From: an uncultured Acidimicrobiaceae bacterium | GTDB taxonomy: Bacteria > Actinomycetota > Acidimicrobiia > Spongiisociales > SHLN01 | NCBI GenBank assembly: GCA_947259275.1 | Contig: CAMYMH010000001.1 | Location: 108,287 to 172,286 of the forward strand | Direction: 5' to 3' | DNA: 64,000 nucleotides | In this document: in pieces, positions 1-64,000 of the stretch | Layout: each line of letters begins with the position of its first letter | Position numbering within the stretch: the first letter of the stretch is position 1 | Translations under genes and position numbers: made by a program | Notes under the pieces: generated by a model | The model's input: the letters and a program-made list of their open reading frames with translations, nothing else | The model's database searches: none | What the model was told of the DNA's origin: nothing

Positions 1-590
1 TCATTTTGGCTGAAGCGCTGGCGATTCCCGGCCTCATCAACCCCGAGGACTACATGGGCCGGGGCGGGGTGATGGCCTTGCTCGGGATGGCGCTGTTGGT
101 CGCCGACGTTCTCCTCCCCGTTCCATCAAGCGTGGTGATGGTGGCACACGGTGCCCTGTTCGGGTTCGTGTTGGGTGCGGCCGCCTCACTGCTGGGAGCG
201 GTGGGAGCAGCTGTGGCCGGGTACGGCATCGGGCGTCGTGGGGGCCCGATGATGGCGCGGCTGCTGGATCCGAGGTTGGTGGCGCGTTCCGGGGGCATGG
301 TCCGAAGCTGGGGAGAGTTAGCCATCATTGCCACCCGGCCGGTGCCGATTCTGGCCGAGACCACCGCCATCCTGGCCGGGGCGGGAGGACTCGGGTGGAC
401 GAGATTGTTGCGGGGCGCCGCGCTCGGGTCGGTGCCACCGGCGCTCCTGTACGCGTGGGCGGGTGCCAGCGCGGCCGATGTGGGTGGCGGGTTGGTGGTG
501 TTTGCGCTGGTGTCGGCGGTGGCCGTCGCCACCTGGCTGGTGGGCCGTATGGTTGGGATGTCGGACGCCGCGGCCCCGGTCGAGCGCTAG
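1..590 (+). CDS. DedA/VTT (TVP38/TMEM64)-family membrane protein, probably 5'-truncated by window edge
   Basis: ORF 6..590 is open back to nt 1. Gly/Ala-rich multi-TM protein with a DedA-like 'GxxxGxxxG...R' core. No start codon context visible. Confidence 0.45.
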   Translation, partial: ILAEALAIPGLINPEDYMGRGGVMALLGMALLVADVLLPVPSSVVMVAHGALFGFVLGAAASLLGAVGAAVAGYGIGRRGGPMMARLLDPRLVARSGGMVRSWGELAIIATRPVPILAETTAILAGAGGLGWTRLLRGAALGSVPPALLYAWAGASAADVGGGLVVFALVSAVAVATWLVGRMVGMSDAAAPVER

Positions 591-831
591 CCCGATCGCA
601 TCGAGCGATGAGCCGGGACGGACAGGGTATGAAGCTGGTGGCTGATCTGGGCAACCGCGTGGGGTGAGTTGCCGGATGATCCGATTGCAGCTCGCCGCAT
701 CTGCCTCAGAGGCGTTTGATATCAGAACCGGGCCCGGTTCCTTGCCTCGGAGGCCGATCAGCCCGCACCCGACCCTCAAGCTGGTGCCGATCCTGCCGAT
801 GGAGGGTGATCCCTAATCCGCGAGTCACAGT

Positions 832-3800
832 TTGTTCGTCGACGCCCAAGTTCATATCAGACGCATTCTTGGTGCCCTCGCGCTCATAGCGGTGTTGCTG
901 CCAACGCCGGCCAACGCCGGTAACAGCCCCGGCGGGGATGCCGCCGGGGCCTGGCCTGGCACATTCTCCGAGTACACGATGGCCGACGGCAGCAGCATCG
1001 TGGATGTCCAGGACAACAACCCCGACTACTCCGACATCTGGGGAGGCAGCGCCGATGCGTTGCCGAGCACCTTCTTCGGCAGCGACGGCACCAACATCTT
1101 TTTCCGCATCCGGGTCCGCGGCAACCCGGAGAAGAATGGTGGGCTCCAATCGACGGTGTTCCTGGTTTCGATCGCCGTCGGTGGCACCCAGGCCGCCGTG
1201 GTTGGATTGAACGGAAAGCCATCGTCGGTCGATTTCGTCTACACGGGCAACGCCGACGGAAGTGTGACCGGTCAGGTCTATACGACACCGTTCACCAACG
1301 ACGGTTCCGGCACCAGCGCAGGTGCCCGCTGGTCGACCGCCCCGGACGAGGGCTACTTCGTCGATTTCCAGGTCCCGATCTCGGCCATCACCGCGCTGGC
1401 GCCATCGGTTACCCCGTCCACTCCCGTCCAGCTGTTCTTCGGGACCTCGCAGGCGGCAAACCTGTCGGTGATCAACAAGGACTTCATGATCGGCTCAGAC
1501 GTCAGCTACGTGGGCTTGTCGACCGTCACCCTCTCAGGTGCGCCGGCCGGTGTCGCCCCCACCGCCCAAGACGACACCGCCACCGTGGACCAGGACGGGT
1601 CGGTGCTGGTCGATGTTGACGCCAATGACGTTGATCTCGACGGCGACCTGGACCCGGCTTCGGCTGCCGTCGGCACTCCGCCCGCCAACGGCAGCCTGGC
1701 GAACAACGGCAACGGCACATTCACCTACACGCCGGACCCGGGATACCGCGGTCCCGACTCTTTCACCTACACGATCTGCGACTCGATCGGACTGTGCGAC
1801 TCGGCCACCGCATCGGTCACCGTGCAACCAGGCGGTGCTCCGCCGGTCGCCAACGCCGACCTCGCACGGCTAGCCGAGGATGGCTCGGCGGTCATCGACG
1901 TGGCGGCTAACGACGTCGATCCCGACGGCGACCTGGACCCCACATCGGCTGCGGTGGCCACCCCGCCCGTCAACGGCAACCTGGCGAGCAACGGCGACGG
2001 CACGTTCACGTACACGCCGGACGCCGACTACAACGGTGCAGACTCGTTCACGTACTCGGTCTGTGACCTGGGCGGACGGTGTGACTCGGCCACGGTCACT
2101 CTCACCGTCGACCCGGTCAACGATCCGCCGGTGGCGGTGGCCGATACCCCAACCGTGCTCGAAGATGGATCGGTCGTGATCAACGCCGCCGCCAACGACA
2201 CGGACGTAGACGGGGACCTGAATCCGACGACGGCCGTGATTGCCGTCCCGCCCGCCCGCGGAACCGTCGCCGCCAATGGGGACGGGACCTTCACCTATAC
2301 CCCCGATCCGGACTTCAGCGGGACCGACTCGTTCACCTACACGATCTGCGACTCGAGCGGGTTGTGCGATTCCGCCACCGTCACCGTCACGGTCGACCCG
2401 GTCAACGATGACCCCACCGCCGCCCCCGACACCTTCACGTTCCCCGAGGACACCTCGCCAACGCTCGACGTCTTGGCCAACGACGGGGATCTCGATGGGG
2501 ATCCGCTCACCATTACCGGCTTCGACGCACTCAGCGTCGCCGGAGGAGTCGTCTCGTGCTCGGCGGCATCCTGCACCTACACGCCGCCGCCCGATTATTC
2601 GGGGCCGGACTCGTTCACCTACACCATCGATGACGGCAACGGCGGCATCGGCATCGCGACCGTCACGCTGAACGTCGTCGGGGTCAACGACGGGCCCGGG
2701 ATCAACGACGATCCGGTGACGGTGAATGAAGACACTCCACTGATCGTCGCCGTCCTGGCCAACGACACCGATCCGGAAGGAGACACCCTCAGCATCGACT
2801 TCTTCAGCCAGCCTCCCAACGGAACGGTCACCGACAACGGAGACGGCACCCTCACCTACACGCCGGATCCCGATTTCAGCGGTATCAACTCCTTCACCTA
2901 TCGGGCCTGCGACGACGGGACTCCAGCTTTGTGCGATGAGGCCGTGGTCACCGCCACCGTTGGTCCGGTCAACGATGCTCCGGTGGCCGGGGCCGACTCG
3001 GCGGCCACCGACGAGGACGTGCCGGTGGTCTTCGATGTCCTGGCCAACGACTTCGACCAGGAAGGTTCTGCACTGGCGATTTCGACCTACGACGTGGCGT
3101 CGACTGCCGGTGGAACGGTGGCCTGCACCCCGGCGGGCTCCTGCACGTACACGCCCCCACCGTTGTACTCAGGAAGTGACTCGTTCACCTATACGGTCGC
3201 CGACGGCAGCGGCGGAACCGACACAACCACGGTGACGATCGCCATCGGCCCCGTCAACAATCGCCCGGCAGCCGGCGCCGATGGCGCGTCTGTCACCGAA
3301 GACACGCCAACCACCTTCATCGGCGCCACCCTGCTGGTTAACGATTCCGACCCCGACTTCGACCCTCTGACCATCACCGCCGTTGCGGACGGTGCCCACG
3401 GCACGGCCGTTGTTGTCGGCGGCGACATCGTCTACACGCCTGCTCCCGACTACAGCGGTGGCGACACGCTCATCTACACCGTGTGCGATCCGGGCGGGTT
3501 GTGCGATACGGCCCAGATCACGGTCACGGTCGACCCGGTGAATGACGATCCGGTTGCGAAAGAGGACACCGCCACCACCGACGAGGATGTGCCGGTCACG
3601 GTGTCGGTTCTGGCCAACGACTCCGACGTCGAAGGCAACGCCTTGACCGTCACGCTGATCCCCACCACTCCGGCATCTGGCACCGCGGTAATCAACGGGG
3701 ACAACACCATCACCTACACGCCGGCGCTCGACTTCTTCGGTGTAGATGAGTTCCAGTACGAGATCAGCGACGGCAACGGAGGGACTGCGACCGGCTGGGC

Positions 3801-4758
3801 GCGCTTCGTAACTGTCAATCCGGTCAACGACGCTCCGGTAGCCGGCCCCGATACGGGCGCCGTCGACGAAGACTCTGCGGTGACCGTCGACGTGCTGGTC
3901 AACGATGCCGACGTCGACGACGTGGTCCTCACCATTGCTTCGCTCGGAAGCGCTGCCAATGGGACCATCTCTGACAACGGCGACGGCACAGTCACCTACA
4001 CGCCCGATTCCGATTACGCGGGGACGGACGCCTTCACCTACACCGTGTGCGACTCCGGCGGTTTGTGTGACAGCCAGACAGTCACCCTGACCGTCGATCC
4101 CCTCAATGATGCGCCGGTGGTGGTGGATGATCCGGTGGTGGTGGCGGAGGATGCGGTGGTGACGGTGGATGTGTTGGCGAATGACTCGGATGTGGATGGG
4201 GATGGTTTGTCGGTGTCGGGGGTGTCGTCGCCGTCGAATGGTTCGGTGGTGGTGAATCCGGATGGCACTTTGACCTATACCCCGGAGGCTGATTTCTTCG
4301 GGAGTGATTCGTTCACCTATACCGCCACCGACGGTACCGCCAGCGTGGTCGGTGCGGTCACCGTCACGGTGGCGCCGGTCAACGATCCGCCGACCGCGCC
4401 GGGAGTACAGGCGGTCGGAGCCGGCGTCGGGGAACCGCCGCCGCCCCTTCCGATCGGCGATCCGGAGGGTGGCGTGTTGACGGTCACCGTAATCGACGGA
4501 GACCTGCCTCCCGGCCTCACCCTCAACCCCGACGGCAGCTGGGCCGGCGAAGCCACCGAGCAGGGCACCTTCGCCTTCACTGTTGAAGTCTGTGATGAGG
4601 CGGGCGCATGCACGGTGTCGGTGCTGTCGATCTCGATTGCCCTCCTGCCGGCCACCGGGATCCCGGCGGTTCTTGTCTCCCGGTTGGGGCTGCTCCTTGT
4701 GCTGCTGGGTTGGACCGTCCTGCGCTGGGGCAATCGGCTCCTCCCCTCAACTGAATAG
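832..4758 (+). CDS. LPXTG cell-wall-anchored surface protein with ~10 tandem ~100-aa cadherin-like/tandem-95 (VCBS-type) repeats and a C-terminal 'putative Ig' (He_PIG-like) domain
   Basis: N-terminal signal peptide (MFVDAQVHIRRILGALALIAVLLPTPANAG). Repeated unit '...PVNDAPVAxxDxxxxxEDxxVxxDVLANDxDxDGDxLxxxxxxxPxNGTVxxNGDGTxTYTPDxDFxGxDSFTYTxCDxxGxCDxATVTxTV'. C-terminus has LPATG (nt 4645-4659), then a hydrophobic stretch and an R-rich tail, which is a sortase sorting signal. Confidence 0.8.
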   Translation: MFVDAQVHIRRILGALALIAVLLPTPANAGNSPGGDAAGAWPGTFSEYTMADGSSIVDVQDNNPDYSDIWGGSADALPSTFFGSDGTNIFFRIRVRGNPEKNGGLQSTVFLVSIAVGGTQAAVVGLNGKPSSVDFVYTGNADGSVTGQVYTTPFTNDGSGTSAGARWSTAPDEGYFVDFQVPISAITALAPSVTPSTPVQLFFGTSQAANLSVINKDFMIGSDVSYVGLSTVTLSGAPAGVAPTAQDDTATVDQDGSVLVDVDANDVDLDGDLDPASAAVGTPPANGSLANNGNGTFTYTPDPGYRGPDSFTYTICDSIGLCDSATASVTVQPGGAPPVANADLARLAEDGSAVIDVAANDVDPDGDLDPTSAAVATPPVNGNLASNGDGTFTYTPDADYNGADSFTYSVCDLGGRCDSATVTLTVDPVNDPPVAVADTPTVLEDGSVVINAAANDTDVDGDLNPTTAVIAVPPARGTVAANGDGTFTYTPDPDFSGTDSFTYTICDSSGLCDSATVTVTVDPVNDDPTAAPDTFTFPEDTSPTLDVLANDGDLDGDPLTITGFDALSVAGGVVSCSAASCTYTPPPDYSGPDSFTYTIDDGNGGIGIATVTLNVVGVNDGPGINDDPVTVNEDTPLIVAVLANDTDPEGDTLSIDFFSQPPNGTVTDNGDGTLTYTPDPDFSGINSFTYRACDDGTPALCDEAVVTATVGPVNDAPVAGADSAATDEDVPVVFDVLANDFDQEGSALAISTYDVASTAGGTVACTPAGSCTYTPPPLYSGSDSFTYTVADGSGGTDTTTVTIAIGPVNNRPAAGADGASVTEDTPTTFIGATLLVNDSDPDFDPLTITAVADGAHGTAVVVGGDIVYTPAPDYSGGDTLIYTVCDPGGLCDTAQITVTVDPVNDDPVAKEDTATTDEDVPVTVSVLANDSDVEGNALTVTLIPTTPASGTAVINGDNTITYTPALDFFGVDEFQYEISDGNGGTATGWARFVTVNPVNDAPVAGPDTGAVDEDSAVTVDVLVNDADVDDVVLTIASLGSAANGTISDNGDGTVTYTPDSDYAGTDAFTYTVCDSGGLCDSQTVTLTVDPLNDAPVVVDDPVVVAEDAVVTVDVLANDSDVDGDGLSVSGVSSPSNGSVVVNPDGTLTYTPEADFFGSDSFTYTATDGTASVVGAVTVTVAPVNDPPTAPGVQAVGAGVGEPPPPLPIGDPEGGVLTVTVIDGDLPPGLTLNPDGSWAGEATEQGTFAFTVEVCDEAGACTVSVLSISIALLPATGIPAVLVSRLGLLLVLLGWTVLRWGNRLLPSTE
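1560..4390 (+). repeat. In-frame tandem array of ~300-bp coding repeats (about 9-10 copies) inside the surface protein gene
   Basis: Each ~100-aa unit has the conserved TYTP...DSFTY...CDxxGxCD core. The nucleotide-level similarity is visible by eye. Confidence 0.7.
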
Positions 4759-5488
4759 GCCGGCTAACCGCCTTCTCCCGCGTCGAGCATTCATTGCCAT
4801 GCCGGCAAATCGCTGACTGGAGAGAGAACATCTTCGATCTCGACGCCCGGGACGAGTTCTGGTCCCGGCCAATCCAACTACCTCTGCGGCCCCGGGCGCC
4901 TACCGCTCGGGTGGCGGCACATCTGCCCGGGCCGAGTTGCGATGGAAAGCGGAACTCTGAGGTGAGGGACGTTGATGGGTCGGTCCGAACTCAGTTGTCG
5001 GGTGTTCTCGAAACCTCGAGAACTTCGAAACAAGATCGCGCCTCCGAACGTCATATGCCTACCAACGAGCGACGCTCCCGGAAGGAAGCCAAGCTGCCCA
5101 ACCGGTGGCGGCGCTCCGGATGAGACATGAAACCGCCGCCTCGGCGCTAGTTCTGGGAGGAACTTTGACCATCCTCGACGCCGACGGCTATGTCGCTCGG
5201 ATCATCCAGCAATACGTTCCGTAGGCGTTACCCCGGAACAGGGCCGGGTCCGCCCGGCCCATGTGTCCGCCCGGATGGCATTGGTATCCGTGGTCGAGTC
5301 CGTGCGGGGTGGTTAGTTCGCTTCTGGATGCTTGAACCCGGTCCGCTCCTTCGGAGTCGTTCGGGTAGTCGATTGATGAGAACTCCGCAGGTCCCGGCAG
5401 AGACTTCATTCGCTACCGCAAGGGAATCCAGCGGGCGAGAAACTCGCCTGGCGGGATATGCGCATGGTGGAGCGCTGGTGGACGCGGC

Positions 5489-6562
5489 ATGATTGTGTCC
5501 GTGAGATCGAGAGCAATGGCATGGACCTTGGCCGGCATGGCGGTGCTGGCGGCGGTGGTGGCCCTGGTTGTCGCAGCTGGCGGCGGGGGAGACGACGCCG
5601 GCGATGGCGCGGAGCCGGAGGTACTGGCCGCGACCCAGACCTCCGTGACCGAGGTCCCACTGCCGGACCCTGCACCCGGGTCGGCTACCGTGCCTCCGCC
5701 TCCCGTAAGCACCACGACCACCACGGCACCGCCGGCGACCACGACCACGACGACCACGGCAACCACTGCGCCGCCGGTGACGACGACCACGACCACCACG
5801 ACACTGCCGGTGACGACGACCACCGCGTCGGTTCCTCCGGTCTCACCGTCGAGTGGGTACACCCCGGTACTCAAGCCCGCGACCGGGCCCGGCAGGGTTG
5901 CCCCGGGCGGCGTTCTCACCAAGCACCTGGCGGCGGACATCGCCATCGCCTTCGGCTTCGACACGGCCGAGGTGGTGGCGGCCATCGCCGCAGTCGAGCT
6001 GCCGCCTGAAGCCGGCGGCAACCCGGAGGGATGGCTGGCGCCCGGCACCTATGAACCGGCCGACGGCGCCGGCGCGGCGGAAACCGTGCAGGCGATGGTG
6101 GATCGCCGGGTGGCCCAACTCGAGGCGCGCCAAATCTCCCGGGATCAGTGGCACCGGGTGCTGACCGCCGCCTCGGTGATCGAGAAGGAGACGTACAACC
6201 AGAACGAGAAGCCCCGCGTGGCACGGGTGCTCGCCAACCGGCTGGCCGGCGGCGGGCCCCTGCAGATGGATTCGATCATCCTCTATCCGGTGCCGGAGGA
6301 CCGGATCTTCACCACCAGGGAGGAACGGGCCTCGGACCAGCCCTACAACTCGTACCGGCATAACGGTCTGCCGCCCACGCCGATCTGTTCCCCCGACGAG
6401 GCGTCCCTCGACGCGTTCCTGGCCCCGCCGCCGGGCAACTGGTGGTTCTACGTGACCATCGACCTGCACTCGGGCGAGACTCGCTTTGCCGTCACCTTCG
6501 AGGAGCACCAGGCCAACGTCGAGCTGCTCCGCGCCTGGCTGACCGACCACCCCACCCCGTAG
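5489..6562 (+). CDS. mltG: Endolytic murein transglycosylase MltG (YceG family) with N-terminal TM anchor and Pro/Thr-rich linker
   Basis: N-terminal TM segment, low-complexity T/P linker (nt ~5700-5830), then a YceG-like domain (…RVLANRL…LQMDSIILY…NSYRHNGLPPTPICSP…). Confidence 0.75.
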   Translation: MIVSVRSRAMAWTLAGMAVLAAVVALVVAAGGGGDDAGDGAEPEVLAATQTSVTEVPLPDPAPGSATVPPPPVSTTTTTAPPATTTTTTTATTAPPVTTTTTTTTLPVTTTTASVPPVSPSSGYTPVLKPATGPGRVAPGGVLTKHLAADIAIAFGFDTAEVVAAIAAVELPPEAGGNPEGWLAPGTYEPADGAGAAETVQAMVDRRVAQLEARQISRDQWHRVLTAASVIEKETYNQNEKPRVARVLANRLAGGGPLQMDSIILYPVPEDRIFTTREERASDQPYNSYRHNGLPPTPICSPDEASLDAFLAPPPGNWWFYVTIDLHSGETRFAVTFEEHQANVELLRAWLTDHPTP

Positions 6563-6701
6563 CCGGCGTCGGATCAGCCCGGGCTGGCGCAGGACGACGG
6601 GTCGATGCCCTGAATACCCGGGGAGGGTCGGCAGCGTTAGCCGGAGCCGACGGGGATTGATTGGTGAGGTCGGGAACCTTCGACCCTCCGCCCCGGAGGC
6701 C

Positions 6702-7343
6702 TCACGGAGGAGTGAGCCCGTCGAGCCCGAGCGATTGTGCGAGCTCGTACACATAGCGGCGGTGCGCCGGGCGGTTGGTGCAGCTGTCGTAATAGGAGCG
6801 CAGCACCTCGTCGGCATCGTCAATCCGCTCGAGTCGGCGGAGGATCATCACCACCGGGAGGTCGGTCGGGGTCGGGAGTGCCTCTCGTCCTCCCGCCTGG
6901 AACAGGTCGAGTATTGCCGCCCGAGTTCCCCGCCGGGACAGCCAATCGAGTCCCGGTCCCAGCAACACTGATGACACGCGGTCGGCCGAGGAGGGTTCGT
7001 CGAGTGACCACCAGACATCCTCGGCGCGATCCATGAAGTGTCCGAGACGGACGCGGAGCTGGCAGTCATAGTCGTTGAGGAACCCCGGGAATACCTCGCC
7101 GGAGGGCGCCATCTGCTCCCAGGCTTCCTCAACAGCCACCCCCAGATTCACGGTGAAGAGCCCGTATAGGTCGAGCCGGAACGGGGGGATCGGTTCCGCG
7201 CCGGGCGGCTCCTTCGGTCCCATCTGGAAATTGACGACCTGGACTACTCCGTCTTCGACCGATCGATTGAACGTGTGGCGGCGCTTCCGGAAACCAGCGG
7301 TCTTCAGCTCCGGATGGATTTGCCGCACGATTTTTGCCATTTC
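6702..7343 (-). CDS. Hypothetical protein (possibly DUF4304-like); start taken at internal MAKIVRQ… of longer ORF 6702..7505
   Basis: Conserved-looking core 'FRKRRHTFNR…VVQVVNFQ…FTVNLGV'. The N-terminal 55 codons of the long ORF overlap another possible ORF in a different frame. Confidence 0.4.
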   Translation of the reverse strand, partial: EMAKIVRQIHPELKTAGFRKRRHTFNRSVEDGVVQVVNFQMGPKEPPGAEPIPPFRLDLYGLFTVNLGVAVEEAWEQMAPSGEVFPGFLNDYDCQLRVRLGHFMDRAEDVWWSLDEPSSADRVSSVLLGPGLDWLSRRGTRAAILDLFQAGGREALPTPTDLPVVMILRRLERIDDADEVLRSYYDSCTNRPAHRRYVYELAQSLGLDGLTPP

Positions 7344-7353
7344 GTCCGCGTAC

Positions 7354-7743
7354 TCAGTCACCGCCGATCTCCATGTGTTGGGTACTTCGCCGGCCAGAGG
7401 CCGACACACGGTGAGGGTACGACGTTTCGGCCACCGTCGAGTCCCGCCCCCCGTCTCCTGCGATCCACTCACGTTCACCGCGGCTCTTTGCGCCGCCGGT
7501 TTCACCGGGGCGGCCGTAACTGTCGTTCGCCTCTATCCACCAGTAATTGCGTGGTACGAGTGACGGGGTGCCGCGGGTAGGGGCGGCACCCCGCTTCACC
7601 GTCGAAACGGCGGCCCACCCGTTGGGAGACTCCAACCAGGCAACTCCTGGCTTCCACCCGTCCGGGATGCCGGCCGGCTCTGACGGGCCGAGCTCCTTGG
7701 TCCATACGGGAGTGGCCTCGTAATACTTCGCCGTTCGTCGCAT
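7354..7743 (-). CDS. Small hypothetical ORF upstream of and co-directional with the 6702..7343 gene
   Basis: High-GC3 ORF (MRRTAKYYEATPVWTKELGP…YWWIEANDSYGRPGETGG…). Its stop lies 10 nt before the downstream start. I see no recognisable family. Confidence 0.2.
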   Translation of the reverse strand: MRRTAKYYEATPVWTKELGPSEPAGIPDGWKPGVAWLESPNGWAAVSTVKRGAAPTRGTPSLVPRNYWWIEANDSYGRPGETGGAKSRGEREWIAGDGGRDSTVAETSYPHRVSASGRRSTQHMEIGGD

Positions 7744-7928
7744 CAAATTGCAGAGGGTATTGGCCCCACAACATTGCAGGGAGAAACTCCGTGAGGGAGT
7801 TGCCATCAGACCCGCCTGAGCCTCGCGTAGTTGGCGGCCCGGCCCGGAATCTCACCGCGACTGTCAAGGGTTGGGGGACAGCTGGTTTGATCCACGCTTT
7901 GCCCAAGGACTCAACAACTCCAGCGAGA

Positions 7929-8399
7929 TCACATCAAGGCCAGTTCGGTCGAGATGTCGATGGCGTCCCGGATGCTGCGCGCCACCGGACAGGAATCGGC
8001 GTGCACGCGGTGGGCCCGCTCGACCTTCTCGCGGTCTTCGGCGGTTTCTACCCCCCGCAGTGTGTAGGACACGTGGATCCGCTTGACCACCAGGACCTTG
8101 CCCTCCTTTTCGATCTCACCCACGGTCTCTGATGTCAGGTTCCCGTTGCTTGCGTTGATGCCACGCGCCTCCAGCGCGCCTCCCAGGGTGCCGGTCAGTC
8201 AACCGCCGGCGGCGGCAACCAGGTAATCGATGGTGGTGGCGTCCGGGGGGAAGTCATCCGGGTCGACTCCGTAGTGCTCGGCGATCTCGCTGTGCACCCC
8301 GAAGGTGATGTGGGCGTCCTGGGTGGGAAGCCACGCTTTGCGCATCGGCCCCCGCACTCGCTCGATCTTCACCACCGACCGATACGCCACCTCTGACAT
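7929..8399 (-). CDS. OsmC/Ohr-family peroxiredoxin-like protein interrupted by an in-frame TGA exactly at the peroxidatic Cys position (selenocysteine candidate, or nonsense pseudogene)
   Basis: N-terminal part (ORF 8199..8663 from MSEVAYRSV…DYLVAAAGG) and C-terminal part (LTGTLGGALEARGI…HADSCPVARSIRDAIDISTELALM) are in the SAME frame. Only the TGA at 8199-8201 separates them. Family consensus at that spot is '…AGC(L/F)TxT…'. The second conserved Cys is present. Confidence 0.6.
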
Positions 8400-8520
8400 G
8401 CGACACCTCCTGACAGGAATGTAGCCGAGCCGGTTGGCGAAGCGCGCCCGCCGTAGACCACGCCGGTGGGAATGATCCAGCCCTCCCCTCTCCCGCTCAT
8501 GCGGGCAGCTACCCGAGAAT

Positions 8521-9585
8521 TCAACCTGGCGTCGAGAGCGGACCGGTAAGGGCAAGGACCAGCTCCTTGAGGAACCGGGCGGCGGGCGCTCCGTCGACGA
8601 AGGCGTGATCGAAGGTGAGCGACAACACCATTTGGTGACTGGCCACAACCGCCTCGGTGGCATCGAAGGCTGGGACTTTCCTCATCGCTCCCACACCGAG
8701 GATGGCAACCTGGGGCAGATTGATGATCGGGGTGAAGCCTTCAACACCGAGACTGCCGAGGTTCGTGACCGTGAAGGTTCCCCCCTGGTAGTCGGCGGTC
8801 GTGAGCGCCTTGGTCCGGGCTCTCTGCGCTAGCTCCTTGATACTGTCGGCGAGCTGGCTAATCGTGAGGGCATCGGCGTTGGCTATGACGGGAGCGACCA
8901 GACCGTCGTCGGTCTGAACCGCCACCGCCACGTTCACCGCCGCGGCCGGTGAGAAGTCATCGCCCGTCCGGGACCCGTTGAGTTCTGGATGATCGGCCAA
9001 GACCACCGCAGTGGCTTTGACGATCGCAGCCGAAATGTTGGTGGGGGGCTCCGGTCCGAAGTCGACGGTCGTAAACAGCGTCACCGGAGCCGTCTCGGCG
9101 TGGCTTTGCCGCATGTTGCGGGCGATCACCGCGCGTAGGCCCTGAAAACCAGTAGCAGTTCCGGCCTGCCCCCGCACGTCGTCCTCGGTGATTCGTCCGC
9201 CGGGACCGGACCCGGCGATGGCAGCGAGGTCGACGCCGAGCTCTCGACCCAGCCGCTTGGCCGCGGGTGAGGCCTTGACAGCCGGCCCCTGCTCAGGTGC
9301 GATCGCGGTGGTCGGCGCAGGCTCGGCGCCAGATCCGAGCGATTCGACGATCTGGCAGATCGGACTGGCTTGGGCAACCGGGTCGCCAATTGCGACCCGG
9401 TTGACAACATATCCACCGATCGGAGCGAACACCTCCGCCGCTACCTTCTCAGCCTGTACTTCGGCGATCAGCTGGTCCGGCTGGCAGGCCTGACCCTCGT
9501 CGACAAACCACGCCGTGATTACGGCATCCTCACCAGCTTCAGTGACGATCGGCATCGCCACATCGGTGGCCGCGTGCGTTGACAT
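8521..9585 (-). CDS. acoC: 2-oxo-acid/acetoin dehydrogenase E2 component (dihydrolipoamide acyltransferase; lipoyl domain + catalytic domain)
   Basis: Lipoyl domain (MPIVTEAGEDAVITAWFVDEGQ…) followed by an E2 catalytic domain (…SLTFDHAFVDGAPAARFL…). Start taken at MSTHAATDV, 7 nt after the E1β stop. Confidence 0.75.
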   Translation of the reverse strand: MSTHAATDVAMPIVTEAGEDAVITAWFVDEGQACQPDQLIAEVQAEKVAAEVFAPIGGYVVNRVAIGDPVAQASPICQIVESLGSGAEPAPTTAIAPEQGPAVKASPAAKRLGRELGVDLAAIAGSGPGGRITEDDVRGQAGTATGFQGLRAVIARNMRQSHAETAPVTLFTTVDFGPEPPTNISAAIVKATAVVLADHPELNGSRTGDDFSPAAAVNVAVAVQTDDGLVAPVIANADALTISQLADSIKELAQRARTKALTTADYQGGTFTVTNLGSLGVEGFTPIINLPQVAILGVGAMRKVPAFDATEAVVASHQMVLSLTFDHAFVDGAPAARFLKELVLALTGPLSTPG

Positions 9586-9592
9586 GTTTCGC

Positions 9593-10615
9593 CTAGCTCG
9601 AGGCCACCCCCGCCGCAGCCGCCACGATCCGCTCGGTGGAAGGGAGGGTCCATTCCTCGAGCCCGTGGCTGTACGGGATGGGAACATCAGGCGTCGCCAC
9701 CCGCACCGGTGGGGCATCGAGATACTCGAACGCTCCCTCCACCGCGGTGGTGATGATTTCGCCGGTCATGCCGAAGCTCTGGTAATCCTCGTCGACCACA
9801 ACCAGTCGCTGCGTCTTCTTCACGCTATTGATGACTGCTTGGCGGTCGAGTGGCACCAGCGATCGGAGATCGAGCACCTCGGCGGAAACACCCTGGCTTT
9901 CCAAGGTTTCGGCCGCATCGAGCGCTTTGTGGACCGAGAGCCCAATCGTGACCACCGTCACATCGGTGCCCTCACGAGCAATTCGCGCTTCGCCGATGGG
10001 AACCTCGTACGGCTCTTCAGGAACCGGTTCGGTGGCGCGGGGGTTGTTGACCATCCATCCGAGGCCCAAGGCTCCCTTGTGGAACATGTACACGACCGGG
10101 TTGTCATCTCGAATGGCCGAGATCATCAATCCCTTGGCGTCATACGCACTCGACGGCACCACCACTTTCATTCCCGGCAGGTGGGCAAACATCCCCCACA
10201 GCGTTTGGGAGTGCTGTCCGGCGTCTGAGTAGCCGCCTCCGACTGCAGTGGTCAAGACGACCGGCACCTTGATGTTGCCCCCGCTGAAGTAATGGATCTT
10301 GGCCATGTTGTTGTAGATCTGGTCCATACATACGCCGAAGAAATCCACAAACATCAATTCCACGATCGGCCGCATGCCGTTGATGGCAGCTCCCACCGCC
10401 GCGCCGATGAAGCCGGTCTCTGAGATCGGCGTGTCAATGATGCGATCCGGGCCGAACTTGGCCAGCAGGCCTTCGGTCGATCCGAAGATGCCGCCGTACA
10501 CGCCGACGTCTTCGCCCATGACGAAGACCGAGGGGTCGACGTCCATCTCTTGAAAGATCCCCTCCGCGATCGCTTTTTGCATCGTCAGTTTTCGATCAGT
10601 TGCAGCTGTGGTCAT
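9593..10615 (-). CDS. acoB: TPP-dependent dehydrogenase E1 component beta subunit
   Basis: Transketolase-like E1β sequence (…VFVMGEDVGVYGGIFGSTEGL…DTPISETGFIGAAVGAA…). Confidence 0.9.
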   Translation of the reverse strand: MTTAATDRKLTMQKAIAEGIFQEMDVDPSVFVMGEDVGVYGGIFGSTEGLLAKFGPDRIIDTPISETGFIGAAVGAAINGMRPIVELMFVDFFGVCMDQIYNNMAKIHYFSGGNIKVPVVLTTAVGGGYSDAGQHSQTLWGMFAHLPGMKVVVPSSAYDAKGLMISAIRDDNPVVYMFHKGALGLGWMVNNPRATEPVPEEPYEVPIGEARIAREGTDVTVVTIGLSVHKALDAAETLESQGVSAEVLDLRSLVPLDRQAVINSVKKTQRLVVVDEDYQSFGMTGEIITTAVEGAFEYLDAPPVRVATPDVPIPYSHGLEEWTLPSTERIVAAAAGVASS

Positions 10616-10636
10616 AGCGTCGAGCCCTTTCTGTGC

Positions 10637-11623
10637 TTATGCGAAGACATGGTCGAGTGCCGCTTCAGGCTTGGGATAGGGACTCGCCAGCGCGAACTCC
10701 AGGGCCTCTTCCACGATGGCGTGCTGGGCCTCCTGGATCGCGGTTTGCTCGTCGGCGGACAATATGCCCTCGTCGGCGAGGCGTTGCCCGAACACCACCA
10801 GGGGATCACGCTGGTTCATCTCTTCCTTGAACTCGTCATCCCGGTAGGCGTCGGCGTCACCCTCGAAGTGTCCCCACAGTCGATCGGTCTTGATTTCGAT
10901 CAGGCTGGGACCATCGCCGCGGCGGGCCCGGTCCATGGCTGCCCCCATCACCTCGTACACGGCCACCGGATCATTCTCCGACACCAACACTCCGGGAATC
11001 CCGTAGGCCGAGGCCCGATCGCTGTTGTCGGGAATCGCCGTCGAGGCGGCCTTGGGAACGGAGATGGCGTAGGCGTTGTCCTCACAGACGAAGACCACCG
11101 GCAGCTTCCACAGCGCGGCCAAATTGATGGACTCGTGGAAAGCTCCCTGGTTGGCGGCCCCTTCACCGAAGTACGAGAGGGCGATGTTGTCGGTGCCCTT
11201 GAACCGGAAAGCCAAGGCCGCGCCCACTGCAACCGGCATGCCTTCGCCGATAATGCCCGAGCAGCCAAAGTTCGGTTCAACTGAGAACAGGTGCATGTGG
11301 CCGCCTTTGCCGCGACCCAGGCCGGTCTCGCGTCCGAAGATCTCGGCGGCCATCTTGTTGAGATCCACCCCTTGGGCAATGGCTACATGGTGGGGGCGGT
11401 GGGTGGCAGTGATGGCGTCGCCGGGCTGCAGGTGAGGACGCATCCCGACCGCCACCGGCTCTTGCCCGGCAGCCAGATGCATCTCACCGGGAATCAGCCC
11501 CGCCGCGATATCAAATGCCGGCAGTTTGTCGGCGAAATACATTTCTCGGATGCGCTCCTCGAAACGCCTGATCTTGACCATCGTCTCGTACATGTCGACC
11601 AGATGCTCCTTCGGAATCTCCAT
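10637..11623 (-). CDS. acoA: TPP-dependent dehydrogenase E1 component alpha subunit
   Basis: E1α TPP-binding motifs (…[36 protein letters not shown]…). Confidence 0.9.
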   Translation of the reverse strand: [328 protein letters not shown]

Positions 11624-11694
11624 GCCGACCTCCTTTCTCCGGATTGACCGGAACGCTCGCGGTGGCCTCAGCGATACAGATATCGCGATTTTAC

Positions 11695-12753
11695 TCAGGG
11701 CGATAGGGCCGAAAGTGGGTCGCGAAATGCGGCTGCGAGATCGAGAACCGACGGTCCCGGGACCGGGCGCACAACTCCATCCACCGCCGGGAGACGGCGT
11801 TCACCGTCGAGGGCAATGAGACCGGCCGTCTCGGCCAGGTGTACTTCTGCTCCCTGTGGCAGGTCTTGGTGGTCTGCCACCGGAATATCGAGGACGACGC
11901 CGGGCCCGAACACCGCCCGAACCGTGGTACTCCCACCAAACGTGATGCGGCGAGCGTGCCCGGACCGAAGCGGACCCAGGGCGGCGCTGATCGACGCCAC
12001 CCCCACGGCGGTACGGCGCGACGAACTGACAAATGCCTCGACTAGTTGATGGGGATCCCATATGGCGCCGGCTCCCACCCACCGGTCGCGGACGACGACC
12101 GCGTCGATGACGGCGAGAGCCTCGCCCTCGGTAGTTTGGACGGCGATGGCGGTGGTGGGGGAGAAGGCGCCGCTCGGCCCCGTAACCGCCAGCCCGGCGG
12201 CCAAGCCGGTGACGGTGGGTTCGTCGTTGAGAGCGAAAGCATTGTTGGTCCCGGCTGCCACCGGAATGAGTGGTGCCTCGGGCCAGCCTTCGGCGGCTGC
12301 CCGCACGGTTCCGTCGCCGCCGACCGTGACCAGCGCGCGGGCGTCATGGCCGGCCAAATAGGCCGCACCGGCTCTGGTGTCGGCCTCAGTACCTATTACC
12401 TCAATCGGGATATAACCAACCTCGGGCCCGTGCTCGCCGGCCAGGCGGGTGGCCCGGCGGACCAGACCCGCTTGATCATCGAGGGCCAGGATGCTGACCC
12501 CGGGGACCGATCCAATCCCAACCAGAAGCCGAGCCACCAGGTTGGCCTTCTCCTCGACGTCGACAACTCGGGCCAGGCCCGTGAGTCTGCGGATGTCTTT
12601 CGAGGAGACCGGATTGGCGATGAGTCCGACGATCATGGCCGCCCAGCGTAGAGGGACGGCCCGGTCCAGGAAGGTCGGCCACGAATCACAACGGCCGGGA
12701 CCTGACAGGGTCACTTGATAACGAATGCCCCGGTCGGGGGCGACCGCCGTCAT
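11695..12753 (-). CDS. acoX: NAD kinase-family protein (AcoX-like) heading the aco-type operon
   Basis: GGDGT motif (…ALVTVGGDGTVRAAAEG…) and an NAD-kinase-like N-terminus (MIVGLIANP…). Start uncertain: alternative ATGs at 12864, 12753 and 12636. I chose 12753 because it lies downstream of a putative σ54 promoter. Confidence 0.55.
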   Translation of the reverse strand: MTAVAPDRGIRYQVTLSGPGRCDSWPTFLDRAVPLRWAAMIVGLIANPVSSKDIRRLTGLARVVDVEEKANLVARLLVGIGSVPGVSILALDDQAGLVRRATRLAGEHGPEVGYIPIEVIGTEADTRAGAAYLAGHDARALVTVGGDGTVRAAAEGWPEAPLIPVAAGTNNAFALNDEPTVTGLAAGLAVTGPSGAFSPTTAIAVQTTEGEALAVIDAVVVRDRWVGAGAIWDPHQLVEAFVSSSRRTAVGVASISAALGPLRSGHARRITFGGSTTVRAVFGPGVVLDIPVADHQDLPQGAEVHLAETAGLIALDGERRLPAVDGVVRPVPGPSVLDLAAAFRDPLSALSP

Positions 12754-12785
12754 AGCGACGTCGAGTAGGAACCGTTCCCAGGACA

Positions 12786-12803
12786 AGCAAACTTCTGCCC
12801 ACG
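12786..12803 (-). promoter_or_regulatory. Candidate σ54 (-24/-12) promoter upstream of acoX
   Basis: Minus-strand sequence TGGGCAGAAGTTTGCT versus consensus TGGCACG-N4-TTGCW. The GG and GC are correctly spaced. Acetoin operons are classically σ54/AcoR-dependent (established knowledge). Confidence 0.3.
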
Positions 12804-12912
12804 TGGCGGCGAAGGCCCCAACCTGAGCAACCGAGACACCACCGGCTAGGCCCGACGTCGCCACAAATCAACACCCGGTCGATTCGGCTATCGGATACCG
12901 GCCCCAGAACCG

Positions 12913-13704
12913 CTAGCCGAACCCAAGTGAGATCACTCCCTTGTCGATGAGGCCCTGGGTGAAAGGACGCGAAGTCGCCAGCTTCACGCCGTAGGTGTCA
13001 CGGAGGAACCACTCCAGGTGGACGAGAGCGGTGGAGCGGACTGCACTGACCTTCTGCTGGTGGACGAGATCGTAGATCGCCACCGCCGCGCGGATCTTTG
13101 GATTCCCGGCGATTGAATAGAGAAAGTCGTAGGGGAGAGCGGCGACGTCACCGATCAGGAGGGTGGGAGTACCGACGAGGCGCTCCAACCCGAAGAAACT
13201 GTGCCGTAGCTCTATCCGGGTTTCGGCCCCGGCGTCGTTGATCACCAACCGAGCCGCCCCGGCGTCGCCCTCTTCTGCTACAGCTACTTCAACACCGTCT
13301 AGCTCGTCCCGGCAGTGAAGGGCGAACTGGGCGAGGATCATCCCATGCCTTGGCGCGCCCTCGCCCCACCCTACCGGCCGGCCCATCGCGGAAGCGTCGA
13401 GCATGCCGCGTACCGCCTCGCCGGCCTCTTTGCCGAGCCGCAGCAAGTCGCCGGCGGCCTCGACGAGGTCCGATTCGCTCAGTACCTGCACAATTTCATC
13501 CGGATCGGTGTCGGGAAGGAGCCTTCCAAGTTCGGATCGCGCGGTGTCGAGCGCAATGCCTCCCTCCTGGCAGATTCGCTCGTCTGCCAGAGCCTCGAGC
13601 ATCGTCAATATCCCTATTCGCTCCTCGGCGATCCAGCGATGAATGAGAGCAGCAATGTCCACGAGCCATCGAGCATACCTCCGACCGGCCTGGGGCGCGA
13701 CCAT
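12913..13704 (-). CDS. Hypothetical protein
   Basis: 263-aa ORF with no recognisable motif. Co-directional with the aco operon, 48-160 nt upstream of acoX. Confidence 0.35.
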   Translation of the reverse strand: MVAPQAGRRYARWLVDIAALIHRWIAEERIGILTMLEALADERICQEGGIALDTARSELGRLLPDTDPDEIVQVLSESDLVEAAGDLLRLGKEAGEAVRGMLDASAMGRPVGWGEGAPRHGMILAQFALHCRDELDGVEVAVAEEGDAGAARLVINDAGAETRIELRHSFFGLERLVGTPTLLIGDVAALPYDFLYSIAGNPKIRAAVAIYDLVHQQKVSAVRSTALVHLEWFLRDTYGVKLATSRPFTQGLIDKGVISLGFG

Positions 13705-13783
13705 GACGAAGCTGCGAAAGCCTCGATTCGTAGGCGTCCATTCCCCCCGATACGCTTAGCTATCCGCCGTTGAGAGGGATCCG

Positions 13784-14980
13784 ATGGGAAGGGTTTACGT
13801 TGTCGGAACGCTTGACACCAAGGGTGACGAGCATCGCTATGTTCGTGATTTGATCAATGCCGCCGGGCCCCGGACCGTCCTCGTTGATGTCGGCACTACG
13901 GGCACAGGAACAGGCGCCGATGTGAACGCCGCCGAGGTGGCCGCCTTCTTCCCCGGCGGGCCAGATGCCGTCTTCGTTGATGATCGGGGAGCGGCCGTTA
14001 CAGCCATGTCGGACGCGCTGGTTCTTTTCATCGAGAGCCGTGACGACGTCGACGGAATCATCGCCCTCGGCGGCTCGGGCGGCACCGCCATCGTGACCCC
14101 GGCGATGCAGGCTCTGCCTGTCGGGACCCCCAAACTGATGGTGTCGACGATGGCCTCCGGTGACGTACGCGTCTATGTCGGGCCTTCCGACATCGCGATG
14201 ATGTACTCCGTCACCGATGTCGCCGGCATCAACCGAATCTCATCCCGCGTGCTGGCCAACGCGGCGCACGCCGTCGCCGGTATGGCGGCCGGGCCGGCGC
14301 CGCAGCCGGCGGATCGTCCGGCCATCGGCCTGACGATGTTCGGCGTCACCACACCGTGCGTGACGATGGTCGCCGAGGCCCTGGAGGACGATTTCGACTG
14401 TCTGGTGTTCCATGCGACGGGAACCGGGGGTCAGGCCATGGAGAAGCTGGTCGGCTCCGGATTGGTCGCCGGAGTGATCGACAGCACCACCACCGAAGTA
14501 TGCGATCACCTCGTGGGAGGCGTCCTCTCCGCCGGTCCCGGCCGCCTGGATGCCATCGCCCAAACCTCGATCCCCTATGTCGGCAGCTGCGGCGCGCTCG
14601 ACATGGTCAATTTCGGAGGGCTCGACACCGTTCCAGAACAGTTCAAGGACCGCAACCTCTACGTGCACAACGCCCAGGTGACCCTGATGCGAACAACCCC
14701 AGATGAATGCGCCGAGATCGGTGCGTGGATTGCGAACAAGCTGAACCGGTCCGATGGGCCCGTTCGCTTCTTCCTTCCAATGGGTGGGGTCTCCATGATC
14801 GACGCCCCCGACATGCCTTTCCACGATCCGGAGGCAGACGCCGCCCTGTTCGGCGCCATCGAAGAGACCTTCCAGGAGACCGACCAGCGAAAGCTCATCA
14901 AGTCGAAACAACACCTCAACGATCCCGAGTTCGCCGCCCAGCTCGTGGAGGCGTTTCGAGAGATCGTCCAGAAGGGATGA
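13784..14980 (+). CDS. Tm-1-like ATP-binding protein (UPF0261 family)
   Basis: Characteristic N-terminus [16 protein letters not shown]… and a Gly-rich nucleotide-binding region. Confidence 0.7.
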
Positions 14981-15813
14981 CCATGGCTGCAATCGACCGA
15001 ACCACCACCCTCACCAACCTGCGTCGCAAGATCGAAGCAGGCGAACCCATCATCGGCGGCGGAGCCGGCACCGGGCTTTCGGCCAAGTGGGAAGAGCGAG
15101 GCGGAATCGACCTGATCATCATCTACAACAGCGGCCGCTACCGCATGGCCGGACGCGGGTCCCTGGCTGGGCTGATGCCATACGGCAACGCCAACGACAT
15201 CGTTGTCGAGATGGCCGCCGAGGTGTTGCCCGTCGTGGAGAACACGCCGGTGCTGGCCGGCGTTTGTGGGACCGATCCCTTTTATGACCCGGATGTGTTC
15301 CTCCCCGAGCTGACCAGGCTCGGGTTCTCGGGGGTGCAGAACTTTCCGACCGTCGGCCTCATCGATGGCAGCTTCCGGGCGAACCTCGAGGAAACCGGCA
15401 TGGGCTACGGCCTGGAGGTCGACATGATCCGAAAGGCGTCCGAGCTCGACATGCTCACGACGCCCTACGTCTTTTCCGAAGAAGATGCGGTCGCCATGAC
15501 CGAAGCCGGAGCAGACATCGTGGTGGCCCACATGGGCCTGACCACCGGAGGCTCGATCGGTGCCGAGACGGCCCGCACGCTGGAAGATTGCGTCCCGGTG
15601 ATCAATGCCTGGGCGGCGGCGGCCAGGTCGGTCCGAGACGACGTCATAGTTCTTGCCCACGGCGGTCCGGTCGGGATGCCGGCGGATGCCGAATACGTGC
15701 TGCAGAACTGTGAGGGTGTGCATGGCTTCTACGGGGCATCGAGCATGGAACGCCTCCCCGTCGAACAGGCATTGCAGAGGCAGACGGAAGCCTTTACCCA
15801 GGTCCGGTTCTGA
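14977..15813 (+). CDS. Phosphoenolpyruvate-hydrolase-like TIM-barrel protein (partner of UPF0261; together equivalent to plant Tm-1)
   Basis: Start ATG overlaps the upstream stop (ATGA). Sequence …[41 protein letters not shown]…. Confidence 0.65.
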
Positions 15814-15919
15814 TCTTCAACCGCGTCCCGGAGGCTTGGGGAGATTCCCATACTCCGGCGGCGGCTCGGGACCGGGCGGGCGACGTAGAATCCGTGCTCC
15901 GCGCCGACCGAGGAGCATC

Positions 15920-16357
15920 ATGGCAAGGGCATACACGAGCACGATCGTCAACGCACCGGCACACGAGGTATGGGCCTACCTGCGCGACTTCAACCATCTC
16001 CCGGTGTGGACCGGAGGGATCGTTGTGTCCAGCGAAATCGAAGACGGACTCGCCGGCGATCAGGTCGGGTCAGTTCGCAGCTTCAAACTAGGTGACGGCG
16101 AGCATCTTCGTGAGCGGCTGCTGAGCCACTCAGACGTCCAACGGGCCTACTCGTACAACTTCGAGAAGACTCCATTCGACGTCGACAACTACCACGCCAC
16201 GCTCAAGGTGACTCCGGTCACCGACGGGGACTTGTCGTTCGTAGAGTGGTCGACGACGTTCGACTGCGACCGGGACCAGATCGACCACTACGTGGACCTG
16301 TTTTCCAACGAGGTATTCCAGGGCGCGCTCAACGCAGTGAAGGATCACTTCTCCTGA
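15920..16357 (+). CDS. SRPBCC (polyketide cyclase/dehydrase, Bet v1-like) family protein
   Basis: 145-aa protein with MARAYTSTIVNAPAHEVWAYLRDFNHLPVW…, typical of SRPBCC. Confidence 0.65.
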   Translation: MARAYTSTIVNAPAHEVWAYLRDFNHLPVWTGGIVVSSEIEDGLAGDQVGSVRSFKLGDGEHLRERLLSHSDVQRAYSYNFEKTPFDVDNYHATLKVTPVTDGDLSFVEWSTTFDCDRDQIDHYVDLFSNEVFQGALNAVKDHFS

Positions 16358-16405
16358 ACCCCGGTCCTCCAGGACGCGATGGTGGTTTCGCCGGTCGGCC
16401 TTGAG

Positions 16406-17257
16406 TTACCGGACGATCGCTTCCTGGCAGACCTGGCGTTGGGTACCGAGGCCCTCGATCGAGATCTCGACGACGTCGCCTGCCCTGAGAAACTGCGGCG
16501 GGTCCATCCCCAAACCTACCCCCGGTGGGGTTCCGGTGTTGATGAGATCACCGGGCTCCAACACCATGTACTGGCTGACGTACCACACCACGTAGCCAGG
16601 GTTGAAGATCATGGTCTTGGTGTTCCCGTCCTGCATGACCTGTTCGTTCACCGTGGTGCGCATCCACAGGTTCATTGGATCGGCTACCTCGTCTGCGCTC
16701 ACCAACCACGGGCCCAGTGGGTTGAAGCTCTCGCACGACTTGCCCTTGGTCGCCTCGCCGCCGCGCTCCAACTGGAACTCCCGTTCGGAGACATCGTTCG
16801 AGAGCGCAAAGCCGGCGATGGCGTTCCAACCCGCATCCTCGTCTTTCAGGTAGCGCGCGGTTGAACCAACGACAACGCCGAGCTCGACCTCCCAGTCGGT
16901 CTTGGCCGAATCCTTGGGGATGATGATCGGGTCGTTTGGCCCGACGACTGTGTTGGTTGCTTTTTGGAAGAGAACGGGCTCGGTCGGGATCTCGTCACCA
17001 GTCTCCCTGGCATGGTCGGCGTAATTCCGCCCGACGCACAGCACCAGCCCCGGCCGGGAAATGCACGACGAGAAGTTCTCGGACTCGACTGTCGGCAATG
17101 CCTCGGTGTCCAACGCTCGGATCCGGTCGAGCCCTCCGGAGGCAAAGAAGGCACCATCGATGTCACCGGCGTGCTCCGACAGGTCGCGCAGCGCTCCGTC
17201 GTCGCCGGCGAGGACTGGAATTATTAGATCGGCGTCACGAACTCTGGCAAGTCTCAT
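16406..17257 (-). CDS. Fumarylacetoacetate hydrolase (FAH) family hydratase/isomerase
   Basis: MRLARV… start, then …PVLFQKATNTVVGPNDPIIIP…WEVELGVVVG…TGTPPGVG…. Confidence 0.8.
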   Translation of the reverse strand: MRLARVRDADLIIPVLAGDDGALRDLSEHAGDIDGAFFASGGLDRIRALDTEALPTVESENFSSCISRPGLVLCVGRNYADHARETGDEIPTEPVLFQKATNTVVGPNDPIIIPKDSAKTDWEVELGVVVGSTARYLKDEDAGWNAIAGFALSNDVSEREFQLERGGEATKGKSCESFNPLGPWLVSADEVADPMNLWMRTTVNEQVMQDGNTKTMIFNPGYVVWYVSQYMVLEPGDLINTGTPPGVGLGMDPPQFLRAGDVVEISIEGLGTQRQVCQEAIVR

Positions 17258-17279
17258 CAACTTCCTCCAAGCTTGGTGA

Positions 17280-17987
17280 TCAGTAGGTGGCGCGACCCCC
17301 GGAGATGTCATATGTGTGTCCCGTGGAGAAGCTGACCTCATCTGAGGCAAGCCAGGAGACCAGCGCGGCTACCTCCTCTGACTGGCCGAGACGACCCATG
17401 GGGATCTTCGAAACCATGTAGTCGATGGTTGCCTGCCCGACACCCTCGAGGATCGGGGTGGCAATCACGGCCGGGGCGACCGCGTTCACGATCACGCCGT
17501 CGGTGGCAGCCTCCTTACCGACCGACTTGGTGAGACCGATGACACCGGCCTTGCTGGCCGAATAGGCGCCGAGGTTCGGGTTGCCTTCCTTGCCGGCGAT
17601 CGAAGCGATATTGACGATCCGGCCCCACCCTCTCTCGCGCATACCGGGCAGCACGGCCCGCATCGTGTTGAAGGTGCCTGTCAGGTTGACGGCGATCGTC
17701 CGCGCCCATCCCTCATCGTCCATTTCCCACACCGGGACGTTCGGTCCGGTCACCCCGGCACTGTTGACGAGTACGTCGATCGGCTCCAGCTCGGCCACCA
17801 GGCGATTGACCGCGGGACCGTCGACCACGTCCAGCTCGTGAATACTCGTGACGTCGCCGGCGATTCCCGCCAGGTGGTCTGGTCGCAGATCGACGATGGC
17901 CACCTCGAGACCGTCTGCCATCAATCGTCGCGCACAAGCCAGACCGATGCCGCTCGCCCCGCCGGTTACCAGAGCCTTGCGGGGCAT
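17280..17987 (-). CDS. SDR-family NAD(P)-dependent oxidoreductase
   Basis: TGGASGIG Rossmann motif and YSASK catalytic motif. Confidence 0.85.
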   Translation of the reverse strand: MPRKALVTGGASGIGLACARRLMADGLEVAIVDLRPDHLAGIAGDVTSIHELDVVDGPAVNRLVAELEPIDVLVNSAGVTGPNVPVWEMDDEGWARTIAVNLTGTFNTMRAVLPGMRERGWGRIVNIASIAGKEGNPNLGAYSASKAGVIGLTKSVGKEAATDGVIVNAVAPAVIATPILEGVGQATIDYMVSKIPMGRLGQSEEVAALVSWLASDEVSFSTGHTYDISGGRATY

Positions 17988-17989
17988 CG

Positions 17990-18370
17990 TCAGCGCTCCA
18001 CGTGCAAAGAGTCGCCCTGGGCACCAAGCACCATGTCACGCTCGAAATCTGGGATGTGATCCTGCGGCACCGGGGACAGCGCCTCGATGAAAGAGCACCC
18101 CTCCGGCGAGGTCAGTGCATGTGGCACGCCGCGGTTGACAACGGCTACATCTCCGGCGACGAGTGTGCGGGTTCCTTCGCCGATGGTGACCGTCACCTCG
18201 CCGCCTGTGATGTAAATGAGCTGCTCCGCCTCCGGATGGTCGTGCAACGGCACGACCGACCCGGGCGCATAGGTCACCCGGCACATCAGCACCTGCTCGC
18301 CCCCGATGGCGTGGATGGTCACCCCTTCGAACAGCTCGTGAGCTCCGACGCCGTTCCAGGTGCGGAACGG
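17990..18370 (-). CDS. Cupin-domain protein
   Basis: Cupin motifs (…PLHDHPEAEQLIYITGGEV…GDVAVVNRGVPHAL…). Start approximate; the long ORF overlaps the upstream gene. Confidence 0.55.
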   Translation of the reverse strand, partial: PFRTWNGVGAHELFEGVTIHAIGGEQVLMCRVTYAPGSVVPLHDHPEAEQLIYITGGEVTVTIGEGTRTLVAGDVAVVNRGVPHALTSPEGCSFIEALSPVPQDHIPDFERDMVLGAQGDSLHVER

Positions 18371-18375
18371 TGAGC

Positions 18376-19464
18376 TCAAGGCATCCACGAGATGCCGGCG
18401 CCCACGGTGTTCACCGAAATCTCGTCGTCGAATGCAACCAGCTTTCCTTCGCGGCGGGGCTCCGCCTTGGCCTCGAGAGCCTTGAGCACCAGCTCCGGAG
18501 TAATCGGTAGCTCGGTGATCCACACGCCGGCGGCGTCGTGGACCGCAGCGGCGATGGCCGCGGGCTGGGCGTTGTTCGCCATTTCGCCGATGCCCTTGGC
18601 GCCGTAGGGACCATCGGCCGAAGGGTTCTCGATGATGATGGTCTCTAATTCCGGCAGGTCCTCCATGCCGGGCGAGTAGTACGAACCGAACCCATAGCCA
18701 CGGTGTTCGACCGACGGATAGTACGGGTAGGCGTTCTCCAAGACCGCCAGCCCGAGACCCATAATCGCCCCGCCTTGGATTTGGCCTTCGACCAGGGCTG
18801 GGTTGATCGCCTTCCCGACGTCGTAAGCCTGGATCAGCTTGAGCACTCGCACATTCCCGGTCTCGTCGTCGACCTCGACCTCGGCCGCACAGGCCGCATA
18901 CGAAATCGCAGAGTGGGGTGGGCTCGAGACGACCCCCGTCTCGGGGTCGAGAATCTCAGCGTACGGCTTCAGCTGGGCTCCGGTACCGGTGATCAGCTGG
19001 CCGTGACCGTAGGTAGCCGCCCCGGCCACATCCGCCACACTCAACTTCTCGGTCGGTGATCCCTTCACCATCACCTCGCCGTCTACCACCTCGAGGTCGT
19101 CGGCGCTTGCCTCCATTTCCAGCCCGGCAATCTCGAGGAGCTTGTGGCGCACCTCTTCGGCAGCCTTCAGCACCGCCTTGCCGGCCACGAAGGTCGCGCG
19201 TGAGGCAAAAGTCCCGGTGCACACCGGAGACGAGTCGGTGTTCGAGTTGTCGAACGTCACCCAGTCGTACGGCACTCCAATGGTTTCAGCGACGATCTGG
19301 CTCTGGATGGTCTTCGCTCCGTTGCCGATGTCCGCGGTTCCCGAGAACACATCGACCCGTCCGTCCGGCTTGACCTTGATCCAGGCCTGGGACGGATCAC
19401 CGTTCTGGTTCATGCCTGTGGGGTATTCGATTGCCGCGACGCCGCGGCCACGATGTACGGCCAT
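18376..19464 (-). CDS. Xanthine-dehydrogenase-family molybdopterin-binding subunit, C-terminal segment (NdhM-like, ~38 kDa)
   Basis: MoCo domain 2 motifs (…GTADIGNGAKT…GAKGIGEMANN…). The start ATG shares one nt with the upstream stop (TGATG). Confidence 0.75.
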   Translation of the reverse strand: MAVHRGRGVAAIEYPTGMNQNGDPSQAWIKVKPDGRVDVFSGTADIGNGAKTIQSQIVAETIGVPYDWVTFDNSNTDSSPVCTGTFASRATFVAGKAVLKAAEEVRHKLLEIAGLEMEASADDLEVVDGEVMVKGSPTEKLSVADVAGAATYGHGQLITGTGAQLKPYAEILDPETGVVSSPPHSAISYAACAAEVEVDDETGNVRVLKLIQAYDVGKAINPALVEGQIQGGAIMGLGLAVLENAYPYYPSVEHRGYGFGSYYSPGMEDLPELETIIIENPSADGPYGAKGIGEMANNAQPAAIAAAVHDAAGVWITELPITPELVLKALEAKAEPRREGKLVAFDDEISVNTVGAGISWMP

Positions 19465-20888
19465 CAGTTTCCCTCCGAGTCGTTGTCGACGCCGTGGACG
19501 AGCGCGTGGAGCGACGCGTGTTCGTGCCCTTCGCCGATCTGAGCTGCTAAGTGCTCCGGCAACATGTCACCGGAGCGCTGAGCTCGGCTCATCGACATGT
19601 ATGCATCATCGAGCGAATGATCGGTGGCTTCAGCGATGCTGAGGACCACATCGACCGTGCTCGGGTCCGGGTAGGTGATCATGTTCGGGGACGTGTCGTT
19701 GATCCGATTGGCGTTCTTCAAGCGAACCTCGAAGGGATCCAGACCGAGTACGTCGGCGATCCGGCTCATATGCGTCTCGGTGGCAAACGACACCGACGTC
19801 ACCCCGAAGCCCCTCATGGCGGTGGTGGGAACCCGATTGGTGAACACCACGTATCCGTCGAAGTGGAGATTGGGGATCGTGTATGCGCCGGTGTGGTGGA
19901 AGCTGTGCTTGGTGAGCCCATAGGGGGAGAACCGGGCGTAGGCACCCGAGTCGTGCAAGGTGAGCATCTTGCGACCGAGGATCCATCCGTCACTCGTGAC
20001 CGCATCGATGATTTCCATATGCCACGGCGCCCGTGTCGACGACGCCAGAAACTCCTCTTCCCTGGTCCACCGCCACTTGACGGGACGGTTCGCCTTCATG
20101 GCGGCCAGGGCGGTCACGGTCTCCGATGCGGTGTCCACTTTGCCGCCGAACCCGCCGCCCACGGTGCCACCCACCACCTTCAGGCGATTGAGCGGCACCT
20201 GGAGGTGAGCCGCCATCACCCCCAGCGAGAAGTAGAGCGCCTGGGTGCAGGAGTAGACCGTCAATCTCCCGTCTGGCTCGGGCACCACCATGGAGACCTG
20301 GGTCTCCAACGGGGCGTGCTCGATCGCGGCCGGGCGGTAGACGCCCGACACGATGGTGTCGGCCGCTTCGAAAGCCTCTTCGATGTTGCCCTTGCGAATC
20401 TGGCGGCGGTCCATCTCGCCTTCGAAATGGGGGTACCAGTTGCCCCAGCGGTGAACCGTGGGGGCATCGTCATCGAATGCCTTGCGCACGTCGAACAACG
20501 TGGGACGTTCCTCGTAATCGATTTCGATGGCTTCGACCCCGGCCCTGGCGGTGTCCGCGTCCTCGGCGGCCACCAGGGCGATGGGCTGGCCCTTGTAGCG
20601 GACCTCGTCCTTTGCCAGGAGCGGTTCATCAGCGGGAATGCCGAGGGCGCTCAGATGCCCGTACTCGAGGAGCGGGACGTCCGCATGGGTGATAACCGCC
20701 TCCACACCGGGCATGGCCTCGGCCTTGCTGGTGTCCATGCGAGTGATGGCGGCATGGTGATGGGGTGAGCGCAGGGCCTTGGCCCACAGCATTTCCCGGA
20801 CGCGGACGTCGTCGACGAATTGAGTCTGTCCTGTTACGTGTCCAACCCCGTCGTAGCGGGGAAGGCGGGCGCCTACCGCTTTCATCAT
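19464..20888 (-). CDS. Xanthine-dehydrogenase-family molybdopterin-binding subunit, N-terminal segment (NdhL-like, ~50 kDa; a/b-hammerhead + MoCo domain 1)
   Basis: MMKAVGARLPRYDGVGHVTGQTQFVDD… hammerhead domain. The start overlaps the 2Fe-2S gene stop (ATGA). Confidence 0.75.
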   Translation of the reverse strand: MMKAVGARLPRYDGVGHVTGQTQFVDDVRVREMLWAKALRSPHHHAAITRMDTSKAEAMPGVEAVITHADVPLLEYGHLSALGIPADEPLLAKDEVRYKGQPIALVAAEDADTARAGVEAIEIDYEERPTLFDVRKAFDDDAPTVHRWGNWYPHFEGEMDRRQIRKGNIEEAFEAADTIVSGVYRPAAIEHAPLETQVSMVVPEPDGRLTVYSCTQALYFSLGVMAAHLQVPLNRLKVVGGTVGGGFGGKVDTASETVTALAAMKANRPVKWRWTREEEFLASSTRAPWHMEIIDAVTSDGWILGRKMLTLHDSGAYARFSPYGLTKHSFHHTGAYTIPNLHFDGYVVFTNRVPTTAMRGFGVTSVSFATETHMSRIADVLGLDPFEVRLKNANRINDTSPNMITYPDPSTVDVVLSIAEATDHSLDDAYMSMSRAQRSGDMLPEHLAAQIGEGHEHASLHALVHGVDNDSEGN

Positions 20889-21397
20889 CGACCTCCTGTC
20901 TTCACAACGACATTGGGTTCTTCTGCGGTGATCGTGAGATCGAACTCGCTCTGGGTGGCGGCAGCGGCTATTGCATTGACGATTTTGAGGTAGCCGGTGC
21001 AGCGGCACACGTGGCCGCCCAGGGCTTCCTGGATCGCCTCCTTGTCGTCGCTACCGCCTGCGTCGAGGTAGGCAGTGGCGGCCACCACCATGCCCGGCGT
21101 GCAGAATCCGCACTGCGCCGCGTAGTGATGGACGAAGGCCTGCTGCACTGCCGACAGGTTTTCGGATGTGCCCAGACCCTCGAGCGTCGTCACCGCCGCG
21201 CCGTTGAGGGAACCGACCGCGGTTAGGCAGGACCGCTGCGGCCGGCCATCGACGAGTACGGTGCAGGCCCCGCAGCCACCGGCTTCGCACCCGGCTTTGG
21301 CGCTGACGACGTTGAGTTCGTTTCGTAGAACTCGCAAGAGAGGCGTTAGCGGTGGGCTCGAGATTTGACGGGATACCCCGTTGAGCGTGATGTTCAC
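20885..21397 (-). CDS. (2Fe-2S)-binding small subunit of xanthine-dehydrogenase-family enzyme
   Basis: CEAGGCGACTV and CGFCTPGM…CRCTGY cluster-binding motifs. Confidence 0.9.
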   Translation of the reverse strand: MNITLNGVSRQISSPPLTPLLRVLRNELNVVSAKAGCEAGGCGACTVLVDGRPQRSCLTAVGSLNGAAVTTLEGLGTSENLSAVQQAFVHHYAAQCGFCTPGMVVAATAYLDAGGSDDKEAIQEALGGHVCRCTGYLKIVNAIAAAATQSEFDLTITAEEPNVVVKTGGR

Positions 21398-22176
21398 TAA
21401 ACCTCCTTGATCTCGTTCAAGACCCGCTGAACCAGCAGGGGCAGCATTCGTTCCCGATACCAGGCCGATGCCAGCGCATCATCTTGCAGATCGGCATCGG
21501 CCAACGCCGCCTGTCCGGCCGCTTCGGGATCGTCGGCCGCGGCCTCGGCCGAGGAGAGCCTGATCGCGGTCGGTCCGGCACCGGTGGCCGCCAGGCGAAT
21601 GGATCCGTCGCCGGCTTTGACGGCCGACACCGCCAGCGCGGTGGGGTGATGGGCGTGGGGACGGTCGAGGGCGGCGAAGGCGCCGGCCACCGGCTCCTCG
21701 AAGCTCAGGTCGAGGACGAGCCGGGCGTCCCGGTGGGTCAGAAACTCTTCGACCGTCTCGGTGCTCTCGCCCCCGGCCCCGGTCGATCGGACACTGGCGT
21801 CGAGCGCCAGCAGTGGCCCTTGCAGGTCACCGCTCGGATGCTCGGGTGGGGTGGGAGCGCACAGGTTCCCGCCGACGGTGGCCTGGGCCCGGATCTCGTT
21901 GTCTCCGACGTTGGCGGCACAGGGTCCCAGAGGGGCAAAGAGGTCGGCTACATCTGTCACCGGGGTCATGGCGCCCACCGTGACGGCCGAGCCGCTCTTC
22001 CGGACGTATGAGAGGCCGGCCTTGGAAAGCATGAGTGCCCTGGTGGGTCGCAGCCACCCCTGCGTCATGAGCTGCACCACGATGGTGCCCCCGCCTACGA
22101 CGGTGACGTCGCGGCCGTCTCCGTACGCCTCGGCTGCAGCATCCACGGACTCCGGGATCAGTACATCGATGCTCAT
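21397..22176 (-). CDS. FAD-binding subunit (CoxM/XdhB-like) of xanthine-dehydrogenase-family enzyme
   Basis: FAD-binding PCMH-type sequence (…VTVVGGGTIVVQLM…ATVGGNLC…). Start taken at MSIDVLIP. Confidence 0.8.
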   Translation of the reverse strand: MSIDVLIPESVDAAAEAYGDGRDVTVVGGGTIVVQLMTQGWLRPTRALMLSKAGLSYVRKSGSAVTVGAMTPVTDVADLFAPLGPCAANVGDNEIRAQATVGGNLCAPTPPEHPSGDLQGPLLALDASVRSTGAGGESTETVEEFLTHRDARLVLDLSFEEPVAGAFAALDRPHAHHPTALAVSAVKAGDGSIRLAATGAGPTAIRLSSAEAAADDPEAAGQAALADADLQDDALASAWYRERMLPLLVQRVLNEIKEV

Positions 22177-22466
22177 CGAATCTCCAATCTGGGTAGCGTG
22201 TTCCGCTTTTGCCGAGGCTAGCAAGTGGGTCTCGCCGCGGAGAATCGCAAGCAGAGCGGCGTGATTGTCGACTCGATGCGGTGCCAGTTCTGCGCTCCTC
22301 AGCGCACCGGCGGCGTCAAGATGGCATACTCGACACCGACGGATTACCGACGAGTCGACCTGCGGTTGAGCACAAACTCACCGGTGCAAGTAACGGGTCC
22401 TTTGACCCTATGGCCGAGCGGGGACTGCAGGCATGACTGGGTCACGCGAGATGAAGGGAGACGCTG

Positions 22467-23381
22467 ATGGGTGATGTGGAAGTGCGCTCAGGCGCAATTC
22501 GGGACCTGATTGACGAGGAGGCCACCCTCGCGGAAGTTGCCACCGGGTTCACTTTTACCGAGGGCCCGATCTGGCATCCCACCGAGGGCTACTTGCTGTT
22601 CTCGGACATGCCGGGCGACATCCGCCGCAAGTACACGCCGGATGGGACCGTGGTCGAAGTGCGGAATCCGTCCAACAAGTGCAACGGAATGACTTACGAC
22701 GCCGACCTCAATCTCATCGTGTGCGAGCATGTGACGTCGTCGCTGGTGCGGGAGAGTCCCGACGGCACGGCCGAGACGATCGCATCGCACTTCGAGGGAA
22801 AAGAGCTGAACAGCCCAAACGACGTGTGCGTTCGATCGGACGGGTCGATCTATTTCTCGGATCCGTGGTACGGCCGGATGCCGGTGTTCGGGGAGGAGCG
22901 AGAGCGCGATCTCGGCTGGCAAGGCGTCTTCCGGGTGCCGCCGGGCAACGGCGACCTGGAGCTGGTCGTCGACCGGGACAAGTACGAGCAGCCAAATGGG
23001 CTGTGCTTCTCGCCGGACGAGTCGCTCATGTACATCAACGACACGCCCCGGGCGCTCATCGACGTCTACGACGTCAACGCCAACGGGAGCCTCTCCAATG
23101 GGCGCCGGTTCGCCGAGAACATCGGCAGCGGCGTGATCGAGGAAGGCATCCCCGACGGGATGAAGTGCGACGAGCAAGGCAACATCTGGGTGACCGGACC
23201 CGGCGGGGTATGGGTCTTCAGCACCGATGGCGAGCACATCGGCACCGTCAAGGTCCCCCAGAACGTCGGCAACCTCACCTGGGGTGGCGACGACTGGCAC
23301 ACGCTGTTCATGCCCAGCACGTCATCGCTCTACACGATCAGGACCAAGGTCGGTCCGCACCACGAACCGTATATGCCGTAG
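22467..23381 (+). CDS. SMP-30/gluconolactonase/LRE-like region protein
   Basis: …FTEGPIWHP…LLFSDMPG…NGMTYD…SPNDVCV…PNGLCFSPDE… β-propeller signature. Confidence 0.85.
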   Translation: MGDVEVRSGAIRDLIDEEATLAEVATGFTFTEGPIWHPTEGYLLFSDMPGDIRRKYTPDGTVVEVRNPSNKCNGMTYDADLNLIVCEHVTSSLVRESPDGTAETIASHFEGKELNSPNDVCVRSDGSIYFSDPWYGRMPVFGEERERDLGWQGVFRVPPGNGDLELVVDRDKYEQPNGLCFSPDESLMYINDTPRALIDVYDVNANGSLSNGRRFAENIGSGVIEEGIPDGMKCDEQGNIWVTGPGGVWVFSTDGEHIGTVKVPQNVGNLTWGGDDWHTLFMPSTSSLYTIRTKVGPHHEPYMP

Positions 23382-23405
23382 GAGAGAAAGGGACCAGAAG
23401 TACAC

Positions 23406-24017
23406 ATGAACGATGAATTCACTCTCGATGCCGACCGTTGCGCGCTGATCGTTCAGGATCTGCAGAACGACGTCATCATCGACGACGGGGCATTCGCCGA
23501 ATCAGGATCTCCGGATCACGCCCGCGAGCAAAACGTCGTAGCCAACGTGCAGCGCATGATGGAGGTGGCCCGTAACAAGGGCATTCCGGTAATCCACGTG
23601 TGGTACATCGTCGAGGAGGGCGCACCCGGCTTGAAGGTCAACGCGCCGCTTTTCGAGGGCGTTGCCGCCGGCGCCATGGTGCGGGGCTCGTGGGGGGCCG
23701 CTCCGGCCGAGGGCCTGGAACCGCAGAAGGGCGACTTCGTCGTCGAGAAGACGCGGATGAGCGCCTGGCAGGGCACCAACCTCGAGAACATCCTCGCCGG
23801 GACGGGTCGTGACACGATCATCGTCACCGGTGCCTGGACGAACATGTCGATCGAGCACACCGCCCGGACCGGGGCAGACAAGGGCTACTACATGGTGGTA
23901 CCAGAGGATGCCTGTTCGACGATGAACGCCGAGTGGCACGACGCCTCCATCAACTACGCGCTCCAGAATGTGTCCACGGTGACAAACGTCGACGGTGTCA
24001 CGGCGGCCCTCGGGTAG
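23406..24017 (+). CDS. Isochorismatase-family cysteine hydrolase
   Basis: …CALIVQDLQNDV…DTIIVTGAWTNMSIEHTAR… matches isochorismatase-like hydrolases. Confidence 0.85.
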   Translation: MNDEFTLDADRCALIVQDLQNDVIIDDGAFAESGSPDHAREQNVVANVQRMMEVARNKGIPVIHVWYIVEEGAPGLKVNAPLFEGVAAGAMVRGSWGAAPAEGLEPQKGDFVVEKTRMSAWQGTNLENILAGTGRDTIIVTGAWTNMSIEHTARTGADKGYYMVVPEDACSTMNAEWHDASINYALQNVSTVTNVDGVTAALG

Positions 24018-24038
24018 CAACTCGGCGCGAGAAGAACC

Positions 24039-25100
24039 TTGACCACCGGTAGCACCACGATCGCCGCCATCCGTCGCGCTAGGGCGCGCTACGGGTTGGC
24101 GGCTCTCGTGGTGCTACCGGCGGTCTTCGCCGTCATCTGGGTGGTGTTCATCGCCAGCGACACCCCGGCGGGCCCGTTGGTCACCGATCCCGACGACTTC
24201 GTCACGACGCTGCTCAACGGCCTGACCATCAGCGGTCTCTACTTCATCGTCGCTTCGGGATTCACGTTGATTTTCGGGCTGATGCGGGCCGTGAACATGG
24301 CGCATGGCTCGGTCTTCCTACTCGGCGGCTACCTGGCAATCGAGTTGCAGCGCAACCTGGTCGGCAGGGGCGCCGGGATCTCGCCGTCCGAGGTGAGCAT
24401 CCTCGAGTGGATTCTGCCTTTGTTGCTGGCCTCGGTAGTCGCCGGACTCGTCGGGCTGGTCATGCATCAGCTCTTCATTCGGCCCTTCCAGGGCGAGGAT
24501 CTCAGGCAGGCTCTCATCACCATCGCCATCTCGGTGATCCTGGCCGACCAGATGATCGCCCGCTTCGGCGGCGTCGCCAAAGATCTCGCCTGGCCGGCGG
24601 CGTTGTTCAAGTTCGTTGATTACTTCGGTATCCGCTATTCGGTGACTCGGCTGTTCATCCTGGGGTCGGCGCTCGTCGTGGGCGTCTTGCTGTGGCTGTG
24701 GCTCAAGAAGACGCGTACCGGGATGGTGATCCGGGCCGGGGTGGACGATACGCCCATGGTGCAGGCTCTTGGCATCAACGTGCAGGTGGTGTTCGCGCTG
24801 GCGTTCGTCGTCGGCTCGGTGCTCGCCGGCGTTGGGGGTGTCATGGGGGCCTCGTTCGCGGCTCTCGCCCCCGGCGTGGATGGGCTCTGGCTCCTCAACT
24901 CGCTGGTGGTCGTGATCATCGGTGGAATGGGATCGTTGAGCGGCGCCGCCGCCGGATCTCTCCTCTACGGGATCGTCACCGCTTTCGCGCCGGCCTACCT
25001 CCCGGCGGCGTATACCCACTACTCGATCATCTTCACGTTCGTGCTGCTGGTTGGGGTCCTGGCAGTGCGGCCCTACGGCCTCTTCGGGAAGCCGGCATGA
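24039..25100 (+). CDS. livH: Branched-chain amino acid-type ABC transporter permease (LivH-like)
   Basis: Multi-TM protein with Liv-permease-like conserved loops. Confidence 0.75.
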   Translation: MTTGSTTIAAIRRARARYGLAALVVLPAVFAVIWVVFIASDTPAGPLVTDPDDFVTTLLNGLTISGLYFIVASGFTLIFGLMRAVNMAHGSVFLLGGYLAIELQRNLVGRGAGISPSEVSILEWILPLLLASVVAGLVGLVMHQLFIRPFQGEDLRQALITIAISVILADQMIARFGGVAKDLAWPAALFKFVDYFGIRYSVTRLFILGSALVVGVLLWLWLKKTRTGMVIRAGVDDTPMVQALGINVQVVFALAFVVGSVLAGVGGVMGASFAALAPGVDGLWLLNSLVVVIIGGMGSLSGAAAGSLLYGIVTAFAPAYLPAAYTHYSIIFTFVLLVGVLAVRPYGLFGKPA

Positions 25101-26137
25101 CGATGCTGCAGCGCGTACGGGATTACCTGCAGGGCGAGAGGGCGCTACTAGCCGGTGTCCTCGTCGTGCTACTGCTGGGACCCCTGCTGTTCAGCGAGTT
25201 CTTCATGAGTTTCGTGCTCACCCAAGCGCTCTGGCTCGGCGTTGCCGGCGTCAGCCTCATATTCCTGTCCGCCTACGGCGGAATGGTCTCGCTCGCCCAG
25301 ACGCTGCTCTACGGGGTGTGCGGGTTCGCCATCGGCAACGCAGTGACCACCGGCGGCAGCAAAGGGCTCAACCTGGGGCTCAACCCGTGGATCGGAGTTC
25401 TCCTCGGCATCGTCATAACGACCGCGCTTGGATTCGTGCTTGGACTGGTTTCGAGTAGATCAGCCGGGCTCTACTTCCTGATGATCACGCTGACTTACGG
25501 CGTCATCGGGTTCTACTTCTTCGGGCAAGTCACGACGTTCTCGGGGTTCGGCGGGATCAACGCCGTGGCCGCACCCGGGTACATCGGCGAGCCGGGGATA
25601 CATCCGGAGCGGCTCTACTACACGGCGCTCCTCATCGCGGTGTTCTCGTACCTGTTGCTGCGCTATGTGGCACGGACTCCGTTCGGTTTGGCGCTGCAGG
25701 GGGTGCGCGACGACCCGGTGCGGATGAGTTCCCTCGGGTACAACATCGTGTTGCACCGCACGCTGGCCTTCACCCTGGCGGCCTTCGTGGCGTCGTTGGC
25801 GGGGGTGCTCAACGTGTGGTGGAACCGACAGATCGACCCGGCCTCGATTGGGCTCGGACCCATCCTGAGTCTGCTGATCATCGTCATCATTGGTGGCATC
25901 GGTCGCCTGGAGGGAGCCTGGCTGGGAGCGTTCGTATTCGTCGTGATCAACAACTACGTCCGGAGCGTGCCCCTCGTCGACAAGATCGGCATTACCGAGG
26001 CACGGTTCAACACGATCGTTGGGGCAATCTTCCTCATCATCGTGTTGGTGTCACCCGACGGGTTGTTCGGGATCGGTGCAAAAGCGAGGAGGTTGACACA
26101 GCGGGGGCGCCGTCTGGCCTTCGCCAGGCAGGAGTGA
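25097..26137 (+). CDS. livM: Branched-chain amino acid-type ABC transporter permease (LivM-like)
   Basis: The ATG overlaps the upstream stop (ATGA). Multi-TM protein. The listed longer ORF 24692..26137 is an upstream frame extension. Confidence 0.75.
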   Translation: MTMLQRVRDYLQGERALLAGVLVVLLLGPLLFSEFFMSFVLTQALWLGVAGVSLIFLSAYGGMVSLAQTLLYGVCGFAIGNAVTTGGSKGLNLGLNPWIGVLLGIVITTALGFVLGLVSSRSAGLYFLMITLTYGVIGFYFFGQVTTFSGFGGINAVAAPGYIGEPGIHPERLYYTALLIAVFSYLLLRYVARTPFGLALQGVRDDPVRMSSLGYNIVLHRTLAFTLAAFVASLAGVLNVWWNRQIDPASIGLGPILSLLIIVIIGGIGRLEGAWLGAFVFVVINNYVRSVPLVDKIGITEARFNTIVGAIFLIIVLVSPDGLFGIGAKARRLTQRGRRLAFARQE

Positions 26138-26280
26138 GACATGAAGCATAGGATGCGGGGATTCGTCCACGCGTCAGAACCAAACATAGAGTAGAAGGTC
26201 CCTGTCGTTAGGCGGGAACCCTGCTCTACAAAGAACCAAACCCTGGGGCTCCAGCCTCAGAAATTGGGAGGAGTTATCTA

Positions 26281-27795
26281 GTGAAACATCGACTACTGCG
26301 CAAAGGGCCGGTGAGGTTAATCGCCGTGGCCCTCGCCCTGGCCCTAATTGCCGCCTCGTGCGGAGACGACGACGCGGCCACGACGGTGCCGAGTGGCACG
26401 GACACGACTGCGCCGAGCGGCACGGACACGACTGCGCCGGACACGACTGCGCCGAGCGGCACGGACACCACTGCGTCTACCGGTGGCACGGAGGTCATCA
26501 AGCTCGGCGTGGTTTCCGACTGTGAGGGCGCTTTCGGGGCGTTCCACAATCAGGACCTGGCCGGGGTTGGCACCGCCTTCGCCGAGTACGCGGGTGCGAC
26601 GATCCTCGATCCCGACGATGCCGCCGCCGGGTTCACCGGTGCATCCATCAACGGAATTCCCGTCGAGCTGGTCGGTGTCGGATGCGCCGACGACACGGCG
26701 GATGCGGCAATCCGCGAGACCCGTCGTCTCATGGAACAGTTGGAGGCCGACATCATGATCGGTCCTCTCTCCGGAGACGAGAGCATCGCGATAGCCAACT
26801 ACGCCAAGGATCACCCGGGTCAGACGTTCATCAACGGCTCGGCCGGAGCCCAGGACACGACGATGGCGGTGAAGGCGCCGAATTTCTTCCGGTTCAACGG
26901 TGACGGTGCGCAATGGAACGCCGGGACGGGCGACATCGCCCGCAACACCTTGGGCTGGGACACCGCGGCGGTGATCATGGACGATTACAGCTTCGCCTGG
27001 ACGTCGACCGCAGGGTTCATCGCTGAGTTCTGCGCCGCCGGTGGCGAGGTGATCTCACGGGTGTTCCCGCCGCTCAACACGACGGACTACTCGTCCTTCG
27101 TGCAGCAGCTGCCCGATCCGGACGAAGTAGACGGCTACTTCTGGACGATTGGCGGGGCCGGCACGATCGGCGGCCTGAAGGCGTTTGAGGATGCCAAAGG
27201 TCCGATCAGCGGCGATCAGCACATGGGGAACCTGTTCTGGGGCACCCCCGGCCAGTTCGAGGAACTCGGTGACCGAGTCGAGGGCGCCTACGTGGGTGGC
27301 TTCGGCACCGCCGGCGATCTCAAGACGGACGCGGTCGCGGCGCACACCGCGCTGGTCGACAAGTACTACGACTCGTTCCCGCCGTTCGAAGGCGATGCGG
27401 CCTCGCAGGCTCATTCGGGCTTCCTGGTCAACTACTTCATGGCTTCGAAGGCTCTGATCGAGGCGCTCAAGGAGATCGGTGGAGACATCTCCGACGGCCA
27501 CGCGGCGTTGAGGGACGCTCTGTCGAACCTGGAAGTGGAGGGCCCGTACGGCACCATCACGCTCGACGAGAACCGCCAGGCAATCCAGGACCAGTTCGTG
27601 CAGCAGGTGGTCCGGGGCGACGACGGAAACCTGGCGGTGGTGACCGTGGCGAAGATCCCCAAGGTCGACCAGACCTTCGGAGGAACCTTCGACGGAGATC
27701 CGCCCCCGGGGCGTGACGTGCCGGCTTGTGAGGTCCGGGATATACCTTGGATCGGGAACGCCATTCCGGTGGTCGACGGCATCCCCCAGGAGTGA
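26281..27795 (+). CDS. ABC transporter substrate-binding lipoprotein (periplasmic-binding-protein type I, Leu/Ile/Val-binding family)
   Basis: Lipobox (…LALIAASCGDD). PSGTDTTA×3-4 repeat linker. PBP1 domain. GGGAGG SD before a GTG start. Confidence 0.8.
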   Translation: MKHRLLRKGPVRLIAVALALALIAASCGDDDAATTVPSGTDTTAPSGTDTTAPDTTAPSGTDTTASTGGTEVIKLGVVSDCEGAFGAFHNQDLAGVGTAFAEYAGATILDPDDAAAGFTGASINGIPVELVGVGCADDTADAAIRETRRLMEQLEADIMIGPLSGDESIAIANYAKDHPGQTFINGSAGAQDTTMAVKAPNFFRFNGDGAQWNAGTGDIARNTLGWDTAAVIMDDYSFAWTSTAGFIAEFCAAGGEVISRVFPPLNTTDYSSFVQQLPDPDEVDGYFWTIGGAGTIGGLKAFEDAKGPISGDQHMGNLFWGTPGQFEELGDRVEGAYVGGFGTAGDLKTDAVAAHTALVDKYYDSFPPFEGDAASQAHSGFLVNYFMASKALIEALKEIGGDISDGHAALRDALSNLEVEGPYGTITLDENRQAIQDQFVQQVVRGDDGNLAVVTVAKIPKVDQTFGGTFDGDPPPGRDVPACEVRDIPWIGNAIPVVDGIPQE

Positions 27796-27808
27796 GGTAT
27801 CGATACAG

Positions 27809-28606
27809 GTGGAGAGGCGTACCGAAACTGGAAAGGACCTGACGACTGACGGTGCGCCTCCGATCCTGCGATTGCGCGGGATCGACATGGCCTTTGGAGG
27901 CGTGCAAGCCCTGCGCGACGTCGAGTTCGACGTCGCGCAGGGCGAGCGCCTCGGGATCCTCGGACCCAACGGGGCCGGCAAGACGACCCTGTTCAACGTG
28001 ATCGCCGGCGACTTTGCGCCCACCGCAGGGACGGTCGAGATCCACGGGCAGGACGTGACGTCAATGCCGGCCAGGAAGCGCCCGTCGCTCGGAGTGGGTC
28101 GTACATATCAGGTGTCGCGTCTCTTCTCCGGGCTGTCGGTGGAGGACAACCTCTACCTGGCGGTTCTCGGCAATGAAACCGGACACCATCGTCCGGTCAT
28201 CGTCAAGCGCGATGAGGATTACCGCACACGCGCTCGCGCCGCCGCGGTGGGGGTGTGGCTACAAGACGAGCTCGATACCCTCGTGTCCGGGCTGTCGCAC
28301 GGTGAGCAGCGTCAGCTCGAGGTGGGGATGGCAATGGTCACCCACCCGTCGCTCTTGATGCTCGACGAGCCGGCCTCCGGCCTATCGAGGGGTGAGCGAG
28401 AACGCTTGACCGAGCTGCTGTTGTCTCTGCAGGGCGACATCACGCTGTTGCTGATCGAGCACGACATGGACGTCGCTCTTACCGTGGCCGAACGGATCGT
28501 GATGATGCACGAGGGCAAGAAGATCACGGAGGGCACCCCCGCCGAGATCCGGGCGAACGCTCTCGTGCACCAGATCTATCTGGGAGAGCGTATCTCCTAT
28601 GACTGA
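27809..28606 (+). CDS. livG: ABC transporter ATP-binding protein (LivG-like)
   Basis: Walker A GPNGAGKTT, signature LSHGEQRQLE, Walker B LLMLDEP. Start (GTG 27809 or ATG 27884) uncertain. Confidence 0.8.
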   Translation: MERRTETGKDLTTDGAPPILRLRGIDMAFGGVQALRDVEFDVAQGERLGILGPNGAGKTTLFNVIAGDFAPTAGTVEIHGQDVTSMPARKRPSLGVGRTYQVSRLFSGLSVEDNLYLAVLGNETGHHRPVIVKRDEDYRTRARAAAVGVWLQDELDTLVSGLSHGEQRQLEVGMAMVTHPSLLMLDEPASGLSRGERERLTELLLSLQGDITLLLIEHDMDVALTVAERIVMMHEGKKITEGTPAEIRANALVHQIYLGERISYD

Positions 28607-29345
28607 GCCTCTTCTCAGCATCTCCCAGCTGGTCGGCGGGTACGGAAGCGCCCGGGTGCTCGACGGTATCGAACTGGAGGTCGGCGTCGAGGCGGTTTCC
28701 GTTATCGGTCGCAACGGCATGGGGAAGACAACACTATGCAACACGATCATGGGCCTGGTCCCAGCCATGTCCGGCTCGATCAGGTTCAAAGGAGAAGAGC
28801 TGGTCGGGAGATCTCCGCACCGGATCGCCGCCACCGGAATCGGCTACGTTCCGCAGGGGCGGCGCCTGTTCGAGTCATTGACGGTCGACGAGCACCTGCA
28901 AATGCTGGCCAAAGGTACGAGGGGCCGGCGCTGGACACCGGCCAGCGTCTACGAGTTGTTTCCCCGGCTGGCCGATCGCAAGCGACTCGGCGGTGCCCTC
29001 CTATCGGGTGGGGAACAGCAGATGCTGGCGATCGGGCGGGCGCTTCTCCTCAACGCCGATCTGATCATCCTGGACGAGCCCTCCGAGGGCTTGGCGCCCG
29101 CCATCGTGGACGACCTGATCACCACCTGTCACCACCTGGTCGAACAGGGCGAGGCGGTGCTCCTCGTCGAACAGAACCTCTCCGTTGCGACGGCCGTATC
29201 TGAACGCAACCTGGTGATGGTGTCCGGCCGGATCGAAGCCGAGATCTCGGCCGGCGCTCTGATGGGCGATCCGGTGGCCCAGCAGCGGTATCTGGGCGTG
29301 GAGACACTCAACCAAACCGATCAGGCCCACGGCGACGGTAAATGA
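28599..29345 (+). CDS. livF: ABC transporter ATP-binding protein (LivF-like)
   Basis: Walker A GRNGMGKTT, signature LSGGEQQML, Walker B LIILDEP. Confidence 0.85.
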   Translation: MTEPLLSISQLVGGYGSARVLDGIELEVGVEAVSVIGRNGMGKTTLCNTIMGLVPAMSGSIRFKGEELVGRSPHRIAATGIGYVPQGRRLFESLTVDEHLQMLAKGTRGRRWTPASVYELFPRLADRKRLGGALLSGGEQQMLAIGRALLLNADLIILDEPSEGLAPAIVDDLITTCHHLVEQGEAVLLVEQNLSVATAVSERNLVMVSGRIEAEISAGALMGDPVAQQRYLGVETLNQTDQAHGDGK

Positions 29346-30289
29346 GCGGGGAGCGGTTCCTCGTCACCGGCGCCATGGGCTGTATCGGCGCATGGGTCAC
29401 CAAACTGCTCCTCGACGAAGGGGTTGCCGTCGCCACCTTCGACCTATCCGACGACGACAGGCGTTTGCGCCAGATCATCGACCCCGATGCCATGGGCCGG
29501 ATCGAACGGATCCTGGGAGACATCACCGATAACCGGCAGGTTTTCGAGGCGATCAGCGGGAGATCGCATGTTATCCACCTCGCCGCACTCCAGATCCCTT
29601 TCTGCCAGGCGAATCCGCCACTCGGCGCGGCGGTCAACGTGACAGGCACCGTCAACGTTTTCGAGGCGGTCAAGGACCACGGCGCGCAGCATCTGGTGTA
29701 CGCCAGCAGCCTGGCCGTGTACGGCCACCCGCGTAACTACGAGGTCGACACTCTGCCACCGGACGCCCCCCGCCTACCGGAAACGCTTTACGGCGTATAC
29801 AAGGTCGCCAACGAGGGCACCGCCGTCGTCTACTGGCAGGACTACCACGTCCCCAGCATCGGGATTCGACCATACACGGTGTACGGCCCGTTACGCGATC
29901 AGGGCGTCACCGCCCAACCGACGTTAGCCATCGAAGCCGCGGTACGGGGTGAGAAATACCACATCGAGTACGGTGGCTTCGCGGGTTTTCAGTTCGCTCC
30001 CGACGTGGCGCGATTGTTGATCATGGCAGCCCGTACCGAGCCGTTCGGCGCCGACGTCTATTCGCTACGCGGTGACATCACCTCGATCGACGAGTTCGTT
30101 CGTGTCGTTGCCGAGGTCACGGGCAGCACCGGGATCACTCACGGCGATGACCCGCTGCCGCTTCCGCACGGTGCCGAGGATGGTCCGCTGCGGGATAGGC
30201 TGGGTGAAGTGCCCCACACACCCTTGAGGGAAGCGATCACCATCACCGCCGACTTCTTTGCGGAGAGGGGACGGCATGGAGCGAGCTGA
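29342..30289 (+). CDS. NAD-dependent epimerase/dehydratase family protein
   Basis: N-terminal VTGAMGCIGAWV Rossmann motif and YxxxK (YGVYK). Confidence 0.8.
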   Translation: MSGERFLVTGAMGCIGAWVTKLLLDEGVAVATFDLSDDDRRLRQIIDPDAMGRIERILGDITDNRQVFEAISGRSHVIHLAALQIPFCQANPPLGAAVNVTGTVNVFEAVKDHGAQHLVYASSLAVYGHPRNYEVDTLPPDAPRLPETLYGVYKVANEGTAVVYWQDYHVPSIGIRPYTVYGPLRDQGVTAQPTLAIEAAVRGEKYHIEYGGFAGFQFAPDVARLLIMAARTEPFGADVYSLRGDITSIDEFVRVVAEVTGSTGITHGDDPLPLPHGAEDGPLRDRLGEVPHTPLREAITITADFFAERGRHGAS

Positions 30290-30938
30290 ACTGGACCTGA
30301 TCGGCGAACGCCTCGAGGGGCTCTACACCGCCATCGTCCACGACGTGCTGCTGGGCCGCGGTGAGCCGACCGGCGTTCTGCCGAAGGGCATCAGCCCCCT
30401 GGCAGGCGGAGGCAAGGTCGGCGGGGTGGTCTACACGGTGTTGGGCAGGCCCGATCCCGACATCTCCGCGCACGAGTCGCTGCTGCTGTGGACCGAATTC
30501 CTCTCCGAGGTGCCGCCGGGGACGGTGGTGGTGAGCCAGCCGAACGATCACGATGTCGCCCACATGGGGGAGCTCTCGGCCGAGACGCTCAAATACCGGG
30601 GGGTGCGCGGATTCATCGTCGACGGCGGCTGTCGCGACACCCGGCTCGTGCTCGACATCGGCTTCCCGGTGTGGTGCCGTTATACGACTCCGTCCGACGT
30701 TGTCGGTCGCTGGCGGGTCGACGCCCTCGGCGAGCCCATCATGATCGGCACCGTAGCCATTCACAGCGGCGACTGGGTGCTCGCCGATGAGGATGGCGTC
30801 GTGGTGGTGCCGGCCGCTACGGCCGAGGAGGTCGTGCGCGAAGCCGAGATCCAAGCGGCGACGGAGGACGAGATCCGGGCGGCGATTCTCAGCGGGGTCT
30901 CCCCGAAGGACGCCTACCTCGAGCACGGCAAGTTCTAA
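30276..30938 (+). CDS. RraA-family protein (RraA / 4-hydroxy-4-methyl-2-oxoglutarate aldolase-like)
   Basis: …TAIVHDVL…GFIVDGGCRDT… is characteristic of the RraA/DlpA family. Start MERAELD overlaps the upstream gene end. Confidence 0.7.
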   Translation: MERAELDLIGERLEGLYTAIVHDVLLGRGEPTGVLPKGISPLAGGGKVGGVVYTVLGRPDPDISAHESLLLWTEFLSEVPPGTVVVSQPNDHDVAHMGELSAETLKYRGVRGFIVDGGCRDTRLVLDIGFPVWCRYTTPSDVVGRWRVDALGEPIMIGTVAIHSGDWVLADEDGVVVVPAATAEEVVREAEIQAATEDEIRAAILSGVSPKDAYLEHGKF

Positions 30939-31036
30939 GGGTACCAGGGCTCGATTTGGTGAGCCCGCTCCAACCCACCCCTCAGTCGGGTAGGCTCGGC
31001 GCAGCGTCCACGAGCCCATCCAAGGAGGGCAGAGCA

Positions 31037-32461
31037 GTGTCTGAGACCCATCGTGCCGTCATCCCCTTCGAGTCGCTCGACCCTCTCACGATCGGGGCCA
31101 GCGGCAACGAAGACCTCATCAACCGGGAGACTATTGAGATCGACATCCCGGCCGCCAACCTGATGGCGGACATTCGGCCGGACGAACCGGAGCCGATTGC
31201 AGACGCCACCGCGGCCGCGGCCGCCGCACTGGAAAGCCCCCACTCCGGGCCTCGCTTCTCCGAGCTTCTCAACGGTGCCGGCAGCGTGGCCGTGGTCATC
31301 GATAACCAGTTCCGGCCGACACCCACGTCGAAGTTACTGCCCGCCGTCCTCGATGCAATCGAGGCAGCCGGCATCACAGACGCCCGCGTGGTGTGCGCCA
31401 ACGGGAAGGTCTTTCCGATGTCGGAGTCGGATACCGTGCAGAAGATCGGCGAGGACAATCTCGCCCGTATGGAACAGATGGGCGTTCCCTTCATGCAGAA
31501 TGACCCGGGTAACCCCGCCGCTTACACCTACATCGGGATCTCGTCGCGCGGCACGCCGGTTTGGCTCCACACCGCGGTGGCCAGCGCCGATGTCAAGATC
31601 ACCGTCGGCCAAGCGCAGTCCAATCACTGGGGTGCCGGCGGCGGTGGCAAGCTCATCCTTCCCGGCGTCGTGTCGGACGCCACCATCGAGTCGAACCACG
31701 CCGCCTTCGTCACTTCGCCGCAGACCCACTATGGCGCAGTGGCCGGCCCGATGCGGTCCGACATCGATGAGGTGGCCACCATGTGCGAGCTGACGGCGAC
31801 GATGAATGTCATCCTCGACACCCATGGCCGGGTCTCCGATGTGCTCTTCGGCGCCCATCCCGATGCTCATCGCGAATCCATCAGGCGCTTCAACGCAACC
31901 TATGCGTACGACAACCCGGTGGCCGAGCATGGACCCGCCGACATCGCCATCTGCGGCGTGTTCGCCCCGACCGATCATTTGTTCTTCCATACCGGGTGGG
32001 GCGCCATGTCGACCGACCTGGTCGTTGGCGAGGGCGGCACCATCATCTACTGCTCGCCCTCTCCCGGTGTCCACACCGACCTGGGTGACTTCCCCGGACT
32101 GGCGCTGATGGATCTGATGCAGCCGTACATGCCGCCGACTCGGGAGAACTACGAGCGGGTACTGCATGACATCCACCACCGGGCGATCGAGATGTGGTCG
32201 GGCTGCATCTGGGTGCCGATCTACGAGGTAATGACGCGCAAGCACCTGACGATGGTGACCCTCGAGGAGAACTTGGCGATGGCTGCAGATATCGGCATCG
32301 ACGCCACCACGTCCCTGGACGAAGCCTTCGGGGCGGCCATGGGGCGCCATGGCCCCGACGCCAAGGTCATCGTCCTTCCATACGCGCGATACCAACTGCC
32401 CAAGAACGCCATCCGGATGGATGCGGAGGACATTACGACGCTCGAGCAGTTACGTCTGTGA
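31037..32461 (+). CDS. larA: LarA-family nickel-pincer-nucleotide-dependent 2-hydroxyacid racemase/epimerase homolog (DUF2088 + LarA C-terminal domain)
   Basis: Strong SD AAGGAGG 8 nt before GTG 31037. LarA-like sequence throughout (…VVIDNQFRPTP…HTGWGAMSTD…). Substrate unknown. Confidence 0.75.
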   Translation: MSETHRAVIPFESLDPLTIGASGNEDLINRETIEIDIPAANLMADIRPDEPEPIADATAAAAAALESPHSGPRFSELLNGAGSVAVVIDNQFRPTPTSKLLPAVLDAIEAAGITDARVVCANGKVFPMSESDTVQKIGEDNLARMEQMGVPFMQNDPGNPAAYTYIGISSRGTPVWLHTAVASADVKITVGQAQSNHWGAGGGGKLILPGVVSDATIESNHAAFVTSPQTHYGAVAGPMRSDIDEVATMCELTATMNVILDTHGRVSDVLFGAHPDAHRESIRRFNATYAYDNPVAEHGPADIAICGVFAPTDHLFFHTGWGAMSTDLVVGEGGTIIYCSPSPGVHTDLGDFPGLALMDLMQPYMPPTRENYERVLHDIHHRAIEMWSGCIWVPIYEVMTRKHLTMVTLEENLAMAADIGIDATTSLDEAFGAAMGRHGPDAKVIVLPYARYQLPKNAIRMDAEDITTLEQLRL

Positions 32462-32467
32462 CCAGCA

Positions 32468-32752
32468 GTGCCCTCGGGATCCAGCCGGCGGATCAGAGGC
32501 AGGACCACCATCGCCGAGATTCTCAGGATGTACCCGGATGGGCGCGCCTACCGGCTCATGCAGCAGTTGCATTGGGCCTGCCCCATGTGCGGTTTCGCCC
32601 CGCGCGAGCCGCTGGCAATGGCGGCCAAGAAGCACAAGAACTCGCCGCTGGCCGTACTCGAGGCCTTTCGAGCTCTCGACGAGCATGACGGACCAAGCGC
32701 AGAGATGATCGCCCGGGCGGCGGAACGACATAGGAAGTACGAGATGCCATGA
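32468..32752 (+). CDS. DUF1858-like small redox-disulfide (CxxC) protein
   Basis: …TIAEILRMYPDGRAYRLMQQLHWACPMCGF…, i.e. the ScdA/YtfE N-terminal-like DUF1858 with a CPMC motif. Sits between larA and larE. Confidence 0.55.
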   Translation: MPSGSSRRIRGRTTIAEILRMYPDGRAYRLMQQLHWACPMCGFAPREPLAMAAKKHKNSPLAVLEAFRALDEHDGPSAEMIARAAERHRKYEMP

Positions 32753-33546
32753 CTACTGCCGAAGCAAGATTGGCGGACGAACTTCGCTCGCTGGAGCGGG
32801 TTGTCGTCGCCTTTTCCGGTGGCGTGGATTCGGCGACCCTGGCCTATGCCGCGTTGCGCGTCCTCGGTCCTGACCGGATGCAGGCGGTCACGGCCGATTC
32901 CGATTCACTGGCGACCGGTGAGCTCGAGCACTGTGCCGACTTGGCCCGGCAATGGGATATGCCGTGGCGGTCGGTGGCCACCAACGAGCTCGCCAACGTC
33001 GACTACGTTGCAAACCAAGGCGACCGCTGCTTCTGGTGCAAGGATGCCCTCATGGATGCCCTGACACCCGTAGCCGCCGATCTTGGGGCGGCGATCACCC
33101 TCGGCGTCAACGTGGACGACCTCGGCGATCACCGACCCGGGCAGGAGGCCGCCCGTCAGCGCGGGGCCCGCTTCCCGCTGGTAGACGCCGGCCTTCGAAA
33201 GTCAGACATCCGTGAACTGGCCAAAGGGTGGGGTCTCCCGATCTGGGACCGGCCCGCCATGCCCTGCCTCAGCTCACGCGTACCGTACGGCACGCCGGTG
33301 ACCGTGCGAGTGCTGTCGCGCATCGACCGCGCCGAGATGGAGTTGCGGCGCCTCGGCTTCGGCGACCTCCGGGTTCGCCACTACGACGACACCGCACGGA
33401 TCGAGGTGCCGCTCTCGAAGATGACGGAGGTGGTGGAGCAGAGTGAGGTGATCGTCACCGCCTTGCAGCGCATCGGGTACCGCTACGTGACGCTCGATCT
33501 CGCCGGCCTGCGTTCCGGCAACCTCAACTCAGCGCTGTCGCAATGA
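32749..33546 (+). CDS. larE: LarE, ATP-dependent sulfur transferase for nickel-pincer cofactor (PP-loop ATP pyrophosphatase family); three conserved Cys suggest the [4Fe-4S] catalytic type
   Basis: PP-loop VVAFSGGVDS. Cys in CFWCK plus PCLSSRVPYG. Confidence 0.8.
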   Translation: MTTAEARLADELRSLERVVVAFSGGVDSATLAYAALRVLGPDRMQAVTADSDSLATGELEHCADLARQWDMPWRSVATNELANVDYVANQGDRCFWCKDALMDALTPVAADLGAAITLGVNVDDLGDHRPGQEAARQRGARFPLVDAGLRKSDIRELAKGWGLPIWDRPAMPCLSSRVPYGTPVTVRVLSRIDRAEMELRRLGFGDLRVRHYDDTARIEVPLSKMTEVVEQSEVIVTALQRIGYRYVTLDLAGLRSGNLNSALSQ

Positions 33547-34214
33547 ATACGTCTGACGACGGGCGAGTGGTGCATCTGGGCGACACGCGCCTCGATGTCG
33601 ATCGACGACGCCGCATCGGTATTCCCGAAGCGGTATACGCCGAGGGGAAGACCGCGGCTCAATGCGTCCGAATCGTCGAAGCCCTCCTCTCGGCCAACGG
33701 TGACCCGGTGATCGTCACCCGGACCAGCCCGGAGCAGCGCGAGTCCCTGGCGGTGCTCGAGCCCACCGCCACCTGGACGGCCACGCTCACCTGGCAGCAC
33801 GCCGAGGCGCAAGCTGTGAAACCGGTCGCCATTGTGTCGGGAGGCACGTCCGACCAGCCGGTGGTGGATGAGTGTCTCGGCACCCTGGCGGCGATGGGCG
33901 TTCCGGTTGAGACACATCGCGACGTGGGGGTGGCCGGCATCCACCGACTGGTCGACGTTCTGCCAAGTCTCGAGGGTGCCTCGGTCGTCGTGGCAGTTGC
34001 TGGTATGGAGGCGTCGCTGCCGACCGTTCTCGGCGGCCTGGTGTGGGCGCCGATTATCGGCGTACCCACCTCTACCGGCTACGGCTCGAGCTTCGAAGGC
34101 ATCACGGCGCTGTTGTCAATGCTCTCGTCGTGCGCTCCCGGGATCAGCGTTGTGGGAATTGACAATGGCTACGGGGCGGCTTGCGCGGCGTTGCGGAGCC
34201 TGGCGCACGACTGA
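33543..34214 (+). CDS. larB: LarB, nickel-pincer cofactor biosynthesis carboxylase/hydrolase (PurE-like)
   Basis: PurE-like C-terminal half (…VAIVSGGTSD…VVVAVAGMEASLP…GVPTSTGYG…). Confidence 0.8.
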   Translation: MNTSDDGRVVHLGDTRLDVDRRRRIGIPEAVYAEGKTAAQCVRIVEALLSANGDPVIVTRTSPEQRESLAVLEPTATWTATLTWQHAEAQAVKPVAIVSGGTSDQPVVDECLGTLAAMGVPVETHRDVGVAGIHRLVDVLPSLEGASVVVAVAGMEASLPTVLGGLVWAPIIGVPTSTGYGSSFEGITALLSMLSSCAPGISVVGIDNGYGAACAALRSLAHD

Positions 34215-35386
34215 TGGCGCGGGCACTGTGGCTCAACCCGGCGGTCGGCGTTTCCGGTGACATGTTGCTCGGGGCGTTGATCGACGCCGGCGCCGATGAG
34301 GCGAGCGTGCGCAAGGCGCTGGAGGCGCTCAACGTGACCGGATGGCATCTGGAGGTCATGGACGTCGAGCGCCGCGGGCTCCGCTGCCGTCACGCCAGGG
34401 TGACCGCCGAGGTTGCCGAAGAGCCGAGAACGTGGTCTGCCATCGATGCCTTGCTCGCCGGGGCCGATCTTCCGCCGTCGGCCTCACACGGGGCGCGGGC
34501 GACCTTCCGCCGACTCGGCGAGGTCGAGGCCGAACGGCATGGTGTGGGAATCGATGACGTGCACTTCCATGAGGTGGGCGCGGTGGATGCGATCGTCGAC
34601 ATCGTGGGGTGTTGGGCGGCCCTCGAGACATTGGAGGTTGGCGAGGTATGGTCAGGTCCGGTCGGGCTCGGGACGGGAACGGTGGCCTCATCGCACGGTG
34701 TGCTGCCGCATCCGGCTCCGGCCGTGCTCGGCCTGCTCGAAGGTGTTCCGGTCGTGGGGCTCGACTCGGCGAAGGAGACGGCCACTCCGACCGGCGTCGC
34801 CTTGCTGGTGACGATGGTGGATGAGTGGGGGACGGTTCCCTCCGGACGGCTCGAACGTTCGGGTCTTGGCGCCGGGAGCCGGGATGAGACAACTCATCCC
34901 AACGTGCTGGCCGCCGTGATGATCGAAACCGACGACTCCGCCGAAGTGGACGCCGTGTTGATCGAGACGACACTCGACGACGTAACTCCCGAGATTCTGG
35001 GTCACGTATTAGAACGTGCCCTGGATGCCGGCGCCGACGATGCCTGGCTGGTCCCCGTCGTCATGAAGAAGGCGCGCCCGGGTCACGAGCTGCGCATCCT
35101 GTGCGCCCCGGCGGTGCAGGAGCGTCTGATCGGTCTGGTGGCCGCCGAGACCGGCACACTGGGCATGCGGACCTATCGGGTTGGTAAACACATATTCCCG
35201 AGAGGGTTCGAGGAAGTCTTGTTGGATGGAGAGACCATCCGGATGAAGGTCGGTCCCTATGGGGCCAAGCCGGAGGCGGCCGACGTGATCCGGGTGGCGG
35301 ACGCCACCGGAAGGAGCGCTCGATCGGTGGCAGCCGAGGCGCTGGTCCGATGGGCGAGCCGCGTCACCAACGTGAAGGAGTCCTGA
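34214..35386 (+). CDS. larC: LarC, CTP-dependent nickel insertase (DUF111), unsplit
   Basis: …GVSGDMLLGALIDAGAD…FHEVGAVDAIVDIVG… DUF111 signature. The start shares one nt with the larB stop (TGATG). Confidence 0.8.
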   Translation: MARALWLNPAVGVSGDMLLGALIDAGADEASVRKALEALNVTGWHLEVMDVERRGLRCRHARVTAEVAEEPRTWSAIDALLAGADLPPSASHGARATFRRLGEVEAERHGVGIDDVHFHEVGAVDAIVDIVGCWAALETLEVGEVWSGPVGLGTGTVASSHGVLPHPAPAVLGLLEGVPVVGLDSAKETATPTGVALLVTMVDEWGTVPSGRLERSGLGAGSRDETTHPNVLAAVMIETDDSAEVDAVLIETTLDDVTPEILGHVLERALDAGADDAWLVPVVMKKARPGHELRILCAPAVQERLIGLVAAETGTLGMRTYRVGKHIFPRGFEEVLLDGETIRMKVGPYGAKPEAADVIRVADATGRSARSVAAEALVRWASRVTNVKES

Positions 35387-36010
35387 GTGGAGCTGCACAA
35401 CTCATTCGTGGTCGGTCGTCCGGTCGAAGAAGCCTGGGTCGTGCTCACCGATCTCGGGCGCATTGCCCCCTGCATGCCGGGAGCCCAGCTCACCGGGATC
35501 GAAGGCGACGAGTACCAGGGCCTGGTGAAAGTGAAAGTGGGGCCGATCGTGGCCACCTACACCGGCACTGCCACCTTCACCAGCTGCAACGAAGAGGATG
35601 GCGTCGCCATCATCAAGGCATCCGGGCGTGATACCCGCCAGGGCAACGCCGATGCTGTGATCACAGCCACCCTGAGGCCGGGTGGTGCCGGTACCAGTCA
35701 AGTCGATCTCGCCACCGACCTCAGCCTGAGCGGCAAGCTCGCCAGTTTTGGTAAAGGGGCCATCAAGGACGTCTCAACCAACATCCTCGGGCAATTCGCC
35801 GCCAACCTCGAGGCAATGCTCGCCCAGGAGACCGCCGCACCCAGCCCCCAACCGGCTGCGGCACCACCGGCGGAAAGTCAACCTCCGGCACCGCAGCCGC
35901 TGGATCTCGCCGCCGCTGCCCGGGCCCCGATGCGGAAGCTCGTCCTCCCGGTCGTCGTTGCCCTGCTGCTGATGGTGAGCTGGCGCTGCCTGCGCAGGCG
36001 GCGGCGCTGA
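35387..36010 (+). CDS. CoxG-like SRPBCC protein (carbon monoxide dehydrogenase subunit G family) with C-terminal TM anchor
   Basis: …HNSFVVGRPVEEAWVVLTDLGRIAPCMPGAQL… CoxG signature, a Pro/Ala-rich linker, then a hydrophobic tail plus RRRRR. Confidence 0.7.
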   Translation: MELHNSFVVGRPVEEAWVVLTDLGRIAPCMPGAQLTGIEGDEYQGLVKVKVGPIVATYTGTATFTSCNEEDGVAIIKASGRDTRQGNADAVITATLRPGGAGTSQVDLATDLSLSGKLASFGKGAIKDVSTNILGQFAANLEAMLAQETAAPSPQPAAAPPAESQPPAPQPLDLAAAARAPMRKLVLPVVVALLLMVSWRCLRRRRR

Positions 36011-36025
36011 CTCAATCCGGGGGAA

Positions 36026-36946
36026 TCAGAGCAACCCGGCCGCCTCGAGGGCCCGTTTGACCGCTTCGAGCTCGGCGGCGGGTAGCTTGACCAAAGGTGG
36101 CCGCACCACGGCACGCGGCTGCCGACCCAGCAGCACCAACGCCTCCTTGATACGGTTATGCATGTCGACGGCGGGTTCGGCATAGAAGCACTGTGCCAGC
36201 GGGTAGATGCGGTCGTTGATGGTCCGGGCGGCGGGCAGATCGCCGGATTGCACTGCGTTGAAGAGCGCCACCTGCAAGTCGGCAATGACGCTGCCCGAAC
36301 CGGAGAGCAGGCCGTTGCATCCCATCGTCAAGGAGGCCATCAGCCAGGCGCTGTTGGTCGACAGCACATTGATTGGCCGAGGTAGCCCCTGGAGAACCCG
36401 GACATGGCGCTCGTGGATGGCCCCACTGTTCCAGTCCTTGACGGCGCATATGGTCGGGACCTCCTCCACCATCTGCAACAGGGTGTCCATGGGGTAGGCG
36501 TAGTCGCCCGAGTATTGGAAGGCGATGAGCGGCAAATCGCTGGCGGCGGCGATGGTTCTGAAGTGAGCCAACGCCATCTCCGGCCGGCGCTGCCCGTGCA
36601 TCATCCCGATGGTGTGGGGCGGGAACACCAGGAGCGCCGAGGCTCCAGCCGCCTGGGCCATGGCTGCGATCCGGGCGGCTTCGAGGCTCCCGTCGGCGTA
36701 GACGCCGCTGATGACGGGCAAGGCGTTTCCCACCTCATCGAGTGCCAGGTCGAGGACCCGGTGCTGCTCGTCGACGGTGCAGGCGTGCACCTCCGAGGCG
36801 TGCCCGTTGACGGTGATGGCCGAGATCCCGACCACCCCGGCAACGTCGCGGAGGTGGCGCCGCGTGGCGTCGTTGTCGATAGAGAGATCTTCGTGGAATG
36901 CGAGAAGCGTCGCCGGGATGACCCCATCGGGCATGTAGGAACTCAT
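36026..36946 (-). CDS. DapA-family class I aldolase (dihydrodipicolinate synthase/N-acetylneuraminate lyase family)
   Basis: MSSYMPDGVIPATLLAF…GISAITVNGHASE…FQYSGDYAY… The long 750-aa ORF is an antisense extension over the + strand xanthine-dehydrogenase-family gene. Confidence 0.8.
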   Translation of the reverse strand: MSSYMPDGVIPATLLAFHEDLSIDNDATRRHLRDVAGVVGISAITVNGHASEVHACTVDEQHRVLDLALDEVGNALPVISGVYADGSLEAARIAAMAQAAGASALLVFPPHTIGMMHGQRRPEMALAHFRTIAAASDLPLIAFQYSGDYAYPMDTLLQMVEEVPTICAVKDWNSGAIHERHVRVLQGLPRPINVLSTNSAWLMASLTMGCNGLLSGSGSVIADLQVALFNAVQSGDLPAARTINDRIYPLAQCFYAEPAVDMHNRIKEALVLLGRQPRAVVRPPLVKLPAAELEAVKRALEAAGLL

Positions 36947-37021
36947 GGCCTCCTCGCGTCCGTGAACCGGATTATGGCGCGCCTGATCTGGGCAGGAAGC
37001 AGGCGAAGTAGGGTGCGGCCT

Positions 37022-39382
37022 ATGAGTTGGGTCGGGAAGCCTCTGGAGCGCATCGAGGATGAGACCCTGCTGCGCGGGCGGGGGCGTTTCATCGATGATC
37101 TCAATCCGGTGCCCGGCGCCTACCACGCCGCCGTGGTCAGGTCTCCCTACGCGGCCGCCCATCTCACCAGCATCGACGCTTCGGCCGCCCTCGCAAGTCC
37201 CGGCGTGCTGGCAGTTGTCACCGGCCAACAGGTTGCCGAGTTGACCAAGCCGTTTCATGCGGTGATCGACACACCGGTTGCCTTCCGGGCCGCGGCCGTT
37301 GAGGAAGTCCGATACGCCGGCGAACCGGTGGCGGTGGTGGTCGCCCGGGACCGCTACCTGGCCGAGGACGCCGCCGAGATGGTGGCGGTCGAGTATGAGC
37401 CCGCCGCCCCGGTGCTGACGCCGCTTGACGCGGTCGCGGCAGGCGCGATCGTCTCCGACCGATCCTTCGTCTACGGCGATCCGCTCGGCAAGCTGGAGGA
37501 GGCCGATCTCGTCGTGACGGAATCCTTCACGTTTCCTCGCTGGACGGGAACGCCTGTCGAGGGCTTCGGCGTGATAGCCGACTGGTCGGCCGCCGACGAC
37601 GCCCTCACCGTGTGGACCAATTTTCAGGGCCCATTCACGCTGTATATGGCCGCGGCCGCCGCCCTCGGGCTCCCGCGATCCAAGCTCCGGCTCATCACTC
37701 CACCCGACTCGGGTGGGAGCTTCGGCATCAAGGCCGCGGTATACACATACGTCGTGCTGATGGGAGCGGTTTCCCGCCATCTCGGCGTTCCGGTTCGCTG
37801 GATCGAGGACCGCCTCGAGCACTTGGCCGCCAGTGCTGCCTCCACCGAACGGGTCACCGAGGTCACGGCCGGCTTCACCAATGACGGCAAGCTGATCAGC
37901 CTCGGCTATGACGTCGTCGAGGACGTCGGTGCCTATCTGCGTGCCCCGGAACCGGCCACCCTCTACCGGATGCACGGCTCGCTCAGCGGTGCCTATACCG
38001 TGCAGGATGTCTCGGCTCGCAACCGGGTGGTGTTGACCAACCGTTGCCCAACCGGCCTCAACCGCGGATTCGGTGGTCCCCAGCTGTATTTCGCCCTCGA
38101 AGGCACCATGGCCATCGCGGCAGCCCGGCTCGGCATCGATCCCGTCGACCTGGCCCATCGCAATCTGGTGGCGGCCGGGGAGTTCCCTTACACGACCCCA
38201 ACGGGTGCCATCTACGACTCCGGCGACTACGCCGTATGCCTGGACGACGCGCTGGCAACGGTTGGATATGCCGAACACCGCCGCCGGCAGGCCGCGGCGC
38301 GCGCCGACGGGCGGTTGGTCGGAATCGGGATTGCGTGTGTGGTCGAGCCGTCGGTCTCCAACATGGGCTACATCTCACTCGCCGAGACCGCCCAAGAGCG
38401 CTCGGGAGGCCTGCCCAAGTCGGGAAACACCGAGGGAGCAACCATTTCAATGTCCCCCGGGGGCGGGGTGGTCGTGCAGATCTCGACGACGCCGCAGGGC
38501 CAGGGCCACCGGACGGTCGTCTCTCAGGTGGTCGCAGATCAACTCGGCCTCGAGCCGGGGGACATCGAGGTGGTCTCCGTTCTCGACACCCACGTCAATG
38601 CGTGGTCGATCGCGTCCGGGAACTACTCCTCTCGTTTTTCGGCGATGGGTGTGGCGGCGGTGCAGCAGGCAGCTGAGGAGTTGACGGCGGCGATCAAACA
38701 GATTGCCGCTCACGAGCTGGAGTGCGCGGTCCTCGACGTTGAGCTGCGCGATGGGAAAGCCGCCGTCGTCGGCCAGCAGGATGCCGCGGTCTCGCTGCGG
38801 CGCATCGCCGGCAAGGCTCACTGGAATCCCGAGGCGCTGCCCGACGGCGTTGCTCCGGGGCTTCGTTTCACATCATTTGTCTCGGCCCCCGGCCTCGAAC
38901 CGGCGGCGAGTGACGACACGATCGCCTCCTCCGCCGTCCATGGCTTCGTGGCCGACGTAGCCGTGGTCGAGGTGGATCGGGAAACCGGCGCGGTCACCGT
39001 TCTCGACTACGCAACCACCCACGACGCCGGGACGCTCCTCAATCCGCGCCTGGTCGAAGGCCAGGTCAGGGGCGGCTTCGCGCACGGCGCAGGCGTCGCC
39101 CTCATGGAGCGTCTCGCCTACGACGAGGACGGCAACTTGATCACCGCCAGCTTCATGGACTACCTATGCATGACCGCGTCGGAGGTGCCGCCGCTGCGGT
39201 CATCGCATATCGAGACGCCGTCACCGTTCACCGCCCTCGGTGCCAAGGGCCTTGGCGAGGGCAACACGATGAGCGCGCCGGTGACCATCGCAAACGCGGT
39301 ACGAGATGCGCTCGGCATCGAGCGGCTCGAGCTGCCGCTGACGCCTTCCCGGGTGTGGGAGCTCATCGAGCCCCTGTCATGA
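37022..39382 (+). CDS. Xanthine-dehydrogenase-family molybdopterin-binding large subunit (2-furoyl-CoA dehydrogenase HmfA-like / CoxL-like)
   Basis: MSWVGKPLERIEDETLLRGRGRFIDD… Has a GFGGPQ-type motif rather than CoxL's VAYRCSFR. Confidence 0.8.
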   Translation: MSWVGKPLERIEDETLLRGRGRFIDDLNPVPGAYHAAVVRSPYAAAHLTSIDASAALASPGVLAVVTGQQVAELTKPFHAVIDTPVAFRAAAVEEVRYAGEPVAVVVARDRYLAEDAAEMVAVEYEPAAPVLTPLDAVAAGAIVSDRSFVYGDPLGKLEEADLVVTESFTFPRWTGTPVEGFGVIADWSAADDALTVWTNFQGPFTLYMAAAAALGLPRSKLRLITPPDSGGSFGIKAAVYTYVVLMGAVSRHLGVPVRWIEDRLEHLAASAASTERVTEVTAGFTNDGKLISLGYDVVEDVGAYLRAPEPATLYRMHGSLSGAYTVQDVSARNRVVLTNRCPTGLNRGFGGPQLYFALEGTMAIAAARLGIDPVDLAHRNLVAAGEFPYTTPTGAIYDSGDYAVCLDDALATVGYAEHRRRQAAARADGRLVGIGIACVVEPSVSNMGYISLAETAQERSGGLPKSGNTEGATISMSPGGGVVVQISTTPQGQGHRTVVSQVVADQLGLEPGDIEVVSVLDTHVNAWSIASGNYSSRFSAMGVAAVQQAAEELTAAIKQIAAHELECAVLDVELRDGKAAVVGQQDAAVSLRRIAGKAHWNPEALPDGVAPGLRFTSFVSAPGLEPAASDDTIASSAVHGFVADVAVVEVDRETGAVTVLDYATTHDAGTLLNPRLVEGQVRGGFAHGAGVALMERLAYDEDGNLITASFMDYLCMTASEVPPLRSSHIETPSPFTALGAKGLGEGNTMSAPVTIANAVRDALGIERLELPLTPSRVWELIEPLS

Positions 39383-40254
39383 AGCCGCCCGTCGTCGACT
39401 ACCTGTGTCCAGAAACCGTCGCCGAAGCGGTCGATCTTCTCGGCGAGCATGCCGACGGCGCCAAGGTGCTGGCCGGAGGGCAGAGCCTCATGCCACTGTT
39501 GAACATGCGTTTCGCCTACCCGACGGTGCTGATCGACATCAACCGCCTCGAGGAGACAGCCGCAATCGAGCCGGGCGACGAGGTGGTGGTCATCGGTGCC
39601 ACGGTCCGACAGGGCGATGCCGACCAGTCTCGGACCGTGCACGCCATGGTGCCTCTGCTGGCCCAAGCACTGCCCCACATCGGCCATTTCGTAACCAGGA
39701 ACCGGGGCACCATCGGTGGCTCGGTGGTCCACGCCGATCCCCGCGGCGAGGTTCCACTGGTGATGGTCACCCTCGGCGGCCGGGCAACGGTGGTTTCCAC
39801 CTCCGGGACGCGTACCATCGAAGCGGACGATCTGTTCCTCAGTCACTACACCACCTCGATCGCAGACGACGAACTTTTGCTCGACACGATCTGGCCGGCC
39901 CCCGGTGGGTTGTGGGGTTACGCCTTTCGCGAGTTCTCTCAGCGGCACGGGGACTATGCCCTCGGCATGGTGGCATGTGCCCTACGCCGGGAAGACGGAG
40001 TGGCGAAGCAGGCGACGGTAGCCGTCGGCGCGGTGGCCGGGCATCCCGTCGTCCTCGACGAGGTCGGCGCCGCGCTGGTGGGGGAGCCGATCGATGAGCG
40101 AGCCGCGGCCGAAGCGGGCCGTCTCGCCGCCGCCGCCGTCGACCCGTCATCCGATTTACATGCCTCGGCCCGTTATCGCCGGCACCTGGTTGGCCTGCTG
40201 ACCGAGAGTGCCCTGCTTGCCGCTTGGGCGGATACCGAACGCGAGGAGGCGTGA
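39379..40254 (+). CDS. FAD-binding subunit of xanthine-dehydrogenase-family enzyme (CoxM/HmfB-like)
   Basis: ATGA overlap with the upstream stop. …AGGQSLMPLLNMRF… FAD-binding PCMH domain. Confidence 0.8.
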   Translation: MKPPVVDYLCPETVAEAVDLLGEHADGAKVLAGGQSLMPLLNMRFAYPTVLIDINRLEETAAIEPGDEVVVIGATVRQGDADQSRTVHAMVPLLAQALPHIGHFVTRNRGTIGGSVVHADPRGEVPLVMVTLGGRATVVSTSGTRTIEADDLFLSHYTTSIADDELLLDTIWPAPGGLWGYAFREFSQRHGDYALGMVACALRREDGVAKQATVAVGAVAGHPVVLDEVGAALVGEPIDERAAAEAGRLAAAAVDPSSDLHASARYRRHLVGLLTESALLAAWADTEREEA

Positions 40255-40724
40255 TCGAGGTCTCTGTTACCGTCAACGGCCGCGCCTACGAGGAGGCGGT
40301 GGCGCCGCGCCTGTTGCTGTCTGACTTCCTCCGCCACACCCTTGGACTGACCGGAACCCATGTCGGATGCGAGCACGGGGTGTGTGGCTCGTGCACGGTC
40401 ATCGTCGATGACCGGTCGGTCCGGTCTTGCCTGATGCTGGCCGCTCAGGTCGACGGAGCCGAGGTGAGGACCGTTGAGGGCCTCGCCGATGGCGACGAGC
40501 TGCACCCGCTCCAGGCCGCCTTCCGCCGCAACCACGCGCTGCAGTGTGGTTTCTGTACCCCGGGGATCCTGATGGCATCGGTGGACTTCCTGGAGAGAAG
40601 CGATTCTCCCGGCCGCCGCCAGATTGCCGAGATGCTCTCGGGCCACCTGTGTCGCTGCACCGGGTACGAGCCGATCGTCGAGTCGATCCATGCTGTTGCC
40701 CTCCAAGAAGGGCAATCGCCGTGA
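40251..40724 (+). CDS. (2Fe-2S)-binding subunit (CoxS/HmfC-like)
   Basis: GTGA overlap. CEHGVCGSCTV and CGFCTPG…CRCTGY motifs. Confidence 0.85.
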   Translation: MIEVSVTVNGRAYEEAVAPRLLLSDFLRHTLGLTGTHVGCEHGVCGSCTVIVDDRSVRSCLMLAAQVDGAEVRTVEGLADGDELHPLQAAFRRNHALQCGFCTPGILMASVDFLERSDSPGRRQIAEMLSGHLCRCTGYEPIVESIHAVALQEGQSP

Positions 40725-42232
40725 ACCTGGCCCGCACGCTCCACTACGCCGCCGAACGCACGCCCGACGCCGAAGCCGTGGTCGACGGCGAAACGCGGAT
40801 CGTCTACTCAGTGCTGCGGGAGCGGGCGGCCAGGCTGGCAGGGGGATTGGCGGCCCTGGGGGTGCAGCCCGGCGACCCGGTGGCGACCGTGCTCAAGAAC
40901 CGCCACGAGAATGTCGAGCTCTTCTGGGCCTGCCAATACCTGGGCGCCCAATTCGTACCCCTTTCCTGGCGCAACCCGCCGTCCGCAGTCGAGTACTGCG
41001 TGGAGGATGCCGGAGCCAACGTGGTGGTCTTCGAGCCGGCGAGCGAGCAGCATGCGGCGGCGGTGGAAGGCTCGGGGCGGAACCTGGTGGCGGCCGCCGG
41101 GTCATCGAGCGATTGCACTTTCGACGGCCTGTTGAAGTCGGAGCCGATCGAGGGGGCATTCGACCTGGCAGACACGGCGACGTCCATCATGCTTTACACG
41201 TCGGGAACTACCGGCCGGCCCAAGGGGGTGCCGCGGTCGCATCGGGCAGAGCGCACCGCCGCTATGTCTCAGGCCTTGCAGCATGGCTATGTCCCCTGGG
41301 AGCGGACGCTGGGGACCATGCCTTTGTTTCACACCATGGGCGATCACTCCATGATCGCCATGTCCCTGCTGGCCGGGTGCTACGTCTGCCAGCCGGACTG
41401 GGGGGCGGCGATGGGCCTCGACCAGGTCGAGCAGGAGCGCATCACGTCGCTGTACCTGGCGCCCACGCTGTTCCACGACCTGGTGAAAGATCCCGGTGTT
41501 GGAGATTGCGATCTGTCGTCGGTGCGGGCCCTGGGATACGCTGGTGCGGCCATGACGGGTGCGCTGGCCGAACGCTGTACCGCCGCATTCCAACCTGAGG
41601 TGTTCGTCAACCACTACGGGTCGACGGAGATCTACACGTTCACCATCGGTCGTCGCCAGGTCGACAAGCCCGGCAACGCCGGCCGGGCATCGGTCAACGC
41701 CCTGATCCGCCTGGTGACTGTCGAGTCCGGCGCCGGGCCGGACGATCTGGTAGGTGCCGGTGAGGACGGTCAGATCATCTGCCATATGTCTTCCCCGGAA
41801 GCCTTCACCGGATACTGGCAACGCCCGGATGCCGACGCCAAAGCCATCCGGGATGGGTGGTACTACACAGGAGATGTTGGCGTGATCGACGAGGACGGCG
41901 ACATGTGGATCGTGGGCAGAGCGGACGACATGATCAATTCCGGTGGCGAGAACATCCATCCGCTCGAGGTGGAGGAGGTGCTGGCCCGTGCCCCCGGCGT
42001 CATCGAGGCGGCGGTCTATGGGGTGGCGGACGAACGGCTCGGGCAGCGGGTGGTCGCCTCGGTGGTAGCGCAGCCCGACGCTACCGCCGAGACCCTCGAC
42101 CAGTACTGTCTGGCGTCACCCAACCTCGCCCGCTACAAGCGTCCCCGTGAGTACCGCATCGTCGAGGCGCTGCCCAAGAGCGCATCGGGGAAGGTTCTCC
42201 GCCGAGTCTTGAGAGAAGGAGACAAGACATGA
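40721..42232 (+). CDS. AMP-dependent acyl-/aryl-CoA ligase (HmfD 2-furoyl-CoA synthetase-like)
   Basis: GTGA overlap. AMP-binding motif YTSGTTGRPKGV, and …YGSTE… …GDxG… motifs. Confidence 0.8.
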   Translation: MNLARTLHYAAERTPDAEAVVDGETRIVYSVLRERAARLAGGLAALGVQPGDPVATVLKNRHENVELFWACQYLGAQFVPLSWRNPPSAVEYCVEDAGANVVVFEPASEQHAAAVEGSGRNLVAAAGSSSDCTFDGLLKSEPIEGAFDLADTATSIMLYTSGTTGRPKGVPRSHRAERTAAMSQALQHGYVPWERTLGTMPLFHTMGDHSMIAMSLLAGCYVCQPDWGAAMGLDQVEQERITSLYLAPTLFHDLVKDPGVGDCDLSSVRALGYAGAAMTGALAERCTAAFQPEVFVNHYGSTEIYTFTIGRRQVDKPGNAGRASVNALIRLVTVESGAGPDDLVGAGEDGQIICHMSSPEAFTGYWQRPDADAKAIRDGWYYTGDVGVIDEDGDMWIVGRADDMINSGGENIHPLEVEEVLARAPGVIEAAVYGVADERLGQRVVASVVAQPDATAETLDQYCLASPNLARYKRPREYRIVEALPKSASGKVLRRVLREGDKT

Positions 42233-43017
42233 CCTATTCGACGGAGCTGGACGGCATGCGCTTTGAGCGCGACCCCGGCCGCGGCGTTGCCACCATCACG
42301 CTTGACGTCCCCGACAAGCACAATCGGGTTTCGATGCTGAGCAGGAATCAGCTGGCTGCGCTCTTCGAGGAGATCGGTAGAGATGACGAGGTGCGGGTTG
42401 TGATGCTCGCCGGAGCAGGCGAGCGCGCCTTCACCGCGGGTGGTGACATTCCAGGATTTCTCGAGGCCTCGCCCGAGACTCTGACCCGGCTGCACCACAA
42501 CGTCGCCGCGCCGGAACGATGCCCGAAGCCGGTAATCGCCAAGCTGCATGGCTACTGCCTCGGGGTGGGGACGGAGCTGGCGCTGGCATGTGACTTCCGG
42601 ATCGCGGCCTCCGACCTCCAGCTGGGTCTTCCGGAGATCAGGATCGGCATGATGCCGGGTAGCGGCGGTACCCAACGCATGGCGCGTCTGATCGGGCTCG
42701 GCCGGGCCAAGGACATGATCATGCGGGGGCGGAGGATCGAGGCGGAGGAAGCGCTGGCCTATGGGCTGGTCACCGAGGTCGTGGAGCCAGATGAGCTGGA
42801 CGAGGCAGCCGACCGGCTGGCAGTTGAGCTGATGGGCCATTCACCGTTGGCGATGGCGATGGTGAAGCGGATCCTCAATCGTGCCTACGACGGCTCGCTG
42901 CAGACCGGCCTGGAGCTGGAAGGCCTCGCCTACGGTTTCCTGCGCACCACCGACGACTTCCGAGAAGGCGTCGAGTCGTTCGTCGAGGGCAGGCCACCCG
43001 TCTACCGCGGCTCCTGA
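42229..43017 (+). CDS. Enoyl-CoA hydratase/isomerase (crotonase) family protein (HmfE-like)
   Basis: ATGA overlap. Crotonase fold sequence (…AGAGERAFTAGGDI…). Confidence 0.85.
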   Translation: MTYSTELDGMRFERDPGRGVATITLDVPDKHNRVSMLSRNQLAALFEEIGRDDEVRVVMLAGAGERAFTAGGDIPGFLEASPETLTRLHHNVAAPERCPKPVIAKLHGYCLGVGTELALACDFRIAASDLQLGLPEIRIGMMPGSGGTQRMARLIGLGRAKDMIMRGRRIEAEEALAYGLVTEVVEPDELDEAADRLAVELMGHSPLAMAMVKRILNRAYDGSLQTGLELEGLAYGFLRTTDDFREGVESFVEGRPPVYRGS

Positions 43018-43125
43018 GGCAGGTTTCGCTTGTCGCCTTGCTCACAGCAGTATCCACGGATGTCTCTCCCCCCGGAGGGGGGAGTCCGACGAAGTCGGGA
43101 GGGGGGCGGCAACACCTTCGGCGTA

Positions 43126-43255
43126 GCACCTGTCAAGATCAGCAGTAGTTGCGAAGCAACTCCCAAGGAACGCGCAGCGTTCCCCGCAACTGCACCTGTC
43201 AAGATCAGCAGGAGTTGTGAAGCAACTCCCAAGGAGCGCGCAGCGTTCCCGTCCC
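43126..43255. repeat. Two tandem ~66-bp direct repeats, each containing two perfect hairpins. The block is flanked by G/C-rich hairpins (43064-43099 and 43275-43292). Intergenic between convergent genes
   Basis: Copies at 43126 and 43192: GCACCTGTCAAGATCAGCAG(T/G)AGTTG(C/T)GAAGCAACTCCCAAGGA(A/G)CGCGCAGCGTTCC. Internal stems are AGTTGC-GAA-GCAACT and GGAACGC-GCA-GCGTTCC. Flanks are CTCCCCCC-GGA-GGGGGGAG and CTCCCCC-TCC-GGGGGAG. Confidence 0.6.
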
Positions 43256-43318
43256 CTCCGCCCCTGACGGGACACCTCCCCCTCCGGGGGAGGAAACGAC
43301 AGCGATCGCGGATCCTGC

Positions 43319-45541
43319 TCAGCGCAAGGTGAACTCGATCGGCGCCGCGTTCTCCTCTACGTCCGCGGTTTCCCTGGCGTGGAGCAGCGCGGTTTGAACG
43401 ATGTGCTTCACTCTGGCGTAGTTGTCTAGCTCCGCGGGTACGGGGCTGGTTCGCAGACCGAGGGCGTAGGCGGCGGCGTTACCGCCGATGGCCCGGTAGG
43501 AGTCGAGGGTCAGCACGGGAGCCATCGAGAAGAGTTCGAGATTGTCGAGCGGTTCCAGATCTGCCCGGTGAATTACAGCCGTTCCCTTCGACTGGACGCC
43601 AACGCCGATCCCCGAGCCGCTCAACCGGGCGGCGTCGTGGGCGATGAAGGCGACATCCGACGTGCGGCGCACTCTGACCAGACGGGGCCGGCCGCCTGCC
43701 GTCCGCACCCCGTCGACGAGGGCACCGATGACGGCCTCGTGTTCCAGGCCGTTGATGGTCGCCCGCAGCGTTCCGAGGAAGGCGGGGCCGACGCCAATCA
43801 CGACTTCGTCCCGACCGGCTCCTTGCCCGGCATCACCGAGCACCGTGATCGGCGCGGTCTGGTTGGTGGCGGCCGGTGCCAGCGTCCCGGGGTCGAGGCG
43901 ATGGGGGAGCGACTGCAGCTTCTCCCAGCGTTCGCCTTCGAGGCGGTAGCCAGTTCCGGGCCCGGTGTACTCGTTCGGATCGTTCACCGCCGACTCCACC
44001 CGCCAGTCGTCGCCGACGATGGCCGACGTCTGCAAGTAGTCGGCGCTCACTCGCAGCCGCTGCATCCCGAGCACGGCTTCGGCCACCGCGGTGTAGCCGG
44101 CAATGTCCAACGCCCGGGCAACGTCGACGCCGGTGAGCTCCTCGGCGAACACCAGGTCGGCAGCATCGACATCCGCAGCACGGTCCCGATCGGGTACGTC
44201 GCGGCTGTCGTAACCGACCACCGCCGCGGCCACCTCTTCGTCGGTGATCTCCGGAAAGCTCAGGTGACGGAACACTGCCTGCACCGCGCCGGCCGCCTGC
44301 TTGCGCACCGCCAGTGCTTGGGCTTCGTCGAGCGGTTCGATGCCGGCGTCAACCTGCCAATCGCGCTGAATCGTCGTCCACTCGTCGAGATCGTCTGCGT
44401 CGTAGTTGCCGCCTCCGAACATGTTGTCGTACTTGGGTACCGCGCTGTAGCCGGAGGTGACGAAGTCGGTGCCGGGGAGGAATTGGCCCATCAGCTTGGC
44501 GGTCCGCCGGATGGGGGAGTGGGAGGCGATGGCGTCGTTCCCGGACGCCACCTCCAGACCCAGCCACGCTGCGACGAGGTTCTCGGCCAGGATCGCTTTG
44601 GTGCCTCCCGGCAGCGATAGCGGAAGGGCAACGGTTGAGATTCCGCCGTTCTGCACCCCCTGGGAGCCGGTGGCCCTGATCAATGCCAGGCAACGAGCCT
44701 CCAGATAGAGCATGGAACAGCCCTCGGCGTGGCCCATCAAAGCTTCCGAGCCGCTGCCCGAGGTGAATCGAACCTTGATCCCGCGTGAGGCATACGCCGA
44801 GGCGAGGAATGCCTTTGACCAGGGGGTGTCGTCACCGTCGACCATGGCGGCGTCGGTACCGTAAACCGACAACGTCTCTGAATATGTGGTGAGGCCCTGC
44901 ATCCCCAATTCGAGATTTCGTTTCTCTTCGACGGCGCATTGGGTGAGCACGCCGGGGCGTCCAACCTGGGAGCCGACCAGCAGGGCGATGGCGTTGAAGG
45001 GCGCGTAGCGAGCAACTCCCACCGTGGTCTCGATCTCCGCAAAGCCGCGGGCGGCGGCCTCGGCGGCATCGGCGGCCAGCAGGGCAGGGCTCTCTTTGCG
45101 ATTCGTAACGTGCGCCTGGTTGGCCGGTCGTCGACGGGCGCGCAGCTTCTTGAGGGCGAACATCATTTCCACCGGATCGAGCCGGCCGACCACCCGGGCG
45201 AGCTTGGCCGGCGTAAGGCCACCCGACAGGCGAACGAGCTCGTCACGCGACGCCGAGACGTCGACCAGACGGAGCGCGATCTCGTCGTCGGACAGGTGCA
45301 TCACCTCGTTTGCGACCTCGAGGTCGATGCCGCGCAAGCTCACGAACCGGTCGATGAGATCGAACTCGTCTGCGGTCTTGCCGTCCATTGCCGTGATCGT
45401 TCCGTCAACGATGGTCAGCCCGGGTTCGGGGTCGTTCGGGCCGTTCATGGTCACCAGCCCGAGATCGGGCTGCGGTTCGATAATCGTCTCGAGACTCAGA
45501 TTTCTGTTGAGCCGGGCGCGGGCGCGGGCCGAGTCGGTCAC
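43319..45541 (-). CDS. Coenzyme-B12-dependent diol/glycerol dehydratase, fused large (α, PduC/DhaB1-like) + medium (β, PduD/DhaB2-like) subunit
   Basis: Residues ~60-600 align with PduC (…SPNDP.P……RRPANQAHVTN……GFAEIETTVGVARYAPFNAIALLVGSQVGRPGVLTQC……RFTSGSGSE……LMGQFLPGTDFVTSGYSAVPKYDNMFGGG…). The C-terminal ~200 aa aligns with PduD (…DEVVIGVGPAF…SDVAF…RLSGSGIGVGVQSKGTAVIH…LDNLELFSMAPVLTL…). Start taken at GTG 45541, overlapping the small-subunit stop (GTGA). Confidence 0.8.
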   Translation of the reverse strand: MTDSARARARLNRNLSLETIIEPQPDLGLVTMNGPNDPEPGLTIVDGTITAMDGKTADEFDLIDRFVSLRGIDLEVANEVMHLSDDEIALRLVDVSASRDELVRLSGGLTPAKLARVVGRLDPVEMMFALKKLRARRRPANQAHVTNRKESPALLAADAAEAAARGFAEIETTVGVARYAPFNAIALLVGSQVGRPGVLTQCAVEEKRNLELGMQGLTTYSETLSVYGTDAAMVDGDDTPWSKAFLASAYASRGIKVRFTSGSGSEALMGHAEGCSMLYLEARCLALIRATGSQGVQNGGISTVALPLSLPGGTKAILAENLVAAWLGLEVASGNDAIASHSPIRRTAKLMGQFLPGTDFVTSGYSAVPKYDNMFGGGNYDADDLDEWTTIQRDWQVDAGIEPLDEAQALAVRKQAAGAVQAVFRHLSFPEITDEEVAAAVVGYDSRDVPDRDRAADVDAADLVFAEELTGVDVARALDIAGYTAVAEAVLGMQRLRVSADYLQTSAIVGDDWRVESAVNDPNEYTGPGTGYRLEGERWEKLQSLPHRLDPGTLAPAATNQTAPITVLGDAGQGAGRDEVVIGVGPAFLGTLRATINGLEHEAVIGALVDGVRTAGGRPRLVRVRRTSDVAFIAHDAARLSGSGIGVGVQSKGTAVIHRADLEPLDNLELFSMAPVLTLDSYRAIGGNAAAYALGLRTSPVPAELDNYARVKHIVQTALLHARETADVEENAAPIEFTLR

Positions 45542-45951
45542 GCCAGCAGTCCGCGGGCGGCGTAGGCAGCCGCGGCCTCCCGCACCAGCCCGGCAATGGC
45601 CGGTGCGTCGTAGTCCGTCTCCAACCGCCGAGCCCACTGTTCGAGATCCTCCAGCGAGGAGCGGCCCGGCCGCAGCGCCGTGTAGATCTCGAGGATCACC
45701 GGGTTGGGGACTTTGGCCAGCTCGGCTGCCCGGTCGAGGTTGTCGGCCAGCTGATCGCGCCGGGCGGTCCGGGCCACTTCGGCCTGCATGCGCAGCGTCT
45801 CGGGAGTTGTCCGGAACTCGTCGTCGGGAATGGCACCCCGTCGGAGTTGCTCGAGCGTGAGGTCGGTGAGGGCCATGCCGCCCGGTGTCCGCACCAGATC
45901 GGGACGACGAGTACCGATCGGATAGTCGGTTCGAGGATCGAAGTCGGCCAT
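45538..45951 (-). CDS. Diol/glycerol dehydratase small (γ, PduE/DhaB3-like) subunit
   Basis: MADFDPRTDYP…TPETLRMQAEVARTARRDQLADNLDRAAELAKVP…ILEIYTALRP matches the PduE core. Encoded upstream of the αβ fusion. Confidence 0.75.
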   Translation of the reverse strand: MADFDPRTDYPIGTRRPDLVRTPGGMALTDLTLEQLRRGAIPDDEFRTTPETLRMQAEVARTARRDQLADNLDRAAELAKVPNPVILEIYTALRPGRSSLEDLEQWARRLETDYDAPAIAGLVREAAAAYAARGLLA

Positions 45952-46005
45952 GGCACGAGTGTACCGCCGGCCGTTGTTGGGCGGCTCCGCTCGCGTCGGG
46001 CAGGG

Positions 46006-47196
46006 ATGGTGCCTAGATTGACGGGCGTGACCAGGCTGCCGATCGCGCCCACTCTCGACTCCATTCGTGAGGAAGCAGCTTTCACCGTCCTCGACCAGGT
46101 CGTGCGAATGCGGCGCGACGGCATCGATGTGATCAGTCTCGGGATCGGCCAGCCCGACTTCGACCCGCCACCCCATGTCGTCGAAGCAGCCCGGCAGGCC
46201 CTGGCGGCTGGTCCCCACGGATACACGCCGGCCCTTGGTCTCCCCGAGCTGCGGGATGCCGTGGCCGAACACCTTGTTCGCCTCTACGACGTCGAGGTAT
46301 CCGCCGCTTCGGTGGCTATCGTTCCCGCCGGCAAGCTGACGATTAGTCTCGCCCTGCAAATGTTCGGTCGGCCGGGAGCCGAGATCCTTCTTCCCGATCC
46401 GGGCTTCCCTCCCTATCGCTCGGCGATCGGCTTCTCCGGTGCCACTCCCGTCGGCTACCCGTTGCCGGAGGCGGCCGGCTTTGGGTTGGATGCCGACCGG
46501 GTCCTGGAGCGGATAACCCCGGCCACGACGCTGCTAATCCTGAATAGTCCGTCGAATCCCACCGGCGGGACCGCGTCACGGGAGCAGTTGGATCGGCTCG
46601 TGAACGGGTTGAAGGATCACCCTCATGTCGTGGTCCTCAGTGACGAGATCTATAGCGGCCTCGCCTTCGATCATCCCCACCACACCATGCTGGCCTACCC
46701 GGAGATTCGCCACCGCTTGATCGTCCTCGACGGGTGGAGCAAGACCTACGGCATGACCGGGTGGCGGCTCGGTTGGGGAGTATGGCCCGACTCGCTCATC
46801 GCTCCTCTTCGCAAGCTGATCCTCATCAGTCACTCTTGTGTCAACATCGCCGCTCAGTACGGCGGGATGGCCGCCCTCACCGGTCCACAAGACTTGGCCC
46901 GGGAGATGAGAGCGACCTTCGATACCCGTCGGCGGTTCGTGGTGGAGGCCGCCAACGGAGTCCCCGGCTTTTCCTGCGCGATGCCGGGCGGGGCGTTCTA
47001 CGCATTTCCCAACATCGAAGCGACCGGGCACAGTGATGAAGACATTGCCGGGCTGCTGCTGGATGAGGCCCACGTGGCGGTGATTCCCGGCAACGACTTC
47101 GGCGAAAACGGCCTGGGCCACATTCGCATCTCATATGCCTCGCCCATGCACCTCCTCGAGGAGGCCTTCACTCGTATCCGACAGACGCTGAGCTGA
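46006..47196 (+). CDS. Pyridoxal-phosphate-dependent aminotransferase, class I (AspC-like)
   Basis: …ISLGIGQPDF… …LNSPSNPTG… …DEIYSGLAFD… …SKTYGMTGWRLGW… (PLP-Lys). Confidence 0.85.
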   Translation: MVPRLTGVTRLPIAPTLDSIREEAAFTVLDQVVRMRRDGIDVISLGIGQPDFDPPPHVVEAARQALAAGPHGYTPALGLPELRDAVAEHLVRLYDVEVSAASVAIVPAGKLTISLALQMFGRPGAEILLPDPGFPPYRSAIGFSGATPVGYPLPEAAGFGLDADRVLERITPATTLLILNSPSNPTGGTASREQLDRLVNGLKDHPHVVVLSDEIYSGLAFDHPHHTMLAYPEIRHRLIVLDGWSKTYGMTGWRLGWGVWPDSLIAPLRKLILISHSCVNIAAQYGGMAALTGPQDLAREMRATFDTRRRFVVEAANGVPGFSCAMPGGAFYAFPNIEATGHSDEDIAGLLLDEAHVAVIPGNDFGENGLGHIRISYASPMHLLEEAFTRIRQTLS

Positions 47197-47240
47197 GGCC
47201 ATCCCACGGTTTCCCCCATCACCACCGTGGGGCCCGCACG

Positions 47241-47621
47241 CTACCGGAGCGAGGCCCAGGGCTCCTCGGCGGCAACATCCACCAGGGCATACCCGGCCTC
47301 GCCGACGCAAGGGCTGAGGATCGCCAACAGCTTGGCCTCATCGTCCGAATCGTTGAACGACGCATGCACTGTGTCCGGCGGGATGAAGCAGGAGTCACCG
47401 GTTGAAAGGATTTGCTTCTCCTCACCGATCCACTGCTCGATCCGGCCGCTCACCACCAAGAGCACCTCTTCCTGATCGAGATGCTTATGGAAGTCATGGC
47501 ACCCACCGGGGGCGAACAACGCGTCGATCACAACCAGCTGGATTGCGCCCGTGGTCTCCGGCCGGCTCAGCCATCCCAGCTGTCCCCATCCGAACTCGTC
47601 TCTCGCGACGTCAGTCGCCAT
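47241..47621 (-). CDS. Cupin-domain protein
   Basis: …CHDFHKHLDQEEVLLVVSGRIE… …GDSCFIPPDTVHASFN… Start at the internal MATDVARD. Confidence 0.55.
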   Translation of the reverse strand: MATDVARDEFGWGQLGWLSRPETTGAIQLVVIDALFAPGGCHDFHKHLDQEEVLLVVSGRIEQWIGEEKQILSTGDSCFIPPDTVHASFNDSDDEAKLLAILSPCVGEAGYALVDVAAEEPWASLR

Positions 47622-47849
47622 CAAGAATGCAGCCAATTCCCCTCCTGAGTTTGGGTACCTGCGGCGGTGCCACAGGCCTTCTTGCGCCGCGCTTTGCCGA
47701 GGTTTCCTGGCGAGTCGAAGAACATGAATCGCGTCCGCATGTGCGGTCACCTGGTAGCTCCCGGTCGAGGATACTCCCCGGGCCTGGGCCCCACCCCAGG
47801 CTCGAGCTTGATTTCGCGCCCTGAAGAGCGTTCTCTAGAATCGCGGCTC

Positions 47850-49349
47850 GTGGCCTCCACTGCTCCGCATGCTTCCCCTGATCCGCTGGCGGGCCTCGAA
47901 GATCGCCGCCTCCTGCGTGATCTCGCCTACCTGGGAGGAGCCTGGGTAGCCGCCGACGACGGCACAACTTTCCCCGTGGACGATCCGTCCAGCGGCACTC
48001 AAATCGCCGCCCTTCCCCGCCTGGGCGCAGCCGAAACTAGGCGGGCCATAGAAGCCGCCGGCGACGCCTTGCCGGGCTGGCGGGCCATGACGGCCAAGCA
48101 GCGAGCACGGGTCATGCGCGATTGGGCGGATGCCATGCGGGAGCACAGCGAGGACCTGTCGCTGATCCTGACGGTCGAGCAAGGCAAGCCCATCGCCGAG
48201 TCACGGGCCGAGATCGAATACGCGGCTTCATTCCTCGAGTGGTTCGGCGAGGAAGCCAAGCGTCTGTACGGCGACGTCATCCCCACCCCCATCCCGGGTC
48301 GGCGGGTCGTGGTCCTCAAAGAGCCGGTGGGAGTCACCGCCGGGATCACGCCCTGGAACTTCCCTTCGGCGATGATTACCCGCAAGTGCGCCCCCGCCCT
48401 GGCCGCCGGCAACACGATGGTGTTGAAGCCCGCCGAACAGACGCCGCTCTCGGCACTCGCTATTTGTGAGCTGGCCGAGCGAGCCGGGGTGCCGCCCGGT
48501 GTCTTCAACGTAGTAACCGGGGCCGCCGAGGACGCGCCGGCGATCGGCGAAGAGATGACCTCCAATCCGACGGTACGGATGGTCGGCTTCACGGGTTCGA
48601 CGGAGGTCGGCAAACTCCTGATGCGGCGATGTGCCGAGACCGTAAAGAAGGTCAGCCTCGAGCTGGGAGGCAACGCCCCCTTCATCATCTTCGACGACGC
48701 AGATCTCGATGCTGCCGTGGATGCGCTCGAGTCATGCAAGTGGAGGAACGCCGGCCAAACCTGCATCTCGGCCAATCGCATCCTCGTGCAGCGAGGCGTC
48801 ATCGATGAGTTCACCGCTCGCCTCGTCGACCACGCCCGGGGCTTGAAGGTAGCGGGCGGGACGGTGGACGGAGCCCAGATAGGACCCCTGATCGATCAGC
48901 AGGGCTTTGACAAGGTGACGAAACACCTGGCAGACGCCATCGACGGTGGAGCAAAGGTGGCCACCGGAGGGGGGCCCCACGAGCTGGGTGGCCTCTTCCT
49001 GCAACCGACGGTGCTCACCGACGTGACCCCGGACATGGTGATGTCCTGTGAGGAGACGTTCGGGCCGGTGGCGGGGCTGATCCCGTTCGACACCGAGGAG
49101 GAGGCGATTCGCATCGCCAACGACACCCCGTTTGGGCTGTGCGCCTATTTCTTCACTCGCGACATGGCTACCGCCTGGCGGGTCGGCGAGGCATTGGAGG
49201 CCGGCATCGTCGGTCTCAATACCGGCTTCGTGTCGACGGAGGTGGCGCCGTTCGGGGGTGTCAAGGAGTCCGGGTTGGGCCGGGAGGGCTCCTACTACGC
49301 CATTGAAGAGTGGGTGGAGACGAAGTACTTCACGTTCGCCGGCCTCTGA
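47850..49349 (+). CDS. gabD: Succinate-semialdehyde dehydrogenase [NAD(P)+] (aldehyde dehydrogenase family)
   Basis: …GITPWNFPSAMITRKCAPALAAGNTMVLKPAEQTPLSA… …ELGGNAP… …NAGQTCISANR… closely matches GabD. Start taken at GTG 47850. Confidence 0.8.
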   Translation: MASTAPHASPDPLAGLEDRRLLRDLAYLGGAWVAADDGTTFPVDDPSSGTQIAALPRLGAAETRRAIEAAGDALPGWRAMTAKQRARVMRDWADAMREHSEDLSLILTVEQGKPIAESRAEIEYAASFLEWFGEEAKRLYGDVIPTPIPGRRVVVLKEPVGVTAGITPWNFPSAMITRKCAPALAAGNTMVLKPAEQTPLSALAICELAERAGVPPGVFNVVTGAAEDAPAIGEEMTSNPTVRMVGFTGSTEVGKLLMRRCAETVKKVSLELGGNAPFIIFDDADLDAAVDALESCKWRNAGQTCISANRILVQRGVIDEFTARLVDHARGLKVAGGTVDGAQIGPLIDQQGFDKVTKHLADAIDGGAKVATGGGPHELGGLFLQPTVLTDVTPDMVMSCEETFGPVAGLIPFDTEEEAIRIANDTPFGLCAYFFTRDMATAWRVGEALEAGIVGLNTGFVSTEVAPFGGVKESGLGREGSYYAIEEWVETKYFTFAGL

Positions 49350-49368
49350 TGAGAGCGAGGGAACCAGC

Positions 49369-49683
49369 GTGATTGTCGAGCAAAGGGATTACCACATTCA
49401 CACCGGCAAGCTCCGCGAGCTGGTCGGCCTGTACGAGAACGAGGGCATCGTCATCCAGCGAGAGATCCTCGGCAACCTATTGGGCTGGTTCACCACCGAC
49501 GTGGGGGCCCTCTCCACGGTGGTGAGCATGTGGGGCTACCCCAGCAGCGCCGAACGGGAAGAACGCCGTGCCCGGCTTCAGCAGGACGAGCGCTGGCAAC
49601 AATTCGTCAAGAAGGTTCAGCCGCTGATCCACACCCAGCACAACCGTATCCTCAAGCCCACCGGCTTCTCTCCGATTCGATAA
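49369..49683 (+). CDS. NIPSNAP-family small protein
   Basis: ~104-aa α+β barrel-like sequence (…HIHTGKLRELVGLYENEGIVIQREILGNLLGWFTTDVGALSTVVSMWGY…). GTG start. Confidence 0.55.
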   Translation: MIVEQRDYHIHTGKLRELVGLYENEGIVIQREILGNLLGWFTTDVGALSTVVSMWGYPSSAEREERRARLQQDERWQQFVKKVQPLIHTQHNRILKPTGFSPIR

Positions 49684-49713
49684 AGTCCACAACGAGCACA
49701 GAAAGGCGGTCCC

Positions 49714-50457
49714 ATGAGCCTCGAGTCGAGAGTCGCCATCGTGACCGGTGGCGCCCAAGGCATCGGACGAGCCATCGCCGACGGATTGGCTGCCGCCGGC
49801 GCCAGGATCGTGATCGCCGACCTCGCCAATGCCGAGGCCGCAGCCAAGACCTACCCCGACGGTATCGGATTGACCGTCGACGTGTCCGATCCCAGCCAGG
49901 TCGACGACATGGCTGCCACCGTCAAGGAACAGTGCGGGTCCATCGACATCCTGATCAACAACGCAGGCATCTATGCCTCGCTCGAGATGCGCGCTTTCGA
50001 TCAGATCCCGGTCGAGGAGTGGCGCAAGGTGATGGACATCAATGTTCTGTCCATGTTCCTGACGTCCCGCGCCGTCGTGCCGATCATGAAACAGCAGGGC
50101 GGAGGCAAGATCGTGAATATCTCCTCCGGCACGCCGTTTCGCGGCGTGCCCTTCCTCCTGCACTATGTGACCAGCAAGGGTGCGGTGGTTGCGCTCACCC
50201 GCTCCCTGGCGAAGGAACTGGGAGCCGACAACGTCCTGGTCAACTGCGTTGCCCCCGGGTTCACGGTCAGCGACGGGGTCATTGAGCACCCGGAGGTGCT
50301 CGAGGTATTGGCAGACGTGTCCATCGCCGCCCGCACCCTGAAGCGGGAGCAGGTGCCCGGGGACGTGACCGGTGCGGTCGTCTTCCTCTGCAGTCCCGAA
50401 GCCGATTTCATCACTGGGCAGACGATGGTGATCGACGGCGGCCAGTATTTCCATTGA
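49714..50457 (+). CDS. SDR-family NAD(P)-dependent oxidoreductase
   Basis: TGGAQGIG and YVTSK motifs. Confidence 0.85.
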   Translation: MSLESRVAIVTGGAQGIGRAIADGLAAAGARIVIADLANAEAAAKTYPDGIGLTVDVSDPSQVDDMAATVKEQCGSIDILINNAGIYASLEMRAFDQIPVEEWRKVMDINVLSMFLTSRAVVPIMKQQGGGKIVNISSGTPFRGVPFLLHYVTSKGAVVALTRSLAKELGADNVLVNCVAPGFTVSDGVIEHPEVLEVLADVSIAARTLKREQVPGDVTGAVVFLCSPEADFITGQTMVIDGGQYFH

Positions 50458-50461
50458 GCCG

Positions 50462-51007
50462 ATGCGTCTCACGCTGACCCACCACGCTGACGGGGTTGTC
50501 ACGCCGGATGACGGCACGCGGGTCGTCTACGACGTTGCCGGCAACCAGGCCTACTTCGGTGCCGCCTCCATCGCCGGGCCGGCCCTGGTGTGGGAGCTGC
50601 ATGCGGGCAGCCCAACGCCCCAGGCGTTGCTGTCGGCCGAGGTGGCACTCGATCCGGACGATGAATGGCTGGTGAGATGTGACCGGATCGACTTCCCGCC
50701 CGGCGGCATTGCCCACCGGCACACTCATCCCGGCCCCGGAATCCGCTGCCAGCTCTTCGGCGAGCTGACGGTGGAGACCGGAGGTCGGTCCGGTACGTAT
50801 GGGCCGCTCGCTGCCTGGTTCGAGACCGGACCCGACCCTGTCTACGCCGTCGCAACCGACGCCGGGGACAGCGCCTTTGTCCGCGTCATGTTGCTCCCGC
50901 GCCAATGGGAGGGACGGCGCACCATTCGATACCTCGATCCCGCCGACGAGGACAAGCCCAAGCTCCAGCGCGCCACGGTGTTCTTCGACCGCCCCATCGA
51001 GATCTAA
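50462..51007 (+). CDS. Cupin-like hypothetical protein
   Basis: …GGIAHRHTHPGPGIRCQLFGEL… is a cupin motif. Confidence 0.5.
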   Translation: MRLTLTHHADGVVTPDDGTRVVYDVAGNQAYFGAASIAGPALVWELHAGSPTPQALLSAEVALDPDDEWLVRCDRIDFPPGGIAHRHTHPGPGIRCQLFGELTVETGGRSGTYGPLAAWFETGPDPVYAVATDAGDSAFVRVMLLPRQWEGRRTIRYLDPADEDKPKLQRATVFFDRPIEI

Positions 51008-51009
51008 AG

Positions 51010-52665
51010 ATGCGCAACGGCGGCCGGATCCTCGTCGACCAGTTGCGCATCCACGGCGTCGATACGGTATATACCGTCCCCGGGGAGAGCTTCCTGCCGG
51101 CGCTCGATGCTCTCTACGAGCTCAGGGACGAGATCCGGCTCGTCACCGCCCGCCACGAGGGGGGTGCGGCCAATATGGCGGAGGCTCACGCCAAGCTCAC
51201 CGGGACTCCGTCTGTCTGCTTCGTCAATCGAGGGCCGGGGGCGACCCATGCTGCCAACGGGGTCCACACCGCCTTTCAGGACTCAACGCCGCTGATCGTT
51301 CTCATCGGCCAGGGCCCGCGCGGCTTTCTGGACCGCGAGTCCTTCCAGGAGATCGATCATCGGGTGTTCTTCAGTCAGCTGACGAAATGGGCGGGTCAGG
51401 TCGAGGATCCGGCTCGTATCCCCGAGCTGGTCGGCAAAGCGATGCATATCGCCTTGGAGGGCCGGCCCGGCCCGGTCGCCCTGGCGTTGCCCGAGGATGT
51501 CCTGACGGCGGAGTGTGAAACTGCCGATGCCAGGCCGTATCGCATCACCCGGCCGCATCCTGGAGCCGATGAGATGGCCGAGCTGCGGGCGATGCTCGTC
51601 GCCTCCCAGAGGCCCGCCATGATCGTGGGAGGCGGCGGCTGGACCACCGCCGCCAGCCGCGACCTGCTGGCGTTTGCCGAGGCCAACCGGATCCCGACGG
51701 CGGCTTCCTTTCGGTGCCAGGACTACATCGACAACCATTCGGAGGTGTACTTCGGATACGGCGGCCTGGGGATCCGCCCCAAGCTCGCCGAGCGGATCAA
51801 GGACGCCGATCTGCTGCTCGTCGTCGGTGCCAGGCTGGGGGAGGCCACCACCAGCCGCTATTCGCTGGTGGAAATCCCCACTCCGCGCCAGAAGCTGGTC
51901 CACGTCCATCTCGGCCCCGAGGAGCTGGGAAGCGTCTACCAGGCCGACCTTCCCATCAATGCCGGATATGGCGAGTTCGCGGCTGCGGCCCGGGCGCTCG
52001 CTCCGGTGGAAGGAACCTGGGGTGGGTGGGCAGACTCTGCCCGGGCCGACTACCTCGACGATCTCGCGCCACCCGAAGCCCCCGGCGACCTCAATCTGGC
52101 GGCGGTGGTGCGCCACGTGAGCGAAGTGCTGCCGGCGGAGGCGATCATCACCAACGGCGCCGGCAACTTCACGGTCTGGGCCCACCGCTACTACCAATTC
52201 ACCTCGTTTCGCACTCAGCTAGGGCCGACGAGTGGTTCGATGGCGTACGGCATTCCGGCCGGGGTGGCAGCAAAAGTGGTGCATCCCGATCGGCCGGTGA
52301 TCGCCTTCACCGGCGACGGCGACGCCATGATGTCGTTTCAGGAGATAGCGACCGCAGTCCAGCACGGTCTCGACCCGGTCATCCTGCTGGTGAACAACGG
52401 CATGCTGGCGACCATGCGCATGCACCAGGAGCGCCGCTTCCCGGGCCGGGTGCACGGCACCGACCTCGTCAATCCCGACTTCCAGGCGCTCGGTGCCTCC
52501 TTCGGCCTTCACACCGAGCTGGTGGAGCGGGACGCTGATTTCCCGGCCGCCTTCGACCGGGCACTCGCCGCCGGCCGCGCCGCGCTGGTCGAGCTCCGCA
52601 TCGATCCCGAGCAGCTCACCCCCGGCAAGACGCTGGCAGGCACCCGCCGGGCGGCCCTCGCCTGA
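51010..52665 (+). CDS. Thiamine-pyrophosphate-dependent enzyme (acetolactate synthase large subunit-like family)
   Basis: N-terminal TPP-Pyr domain (…VDTVYTVPGESFLPALDAL…), central domain, and C-terminal TPP-binding GDGDAMMSF…NN motif. Confidence 0.8.
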   Translation: MRNGGRILVDQLRIHGVDTVYTVPGESFLPALDALYELRDEIRLVTARHEGGAANMAEAHAKLTGTPSVCFVNRGPGATHAANGVHTAFQDSTPLIVLIGQGPRGFLDRESFQEIDHRVFFSQLTKWAGQVEDPARIPELVGKAMHIALEGRPGPVALALPEDVLTAECETADARPYRITRPHPGADEMAELRAMLVASQRPAMIVGGGGWTTAASRDLLAFAEANRIPTAASFRCQDYIDNHSEVYFGYGGLGIRPKLAERIKDADLLLVVGARLGEATTSRYSLVEIPTPRQKLVHVHLGPEELGSVYQADLPINAGYGEFAAAARALAPVEGTWGGWADSARADYLDDLAPPEAPGDLNLAAVVRHVSEVLPAEAIITNGAGNFTVWAHRYYQFTSFRTQLGPTSGSMAYGIPAGVAAKVVHPDRPVIAFTGDGDAMMSFQEIATAVQHGLDPVILLVNNGMLATMRMHQERRFPGRVHGTDLVNPDFQALGASFGLHTELVERDADFPAAFDRALAAGRAALVELRIDPEQLTPGKTLAGTRRAALA

Positions 52666-52716
52666 CCCCAGGCGGCGTGCGGTAGGGTCAGGTACGGCGA
52701 GCCAAGGAGCGAGATC

Positions 52717-52920
52717 ATGCCGCTGATTCGAGTCGAGCTGTTCGACTACCGCATCGATGACGACGTGAGCGCCAAGCTCATAGAAGGGATGACCGATGTC
52801 ATGTGCGACGTCATCCACGAGAGCATGCGGGACCACACCTTCGTCATCGTGGAAGGGCACTCACCGAAGAACTGGGGCGTCGGTGGCCGGCCGTGGCCGG
52901 TCCAGGAGATGGAGGTCTGA
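52717..52920 (+). CDS. 4-oxalocrotonate tautomerase-family protein
   Basis: 67 aa. Pro immediately after the initiator Met (MPLIRVEL…), typical of 4-OT. Confidence 0.7.
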   Translation: MPLIRVELFDYRIDDDVSAKLIEGMTDVMCDVIHESMRDHTFVIVEGHSPKNWGVGGRPWPVQEMEV

Positions 52921-52938
52921 GCCGGGCACGATGTTGTC

Positions 52939-54051
52939 ATGAAGACACTGGCGGCCGTCGTCCGCCGGCCGGGCGAATTGACGATCGAGGAGATTACCCT
53001 CGACCCTCCCCAGGCAGGCGAAGTGCTGGTACGCATGCTCGCCGCCGGAGTATGTCACTCTGATCTGCACACCTACCTCGGTGAGCTGAGAGTCATGCCA
53101 CCGCTGGTTCTCGGCCACGAGGGAGCCGGGATCGTCGAAGAGGTCGGGTCGGAGGTCACACGAGTGGCGCCCGGTGACTACGTCATGATCAACTGGCTGC
53201 CGGCCGATGGCACGTGTCGAGCCTGCCTTCGGGGAGACCAGCACCTGTGCGAACGACTCCAGGAGACCACGTTCGCCGGCATGCTCCTCGACGGGACCAC
53301 CCGACTACATACCGACGACGGCGTCGATCTCAAGCACTATCTGACCGCATCGACGATGAGCACGCGCATGGTGTATATGGAAGATGCCGTCATCCCGATG
53401 CCGACCGACGTGCCCGCCGAAGTGGTTGCCATCACCGGGTGTGCTGTTGCCACAGGCATCGGCACCGTGGTCAACAGCGTGCGGGCAGAGCCGGGGAGCT
53501 CGGCGGCGGTTATCGGATGTGGCGGTATCGGACTGTCGATGATTCAGGGCTCCAAACTGAGCGGCTGTCATCCCATCATCGCTCTCGACCTGGTCGATGG
53601 CCGCCTGGAGATCGCCGGGCAGCTGGGCGCCACCCACACCATCAACTCGGCGCGGGTGGAGGCGACTGGGGCTGTGCACGATCTGACGGGACCGGGAGCC
53701 GACTACGCCTTCGACAGTGTCGGCTCCGAGGTAACCATCAACCAGGCGCTGGAGCTGATTCGGCCGGGTGGAACGGTGGGTGTGGCCGGGCTCCACTCCG
53801 CCAGGGCCGAGGTCGCCATCCCGGCCGGGCCCCTGGTGCTCCAGGCCAAGACGCTGAGGGGGGCTTTCGGAGGATCGCTCAAACCTCGCCAGGATCTACC
53901 CCGCCTCATCGAGCTCTTCCGGGCCGGGCTGCTGCAAACCGATCAGATGATCACGCACCGCTATCGACTGGAGGAACTGCGACAGGCGTTTGCCGACATG
54001 CAGGCGGGGCGGGGCGCCAAGAGCGTAATCGTATTTGACCAAGAGGAGTGA
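52939..54051 (+). CDS. Zinc-dependent alcohol dehydrogenase (MDR family)
   Basis: GVCHSDLH Zn motif, GHEGAG, and a Rossmann GCGGIG. Confidence 0.85.
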   Translation: MKTLAAVVRRPGELTIEEITLDPPQAGEVLVRMLAAGVCHSDLHTYLGELRVMPPLVLGHEGAGIVEEVGSEVTRVAPGDYVMINWLPADGTCRACLRGDQHLCERLQETTFAGMLLDGTTRLHTDDGVDLKHYLTASTMSTRMVYMEDAVIPMPTDVPAEVVAITGCAVATGIGTVVNSVRAEPGSSAAVIGCGGIGLSMIQGSKLSGCHPIIALDLVDGRLEIAGQLGATHTINSARVEATGAVHDLTGPGADYAFDSVGSEVTINQALELIRPGGTVGVAGLHSARAEVAIPAGPLVLQAKTLRGAFGGSLKPRQDLPRLIELFRAGLLQTDQMITHRYRLEELRQAFADMQAGRGAKSVIVFDQEE

Positions 54052-54054
54052 GAA

Positions 54055-55629
54055 ATGTTGGAACCAGTACTCATCAACGGCGAGTGGCGAGCGGCATCGG
54101 ACGCAGGCACTTTCAACGCCTACGACCCTTCGACCGCTGAGACTTTCCCCGAGACGTTTCCCGTATCGAGCATGGAGGACGTCGAGGCGGCGCTCGACGC
54201 CGGTCACGAGGCGGTCCGCCGGCTGCGTGACATTCCTCCGACGGCGATCGCCGATTTCCTCGACGCCTTCGGCGAGGGCCTGCTGGAAAATCGCGACCAG
54301 CTGGTCGCCAGTGCCCATGCCGAGACCGGCCTGCCCGCCGAGCCCCGGCTCAACAGCGTTGAGCTGCCGCGAACCGCCGACCAGCTCCACCAGGCGGCGG
54401 CCGCGGTTCGTGACCGGTCGTGGGTGACGGCCACCATCGACACGGCCACCGGTATCCGCTCGATGTTCCGCCCGCTCGAAAAGCCGGTGGCCGTGTTCGG
54501 GCCCAACAACTTTCCCTTCGCTTTCAACTCCGTCTCCGGCGGAGATTTTGCTGCTGCCATTGCCGCCGGCAACCCGGTCATCGGCAAGGCCCATTCCAGC
54601 CATCCGATGACGACCAAGCTTCTCACCGAGGTGGCGTACGCGGCAGTTCAGACGGCGGGCCTGCCGGCGGCGATGGTGCAGCTGATCTACCGCCTCGATC
54701 ACGCAGATGGAGCCGCCTTCGCCGGGCATCGCAAGCTCGGGGCGATTGGCTTCACCGGCGGCCGGCACGGTGGTCTCAGCCTCAAGGGTCCCGCCGACGC
54801 GGCCGGTATCCCCGTCTACCTGGAGATGAGCAGCGTCAACCCGGTCTTCGTCCTCCCCGGTGCTCTCAGAGCGCGCGGCGAAGAGATCGCCGAAGAGTTC
54901 TACGGGTCGTGCACCCTGGGCGTTGGCCAGTTCTGCACCAACCCGGGCCTGGTGATCGTCCCGACCGGGCCCGACGGCGACGTCTTCGTCGATGCCGCCA
55001 AGCGCCTCTTCGCCGACGGCGACCCCGGCATCCTGCTGGGCCCGCCGGGGCACATCGCCGACTCGGTGGCCACGCTGGAAGGCGCCGGAGCCGAGGTAGT
55101 AGTGGGCGGTTCGGTCGTCGAAGGGGGCGGGTTCTCGTTCGCCAACACGATCCTCACGGCTCCCGCCGGCGCCTTCATCGCCGACCCGGAAGGCCTCCAG
55201 ACCGAGGCATTTGGTCCCGTCTCTCTGATCATTCGGGCGGGGGGTATCGAGGATATGGTGGCCATCGCCGGCGCTCTCGACGGCAACCTGACGGGTTCGA
55301 TCTATTCGGATCCGGACGGTGCCGACGAGCAGGAGTACGGTTCTCTGGAACCGGAGTTGCGGCCGCATGTGGGCCGCCTCCTCAACGACAAGATGCCGAC
55401 CGGGGTGGCAGTCTCCCCGGCGATGAACCACGGCGGGCCCTTCCCGTCGACGGGCCACCCGGGCTTCACCGCCGTCGGGATGCCGGCGGCCATCCATAGG
55501 TTCGCCGCCCTCCATTGCTATGACAACGTGGCCGAACACCGGCTGCCGGTGGAGATCCGCGACGAGAATCCCAACGGCGTCATGTACCGCTTCATCGACC
55601 GGCAATGGACGCGGGACGACGTGGCGTGA
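54055..55629 (+). CDS. Aldehyde dehydrogenase family protein (2,5-dioxovalerate/α-ketoglutarate-semialdehyde dehydrogenase-like, ~525 aa class)
   Basis: ALDH catalytic region (…FTGGRHGG… …GQFCTNPG…). Confidence 0.8.
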   Translation: MLEPVLINGEWRAASDAGTFNAYDPSTAETFPETFPVSSMEDVEAALDAGHEAVRRLRDIPPTAIADFLDAFGEGLLENRDQLVASAHAETGLPAEPRLNSVELPRTADQLHQAAAAVRDRSWVTATIDTATGIRSMFRPLEKPVAVFGPNNFPFAFNSVSGGDFAAAIAAGNPVIGKAHSSHPMTTKLLTEVAYAAVQTAGLPAAMVQLIYRLDHADGAAFAGHRKLGAIGFTGGRHGGLSLKGPADAAGIPVYLEMSSVNPVFVLPGALRARGEEIAEEFYGSCTLGVGQFCTNPGLVIVPTGPDGDVFVDAAKRLFADGDPGILLGPPGHIADSVATLEGAGAEVVVGGSVVEGGGFSFANTILTAPAGAFIADPEGLQTEAFGPVSLIIRAGGIEDMVAIAGALDGNLTGSIYSDPDGADEQEYGSLEPELRPHVGRLLNDKMPTGVAVSPAMNHGGPFPSTGHPGFTAVGMPAAIHRFAALHCYDNVAEHRLPVEIRDENPNGVMYRFIDRQWTRDDVA

Positions 55630-56819
55630 GCAGCCAGCTTTCCCGGGCACTTCGTCCGGATGTCGCACTGCCGAATGATGGGACGGCCGGCACACTGGTC
55701 GGCCGCGCCTGGGTTCCCGGCGACCCCCCGGGGCCGAGCGTGGTGGCACTGCGCGATGAGAGCGTGTTCGACATTTCCACCACAGTGCCGACCATGTCCG
55801 ACCTGTGTAACGCGCCCGATCCGGTGGCCACGGCGGCGGCGACCGGCACACTCATCGGGTCGATCGACGAAGTGCTCGCCAACAGCGCCTACGACGCGCG
55901 CGATGCTGCGCTTCCCTGGTTCCTGGCGCCGGTCGACCTGCAGACGGTTAAGGCCAGCGGAGTCACGTTCGCCACCAGCCTCCTCGAACGGGTGATCGAG
56001 GAACAGGCGGCCGGAGACAAAGCCAAGGCAGAAGCCATCCGCACCCAAATCACCGCCCTCATCGGTGACGACCTCTCCCGTATCGTGCCCGGATCCCAGT
56101 CGGCCATGCGCCTCAAGGAGCATCTCATGGCCGAGGGTGCCTGGTCGCAATACCTCGAAGTGGGTATCGGTCCCGACGCCGAAGTGTTCACCAAGGCCTC
56201 CCCGATGTCGGCAGTCGGTACCGGCAGCGAGGTCGGTGTCCGCCGCGACTCGGGCTGGAACAACCCGGAGCCCGAGTTGGTGATGGTGATTGCAGCCTCC
56301 GGGCATATCGTCGGCGCCGTCCTCGGCAACGATGTCAACCTGCGCGACATCGAGGGTCGCAGCGCCCTCCTGCTGGGGAAGGCAAAGGACAACAATGCAT
56401 CGGCCGCGGTCGGGCCGTTCATCCGGCTCCTCGACGAAACGCTCTCCTTGGACACCCTCAGGAGCCTGATTATCGACCTCGTTCTCCATGGTGACGACGG
56501 CTTCACGATGGTGGGCACCAACTCGATGACCTACATCAGCCGAGACATCGAGGACCTGGTGGCAGCGACCATCGGTGCGCACCATCAATACCCCGATGGG
56601 GCGGTGCTCTTTGCCGGAACGATGTTCGCCCCCACCCAGGATCGGGATGTCCCCGGTGAGGGCTTCACTCACAAGGTCGGTGACGTCGTCGAGATCTCAT
56701 GCCCCGAGCTGGGGACTCTTGTCAATCGCGTCGATCATTGCGAGTCGGTCGAGCCGTGGACCTTCGGCACCGGGGCGTTGATGCGCAACCTGGCGCGACG
56801 CGGCCTCCTCACCCACTAG
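55626..56819 (+). CDS. Fumarylacetoacetate hydrolase family protein (two-domain ~400-aa type)
   Basis: GTGA overlap with the ALDH stop. C-terminal FAH fold (…ELVMVIAASGHIVGAVLGNDVNLRD… …GTMFAP…). Confidence 0.7.
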   Translation: MSSQLSRALRPDVALPNDGTAGTLVGRAWVPGDPPGPSVVALRDESVFDISTTVPTMSDLCNAPDPVATAAATGTLIGSIDEVLANSAYDARDAALPWFLAPVDLQTVKASGVTFATSLLERVIEEQAAGDKAKAEAIRTQITALIGDDLSRIVPGSQSAMRLKEHLMAEGAWSQYLEVGIGPDAEVFTKASPMSAVGTGSEVGVRRDSGWNNPEPELVMVIAASGHIVGAVLGNDVNLRDIEGRSALLLGKAKDNNASAAVGPFIRLLDETLSLDTLRSLIIDLVLHGDDGFTMVGTNSMTYISRDIEDLVAATIGAHHQYPDGAVLFAGTMFAPTQDRDVPGEGFTHKVGDVVEISCPELGTLVNRVDHCESVEPWTFGTGALMRNLARRGLLTH

Positions 56820-56828
56820 AAGCTCGAT

Positions 56829-56866
56829 CGACGGGCCGTTCGCCTGCTGCCGAAAGCGGCCCGTCG
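56829..56866 (+). terminator. Putative intrinsic terminator hairpin after FAH gene
   Basis: CGACGGGCCG…CGGCCCGTCG 10-bp inverted repeat with no U-tract, as is common in actinobacteria. Confidence 0.3.
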
Positions 56867-56974
56867 GGGGTCGGCGGCGGGTCTCCCCGACTGCTGAAAT
56901 CGCCCCGTCAGAGCCCTTTGTGAGATGTGTAGGATCGATCGTGAGGTCAAATACTCGACCAGGAAGGCCACCTC

Positions 56975-58756
56975 ATGGTTCAGATGCGAGGCAGTGATCT
57001 GGTTGTCGAGTACCTCGTCCGCGAGAAGGTCCCGTACCTATTTGGATACGCGGGGCATGGCGCGGTCGGGCTGCTGGATGGCGTATACGATCGACAGGAC
57101 GAGATCAAAGTAATCTTCCCCCGGATTGAGACCGGCGCCGGATACATGGCAGACGCTTACTTCCGAGCGTCCGGTCAGGTGATTCCGGTGTACACCTCAA
57201 CCGGCCCGGGTCCGATGCTCCTAACTACTGCGATGGCGAACGCGTTCTACGACTCGTCGTCGTTCATCGCCATCACCGGCCAGGTCGCCACCAACCAGTA
57301 TGACTCCGGCGCCCTGCAGGAGGAGTACCGGCATTATCAGGCCGACTTTCCCAGCCTCGCCAGGCAAATCTCCAAGCGCAGCTTTCAGGCACAAACCGTT
57401 TCCGACCTGGCCAAGATGCTCCCCAAGGCTTTCAAGCTGGCACGGGAAGGAAGGCCGGGACCGGTTCACATCGACGTTCCCTACGACCTGTGGATCGTGG
57501 AGGAAGACATCGAGATTCCCGAGCCGGCTAATCGTTCGGAGATGCTCAACTGGCGCACTCCCGGCAACGCCGAGGCCGTCGAGGCGGCGCTCGACTTGCT
57601 CATGGGGGCCAAGCGCCCGCTGATCCTGGCAGGCGGTGGTGTCATCGGCGCCGACGCCTCCCCCCAGCTGGAGGCGTTCGCCGAGCACGTCGGTGTCCCG
57701 GTGTACACGACGTTCATGGGCAAGGGCGTCATCTCGGCCGAGCATCCGCTCCACCTGGGGATAGCGGGCTGCTGGGGTGAGTACCCGGCGCAGGAGGCGA
57801 CCCGCAACGCGGACGTCATCCTGGCCATCGGCTGCCGGTTCTCTGACGTGCACTCGTCCTCGTGGGTACCCGGATACACCTACAACATTCCGCCTACCAA
57901 GCTGGTCCACATCGATATCGACCCGACCGAGATCGGCCGTAACTATCCGACCGAGATCGGCATCGTCGCCGACGCCCGCGAGGCACTCAAGCAGCTGCTC
58001 GAGATGGCCGAGCGCAAGGGAGTCAGCCACGACGGAGCCGATTGGCTGGCGCAGATCGAGGGCTACCGGAGCGAGTGGTCCAACTTCATCGAGCCGGAGA
58101 AGGCATCCGACGCGGTGCCGATCGAGCCGCAGCGGGTGATTGGCGAGCTGCGGGGGGCAGCGCCGCGTGACACCTTGATGATTACAGACACCGGCAACCA
58201 TCAATGCTGGGTCGAGCAGTACTGGAGCTCGTACGGGCCCCGCCAGATGTTCACGCCCGGCGGGTTCGCCAGCATGGGCTTCGGAACCTACGGCTCACTG
58301 GGCGTCAAGCTGGCCCGGCCGAACAATCCGGTCGTGTGTGTCACCAGTGACGGGAGCTTCATGATGATGCCCGGGGCAATCGCCACGGCGGTCGAACATG
58401 ACATCCCGGTGGTGTGGGTGCTCTTGAACAACTACACGATCGGGGTCATCCGCGACCTGCAGCGGTTCTACATGGACGGACGAGAGGTCGGAACCAGCTT
58501 CATGAAGCACTCGACCGGAGAGCTGTGGAACCCCGACTTCGTGGGCATGGCGGAAGCCATGGGCGCCTCCGGTGTGACGGTTGACAATCCGGCCGATCTC
58601 GGCTCGGCGTTTGAGACGGCGTTGAGTGCCAACAAGCCGTTCCTCGTCGACGTGCGGATCAATCGCGACTCACCCGTCCCGATCGTCGGAACGTGGCAGT
58701 TCCCGCCGATCACGCAGGTTGAGCCGACGTTCGGTGAGAGTCTGGTCATATCCTGA
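56975..58756 (+). CDS. Thiamine-pyrophosphate-dependent enzyme (ALS/IolD/benzoylformate decarboxylase-like family)
   Basis: …FGYAGHGAVGLLDG… and a C-terminal GDGSFMM…NN TPP motif. Confidence 0.8.
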   Translation: MVQMRGSDLVVEYLVREKVPYLFGYAGHGAVGLLDGVYDRQDEIKVIFPRIETGAGYMADAYFRASGQVIPVYTSTGPGPMLLTTAMANAFYDSSSFIAITGQVATNQYDSGALQEEYRHYQADFPSLARQISKRSFQAQTVSDLAKMLPKAFKLAREGRPGPVHIDVPYDLWIVEEDIEIPEPANRSEMLNWRTPGNAEAVEAALDLLMGAKRPLILAGGGVIGADASPQLEAFAEHVGVPVYTTFMGKGVISAEHPLHLGIAGCWGEYPAQEATRNADVILAIGCRFSDVHSSSWVPGYTYNIPPTKLVHIDIDPTEIGRNYPTEIGIVADAREALKQLLEMAERKGVSHDGADWLAQIEGYRSEWSNFIEPEKASDAVPIEPQRVIGELRGAAPRDTLMITDTGNHQCWVEQYWSSYGPRQMFTPGGFASMGFGTYGSLGVKLARPNNPVVCVTSDGSFMMMPGAIATAVEHDIPVVWVLLNNYTIGVIRDLQRFYMDGREVGTSFMKHSTGELWNPDFVGMAEAMGASGVTVDNPADLGSAFETALSANKPFLVDVRINRDSPVPIVGTWQFPPITQVEPTFGESLVIS

Positions 58757-58771
58757 CGGGATCGTGATCCT

Positions 58772-58796
58772 GGGCCCGGGCCGCCAGCCCGGGCCC
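58772..58796 (+). terminator. Putative intrinsic terminator hairpin
   Basis: GGGCCCGGGC-cgcca-GCCCGGGCCC perfect 10-bp stem, 16 nt after the stop. Confidence 0.4.
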
Positions 58797-58887
58797 ATGG
58801 CGCGGTGGGCGGATCCCTGGCGCGACCGCTCATCGTGACCCAGCCGGGCTATCCTCTGGCCTCGCCGGCGTCATCGCCGTCCGCAGC

Positions 58888-59940
58888 ATGCAAGTCTTCC
58901 CGTTTACGGCCATCGTCGATCAGGGCAACCTCAAGCAGGCCCTGCTGCTTAACGCCGTGAACCCTGCCATCGGGGGCCTGCTGATCAAAGGACCAAGCGG
59001 TACGGCCAAGTCGACCGCCGTGCGCGGCCTGGCCGAGTTGCTACCTGAGATCGAGGTGGTGGCCGACTGCCCCTTCGGTTGTGCGCCGCGGCAACCGTGC
59101 CGGTCATGCCGAGCCCGGGAGGACGCCGGCGAGACGCTGCAGGCGGTGACCCGCCGCCGGCGGGTAGTCAACCTGCCGCTGAACGCGACAGAGGATCGGA
59201 TCTCAGGGACGATCGACCTGACCCGGGCGCTTCGAGACGGCGAGAAGGCCCTCGAACCGGGATTGCTGGCAGAGGCCAACCGGGGAGTCCTCTATATCGA
59301 CGAGATCAACTTGCTGGACGACCACCTGGTCGACGTCCTGCTGGACGCGGCCGCGCTTGGGGTCAACGTCGTCGAAAGAGAGGGTGTTTCGGTGTCACAC
59401 CCGGCCCGGTTCTTGCTGGTGGGCACGATGAATGAGGAAGAGGGCGAGCTGCGGCCACAAATCGCCGACCGTCTCGGGCTGACCATCTCGGCCGCACCTC
59501 TCGACCAGTCGGAGCTGCGGGTCGAGATCATGCGCCGTCGTGAGCGCTTTACCAGCGATCCGAACGCCATGACCGAGGAATGGGCGCCGGCCCAGGCGGC
59601 CCTGGCCGAAGACGTCCGTCGGGCCGCCGAGCTGCTGAGCAAGGTCCGGGTTCCCGACTCCCTCTACACCGCGATCGCCAAGCTCGGCCGCCGGGTCGGG
59701 GTGGGGAGCCACCGGGGCGACATCGCAGTGCTGGAAGGAGCCAAGGCGATTGCCGCCATGGAGGGGCGCACCGAAGTCACCATCGAGGATGTCGTCGCCG
59801 GCGGGGCGCTGGCGCTCAACCATCGCGTCGAGGCCGATCCCTTCGAGACGGTCCGCCAGCTCAATGCCGTCGAGGTGCGCCGGGCACTGGAAGCCATCCT
59901 GGCGGACGAGCCAAAAAAAAAAGCGGTGAAGGGCGGCTAG
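58888..59940 (+). CDS. ChlI/BchI-family AAA+ ATPase (Mg-chelatase subunit I-like) with Cys-rich insertion; zero-frame product ends 6 codons after an A10 run
   Basis: Walker [10 protein letters not shown]. Closely ChlI-like throughout (…[16 protein letters not shown]…[69 protein letters not shown]…). C-terminus …[12 protein letters not shown]. Confidence 0.8.
59913..59922 (+). other. A10 homopolymer containing the A_AAA_AAA slippery heptamer: candidate programmed -1 ribosomal frameshift / transcriptional-slippage site (or homopolymer sequencing error)
   Basis: ChlI frame reads CCA AAA AAA AAA GCG. The -1 frame downstream is open from here to 60821 and encodes ChlD-like sequence. Confidence 0.5.
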
Positions 59941-60821
59941 CCGAATCGACGGTCGACCTGTCCGAAGTCAACCTCACCATCGAGCGGCTCGAGGTGGACG
60001 CGGAAACAGCTTTCCAACACACGCCGCCGCGCGAGCTCGAACTGGGCGGCCTCGGCAAACGAGCGGCCTCGCTGGTCAGTCGCAGGCGGGGCAAGTACTC
60101 GCGCCACCGCCTGGCGCGGCGGGGTGACACCGACGTCGCCATCGACGGCACCCTGCGGGCGGCGGCAGTCCGATCAGGCGCCCGGCAAACCACCGGCACG
60201 CTCCGACCCCTCCTCGAAGATCTCCGCCGCAAGGTCAGAAGCCATCGGTCCCCACTGGCGGTGGTCTTCATCGTCGACAACAGCTACTCGCTGCACGCCG
60301 ATCGGATGGTCGAGAAGGTCAAGGGCCTGGCGCTCGGGCTGCTGGAGGACGCTACTCACCGGGGCGACCGTGTGGCCTTGGTTGCCTTCAAGGGCGGCAC
60401 CCGGCGGGCCACGGTCGTGCTTCCGCTCACCCGCAGCCGCCGGCTGGCGCAACAAAGGCTGGCCGAGATCCCGCTCGCGAGCGTCACCCCGCTGGCCGAT
60501 GCACTGGTGCGGGCTCGGCGGATTCTGCGCCAGGAGAGGGTCAAGAATCAGAACGCGGTGCCGGCCGTCGTCCTGGTTTCCGACTGCCTGCCGACTGCGC
60601 CTCGCCGGCGGGGAGGCGACCCCATGACCGAGACCATGGAGCAGGCCCGGCGACTGAGACTGGAACAGGTCGTAACAATCGTGGTGGACACCCACCAGCC
60701 CGGGGCGACCGACCGCGGCTGTGGGCCTGAGCTGGCCAGGGTGGCCGGCGGGTCGTGCATCCCTTTCGCCACCCTCGCCCCCGGGTCGCTCGAGCCCTTG
60801 CCGGGGGTGCCGGCGCCCTAG
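59923..60821 (+). CDS. ChlD/BchD-like C-terminal half (pre-VWA 'IDGTLRAAA' region + VWA/MIDAS domain), in the -1 frame relative to the ChlI-like gene and lacking an obvious start of its own
   Basis: …[15 protein letters not shown]…[13 protein letters not shown] (MIDAS DxSxS)…VALVAFKGG…TPLADAL… Contiguous with the ChlI-like ORF if one nt is added at the A10 run. Confidence 0.6.
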
Positions 60822-62065
60822 TCGGCTACCGGCAGCACCTCGCGTCCCCGGCCCTGCTGGATAAGCGGCAGGTAGTTGTCGACCTCATCCACGGTTGCCG
60901 GGTCGGTCAGATCGACCGTGATGCCGCGCTCGGCCGACATGTAAGCCGCCATCGTCAATCTCACGATCTGGAACCCATAGGACCAATCGAGCATCGGCGG
61001 CCTGCCCGTCGTGAGTGCGTCGACCAGATCGCGAGTTTCGCTGACATACCCGTAGAGGTCCGGTTCATTGGGCTGGACGGCCAGCAAGCCCTGGCTGGCC
61101 GTTGCCTTCTCCAGGGCGAGCTCGGCGTCTTCCACACCGGCGGCGGCCACGCCACCGATGAAAATCTCGAGCGGTGACCGCAACGAGTTGAGCTCGACCG
61201 CGTAGCCCGGTCCCAAGCCGTCGATGAGCAGGCGGAGCCCCTGCTTGTCGTACATCCAGGAGACCGTGAACTGGGCCTTGCTTATCCGATCCGTCTCGGG
61301 ATCCCGGTAGGTGACGATTCCGGTGGCGAAGTCCTCGGCCGGCGTCTCGCCGTAGTCGACTCCGTACTGGTCGAGCAGTTCCCGGCGCCAGCGCGACTGC
61401 CCCCACTTGAGCAAGCCGACCTCGGCATTGACGCTCACCGGAACCAGGTAGTCAACCGGCCGCCCCGGCGGGGTGAGCAGGTACCACCCGACCGCGATGG
61501 AGTGGCATCCCATGTCGGAGAGAACGCCGCCGCCCTGTTGTTGCGGATCCCAGAACCAGGCGTTGTGGGGCCCGGCGTGCTCCTCCGCCGCCCGGGCGAG
61601 TCCAAGCGGTCCCATCGCCTCGGTGATACCGGCCAGCTGGAGGCGGGCCGCCTGCATGGCAGGCAGGTGCAGCTGGTTTTCGAAGAAGGCGGTGGGAACG
61701 CCCACCTCTTCGGCCAGTTCGATCATTCTCCGGGCCTCTGCCAGATTCCTGGCCAACGGTTTCTCGCAAACGACGGCCTTCAGCTGCGCCCCGTCGGACA
61801 CGGCCCGGGCCACGGCCTCCATGGTGGGCACCCGGGTGAAATTGGGCGCGAACAGGGCGACAACGTCCACATTGGCGGCCAGCTCCTCCACGCTGTCGTA
61901 GACGACTCCGGCGCCCAATCCCCGCTTGCGAACCTCGTTTGCCAGCTCGGTCGGCGGGGTGCGCGATGTGACGCCGGCCACCTCGACTCCGCGGACCGAC
62001 TCGAGGGCCCGAAGGTGAAATCCCGCTACGAAGCCGCTTCCAACTATTCCGTACCGAATCGTCAT
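60818..62065 (-). CDS. Gfo/Idh/MocA-family NAD(P)-dependent oxidoreductase
   Basis: N-terminal Rossmann MTIRYGIVGSGFVAGFHLRAL… and an EKP motif (CEKPLA). Confidence 0.85.
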   Translation of the reverse strand: MTIRYGIVGSGFVAGFHLRALESVRGVEVAGVTSRTPPTELANEVRKRGLGAGVVYDSVEELAANVDVVALFAPNFTRVPTMEAVARAVSDGAQLKAVVCEKPLARNLAEARRMIELAEEVGVPTAFFENQLHLPAMQAARLQLAGITEAMGPLGLARAAEEHAGPHNAWFWDPQQQGGGVLSDMGCHSIAVGWYLLTPPGRPVDYLVPVSVNAEVGLLKWGQSRWRRELLDQYGVDYGETPAEDFATGIVTYRDPETDRISKAQFTVSWMYDKQGLRLLIDGLGPGYAVELNSLRSPLEIFIGGVAAAGVEDAELALEKATASQGLLAVQPNEPDLYGYVSETRDLVDALTTGRPPMLDWSYGFQIVRLTMAAYMSAERGITVDLTDPATVDEVDNYLPLIQQGRGREVLPVAD

Positions 62066-62247
62066 TCCTTACCTCTCTCGGCGACCGGCTCATTCAAACA
62101 GTGCCCGGGCGTGTTTGCCCAGACGGGGCTGCCCTGGTCCCGGCGAACCACCGTGGGAGAGACTCAGGCGTAGCAACTGGGGATTGGGGCCAAAGGGAGG
62201 CTTCGATATGGTGAGGCGAATCAGCCCCCGGCATTCGAAAGGCGGAT

Positions 62248-62943
62248 GTGAACATGCCTCATGACTTCCAGATGCCGTCCGCCTACGTGGAACGGGTGAC
62301 GGCGCGTCAGGGACGGCCTCACACCTGCGAGGTCCTCGACGGGCCGACCACCGCCCTGGTGGTCGTCGACATGCAGAAGTACTTCATGGTCGAGCCGTTC
62401 GCCGGGGCCTGCCCAATTGCCAGGACCGTCGTGCCAAACGTGAACCGCCTGGCGACGGCCGTCCGCGCCGCCGGTGGCCGCGTGGTTTGGCTGCAGATGG
62501 CCGCACCCTGGGAGACGGAGACGACTTGGTCGGCGGTCCGCCAGCTGTACACCGAGGGTGCCGCCCGCGCCCGGTGGGGGTCCATGCAGCCCGAGGCGGA
62601 GGGCTTCGAACTGTGGCCGGATCTCGACGTCCAGGCCGAAGATCAGCGGGTGGTCAAGGAGAGATACTCGGCGTTCATTACGGGCTCTTCCGATATCGAG
62701 CCTGTTCTTGATGGTATCGAGACCCTCCTCATCGCCGGGGTTGCCACCAATGTTTGCTGCGAATCGACCGCCCGCGACGCCATGATGCTGAACTACCGGG
62801 TGGTGATGGTGTCCGACGCCAGCGCGGCCGCCACCGATGCCGAGCATGCCGCCTCGCTTGGCAACTTCTATCTTTTCTTCGGAGACGTCCAAACCACGTC
62901 CCAGCTGCTCGACCGCCTGGCGGTGGGAGTCGAAGGGCAGTAG
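62248..62943 (+). CDS. Isochorismatase-family cysteine hydrolase
   Basis: …ALVVVDMQKYF… …LLIAGVATNVCCESTARDA… with the catalytic Cys. Confidence 0.8.
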   Translation: MNMPHDFQMPSAYVERVTARQGRPHTCEVLDGPTTALVVVDMQKYFMVEPFAGACPIARTVVPNVNRLATAVRAAGGRVVWLQMAAPWETETTWSAVRQLYTEGAARARWGSMQPEAEGFELWPDLDVQAEDQRVVKERYSAFITGSSDIEPVLDGIETLLIAGVATNVCCESTARDAMMLNYRVVMVSDASAAATDAEHAASLGNFYLFFGDVQTTSQLLDRLAVGVEGQ

Positions 62944-63034
62944 CCGGCACCTCTGGCAGGTGGGAGCCGCCCGATTGCCGGCCCCGGTCGAGGTCGCCTC
63001 GGGGAGCCGCCGGTGCAATCAATACACTTGATAG

Positions 63035-64000
63035 ATGGCCTCACAGCTCACCAACGGCCGCCGCCGAGAGCTCCACTACTGGATGCGCCTGACGCGTACG
63101 CTTGACGATCGGATCATCAAGCTGTGGCAGCAAGGACGCGGGGTGGGCGCCACCTTCAATCAGCGAGGCCATGAGGCCATCAGTGTCGGGGCGGGAGCGG
63201 CGCTCGGACCTAGCGACGTTGTTGCTCCCATGCACCGTGACCTGGGGTGCTACTTGTTGCGGGGTATGACGCCGGAGCGACTCCTTGCCAACCAGCTGGG
63301 CCGGGCCACGTCGGTCACTCGCGGTCGCGACGGGAACCTGCACGGCTGCGGCGACCTCGACTTGAACATCATCGGCTTCATCAGCCATCTCCCTCACTCG
63401 TTGCCGGTGACGGTGGGAGCCGCTATGTCCTTCACCTACCGCAACGAACCGCGCGTGGCGATGACTTTCGTCGGAGATGGCTCCTCCAACACCGGCCTCT
63501 TTCACGAATCGCTCAATCTGGCGGCCGTGCACAACGCGCCCTTCGTGCTCATCGTCGAGAACAACCAGTATGCGTACTCCACCCCATTGTCCCAGCAGAT
63601 GGTGATCGACGATATTGCCGTGCGCGGCCGGGCCCACGGCGTTCGCGCCGAGATCGTCGACGGCAACGATCTCGAGGCCGTCTACGAGGTGACGTACGAC
63701 GCGGTGGAGCGAGCCCGTTCTGGTGGCGGACCGACCATGATCGAATGCAAGACGATGCGCATGCTCGGCCATGCCATTCACGACGGAGCCGGGTACGTGC
63801 CACCCGACCTGTTGGCCGACTGGGCGAAGCGTGATCCCATTGACCGCTTTGAGGCAACGTTGCTCGCGGGCGGATTGGCCACCCAAGAGGAGCTGGACCA
63901 GGTCGCCGACCGATGCCGGCGGGAGGTGGCGGCGGCAGTCGAGTATGCCGAGGGGTCCGAATGGCCCGATCCGGCGACCATCCTCGACGGGGTCTACGCC
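63035..64000 (+). CDS. TPP-dependent 2-oxo-acid dehydrogenase E1 α subunit (second paralog), running to the window end with no stop seen. Not in the supplied ORF table
   Basis: My own translation from ATG 63035: MASQLTNGRRRELHYWMRLTRTLDDRIIKLWQQGRGVG…FVGDGSSNTGLFHESLNLAAVHNAPFVLIVENNQYAYSTP…GNDLEAVYEV… This is canonical E1α. The listed 63041..63886(-) ORF is its antisense shadow. Confidence 0.75.
   Translation, partial: MASQLTNGRRRELHYWMRLTRTLDDRIIKLWQQGRGVGATFNQRGHEAISVGAGAALGPSDVVAPMHRDLGCYLLRGMTPERLLANQLGRATSVTRGRDGNLHGCGDLDLNIIGFISHLPHSLPVTVGAAMSFTYRNEPRVAMTFVGDGSSNTGLFHESLNLAAVHNAPFVLIVENNQYAYSTPLSQQMVIDDIAVRGRAHGVRAEIVDGNDLEAVYEVTYDAVERARSGGGPTMIECKTMRMLGHAIHDGAGYVPPDLLADWAKRDPIDRFEATLLAGGLATQEELDQVADRCRREVAAAVEYAEGSEWPDPATILDGVYA

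Follow-up and report, generated by a model that had tools for sequence, protein, structure and literature searches.

The window analysed here, a 64-kb stretch of DNA with a G+C content of approximately 65%, carries on its minus strand one gene of 156 codons, 8399..7929, whose sole internal stop is an in-frame TGA at 8201..8199 (Table 1). Translation gives MSEVAYRSV...DYLVAAAGG, then the TGA, then LTGTLGGALEARGI...HADSCPVARSIRDAIDISTELALM and the terminal stop; in full, MSEVAYRSVVKIERVRGPMRKAWLPTQDAHITFGVHSEIAEHYGVDPDDFPPDATTIDYLVAAAGG precedes the TGA and LTGTLGGALEARGINASNGNLTSETVGEIEKEGKVLVVKRIHVSYTLRGVETAEDREKVERAHRVHADSCPVARSIRDAIDISTELALM follows it. The original prediction held that two listed minus-strand ORFs, 8199..8663 and 7929..8123, share a frame and are parted by a single TGA, and translation confirms this. 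The ORF start listed at 8663 is a run-on artefact that reaches into the end of the upstream gene, and the real start is an ATG that is preceded by a Shine-Dalgarno-like sequence and agrees with the N-termini of the homologues, which are 154-168 amino acids long when complete. Neither a sigma-70-like promoter nor an intrinsic terminator was detected around the gene. It lies 121 nt downstream of a 2-oxoacid dehydrogenase operon (8521..11623) that is encoded on the same strand and comprises E1-alpha, E1-beta and lipoylated E2 genes. A GC3 screen for more TGA-interrupted genes in the window was unspecific, its 33 candidates being adjacent genes or antisense frames.

Table 1. Features of the TGA-containing gene, its downstream hairpin and the adjacent operon, in window coordinates
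Feature	Position	Strand	Basis or remark
E1-alpha, 2-oxoacid dehydrogenase	10637..11623	-	window ORF
E1-beta, 2-oxoacid dehydrogenase	9593..10615	-	window ORF
Lipoylated E2, 2-oxoacid dehydrogenase	8521..9717	-	window ORF
Shine-Dalgarno-like AGGAGG	8406..8411	-	6 nt 5' of the ATG; direct reading
Probable OsmC-superfamily selenoprotein CDS	7929..8399	-	156 codons including Sec67; translation, PF02566, homologue lengths
Start ATG	8399..8397	-	Shine-Dalgarno site and agreement with homologue N-termini
In-frame UGA, proposed Sec codon, residue 67	8199..8201	-	conserved TGA column; aligns with catalytic Cys of the OsmC fold
Putative bacterial SECIS hairpin, GCGCGC-UGGAG-GCGCGU	8163..8179	-	near-invariant in 81 species
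Hairpin 5' arm, GCGCGC	8179..8174	-	sequence
Hairpin loop, UGGAG	8173..8169	-	sequence
Hairpin 3' arm, GCGCGU	8168..8163	-	sequence
TGT, Cys137 in HADSCPVARSI motif, proposed resolving Cys	7989..7991	-	homologue conservation
Terminal stop TGA	7931..7929	-	translation

To what family does the interrupted protein belong? With Cys in place of the internal stop, residues 57-152 match the Pfam OsmC model PF02566 (E=2e-12; 47.8 bits vs a gathering cutoff of 27.5). Scores against the NCBIfam models of this superfamily lie far below their cutoffs: 24.8 bits vs 166 for the SACOL1771 peroxiredoxin, 19.7 vs 85.8 for OsmC (TIGR03562), 17.7 vs 88.85 for Ohr (TIGR03561), and 23.6 vs 95 for NF041052, the 'OsmC-related (seleno)protein'. 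The AlphaFold2 model of a Cys-containing homologue that is 55% identical to the window protein (P0027) has a mean pLDDT of 95.2, and in a Foldseek search its top 50 PDB matches are all OsmC/Ohr proteins, down to E=8.7e-9. The match to 2onf (E=8.7e-9; TM 0.75/0.83) is followed by those to the Ohr structures 1usp and 2bjo and the OsmC structure 1qwi. The matches to OsmC/Ohr structures extend over the whole length of the model, with TM scores of 0.64-0.72 for Ohr and OsmC when normalised to the query.

The TGA had been predicted to stand exactly where OsmC/Ohr proteins have their peroxidatic Cys, and sequence and profile alignments bear this out: the TGA column coincides with a conserved Cys in 2onf, 2opl and E. 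coli YhfA (1ml8). A weak alignment to OhrB (FGGALE/LGGALE; E of approximately 0.3-0.7) would place the catalytic residue four positions away; it was taken for a local coincidence, since column 67 is supported both by the Sec/Cys column and by three better PDB alignments. A second Cys, Cys137, is present in 118 of the 119 aligned homologues that have a residue at its column and is invariant in alignment A3. Its counterpart in the Ohr structures 9jxc and 9jx6 is the conserved Cys near the C-terminus (CPYS motif), and it also aligns with a Cys of 2onf and 1ml8; 2opl carries Ser there. An invariant Asp, D58, lies 9 residues before Sec67, and R79, R107 and R128 are conserved in the same alignment.

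Relatives were sought in GTDB species representatives (one genome per species) solely by the downstream peptide pattern GT[FL]GGAL[ER][AV]R, which matched at least 586 of them, and the best 80, ranked by tblastn against a Cys-containing query, were kept. As the ranking query carried Cys and selection was by the downstream peptide, TGA was not favoured in the choice of these loci. All 80 of these best-ranked loci, from 80 species, have TGA at the Sec column. Grouped by record title, they comprise 18 Acidimicrobiia, 7 other Actinomycetota (including the isolate Haloechinothrix halophila), 18 Chloroflexota, 11 Acidobacteriota, 14 Desulfobacterota/delta/Myxococcales, 3 NC10 and 9 others. In alignment A3, invariant residues occur both 5' of the TGA (Y6, S8, P25, G34, H36, T56 and D58) and 3' of it (L68, G70, T71, R79 and C137), and across 81 species the four-fold synonymous sites elsewhere in the gene approach saturation (1.2-2.0 bits). 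Such near-saturated synonymous sites indicate that the gene copies are old and independently evolving, and that they are under purifying selection in one continuous frame.

Cys occupies the Sec column in 13 of the 120 best protein-database matches, for example in Flavobacterium and Tenacibaculum. Among the same 120 best matches, 21 are fragments of approximately 85-95 amino acids without any residue at this column; most of them begin at the codon directly 3' of the TGA, and the name 'OsmC family protein' is attached to several. Trp is shown at the column in 84 of the 120. In the JGI cluster P0066, the only Trp-clade cluster compared at the DNA level, the codon is TGA, so the Trp of this cluster is an artefact of translation with an alternative code (code 4). 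Three Cys homologues compared at the DNA level (L084, L086 and L092) have the codons TGC, TGT and TGC at the column. The downstream codons in these three Cys forms, GGT GGA GCA TTA AGA GTT CGT, GGG GGG TCA CTG GCA GTT AGA, and GGC GGA GCA CTG GAG GCG CGC, do not form the hairpin found in the TGA-containing genes. Occasional homologues with TGG, TTA or TCA at the column retain the hairpin; they are rare, three kinds among approximately 120 database matches, and each codon is one base from TGA.

The hairpin in the window gene has a 6-bp stem that begins 19 nt after the A of the UGA, spans nucleotides 19-35 and overlaps codons G74-A-L-E-A-R79; the motif occurs nowhere else in the window. Its position, sequence and the G residues in its loop had been noted correctly in the original prediction, together with the caution that a hairpin is weak evidence in GC-rich DNA. 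For a single sequence the caution is right. The z-score for stability against shuffled sequences is 0.57, with 144 of 200 shuffles folding at least as well, and of 2,000 synonymous recodings that follow the codon usage of the window, 32% equal the local hairpin and 75% have an equal or lower MFE over 54 nt. Single-sequence folding was therefore dropped as evidence for a SECIS. A search of Rfam gave no match to a SECIS family in the window, and the permissive mode returned only a chance match (E=7.3).

Comparison across species gives a strong signal. The motif GGC GCG CUG GAR GCG CGY is almost invariant across 81 species, and third-position entropies at its four-fold degenerate codons G74, A75, L76, A78 and R79 are 0.63, 0.42, 0.52, 0.47 and 0.79 bits, the five lowest values among all four-fold sites of the gene. 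The next lowest, 0.86 bits, belongs to the codon right after the UGA, and all other sites are at or above 1.23 bits. Selection at synonymous sites maintains the hairpin. Across the 81 species 96.5% of stem cells are paired, and the only stem changes are one-sided, from G-C to G-U, with no compensatory double-sided changes. Classical covariation is absent because the stem hardly varies, and support for the structure comes instead from conservation and from one register-shifted variant. This variant is found in seven Chloroflexota genes with a GCC-CUU 5' arm, where the RNA folds at the same site into a hairpin shifted in register, with the loop CUUGA; a bulged U is present in four of the seven folds. 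In a sister clade (L088/L089) Glu77 has been replaced by Ala and the loop is UGGCA, and the same stem is kept. The Chloroflexota refolding and the sister clade argue for an RNA structure over a bare sequence requirement. A hairpin loop that contains G begins 24-34 nt from the U of the UGA in 75 of the 81 MFE folds.

What might explain a stop codon that persists at the position of a conserved catalytic Cys in an otherwise intact reading frame? Very probably the UGA is decoded as selenocysteine, with codons 74-79 forming a SelB-dependent SECIS. The gene would then be a single intact coding unit for a 156-residue redox protein of the OsmC/Ohr superfamily with Sec at position 67. By analogy with the established bacterial Sec pathway, the hairpin would act as a bacterial SECIS and would recruit SelB-GTP-Sec-tRNASec to the ribosome while the UGA occupies the A site, so that Sec would be inserted and termination avoided. 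A Sec-containing OsmC-like protein was the original prediction, and it is supported by the conserved TGA, the presence of Cys at the same column and the constrained hairpin; the comparison of orthologues it had called for clearly favours Sec, with TGA in 80 of 80 loci, Cys as the alternative residue and the hairpin kept at synonymous sites. Among the host lineages, Sec use has been documented in Desulfobacterota and Dehalococcoidia (BSepDB) and in the Acidimicrobiia order Actinomarinales. Genes for selA, selB and selD are absent from the approximately 45 window ORFs that were compared with Pfam or NCBIfam, ARAGORN detected no tRNA in it, and no Rfam family, tRNA-Sec included, reached its gathering score there. 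ARAGORN likewise found no tRNA-Sec in approximately 1.3 Mb of related loci, where tblastn with E. coli SelD and SelB as bait returned only IF-2 and an EF-G-like GTPase.

Three other readings of the interrupted frame can be weighed against Sec decoding. A single in-frame stop has the look of a fresh mutation, and the source record itself holds two fragments, of 66 and 64 amino acids, as would be expected if a TGC had recently changed to TGA, or had been miscalled, in the source genome alone. These alternatives, a recent nonsense pseudogene or a base-call error, had been left standing by the original prediction. They are ruled out by the occurrence of the same TGA in all 80 independent assemblies, which represent several phyla, taken together with the purifying selection that persists on both sides of it, and the synonymous-site constraint on the hairpin speaks against them as well; the probability of a private change is negligible. 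The gene could also be genuinely split, a 66-amino-acid peptide ending at the UGA and an 89-amino-acid peptide restarting by translational coupling. Public annotation does call a C-terminal fragment from the codon directly after the TGA, and this codon is ATG (UGAAUG) in 6 of 81 sequences. In the other 75 it is a Leu codon (CTG, CTC, CTA or CTT), which makes a poor initiator, and there is no ribosome-binding site in front of it. Splitting the protein there would interrupt the long central helix (model residues 57-79) exactly at the catalytic residue and would remove that residue. Uninterrupted Cys homologues also exist, and a split gene has no need of synonymous-site constraint on a hairpin that begins 19 nt after the UGA. 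A split gene is thus very improbable.

A somewhat less remote alternative, although still improbable, is that the hairpin assists recoding of the UGA to something other than Sec, either Cys, delivered by a tRNASec-like tRNA without SelA and SelD, or Trp, through low-level read-through. Systems with a tRNASec-like tRNACys have been reported, the Sec machinery was found neither in the window nor in the 1.3 Mb of related loci, and the homologues that have TGG, TTA or TCA with the hairpin indicate that other residues can be accommodated at this site, at least for a time. Set against this, these variants are rare single-base changes from TGA, many of the host lineages are known Sec users, and the combination of a Cys/TGA pair at a redox site with a hairpin just after the UGA is the usual hallmark of Sec (PMC1088965).

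If the UGA is indeed decoded as Sec, what would the protein do? From the fold and the column alignments, Sec67 on the long central helix would be the nucleophile, in place of the conserved catalytic Cys, and would react with a hydroperoxide or similar oxidant. Cys137 would then resolve Sec67 by forming a selenenylsulfide with it, and an external thiol would serve as the reductant that restores the pair. Hydroperoxide reduction is the most probable chemistry of this putative Sec67/Cys137 redox pair. It is possible, though less likely, that the selenoprotein instead has another redox role, or a role in handling sulfur or selenium, as a member of the YhfA-like branch of the OsmC superfamily. The nearest solved relatives (2onf, 2opl and 1ml8/YhfA) are uncharacterised, the OsmC, Ohr and SACOL1771 peroxiredoxin models give only 18-25 bits vs cutoffs of 86-166, and the gene neighbourhood, in which clustering of flanking ORFs found no gene family shared by more than 10 of the 80 loci, points to no pathway. 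However, the OsmC/Ohr peroxidase site retains both of its redox positions, Sec or Cys at 67 and the invariant Cys137, and the fold matches those of Ohr and OsmC over the whole length. Ohr has been described as lipoyl-dependent, and a link to the lipoylated E2 upstream of the window gene was considered for that reason. A conserved functional link of this kind was rejected, as E1 genes lie nearby in only 1 of the 80 loci (L013).

Compared with the Ohr/OsmC thiol peroxidases (1usp, 2bjo, 1qwi and 1n2f), the window protein is predicted to have the same fold over its whole length. Like them, it has a pair of conserved redox residues, of which the first lies on the central helix and the second in a C-terminal C-P-x motif. 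It differs from them in that Sec would replace the peroxidatic Cys and in its TIGR03561 and TIGR03562 scores, which fall far short of the cutoffs. Both by profile (E=1.5e-4) and by structure, the best match is the uncharacterised OsmC-like protein Ta0195 of Thermoplasma acidophilum (2onf). Both of its Cys positions align with Sec67 and Cys137, but this archaeal protein is only 17% identical to the window protein and has Cys instead of Sec.

OsmC-like selenoproteins (UxxT, COG1765) were reported from the Sargasso Sea in 2005 by Zhang, Fomenko and Gladyshev (PMC1088965) and recur in later surveys and reviews. The original prediction was therefore correct in recalling that OsmC-like families include selenoproteins, but the published family is a different subfamily. 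The 2005 prototype AACY01145085, from the supplement of that paper, scores 157.4 bits on NF041052, which identifies this model as the published OsmC-like selenoprotein family, whereas the window protein scores 23.6 bits. The two have much in common. Both belong to the PF02566 superfamily and have the UGA at the conserved N-terminal catalytic Cys, with their U columns aligned by BLASTP, and both have a second conserved Cys near the C-terminus, a SECIS-like hairpin just 3' of the UGA, and Cys-containing homologues. They share, however, only 35% identity over 40 residues (BLASTP, E=0.004). The motif in the window protein is U-L-T-G-T, with Thr at +2 and +4, and that of the prototype is U-L-L-T (UxxT); Sec is residue 67 of 156 in the former, where a conserved N-terminal extension comes before it, and residue 40 of 137 in the latter. 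The hairpins are unrelated in sequence, GCGCGC-UGGAG-GCGCGY in the window gene vs UGAAGCG-GUA-CGCUUCA in the prototype. As judged from these comparisons, the window gene follows the logic of the published family, with the probable Sec at the catalytic Cys within the same superfamily, but belongs to a separate subfamily for which there is no curated model.

In the literature we found no paper that describes this subfamily specifically, and large homology-based surveys may have counted it under 'OsmC-like'. The chances are about even that it constitutes a second, specifically undescribed subfamily of OsmC-superfamily selenoproteins, one that is phylogenetically very broad, with at least 586 relatives among species representatives in Actinomycetota, Chloroflexota, Acidobacteriota, Desulfobacterota, NC10 and others, that has a SECIS near-invariant across phyla and dictating the peptide G-A-L-E-A-R, and that is absent from curated models and for this reason is systematically divided in GenBank and RefSeq between a 'hypothetical protein' and a truncated 'OsmC family protein'. 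In line with the lack of a covering model, the gene is mis-annotated in every public record that was compared. The source record carries it as the two fragments of 66 and 64 amino acids mentioned above, and in a Desulfobacterales genome UCE52948.1 and UCE57165.1 are separate fragments of the gene. In Haloechinothrix halophila (cultured strain YIM 93223) the RefSeq entry WP_034274595.1 is a 66-amino-acid 'hypothetical protein'; the peptide predicted across the Sec site in this species is ...DYVVASAAG-U-LAGTFGGALEAR. Complete genomes with the gene include OZ241372.1, CP070746.1, NZ_KI632509.1 and CBDCGU010000003.1.

The understanding of Sec decoding or of OsmC proteins is unchanged by this gene, and the consequences are for annotation and for selenoproteome counts. 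A dedicated subfamily model would mend several hundred genes at least, and larger selenoproteomes would then be counted for soil, sediment and marine members of the Actinomycetota, Chloroflexota and Acidobacteriota. A host that carries the gene is probably a selenium user. The subfamily also offers a compact natural Sec/Cys pair for asking what favours Sec in an active site of the OsmC type, and with one homologue in a cultured isolate, Haloechinothrix halophila, direct tests are feasible.

How should residues other than selenocysteine or cysteine at the Sec codon, the in-frame TGA of the OsmC/Ohr-superfamily selenoprotein gene, be read? Tryptophan occupies this column in 84 of the 120 best protein-database matches for the family. 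In the one Trp cluster that was checked at the DNA level, that of P0066 (JGI), the codon is TGA, and its Trp is therefore the product of an alternative-code gene call; in another such entry, P0018, the Trp is encoded by a genuine TGG. An entire sister clade, with the motif GGU-LLGTF-x-GAL-A-ARQ, is masked by Trp calls, and its loci L088 and L089 are JGI metagenome contigs. In rare homologous loci the Sec codon is replaced, through a one-base change, by a non-Cys codon, and the downstream hairpin, the putative SECIS, is kept: TTA (Leu) in three assemblies (L081-L083, codon at about 10199-10201), TGG (Trp) in two (L090 and L091), and TCA (Ser) in L093, whose hairpin loop additionally has Leu changed to Pro. 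These homologues may represent recent Sec-loss or inactivated copies.

The hairpin itself has an alternative form, GCGG(U)GCC-CUUGA-GGCCCGC, in seven genes from Chloroflexota/Dehalococcoidia (L030, L035, L045, L053, L063, L071 and L078; columns 28-45 of alignment A2). Compared with the usual hairpin, its register is shifted, and a bulged U appears in four of the seven folds. The codon directly 3' of the UGA is AUG in five of these genes, as well as in L040.

A 2-oxoacid dehydrogenase operon (see table) shares the strand of the selenoprotein gene and ends 121 nt before it begins. The presence of a lipoylated E2 beside the selenoprotein gene is suggestive, but of 80 related loci only 1 has this juxtaposition.

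Features of the window outside the selenoprotein gene
Feature	Position	Strand	Domains or remarks
1308-aa protein	832-4758	+	about ten Big_9/cadherin-like repeats, almost whole length
2-oxoacid dehydrogenase operon	8521-11623	-	E1-alpha/E1-beta/E2
Molybdenum hydroxylase large subunit (xanthine-dehydrogenase/CoxL type)	18376-21008	-	two ORFs
Molybdenum hydroxylase ORF	19464..21008	-	Ald_Xan_dh_C and MoCoBD_1
Molybdenum hydroxylase ORF	18376..19464	-	MoCoBD_2
Nickel-pincer-like cluster	30956-35386	+	
Lar_N	30956..32461	+	
NAD-synthase-like protein	32749..33546	+	may be LarE
AIR-carboxylase-like protein	33543..34214	+	may be LarB
LarC	34181..35386	+	Ni-insertion protein
Molybdenum hydroxylase large subunit, second copy	36404..39382		intact
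B12-dependent diol/glycerol dehydratase, 772 aa	43319-45637	-	Dehydratase_LU plus Dehydratase_MU
84-codon stop-to-stop stretch	52666-52920	+	GC3 very high (0.87)

Elsewhere in the window, the two ORFs of the molybdenum hydroxylase at 18376-21008 join at TGATG with a one-base overlap; a frameshift, a sequencing error or a split gene may each account for this. The dehydratase has its large and medium subunits fused in a single polypeptide, and the cluster running from Lar_N to LarC looks like a nickel-pincer cofactor system of the lactate racemase type. The repeat protein is probably a surface adhesin. The 84-codon stretch, which lies in frame between the annotated genes for a TPP enzyme and a zinc alcohol dehydrogenase, may be a small unannotated gene.

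What the first reader, a model, noticed from the sequence alone, without database searches (positions are those of the whole stretch)
30276..35386. Complete nickel-pincer-nucleotide (NPN) cofactor cluster with a LarA homolog of unknown substrate and an inserted CxxC DUF1858 gene
Gene order is RraA-like, larA homolog (474 aa, strong AAGGAGG SD), DUF1858 CxxC protein, larE, larB, larC (unsplit). All are overlapping or coupled. LarE carries three Cys (CFWCK…PCLSS), which suggests the [4Fe-4S]-dependent catalytic LarE type rather than the sacrificial single-Cys type. The small CPMC redox-disulfide protein wedged between larA and larE is not part of described lar operons. It could be a sulfur-relay or cluster-repair partner for LarE, or a redox regulator. 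The context (RraA-family aldolase-like, NAD-epimerase, Liv-type transporter upstream; CoxG and xanthine-dehydrogenase-family enzymes downstream) argues this LarA is not a lactate racemase but another 2-hydroxy-acid racemase/epimerase feeding a catabolic route.
Basis: partly seen in the sequence, partly recalled or inferred. Interest (0 to 1): 0.6.

Follow-up and report, generated by a model that had tools for sequence, protein, structure and literature searches.

The report
Atypical LarA enzyme with CxxC partner
The nickel-cofactor gene cluster is real, but the small CxxC gene belongs with an unusual LarA-type enzyme that lacks the standard catalytic histidines and always heads a furoate-type degradation operon in soil Actinomycetota, so it may catalyse an undescribed nickel-pincer reaction.

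Summary
Window 30276-35386 encodes RraA-like, a 474-aa LarA homologue (LarAH), a 94-aa CxxC protein, LarE, LarB and unsplit LarC, all tightly coupled.

The interpretation needs revision in three places.
- **LarE** has the CxxC…C motif, but that is the common [4Fe-4S] type and is unremarkable.
- **The small protein** is a divergent DUF1858-like domain, below curated cut-offs. It partners LarAH, not LarE. It follows LarAH on the same strand in 63/63 related loci with enough flank. larE is co-directional nearby in only 4/63.
- **LarAH** belongs to a tight clade (73-90% identity) of uncultured Acidimicrobiia and Thermoleophilia. It keeps the cofactor-anchoring residues (Arg75, Lys184, His200 equivalents). 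His108 is Val and His174 is Asn. New invariant residues are His197, His318, Lys124 and Trp321. No published LarAH group I could check shows this pattern.

The conserved unit is LarAH, small gene, Mo-dehydrogenase L/M/S, acyl-CoA synthetase, enoyl-CoA hydratase. This is the hmfABCDE (2-furoyl-CoA) gene order. In this lineage larE-larB-larC-coxG were inserted into it.

Substrate and reaction remain unknown. I rate it a new variant of a known kind.

The parts
24039..29345 (+). Liv-type ABC transporter: two permeases, a solute-binding protein and two ATPases. Likely the uptake system for the pathway substrate.
   Evidence: ORFs. Orthologues lie upstream of LarAH in about 31/64 loci, usually divergent. 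BPD_transp_2 was found on neighbours in L081.
29342..30289 (+). NAD-dependent epimerase/dehydratase-family SDR. A lineage-specific neighbour.
   Evidence: PF01370 E 1e-28. Upstream of LarAH in 12/64 loci.
30276..30938 (+). RraA-like / HMG-CHA aldolase-family protein. A lineage-specific neighbour.
   Evidence: PF03737 E 7e-30. Below all NCBIfam cut-offs. Adjacent to LarAH only in L001-L004; 7/64 overall.
31021..31028 (+). Shine-Dalgarno AAGGAGG(G), 9 nt before the GTG start of the LarA homologue.
   Evidence: Sequence read.
31037..32461 (+). LarA homologue (LarAH), 474 aa. LarA fold, NPN-anchoring residues kept (Arg93, Lys205, His221). His108 is replaced by Val125 and His174 by Asn196. New invariant residues are Lys124, His197, Trp198, His314, His318 and Trp321.
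   Evidence: Lar_N E 2e-33. Below all LarAH equivalog cut-offs. Alignments to LarA Lp, Ip and Mar2. AF2 model TM 0.7-0.8 to LarA structures. Key residues invariant in 81/81 orthologues.
32468..32752 (+). Small DUF1858-like helical protein with invariant CxxC (Cys38/Cys41), Glu47 and His56. A conserved partner of this LarAH clade.
   Evidence: Present after LarAH in 77/80 loci and 63/63 with adequate flank. Weak DUF1858/TIGR03980/2K5E similarity. AF2 pLDDT 77, five short helices. GC3 0.80.
32749..33546 (+). LarE, ATP-dependent sulfur insertase of the [4Fe-4S] (CxxC…C) type. PP-loop SGGVDS; Cys94, Cys97, Cys173.
   Evidence: TIGR00268 296 bits. Aligned to 8cnz and LarE Lp. Motif defined in PMC9283937. 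Cys positions.
33543..34214 (+). LarB, NaAD carboxylase/hydrolase.
   Evidence: NF033503 237 bits against cut-off 175.
34214..35386 (+). LarC, the CTP-dependent nickel insertase, encoded as a single unsplit ORF.
   Evidence: PF01969 E 2.5e-114. LarC1 and LarC2 models both pass their cut-offs.
35387..36010 (+). CoxG-family (SRPBCC) protein with a Pro/Ala-rich linker and a hydrophobic C-terminus.
   Evidence: PF06240 E 2.4e-17. Among related loci found only in L001.
36026..36946 (-). DapA/KdgD-family (class I aldolase/dehydratase) gene on the opposite strand. Specific to this genome.
   Evidence: TIGR00674 and KdgD models below cut-off. Absent from all 80 related loci.
37022..39382 (+). Molybdopterin-binding large subunit of an XDH/CODH-family dehydrogenase (hmfA-like).
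   Evidence: NCBIfam family-level hits only. Orthologues named '2-furoyl-CoA dehydrogenase large subunit' by JGI. Downstream of LarAH-small in 57/63 loci.
39379..40254 (+). FAD-binding medium subunit (hmfB-like).
   Evidence: 55/63; start confirmed by exact look-up.
40224..40724 (+). [2Fe-2S] small subunit (hmfC-like). The true start is probably the GTG at 40251, overlapping the previous stop.
   Evidence: 54/63.
40721..42232 (+). AMP-forming acyl-CoA synthetase (hmfD-like position).
   Evidence: 51/63; 503-aa product confirmed.
42229..43017 (+). Crotonase/enoyl-CoA hydratase-family protein (hmfE-like position).
   Evidence: (41/63 within the flank).

Best explanation
**What it is.** The core is a conserved two-gene module heading a seven-gene catabolic operon. 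The module is a non-canonical LarA homologue plus a small DUF1858-like CxxC protein. The rest of the operon is a three-subunit Mo-dehydrogenase, an acyl-CoA synthetase and an enoyl-CoA hydratase, arranged like hmfABCDE of the 2-furoyl-CoA (Trudgill) pathway. This operon occurs in aerobic soil and freshwater Acidimicrobiia and Thermoleophilia. In the window's lineage the cofactor-synthesis genes larE-larB-larC, plus coxG, were inserted between the module and the hmf-like genes. The operon therefore makes its own nickel-pincer nucleotide (NPN).

**Shown.**
- LarB, [4Fe-4S]-type LarE and LarC are recognisable at curated thresholds.
- LarAH has the LarA fold.
- LarAH keeps the Arg, Lys and His that anchor NPN and ligate nickel.

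**Inferred.**
- LarAH binds NPN and performs hydride-shuttle chemistry on an alpha-hydroxy (acyl or acid) intermediate that feeds or drains the heteroaroyl-CoA pathway. A C5 2-hydroxy-dicarboxylate related to 2-oxoglutarate is most plausible.
- It uses a rebuilt acid/base set (His318, His197, possibly Lys124) in place of His108 and His174.
- The reaction need not be a symmetric racemisation.
- The small protein is a dedicated LarAH accessory. It is most likely a thiol/disulfide or metal-binding factor that keeps the oxygen-labile Ni-thiocarboxylate cofactor functional, or helps install it, in an aerobe. It is not a LarE helper.
For: **Gene identities.**

**LarA fold.** The 19 matches with E<=0.001 are all chains of LarA-family structures, with TM 0.56-0.83.

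**Active-site mapping.** Four independent alignments agree:
- R75 = R93
- H108 = V125
- H174 = N196
- K184 = K205
- H200 = H221
- Q295 = H318
- K298 = W321

These residues are invariant in 81/81 orthologues.

**Covariation.** Among 78 full-length representatives, only this clade and its four nearest relatives lack His108, and all of them carry His at the Q295 position.

**Context.**
- The small gene is downstream on the same strand in 63/63 loci.
- XDH L/M/S are present in 57/55/54 of 63, the acyl-CoA synthetase in 51 and the ECH in 41, all co-directional.
L090 is a compact seven-gene unit.
- The hmfABCDE order and functions are described in PMC3223595.
- JGI names the orthologues '2-furoyl-CoA dehydrogenase large subunit'.

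**NPN dependence.** larE, larC and larB lie within 10 kb in 19-20 of 63 loci and inside the operon here.

**2-hydroxyacid substrate.** GlcDEF-like FAD/FeS 2-hydroxyacid oxidase genes sit between the small gene and XDH_L in Acidimicrobiales loci.

**Small protein.**
- CxxC is invariant in 77 orthologues.
- It shows DUF1858-like similarity.
- DUF1858 has a CxxU selenoprotein form, which marks the motif as redox-active (PMC9312934).
- DUF1858 is related to the N-domain of the Fe-S repair protein ScdA.
- Purified LarA readily loses nickel and gains an oxidised thiocarboxylate sulfur (PMC11796402).
- The putatively anaerobic relatives (AFOR, ferredoxin and hydrogenase neighbours) lack the small gene.
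Against: - No activity, cofactor-loading or interaction data exist. All organisms are uncultured MAGs.
- The active-site mapping is from sequence only. The AF2 model is moderate (pLDDT 74, below 50 for residues 209-241) and its coordinates could not be inspected.
- The one-residue deletion after His197 makes the His174 register ambiguous. His197 may simply be the His174 equivalent.
- Proteobacterial hmfABCDE suffices for furoate catabolism without any LarA. So the step assigned to LarAH is undefined.
- The hmf assignment rests on gene order and automated names. It was not tested against HmfA sequences.
- Conserved synteny could partly reflect common descent.
- The small protein fails the curated DUF1858 and TIGR03980 cut-offs, and Foldseek found no structural neighbour.
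- Most loci (43/63) have no lar biosynthesis genes within 10 kb.
Confidence: 0.55

Rival explanations
1. First reader's reading. The small CxxC protein is a LarE partner, acting as a sulfur relay or as a [4Fe-4S] cluster repair or reduction factor, recruited into a lar operon.
For: - In the window its stop overlaps the larE start.
- LarE is the O2-labile [4Fe-4S] type.
- DUF1858 is related to the N-domain of the Fe-S repair protein ScdA.
Against: - Adjacency to co-directional larE occurs in only 4/63 loci, all close relatives of the window.
- In 16 other loci larE is on the opposite strand several kb away, and in 43 it is not within 10 kb. The small gene still follows LarAH in 63/63.
Confidence: 0.07
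2. LarAH is an ordinary two-base 2-hydroxyacid racemase or epimerase. His197 would stand in for His174 and His318 for His108. A likely substrate is a 2-hydroxyglutarate-type acid, supplying the D-isomer to a GlcDEF/D2HGDH-type oxidase. The small protein is only a stabilising subunit or is irrelevant to catalysis.
For: - NPN-anchoring residues are conserved.
- Two invariant His residues lie in active-site segments, the loop after position 174 and helix alpha11.
- GlcDEF-like genes are adjacent in about 16% of loci.
- All characterised LarAHs are racemases or epimerases (PMC7583248, PMC11770544).
Against: - Lys298 and Gln295 of the LarA active site (Lys298 is called catalytic in PMC7583248) are replaced by Trp and His, and Asp72 by Asn. 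That is a larger remodelling than in any characterised racemase group.
- The nearest relatives without His108 also lack any His at positions 174/175.
- The strict 63/63 pairing with the CxxC protein is left unexplained.
Confidence: 0.25
3. The small protein serves the Mo-dehydrogenase, for example as an electron-transfer or maturation factor, and LarAH is only a syntenic neighbour.
For: In most Gaiellales loci the small gene lies directly between LarAH and XDH_L, often less than 300 nt from XDH_L.
Against: - Wherever other genes are inserted, the small gene stays with LarAH and not with XDH_L. Examples are larEBC-coxG here and GlcDEF in Acidimicrobiales.
- About six loci have LarAH-small but no XDH within 10 kb.
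- Proteobacterial hmf clusters are described without such a gene.
Confidence: 0.08
4. LarAH has lost catalysis. It would then be an NPN- or nickel-binding carrier, store or sensor rather than an enzyme.
For: Both canonical catalytic histidines are substituted by alignment.
Against: - Conservation is extreme: 73-90% identity across two classes, with about 200 invariant positions including new polar residues in active-site segments. This argues for a constrained catalytic site.
- Its fixed position at the head of a catabolic operon also argues for an enzymatic role.
Confidence: 0.05

Closest known systems
LarA superfamily NPN-dependent 2-hydroxyacid racemases/epimerases (LarA Lp 5HUQ, LarA Ip 9EIA, Mar2 6D6Z)
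   Same: - Lar_N domain and overall fold (TM 0.7-0.8).
- Arg75, Lys184 and His200 equivalents for NPN phosphate binding, covalent tether and Ni ligation.
- Encoded next to larE, larB and larC.
   Different: - His108 is Val, His174 is Asn, Asp72 is Asn, Tyr294 is Phe, Gln295 is His and Lys298 is Trp.
- About 45 extra residues, including an N-terminal insertion.
- Scores far below every NCBIfam LarAH equivalog cut-off.
- Obligate small CxxC neighbour.
- Embedded in a CoA-dependent Mo-hydroxylase operon.
Single-histidine LarA-like enzymes LarA_Bw / LarA_Sp (9Q2U, 9Q3J, 9Q3K; Gatreddi et al. 2025, PMC12611868)
   Same: - Asn at the His174 position.
- Unknown substrate; proposed non-canonical or unidirectional NPN chemistry.
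- Longer than canonical LarAs.
   Different: - Those enzymes keep the His108 equivalent and have Lys for Arg75. This clade lacks His108 and keeps Arg.
- Only remote sequence similarity (E 1e-7 to 1e-13).
- Sugar-metabolism context there, against a furoyl-CoA-type context here.
- No CxxC partner is described there.
hmfABCDE 2-furoic acid (Trudgill) pathway of Cupriavidus basilensis HMF14 (PMC3223595)
   Same: - Same gene order: Mo-dehydrogenase large, FAD and FeS subunits, then acyl-CoA synthetase, then crotonase-family CoA-ester hydrolase.
- JGI names the orthologues 2-furoyl-CoA dehydrogenase.
   Different: - The proteobacterial clusters need no LarA homologue or CxxC protein.
- The substrate here is untested. 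It could be furoate or another heteroaromatic 2-carboxylate; amidase and RidA genes are frequent neighbours.
DUF1858 / hybrid-cluster-protein-associated redox disulfide domain (PF08984, TIGR03980; 2K53, 2K5E) and the ScdA/RIC N-terminal domain
   Same: - Small helical domain.
- CxxC in the same alignment register, followed by E-x-L…A-x-x-H.
- A CxxU selenoprotein form exists in the family.
   Different: - Below the curated thresholds.
- No Foldseek match.
- Has a C-terminal extension.
- A new genomic association (LarA homologue) that was not found in the literature searched.
[4Fe-4S]-dependent LarE (T. maritima; M. maripaludis 8CNZ)
   Same: PP-loop SGGxDS and the CxxC…C motif, with the one-residue shift of the third Cys relative to Cys176 of LarE Lp.
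   Different: Nothing notable. This is the majority LarE type.

Membership tests
LarA superfamily (DUF2088 / Lar_N) | Lar_N domain and the two-domain LarA fold | tested here: met
   PF09861 E 2.3e-33 against a gathering score of 23.3. The AF2 model's 19 best PDB matches are all LarA-family structures, TM 0.56-0.83.
LarA superfamily (NPN-binding members) | NPN-anchoring residues: Arg75 (phosphate), Lys184 (thioamide tether) and His200 (Ni ligand) | tested here: met
   Arg93, Lys205 and His221 align to them in four alignments. They are invariant in 81/81 orthologues.
Canonical NPN racemases/epimerases (LarA, Mar, Hgr, GntE, HHR groups) | Two catalytic histidines, His108 and His174 | tested here: not met
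   Val125 aligns to His108 and Asn196 to His174. His197 sits one position later, next to a one-residue deletion, so the His174 call is register-dependent. The His108 loss is unambiguous.
Characterised LarAH equivalogs (NCBIfam: LAR, MAR LarAH5/6, LarAH10, LarAH14/15/16) | Score at or above the curated cut-off of the family model | tested here: not met
   Best is NF052593 at 183 bits against 500. NF033504 (LarA) scores 140 against 460.
Single-His LarA-like subfamily (LarA_Bw/LarA_Sp) | Invariant Asn at His174 with the His108 equivalent retained, and Lys replacing Arg75 | tested here: not met
   Asn at position 174 is present. However, the His108 equivalent is Val and Arg75 is retained. PDB similarity is only E 1e-7 to 1e-13.
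NPN-utilising enzyme (functional) | Covalently or tightly bound nickel-pincer nucleotide in the purified protein | not testable with these tools
   Only indirect support: larE-larB-larC are in the same operon here, and within 10 kb in 19-20 of 63 loci.
[4Fe-4S]-dependent LarE | PP-loop SGGxDS plus a CxxC…C cysteine triad | tested here: met
   FSGGVDS is present, with Cys94, Cys97 and Cys173. These align to the Cys residues of 8cnz. The motif is defined in PMC9283937. All 23 neighbouring LarE orthologues carry it. Cluster binding itself was not tested.
LarB / LarC | Scores above the curated equivalog cut-offs | tested here: met
   LarB NF033503 scores 237 against 175. LarC1 TIGR00299 scores 174 against 90. 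LarC2 NF052512 scores 113.5 against 50.
DUF1858 (PF08984) / TIGR03980 redox-disulfide domain | Score at or above the curated cut-off, and the CxxC motif in register | tested here: inconclusive
hmfABCDE 2-furoyl-CoA pathway | Co-located Mo-dehydrogenase (L, FAD, FeS), CoA synthetase and CoA thioesterase (crotonase family) in conserved order | tested here: met
   The order L-M-S-ACS-ECH is seen in the window and in 41-57 of 63 loci. The reference organisation is in PMC3223595.
hmfABCDE 2-furoyl-CoA pathway | At least 40% similarity to HmfA, HmfD and HmfE of C. basilensis, and growth on or turnover of 2-furoate | not tested
   No reference Hmf sequences were available. Only JGI's automated name '2-furoyl-CoA dehydrogenase large subunit' on orthologues supports this.

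The most novel reading that the evidence does not exclude
This LarAH clade, together with its CxxC partner, catalyses a reaction that is not a racemisation. It would fill a step of a heteroaroyl-CoA (furoate- or pyrrole-2-carboxylate-type) pathway. Two versions fit the evidence.

1. **Redox-neutral hydride relocation.** An example is a 1,3-shift that turns an allylic 2-hydroxy intermediate, such as 2-hydroxyglutaconyl(-CoA), into 2-oxoglutaryl(-CoA). Desguin et al. anticipated this kind of reaction for LarAHs that lack one histidine.
2. **Net NPN-dependent dehydrogenation.** Here the small protein's disulfide would re-oxidise the reduced pincer.

Either would be the first NPN enzyme outside racemase/epimerase chemistry, and the first with a dedicated protein partner.
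Probability: 0.2. Interest if true: 0.85.

Novelty: new variant of a known kind. Interest (0 to 1): 0.62.

Why it matters
Every NPN enzyme with a known activity is a 2-hydroxyacid racemase or epimerase that uses two histidines. The only described exceptions lack His174 and have no known substrate.

This clade differs in four ways:
- It is abundant, found in 284 species-level genomes and more than 1,100 protein clusters.
- It is strongly conserved and lacks His108, and by alignment His174 as well.
- It has an obligate CxxC protein partner.
- It sits in a defined pathway context, so candidate substrates can be listed and tested.

It therefore gives a concrete handle on two open questions. One is what else the nickel-pincer cofactor can do. 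The other is how an oxygen-labile Ni-S cofactor is kept working in aerobes. It also suggests that the furoate-type pathway of soil Actinomycetota has an extra step that is absent from the proteobacterial model.

Tried and rejected
1. **Small protein as LarE partner.** Rejected by co-occurrence: 4/63 against 63/63.
2. **RraA-like and SDR neighbours as substrate clues.** Rejected as lineage-specific: 7/64 and 12/64.
4. **Matching the clade to a Desguin 2020 LarAH group.**
   - Tab-separated residue patterns cannot be searched.
   - Motif searches for ANGKVFPMS, FHTGW and DNQFR in the 354-sequence dataset gave 0 hits.
   - A positive control worked.
   - All groups sampled that bind NPN keep His108.
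5. **Naive longest-ORF gene calling in the related loci.** This failed in the 65% GC DNA because of antisense ORFs. It was replaced by GC3-filtered calling and tblastn mapping.
6. **Measuring distances in the LarAH model.** Model coordinates are not exposed.
7. **Contexts of P0165 and P0166.** The contigs were too short to be informative.
8. **Rfam, tRNA and promoter/terminator scans.** Nothing relevant found.
9. **Literature search for furoyl-CoA together with lactate racemase.** No papers found.
10. This script call failed and was repeated.

Full report
**1. Observation**

- RraA-like: 30276-30938.
- LarA homologue (LarAH): 31037-32461, 474 aa, GTG start, AAGGAGG 9 nt upstream.
- CPMC-containing protein: 32468-32752, 94 aa.
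- LarE: 32749-33546.
- LarB: 33543-34214.
- Unsplit LarC: 34214-35386.

LarE, LarB and both LarC models pass NCBIfam's curated cut-offs. Gene junctions are 6 nt or overlapping (ORF coordinates). CoxG starts at the base after the LarC stop. GC3 of about 0.8 in every ORF, including the small one, fits coding DNA of this 65% GC genome.

**2. LarE, LarB and LarC are ordinary**

LarE has SGGVDS and Cys94/Cys97/Cys173. These align with the cysteines of the M. maripaludis LarE 8CNZ. The third Cys is shifted by one residue relative to Cys176 of L. plantarum LarE. This is the CxxC…C motif that binds a [4Fe-4S] cluster in T. maritima LarE. It is found in most LarE homologues (PMC9283937). All 23 LarE genes near related LarAHs carry it too.

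**3. The small protein**

It fails Pfam and NCBIfam thresholds. DUF1858 scores 14.7 bits against 32.2, and TIGR03980 scores 25.6 against 44.95.

Three weak signals agree that it is a divergent DUF1858-type domain:
- 21 of 25 family members give weak DUF1858 hits.
- A family profile aligns to the solved DUF1858 proteins 2K5E (E 3e-4) and 2K53 (E 0.013).
- In those alignments CxxC falls on CxxC and E-P-L…A-A-x-x-H falls on E-S-L…A-x-x-H.

The AF2 model (pLDDT 77) has five short helices. Foldseek found no PDB neighbour. DUF1858 has a CxxU selenoprotein form, the usual mark of a redox-active motif (PMC9312934).

**4. Whose partner is it?**

A scan of one genome per species found 284 genomes with a LarAH relative. 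The best 80 loci (73-90% identity) are all MAGs of Acidimicrobiia and Thermoleophilia/Gaiellales.

tblastn mapping of the window's proteins onto these loci gave the following:
- The small gene lies directly after LarAH on the same strand in 77 of 80 loci.
- Two of the three exceptions are contigs that end at LarAH. One, L008, truly lacks it.
- It is present in 63 of 63 loci with at least 8 kb of downstream DNA.
- CxxC, Glu47 and His56 are invariant.
- larE is downstream in 20 of 63 loci and co-directional in only 4. Those 4 are the window's closest relatives.

The pair LarAH-small is therefore the ancient unit, and larE-larB-larC(-coxG) were inserted after it in this lineage. The source record annotates the small gene from a later ATG (74 aa). 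Other records omit it.

**5. The LarA homologue is atypical**

Its AF2 model has the LarA fold. All matches with E<=0.001 are chains of LarA-family structures. It scores far below every characterised LarAH family model.

Four alignments give one mapping. They are phmmer to Mar2 and LarA Ip, MAFFT with a group-1 LarA that shares L. plantarum numbering, L-INS-i with 78 superfamily representatives, and a family profile against LarA Lp 5HUQ.

| LarA Lp residue | This LarAH |
|---|---|
| Arg75 | Arg93 |
| Lys184 | Lys205 |
| His200 | His221 |
| Asp72 | Asn90 |
| Phe107-His108 | Lys124-Val125 |
| His174-Phe175-Phe176 | Asn196-His197-Trp198, followed by a one-residue deletion |
| Tyr294-Gln295 | Phe317-His318 |
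| Lys298 | Trp321 |

All of these residues are invariant in 81/81 orthologues, except Asn90 which is invariant in 80/81.

The cofactor-anchoring residues are kept. His108 is clearly lost. His174 is lost by alignment, although His197 may replace it given the adjacent deletion.

In a search of 1.84 billion cluster representatives, the clade collapses to one full-length 50% cluster. The next full-length relatives are only 44-35% identical. Those four relatives also lack His108, and all carry His at the Gln295 position. More distant relatives mostly keep His108. This points to relocation of a catalytic base.

Published single-histidine LarAHs lack His174 and keep His108 (PMC12611868). In Desguin et al. 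2020, the groups I sampled that appear to bind NPN keep His108. Groups 12 and 13 keep almost none of the listed residues. The clade's motifs are absent from that 354-sequence dataset. A positive control confirmed that the search works.

**6. Context**

Downstream of LarAH-small, co-directional, lie:
- an XDH/CODH-family Mo-dehydrogenase large subunit (57/63), FAD subunit (55/63) and [2Fe-2S] subunit (54/63);
- an acyl-CoA synthetase (51/63);
- a crotonase-family protein (41/63 within the 10-kb flank).

The window has the same five genes at 37022-43017. This is the order of hmfABCDE, the 2-furoyl-CoA pathway that yields 2-oxoglutarate (PMC3223595). JGI names the orthologues '2-furoyl-CoA dehydrogenase large subunit'.

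The association is reciprocal. L090 is a compact seven-gene unit bounded by unrelated genes.

Variable additions are:
- a Liv-type ABC transporter upstream (about half of loci);
- GlcD/E/F-like FAD/FeS 2-hydroxyacid oxidase genes between the small gene and XDH_L in Acidimicrobiales (10/63, plus L089);
- a convergent amidase (22/63) and RidA (18/63).

RraA-like, SDR, CoxG and the DapA-like gene are specific to this lineage or genome.

The distant His108-less relatives from apparently anaerobic contexts sit next to AFOR-family W/Mo oxidoreductases and ferredoxins. They have no DUF1858-like gene.

**7. Mechanism**

*Shown.* The operon encodes all three NPN-synthesis enzymes and a LarA-fold protein that retains the residues which tether NPN and ligate nickel.

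*Inferred, in three steps.*
- First, LarAH binds NPN and uses it as a transient hydride acceptor on an alpha-hydroxy intermediate linked to the heteroaroyl-CoA pathway. The end-product 2-oxoglutarate and the GlcDEF-like neighbours point to a C5 2-hydroxy-dicarboxylate or its CoA ester.
- Second, acid/base catalysis is done by His318 and His197, possibly with Lys124. Loss of Lys298 and Gln295, and of the His108/His174 pair, implies a different substrate pose. It may also imply a non-symmetric reaction. Desguin et al. suggested that a one-histidine LarAH might return the hydride to another site of the substrate.
- Third, the CxxC protein is a LarAH-specific accessory. Purified LarA readily loses nickel and gains an oxidised thiocarboxylate sulfur (PMC11796402). 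The partner occurs only in the aerobic actinobacterial clade. I therefore favour a thiol-based protection, repair or installation role for the cofactor. A direct redox role in turnover is not excluded.

**8. Comparison and novelty**

It works like, and is a member of, the LarA superfamily. It fails the defining two-histidine feature of the racemase groups. It does not belong to the described Asn174 single-histidine subfamily. The lar biosynthesis genes are standard. The hmf-like module matches in architecture only.

Three things appear undescribed in the literature I could search:
- the combination of an atypical active site with an obligate DUF1858-like partner;
- the fixed position at the head of a furoyl-CoA-type operon;
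- the wide distribution in uncultured soil Actinomycetota.

I rate it a new variant of a known kind, with interest 0.62. The main uncertainties are:
- the absence of any biochemical data;
- reliance on sequence alignment for the active-site claims;
- an untested hmf assignment;
- an undefined reaction.

Noticed in passing
window 43319-45637 (-): A single 772-aa ORF matches both the large subunit (residues 36-585, 811 bits) and the medium subunit (589-769) of B12-dependent diol/glycerol dehydratase. This suggests a fused large-medium subunit gene.
   Followed up: no
L083 7428-8807 and L084 (P0149, 44% identical LarAH relative): This His108-less relative also lacks the Lys184 equivalent. It sits among two quinolinate-phosphoribosyltransferase-like genes, an AFOR-family oxidoreductase, a Fer4/Fer2_BFD protein, an unannotated 476-aa protein and a TRAP transporter. 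The QRPTase-like genes next to an NPN-type protein are intriguing.
   Followed up: partly
L085 730-2037 / L086 (P0152, 41% identical relative): This LarAH relative is followed by AFOR, a 4Fe-4S ferredoxin, a GcvH-like protein and a lipoate-protein ligase. So His108-less LarAHs pair with pterin oxidoreductases in putative anaerobes as well (AFOR there, XDH family here).
   Followed up: partly
L088 442-2017 (P0166, 35% identical relative): A ThiS/MoaD-like sulfur-carrier gene overlaps the start of a LarAH relative that lacks both His108 and the Lys184 equivalent.
   Followed up: no
L009-L018, L059 (about 11.7-15.5 kb) and L089 3343-7004: GlcD/GlcE/GlcF-like genes (FAD_binding_4, FAD-oxidase_C, CCG Fe-S) are inserted between the small CxxC gene and the Mo-dehydrogenase in Acidimicrobiales. 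This hints at a D-2-hydroxyacid intermediate.
   Followed up: partly
window 32468-32752; L082 11423-11656: The small CxxC gene is annotated from an internal ATG in the source record (74 aa, MYPDG…) and is not called at all in some records. Yet the upstream IRGxTTIxEILR segment is conserved in 77 orthologues.
   Followed up: yes
L007, L020, L031, L046, L070 (between LarAH and the small gene): In a few loci 370-970 nt of apparently uncalled DNA separates LarAH from the small gene, against 0-115 nt in most others. The content was not examined.
   Followed up: no
L008 (Gaiellaceae MAG contig, 5,980 bp): This is the only locus with downstream sequence where the small gene is absent. LarAH is followed by what looks by eye like a class-IV aminotransferase ORF (not scanned against any library). 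It may be a real exception or a misassembly.
   Followed up: partly
window 35387-36010: The CoxG-family protein has a Pro/Ala-rich linker and a hydrophobic, Arg-rich C-terminal tail. It is coupled to the LarC stop and shared only with L001. It may anchor the downstream Mo-enzyme to the membrane.
   Followed up: no
L001-L080, LarAH compared with its neighbours: LarAH is far more conserved across the two classes (73-90% identity) than its operon partners. The small protein is 52-82% identical, XDH_L 58-81% and the acyl-CoA synthetase 49-78%. This suggests unusually strong constraint or recent spread.
   Followed up: no

Follow-up and report, generated by a model that had tools for sequence, protein, structure and literature searches.

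A probable hmfABCDE-type 2-furoate module with CoxG and LarA-like neighbors in an uncultured Acidimicrobiaceae bacterium

We analyzed a stretch of 64,000 nucleotides from an uncultured Acidimicrobiaceae bacterium (GCA_947259275.1 CAMYMH010000001.1:108287-172286; hereafter the window, with positions counted from its first base). Five contiguous genes at 37022-43017 probably constitute the actinobacterial ortholog of hmfABCDE, the lower (Trudgill) pathway for 2-furoic acid, because sequence identity, gene order, reciprocal best hits, tree position and clade-specific motifs agree. Directly observed were the homology, the gene order, the membership in the HmfA clade and the conservation of catalytic residues; furoate is the substrate that we infer, at about 50% identity and in an uncultured MAG. 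The original prediction had named furoate as the best guess and a novel substrate as possible. The hmf relationship was supported by the sequence, and the case is less novel than the prediction implied: the five-gene furoate operon is in itself ordinary, relatives 65-85% identical carry the JGI annotation "2-furoyl-CoA dehydrogenase large subunit", and a 2011 review had already extended hmf homologs to Gram-positive bacteria (PMC3223595). The unit exceeds five genes, with CoxG as a component and with a LarA-like/CxxC gene pair linked to it in most actinobacterial relatives. What sets it apart from the canonical operon is a putative membrane-anchor gene and an unusual nickel-cofactor enzyme tied to the module.

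Gene organization and similarity to hmfABCDE

All five genes lie on the positive strand. The first (37022-39382) encodes a 786 aa molybdopterin or large subunit, L, of the HmfA type, 2-furoyl-CoA-dehydrogenase-like, with the Pfam domains Ald_Xan_dh_C, MoCoBD_1 and MoCoBD_2. It is followed by an HmfB-type FAD subunit, M (39379-40254, 291 aa; FAD_binding_5 and CO_deh_flav_C), and by an HmfC-type subunit, S (40251-40724, 157 aa), with Fer2 and Fer2_2 domains and eight Cys for two [2Fe-2S] clusters. Next come an HmfD-type aryl/heteroaryl acid-CoA ligase, predicted to be a 2-furoyl-CoA synthetase (40721-42232, 503 aa; AMP-binding and AMP-binding_C), and an HmfE-type crotonase (42229-43017, 262 aa; ECH_1), predicted to carry out ring opening/thioester hydrolysis to 2-oxoglutarate. 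Every ORF had a single stop, at its end, and the ORF and Pfam readings agreed with the module as first proposed, with junctions ATGA, GTGA, GTGA and ATGA; its likeness in composition and order to the 2-furoate module of Cupriavidus basilensis also held. Four-base overlaps are frequent in high-GC operons and have little meaning alone; the collinear match of the five products to hmfABCDE (BLASTP E values from 1e-51 to 0) was far beyond chance.

The order L-M-S-ligase-crotonase corresponds to the canonical A-B-C-D-E and matches that of loci L001 and L002, whereas in other Actinomycetota the gene orders were rearranged, the five genes remaining together. Different from hmfABCDE clusters, the module is not adjoined by a LysR/AraC-type regulator (as in Proteobacteria), an MFS transporter or an XdhC gene. 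In scans of 35900-43400 for sigma-70 promoters and terminators, the number of sites did not exceed that in shuffled sequence. A sequencing-run search returned no RNA run carrying the sequence and one soil DNA run, with 5% of words.

For comparison we used the clusters of C. pinatubonensis (p2), D. shibae (pDSHI01) and G. kaustophilus (pHTA426), which stand in for C. basilensis HMF14. The species are reported degraders, the C. pinatubonensis sequence coming from a different strain than the reported one: growth on furoate is documented for C. pinatubonensis JMP134 and furfural degradation for D. shibae (PMC8091172, PMC3223595), and the Geobacillus furfural result was cited as unpublished and preliminary (PMC3223595). 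L was 49% identical to HmfA of C. pinatubonensis and D. shibae, over residues 4-782, and to the G. kaustophilus homolog. Full-length identities were 39-42% for the FAD subunit against HmfB, 55-64% for the 2Fe-2S subunit against HmfC, 45-47% for the ligase against HmfD and 48-54% for the crotonase against HmfE. Reverse searches of the whole genome with HmfA, HmfD and HmfE returned the module genes as reciprocal best hits, with wide margins over the next paralogs (777 vs 380, 486 vs 179 and 264 vs 119 bits, respectively). In a tblastn search of plasmids the matches fell into two identity groups, 44-52% for hmf-type clusters and at most 38% for the others. Published definitions of hmf clusters ask for HmfA, HmfD and HmfE at 40% similarity or more in one neighborhood (PMC3223595) or for at least 45% HmfA identity (PMC8091172); the module, with L 49% identical to HmfA and HmfD- and HmfE-like genes directly downstream, falls within both.

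The crotonase retained both hydratase glutamates, and the nearest solved structure to the ligase was a 4-chlorobenzoate-CoA ligase; a PDB search found no solved HmfABC structure. Of 22 papers on furoyl-CoA, none had a title concerning an actinobacterial system. Furfural and furoate are widespread sugar-dehydration products, formed in plant litter, in soil affected by fire and in processed biomass, and to our knowledge work on their breakdown has been confined almost entirely to Proteobacteria. The best 120 database matches were all at least 65% identical and belonged to Acidimicrobiia, Gaiellales and Thermoleophilia. With its numerous relatives in metagenomes, the module suggests furoate consumption by uncultured Actinomycetota of soil as well.

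The large-subunit clade and alternative readings

In quick trees of the large subunit, with SH-aLRT support only, L was placed inside a 14-row actinobacterial clade (support 100) that is sister to proteobacterial HmfA (94-98). Geobacillus and a UbiD-linked actinobacterial family branched outside the 14-row clade but inside the HmfA clade (99-100). In the actinobacterial genome G141 an HmfF-like UbiD gene, 51% identical to that of D. shibae, adjoins the module, and a haloarchaeal member of the HmfA clade presented the order M-S-L, two ligases and a PaaI thioesterase replacing the crotonase. Form I CoxL (the reference being a PGAP-named CoxL from Marivivens) and 4-hydroxybenzoyl-CoA reductase were far from L. 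Motifs of L common only to the HmfA clade were DSGGSFG(I/V)K with a one-residue insertion, GL(N/V/I)RGFGGPQ, GNYSSRF and HDAG, and the catalytic Glu was retained. Since the Gln of the NFQGPF motif varies even among proteobacterial HmfA, reasoning from the active site is limited.

The original prediction was to be abandoned if L clustered with CoxL of form I or II or with free-acid hydroxylases, and the tree spoke against such clustering. That L-M-S might be a CO dehydrogenase (form I/II) or a hydroxylase of free N-heterocyclic acids, with the ligase and crotonase as mere neighbors, is suggested by names: the best NCBIfam and PDB names for L were CO dehydrogenase large subunits and quinoline 2-oxidoreductase, form I CO dehydrogenase ranking first by name in the PDB (428 bits). 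CoxLMS with CoxG (8UEM, 1N5W) also shares the three-subunit architecture, the Pfam domains and the CoxG accessory protein. Yet the scores of L on the CO dehydrogenase models were under the cut-offs (TIGR02416, 451 vs 991; NF040766, 496 vs 950) and below its HmfA scores; the Cu-binding Cys loop AYRCSFR is missing, L reading GLNRGFGGPQ; the genome's own form I CoxL, on another contig, grouped with named CoxL in a clade separate from that of L; and the five genes stay together across rearranged orders. We rejected this reading as very improbable. Even less probable is a reductive aryl-CoA dehydroxylase acting in the reverse direction, like anaerobic 4-hydroxybenzoyl-CoA reductase (HcrABC, 1RM6). 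That enzyme is the other member of the xanthine-dehydrogenase family acting on an aromatic CoA thioester, and the small subunit reached 173 bits on the HcrC model, but L scored 232 bits against HcrA compared with 730-806 against HmfA. All three subunits fell under the cut-offs of TIGR03193-03195 (349 vs 995, 76 vs 405 and 173 vs 258 bits). With two Cys only and a match confined to the first third of the HcrB model, the FAD subunit lacks the additional Fe-S insertion of HcrB, and the module belongs to the aerobic dehydrogenase type; this reading was rejected as well.

A rather unlikely alternative, weightier than these two, keeps the chemistry (CoA activation, Mo hydroxylation beside the ring heteroatom and ring opening by a crotonase) and changes the physiological substrate, which could be another five-membered heteroaryl-2-carboxylate such as thiophene- or pyrrole-2-carboxylate, a furoate bearing a substituent, or a compound first converted by the LarA-like enzyme. 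Identity to verified Hmf proteins was only 40-64%, the haloarchaeal member of the clade is arranged differently, and the LarA-like/CxxC pair, linked in most actinobacterial relatives, was absent from the hmf clusters examined in Proteobacteria, Bacillota and archaea. A Mo-dependent enzyme hydroxylating thiophene-2-carbonyl-CoA has also been described, for which we know of no sequence. Against a different substrate, all five genes are clear orthologs with large paralog margins, including the ligase and crotonase, which usually diverge fast; the clade is bracketed by furan-linked clusters carrying HmfF-like UbiD genes; and relatives without the LarA-like gene (L011 and family f21), in which its pairing with hmf breaks down, share the same module genes. 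We regard 2-furoate as the more probable substrate.

CoxG and the proposed pathway

The coxG gene (35387-36010, positive strand; PF06240) precedes the module, as had been noted for a CoxG-like SRPBCC gene, and starts immediately after the larC stop. Its product contains a Pro/Ala linker, and the hydrophobic tail at its C-terminus, with RRRRR behind it, is a tail anchor kept in loci L004, L005 and L032. Proteobacterial HmfA (983-1012 aa) carries the CoxG domain as a C-terminal fusion, whereas the 786 aa L ends without it and a gene of its own, chained to larEBC, encodes the tail-anchored CoxG; in Geobacillus CoxG is a separate gene after L and in genome G145 it is fused to S. Because of the proteobacterial fusion we count CoxG as a real component, and it is probably a membrane anchor and the sixth component of the enzyme. 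The split, tail-anchored form and the fusions to L or S would mark CoxG as a furoyl-CoA dehydrogenase subunit, which bears on electron delivery. A complex prediction for L with CoxG residues 1-150 (score 0.00) spoke neither for nor against an association.

By orthology, the ligase would convert 2-furoate to 2-furoyl-CoA, and the L-M-S molybdenum hydroxylase would place a hydroxyl from water onto C5, two electrons passing via the two [2Fe-2S] clusters to FAD. The hydroxylated product may then tautomerize to a lactone, and the crotonase-family protein would act in ring opening and/or thioester hydrolysis, yielding 2-oxoglutarate and CoA. The separate CoxG probably holds the enzyme at the membrane, from which electrons would enter the respiratory chain; both this membrane role and the electron acceptor are what we infer. 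Other than in hmf clusters with HmfF, no UbiD gene was found in the genome carrying the module, and therefore furoate should be usable and FDCA/HMF should not. The LarA-like enzyme is tightly linked in most relatives and has no place in the published pathway, so a detail of the pathway or of the substrate may differ.

The LarA-like enzyme and other neighbors

Upstream of coxG on the same strand are genes for a 501 aa LarA-like nickel-pincer-nucleotide (NPN) enzyme (30956-32461; Lar_N), a small CxxC protein of 94 aa (32468-32752) and the nickel-pincer cofactor synthesis proteins LarE, LarB and LarC (32749-35386; NAD_synthase-like, AIRC and Ni_insertion). The three cofactor genes are chained to each other and to coxG; the junctions read ATGA, ATGA and TGATG, and coxG begins immediately behind the larC stop. 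The CxxC protein had no Pfam match at E <= 0.001; orthologs 55-82% identical always lie directly after the LarA-like gene in related loci. Like LarA racemases/epimerases, the LarA-like protein has the Lar_N fold, adjacent larBCE genes and the NPN-binding Arg, the Lys of GGxK and the Ni-ligand His (Arg75, Lys184 and His200 of L. plantarum LarA). It differs in scoring under all NCBIfam LarA-family cut-offs (183 vs 500) and in its catalytic residues: in alignments to 6D6Z and 9EIA the position of His108 is Val/Phe and that of His174 is Asn, with a His one residue later.

LarA-like orthologs 69-90% identical adjoin the module in L005-L008, L013-L017, L019 and L031, and in most relatives the LarA-like and CxxC genes directly precede it. 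None of the proteobacterial, Bacillota or archaeal hmf clusters examined contained the pair, and tblastn against 72,556 plasmids gave no match to the LarA-like protein at E <= 1e-20. Three observations connect the LarA-like gene to furoate catabolism: it is linked to hmf-type genes in two branches that lie far apart in the HmfA tree and differ in gene order; in a 300-genome sample of the phylum its ortholog occurs only in a genome also carrying the hmf module; and in the window the last gene of its operon is coxG, whose product is a component of the Mo enzyme. On this basis we propose tentatively, as a possibility that falls somewhat short of likely, that the LarA-like enzyme and its CxxC partner are a working part of actinobacterial furoate-type catabolism and catalyze an undescribed nickel-pincer reaction. 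A chemically coherent guess is isomerization by hydride shuttle: if 5-hydroxy-2-furoyl-CoA gave rise to a tautomer or ring-opened product outside the pathway (a 2-hydroxy-enoyl C5 acid or the corresponding CoA ester), this reaction might bring it back to the level of 2-oxoglutarate and would require only one acid/base residue. The LarA papers checked make no mention of linkage to a CoA-dependent furan-type pathway, and among the 20 best-ranked of 265 papers none paired LarA or the nickel pincer with furoate. With the catalytic His missing, this linkage gives a concrete metabolic context in which to seek a new nickel-pincer reaction.

Between coxG and the module, on the negative strand, lies a DHDPS/DapA-family gene (36026-36958; PF00701) whose product was under every NCBIfam cut-off. 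The original prediction was right about its presence and divergent orientation. Among the relatives only the nearest (L004) has the gene, and L005 and all the others lack it; it is probably an insertion and not part of the module. Farther upstream, Pfam matches identified an ABC transporter of the branched-chain-amino-acid type (24039-29345, positive strand), with permeases, a lipoprotein binding protein and two ATPases. Its specific orthology to the D. shibae transporter was unsupported, the binding proteins being only about 22% identical in a reverse search and the D. shibae hmf-linked query giving no match to that of the window at E < 1e-5. The link to the module is weak and the transporter is a possible uptake system; transporters of this type stand directly behind hmfABCDE in D. 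shibae, Bosea and Azospirillum, and in L015 and L021 one is located near the LarA-like gene.

Gene organization and hmf orthology of the module

Five consecutive genes in the positive strand make up the module: the large subunit (L) of a xanthine-dehydrogenase-family enzyme (37022-39382), with the three Pfam domains typical of such a subunit, the FAD subunit (M, 39379-40254), the double [2Fe-2S] subunit (S, 40251-40724), an AMP-dependent ligase (40721-42232) and a crotonase (42229-43017), the last four also assigned by Pfam. The successive junctions are ATGA, GTGA, GTGA and ATGA, and Shine-Dalgarno-like motifs were present upstream of the S, ligase and crotonase starts. A Pfam-assigned CoxG gene (35387-36010) lies upstream and a DHDPS-family gene (36026-36958, negative strand) is located between CoxG and L. 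ORFs, junctions and Pfam domains thus showed that the original prediction had described this layout accurately, including the CoxG gene and the divergent DapA-family gene. About 300 bp (43018-43320) separate the crotonase stop from a convergent diol-dehydratase gene, and a simple terminator scan revealed no terminator in this interval.

No curated NCBIfam model claimed any of the three subunits, and the best-named matches (CO dehydrogenase, glyceraldehyde dehydrogenase, xanthine dehydrogenase and 4-hydroxybenzoyl-CoA reductase) were all far under cut-off. In a search of 5.8 billion proteins the best 120 matches to L were all at least 65% identical, and many of them carry the JGI name "2-furoyl-CoA dehydrogenase large subunit", an automatic annotation. 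Matches on plasmids split in two groups, one of 44-52% identity and the other of 38% or less; the upper group includes clusters of species reported as furoate or furfural degraders. Among the species with annotated hmfABCDE clusters, furoate supports growth of C. pinatubonensis JMP134 (PMC8091172) and D. shibae DFL12 is a confirmed furfural degrader (PMC3223595); for G. kaustophilus HTA426 the furfural result is cited as preliminary and unpublished.

These three reference clusters present a LysR- or AraC-type regulator followed by hmfA-B-C-D-E. Full-length alignments of the window proteins with their Hmf counterparts gave identities of 49% for L, 39-42% for M, 55-64% for S, 45-47% for the ligase and 48-54% for the crotonase. 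In reciprocal searches of the genome that carries the window, which has nine large-subunit paralogues in 3.85 Mb, C. pinatubonensis HmfA, HmfD and HmfE each matched the module gene first: L at 777 bits vs 380 for the next paralogue, the ligase at 486 vs 179 and the crotonase at 264 vs 119. The nearest structure to the ligase was 4-chlorobenzoate-CoA ligase, and the crotonase retains both hydratase glutamates. Identities, gene order and reciprocal best matches, together with the tree and motifs (see below), support the proposal that the module is a counterpart of hmfABCDE. Homologues of hmf in Gram-positive bacteria were proposed already in 2011 (PMC3223595) and annotation pipelines already name relatives of L furoyl-CoA dehydrogenase; among the papers found to mention furoyl-CoA, none had an actinobacterial system as its subject, judging by the titles.

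Phylogeny and active-site motifs of the large subunit

Large-subunit trees (quick IQ-TREE, LG+G4, with SH-aLRT as the only support) placed L with sequences of Actinomycetota MAGs in a 14-row clade (support 100), sister to proteobacterial HmfA (94-98). Sequences from Geobacillus, the UbiD-linked actinobacterial family f21, the actinomycetote genome G145, a haloarchaeon and a Methanobacteriota MAG branched further out, still within one HmfA-like clade (99-100). Members of the HmfA clade share motifs missing from the other members of the enzyme family: DSGGSFG(I/V)K with a one-residue insertion, GL(N/V/I)RGFGGPQ, GNYSSRF and HDAG. The catalytic glutamate is retained.

By solved structures, L was closest to CoxL (428 bits) and quinoline 2-oxidoreductase (378 bits). 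An identity as CoxL was rejected, since the GL(N/V/I)RGFGGPQ motif replaces the AYR-type loop, the CoxL cysteine is absent, and PGAP-named form I CoxL grouped with a different paralogue from the window's own genome. The module also differs from 4-hydroxybenzoyl-CoA reductase (HcrABC): HcrA matched L at only 232 bits, and the window FAD subunit, with just two cysteines, lacks the Hcr-type Fe-S insertion. Tree, motifs and subunit features clustered L neither with form I/II CoxL nor with free-acid hydroxylases, in support of the predicted hmf-type identity. The nine large subunits of the 3.85-Mb genome involve contigs C2, C13, C19 and C26 and window positions 18376-22176; the form I CoxL-like gene is on C13 with an adjoining XdhC gene. 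The XdhC genes of this genome lie elsewhere, none of them at the module.

CoxG and the predicted furoate pathway

Proteobacterial HmfA proteins owe their length (983-1012 aa) to a COXG domain at their C-terminus, whereas in Geobacillus this domain is a separate gene directly after L. In G145 the 2Fe-2S subunit and CoxG form a single 391-aa protein (Fer2 + Fer2_2 + COXG; L031:7597-8772, negative strand), which makes two independent fusions of CoxG to subunits of hmf-type enzymes; in f21 CoxG comes after S. CoxG therefore belongs to the hmf-type enzyme. The window CoxG is a separate gene with a GTG start immediately after the larC stop, and its product has a Pro/Ala linker and a hydrophobic C-terminal tail with RRRRR at its end; this tail is kept in the nearest relative (L004) and in L005 and L032. 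By analogy with the CoxG of CO dehydrogenase, it probably anchors the enzyme to the membrane.

The five-step scheme that we would propose on the basis of orthology follows the published Trudgill/Koopman scheme, in which genes are assigned to all steps but lactone hydrolysis and tautomerisation; the LarA-like enzyme is given no step in it. Furoate would be taken up and converted by the ligase to furoyl-CoA; L-M-S would hydroxylate C5 with oxygen from water, passing electrons via FAD to an acceptor in the membrane, assisted by CoxG; the product would tautomerise, and the crotonase would open the ring, releasing 2-oxoglutarate and CoA.

The LarA-like gene and other neighbours

Upstream of the module are a LarA-like gene (30956-32461, positive strand), a small gene following it (32468-32752, positive strand) and larE-larB-larC (32749-35386). 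The LarA-like protein retains the cofactor-binding Arg, Lys and His; the His108 position is Val/Phe, and at the His174 position there is an Asn followed directly by a His. We inspected about 25 loci and 300 genomes overall. In tblastn searches of 22 related loci, the LarA-like and small genes adjoined the module or lay within about 6 kb of it in L005-L008, L013-L017 and L019, all seven genes being contiguous in L008, L013, L014 and L019; the flanks examined, in L008 and L013, held unrelated genes. The LarA-like orthologues of these loci, 69-90% identical to the window protein, were more conserved than L. In L011 and L012 the five genes stood alone between housekeeping genes; in the L012 genome the LarA-like orthologue is at another site, beside larB and larC, and the window LarA-like query found none in the L011 genome.

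In an even 300-genome sample of the phylum, four genomes carried an HmfA-like gene, one of which (G145) had the LarA-like orthologue; no module-less genome of the sample had it. The pairing of the module with the LarA-like gene is thus common without being universal, and dependence is in one direction. The G145 genes are ordered ligase-L-crotonase-M-(S-CoxG)-LarA, and divergent larBCE and an IclR regulator lie alongside. This different arrangement on a distant tree branch argues for a functional link between the LarA-like gene and the module rather than shared inheritance alone. About 40 plasmid-borne hmf clusters had no LarA-like gene on the same replicon. No LarA-furoate link was found in the literature on LarA/nickel-pincer enzymes and furoate.

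The LarA-like gene is preceded by genes for an extended SDR and an RraA-like aldolase (29342-30938). Among related loci only the closest have them, L005 both genes and L007 the RraA-like one, so the pair is probably a lineage-specific addition. The DHDPS-family gene was found in L004 only. A branched-chain-amino-acid-type ABC transporter follows hmfABCDE in three Alphaproteobacteria and another lies upstream of the window module; their binding proteins are barely similar.

The f21 genome G141 encodes a UbiD-family decarboxylase (L033:470-1849, negative strand), which shares 51% identity with the UbiD linked to hmf in D. shibae and lies about 2.4 kb from an hmf-type module ordered L-ligase-crotonase-M-S, which suggests FDCA use in f21. 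UbiD genes flank the Geobacillus and D. shibae hmf clusters as well, which connects the HmfA-like clade with the metabolism of furans. The genome that carries the window has no UbiD.

The transporter operon that lies upstream of the lar genes begins with an isochorismatase-family gene (23406-24017), and in Azospirillum oryzae (L035:2524-7624) the hmf cluster adjoins NAD-salvage genes (isochorismatase-family, PncB, NadE and NadM-type); a link of these neighbours to nicotinate-derived cofactor supply is possible. The haloarchaeal member of the HmfA clade, on a Halorussus vallis plasmid (L028:1475-13404), is arranged differently, with SRPBCC, a BenE transporter, a PaaI thioesterase, a ligase, M-S-L, a second ligase and XdhC in this order and without a crotonase. 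On a Bosea vestrisii plasmid (L034:9022-11947) a PaaI thioesterase gene comes after hmfE, and the annotation splits HmfA into two overlapping CDS, which may reflect a frameshift or sequencing error.
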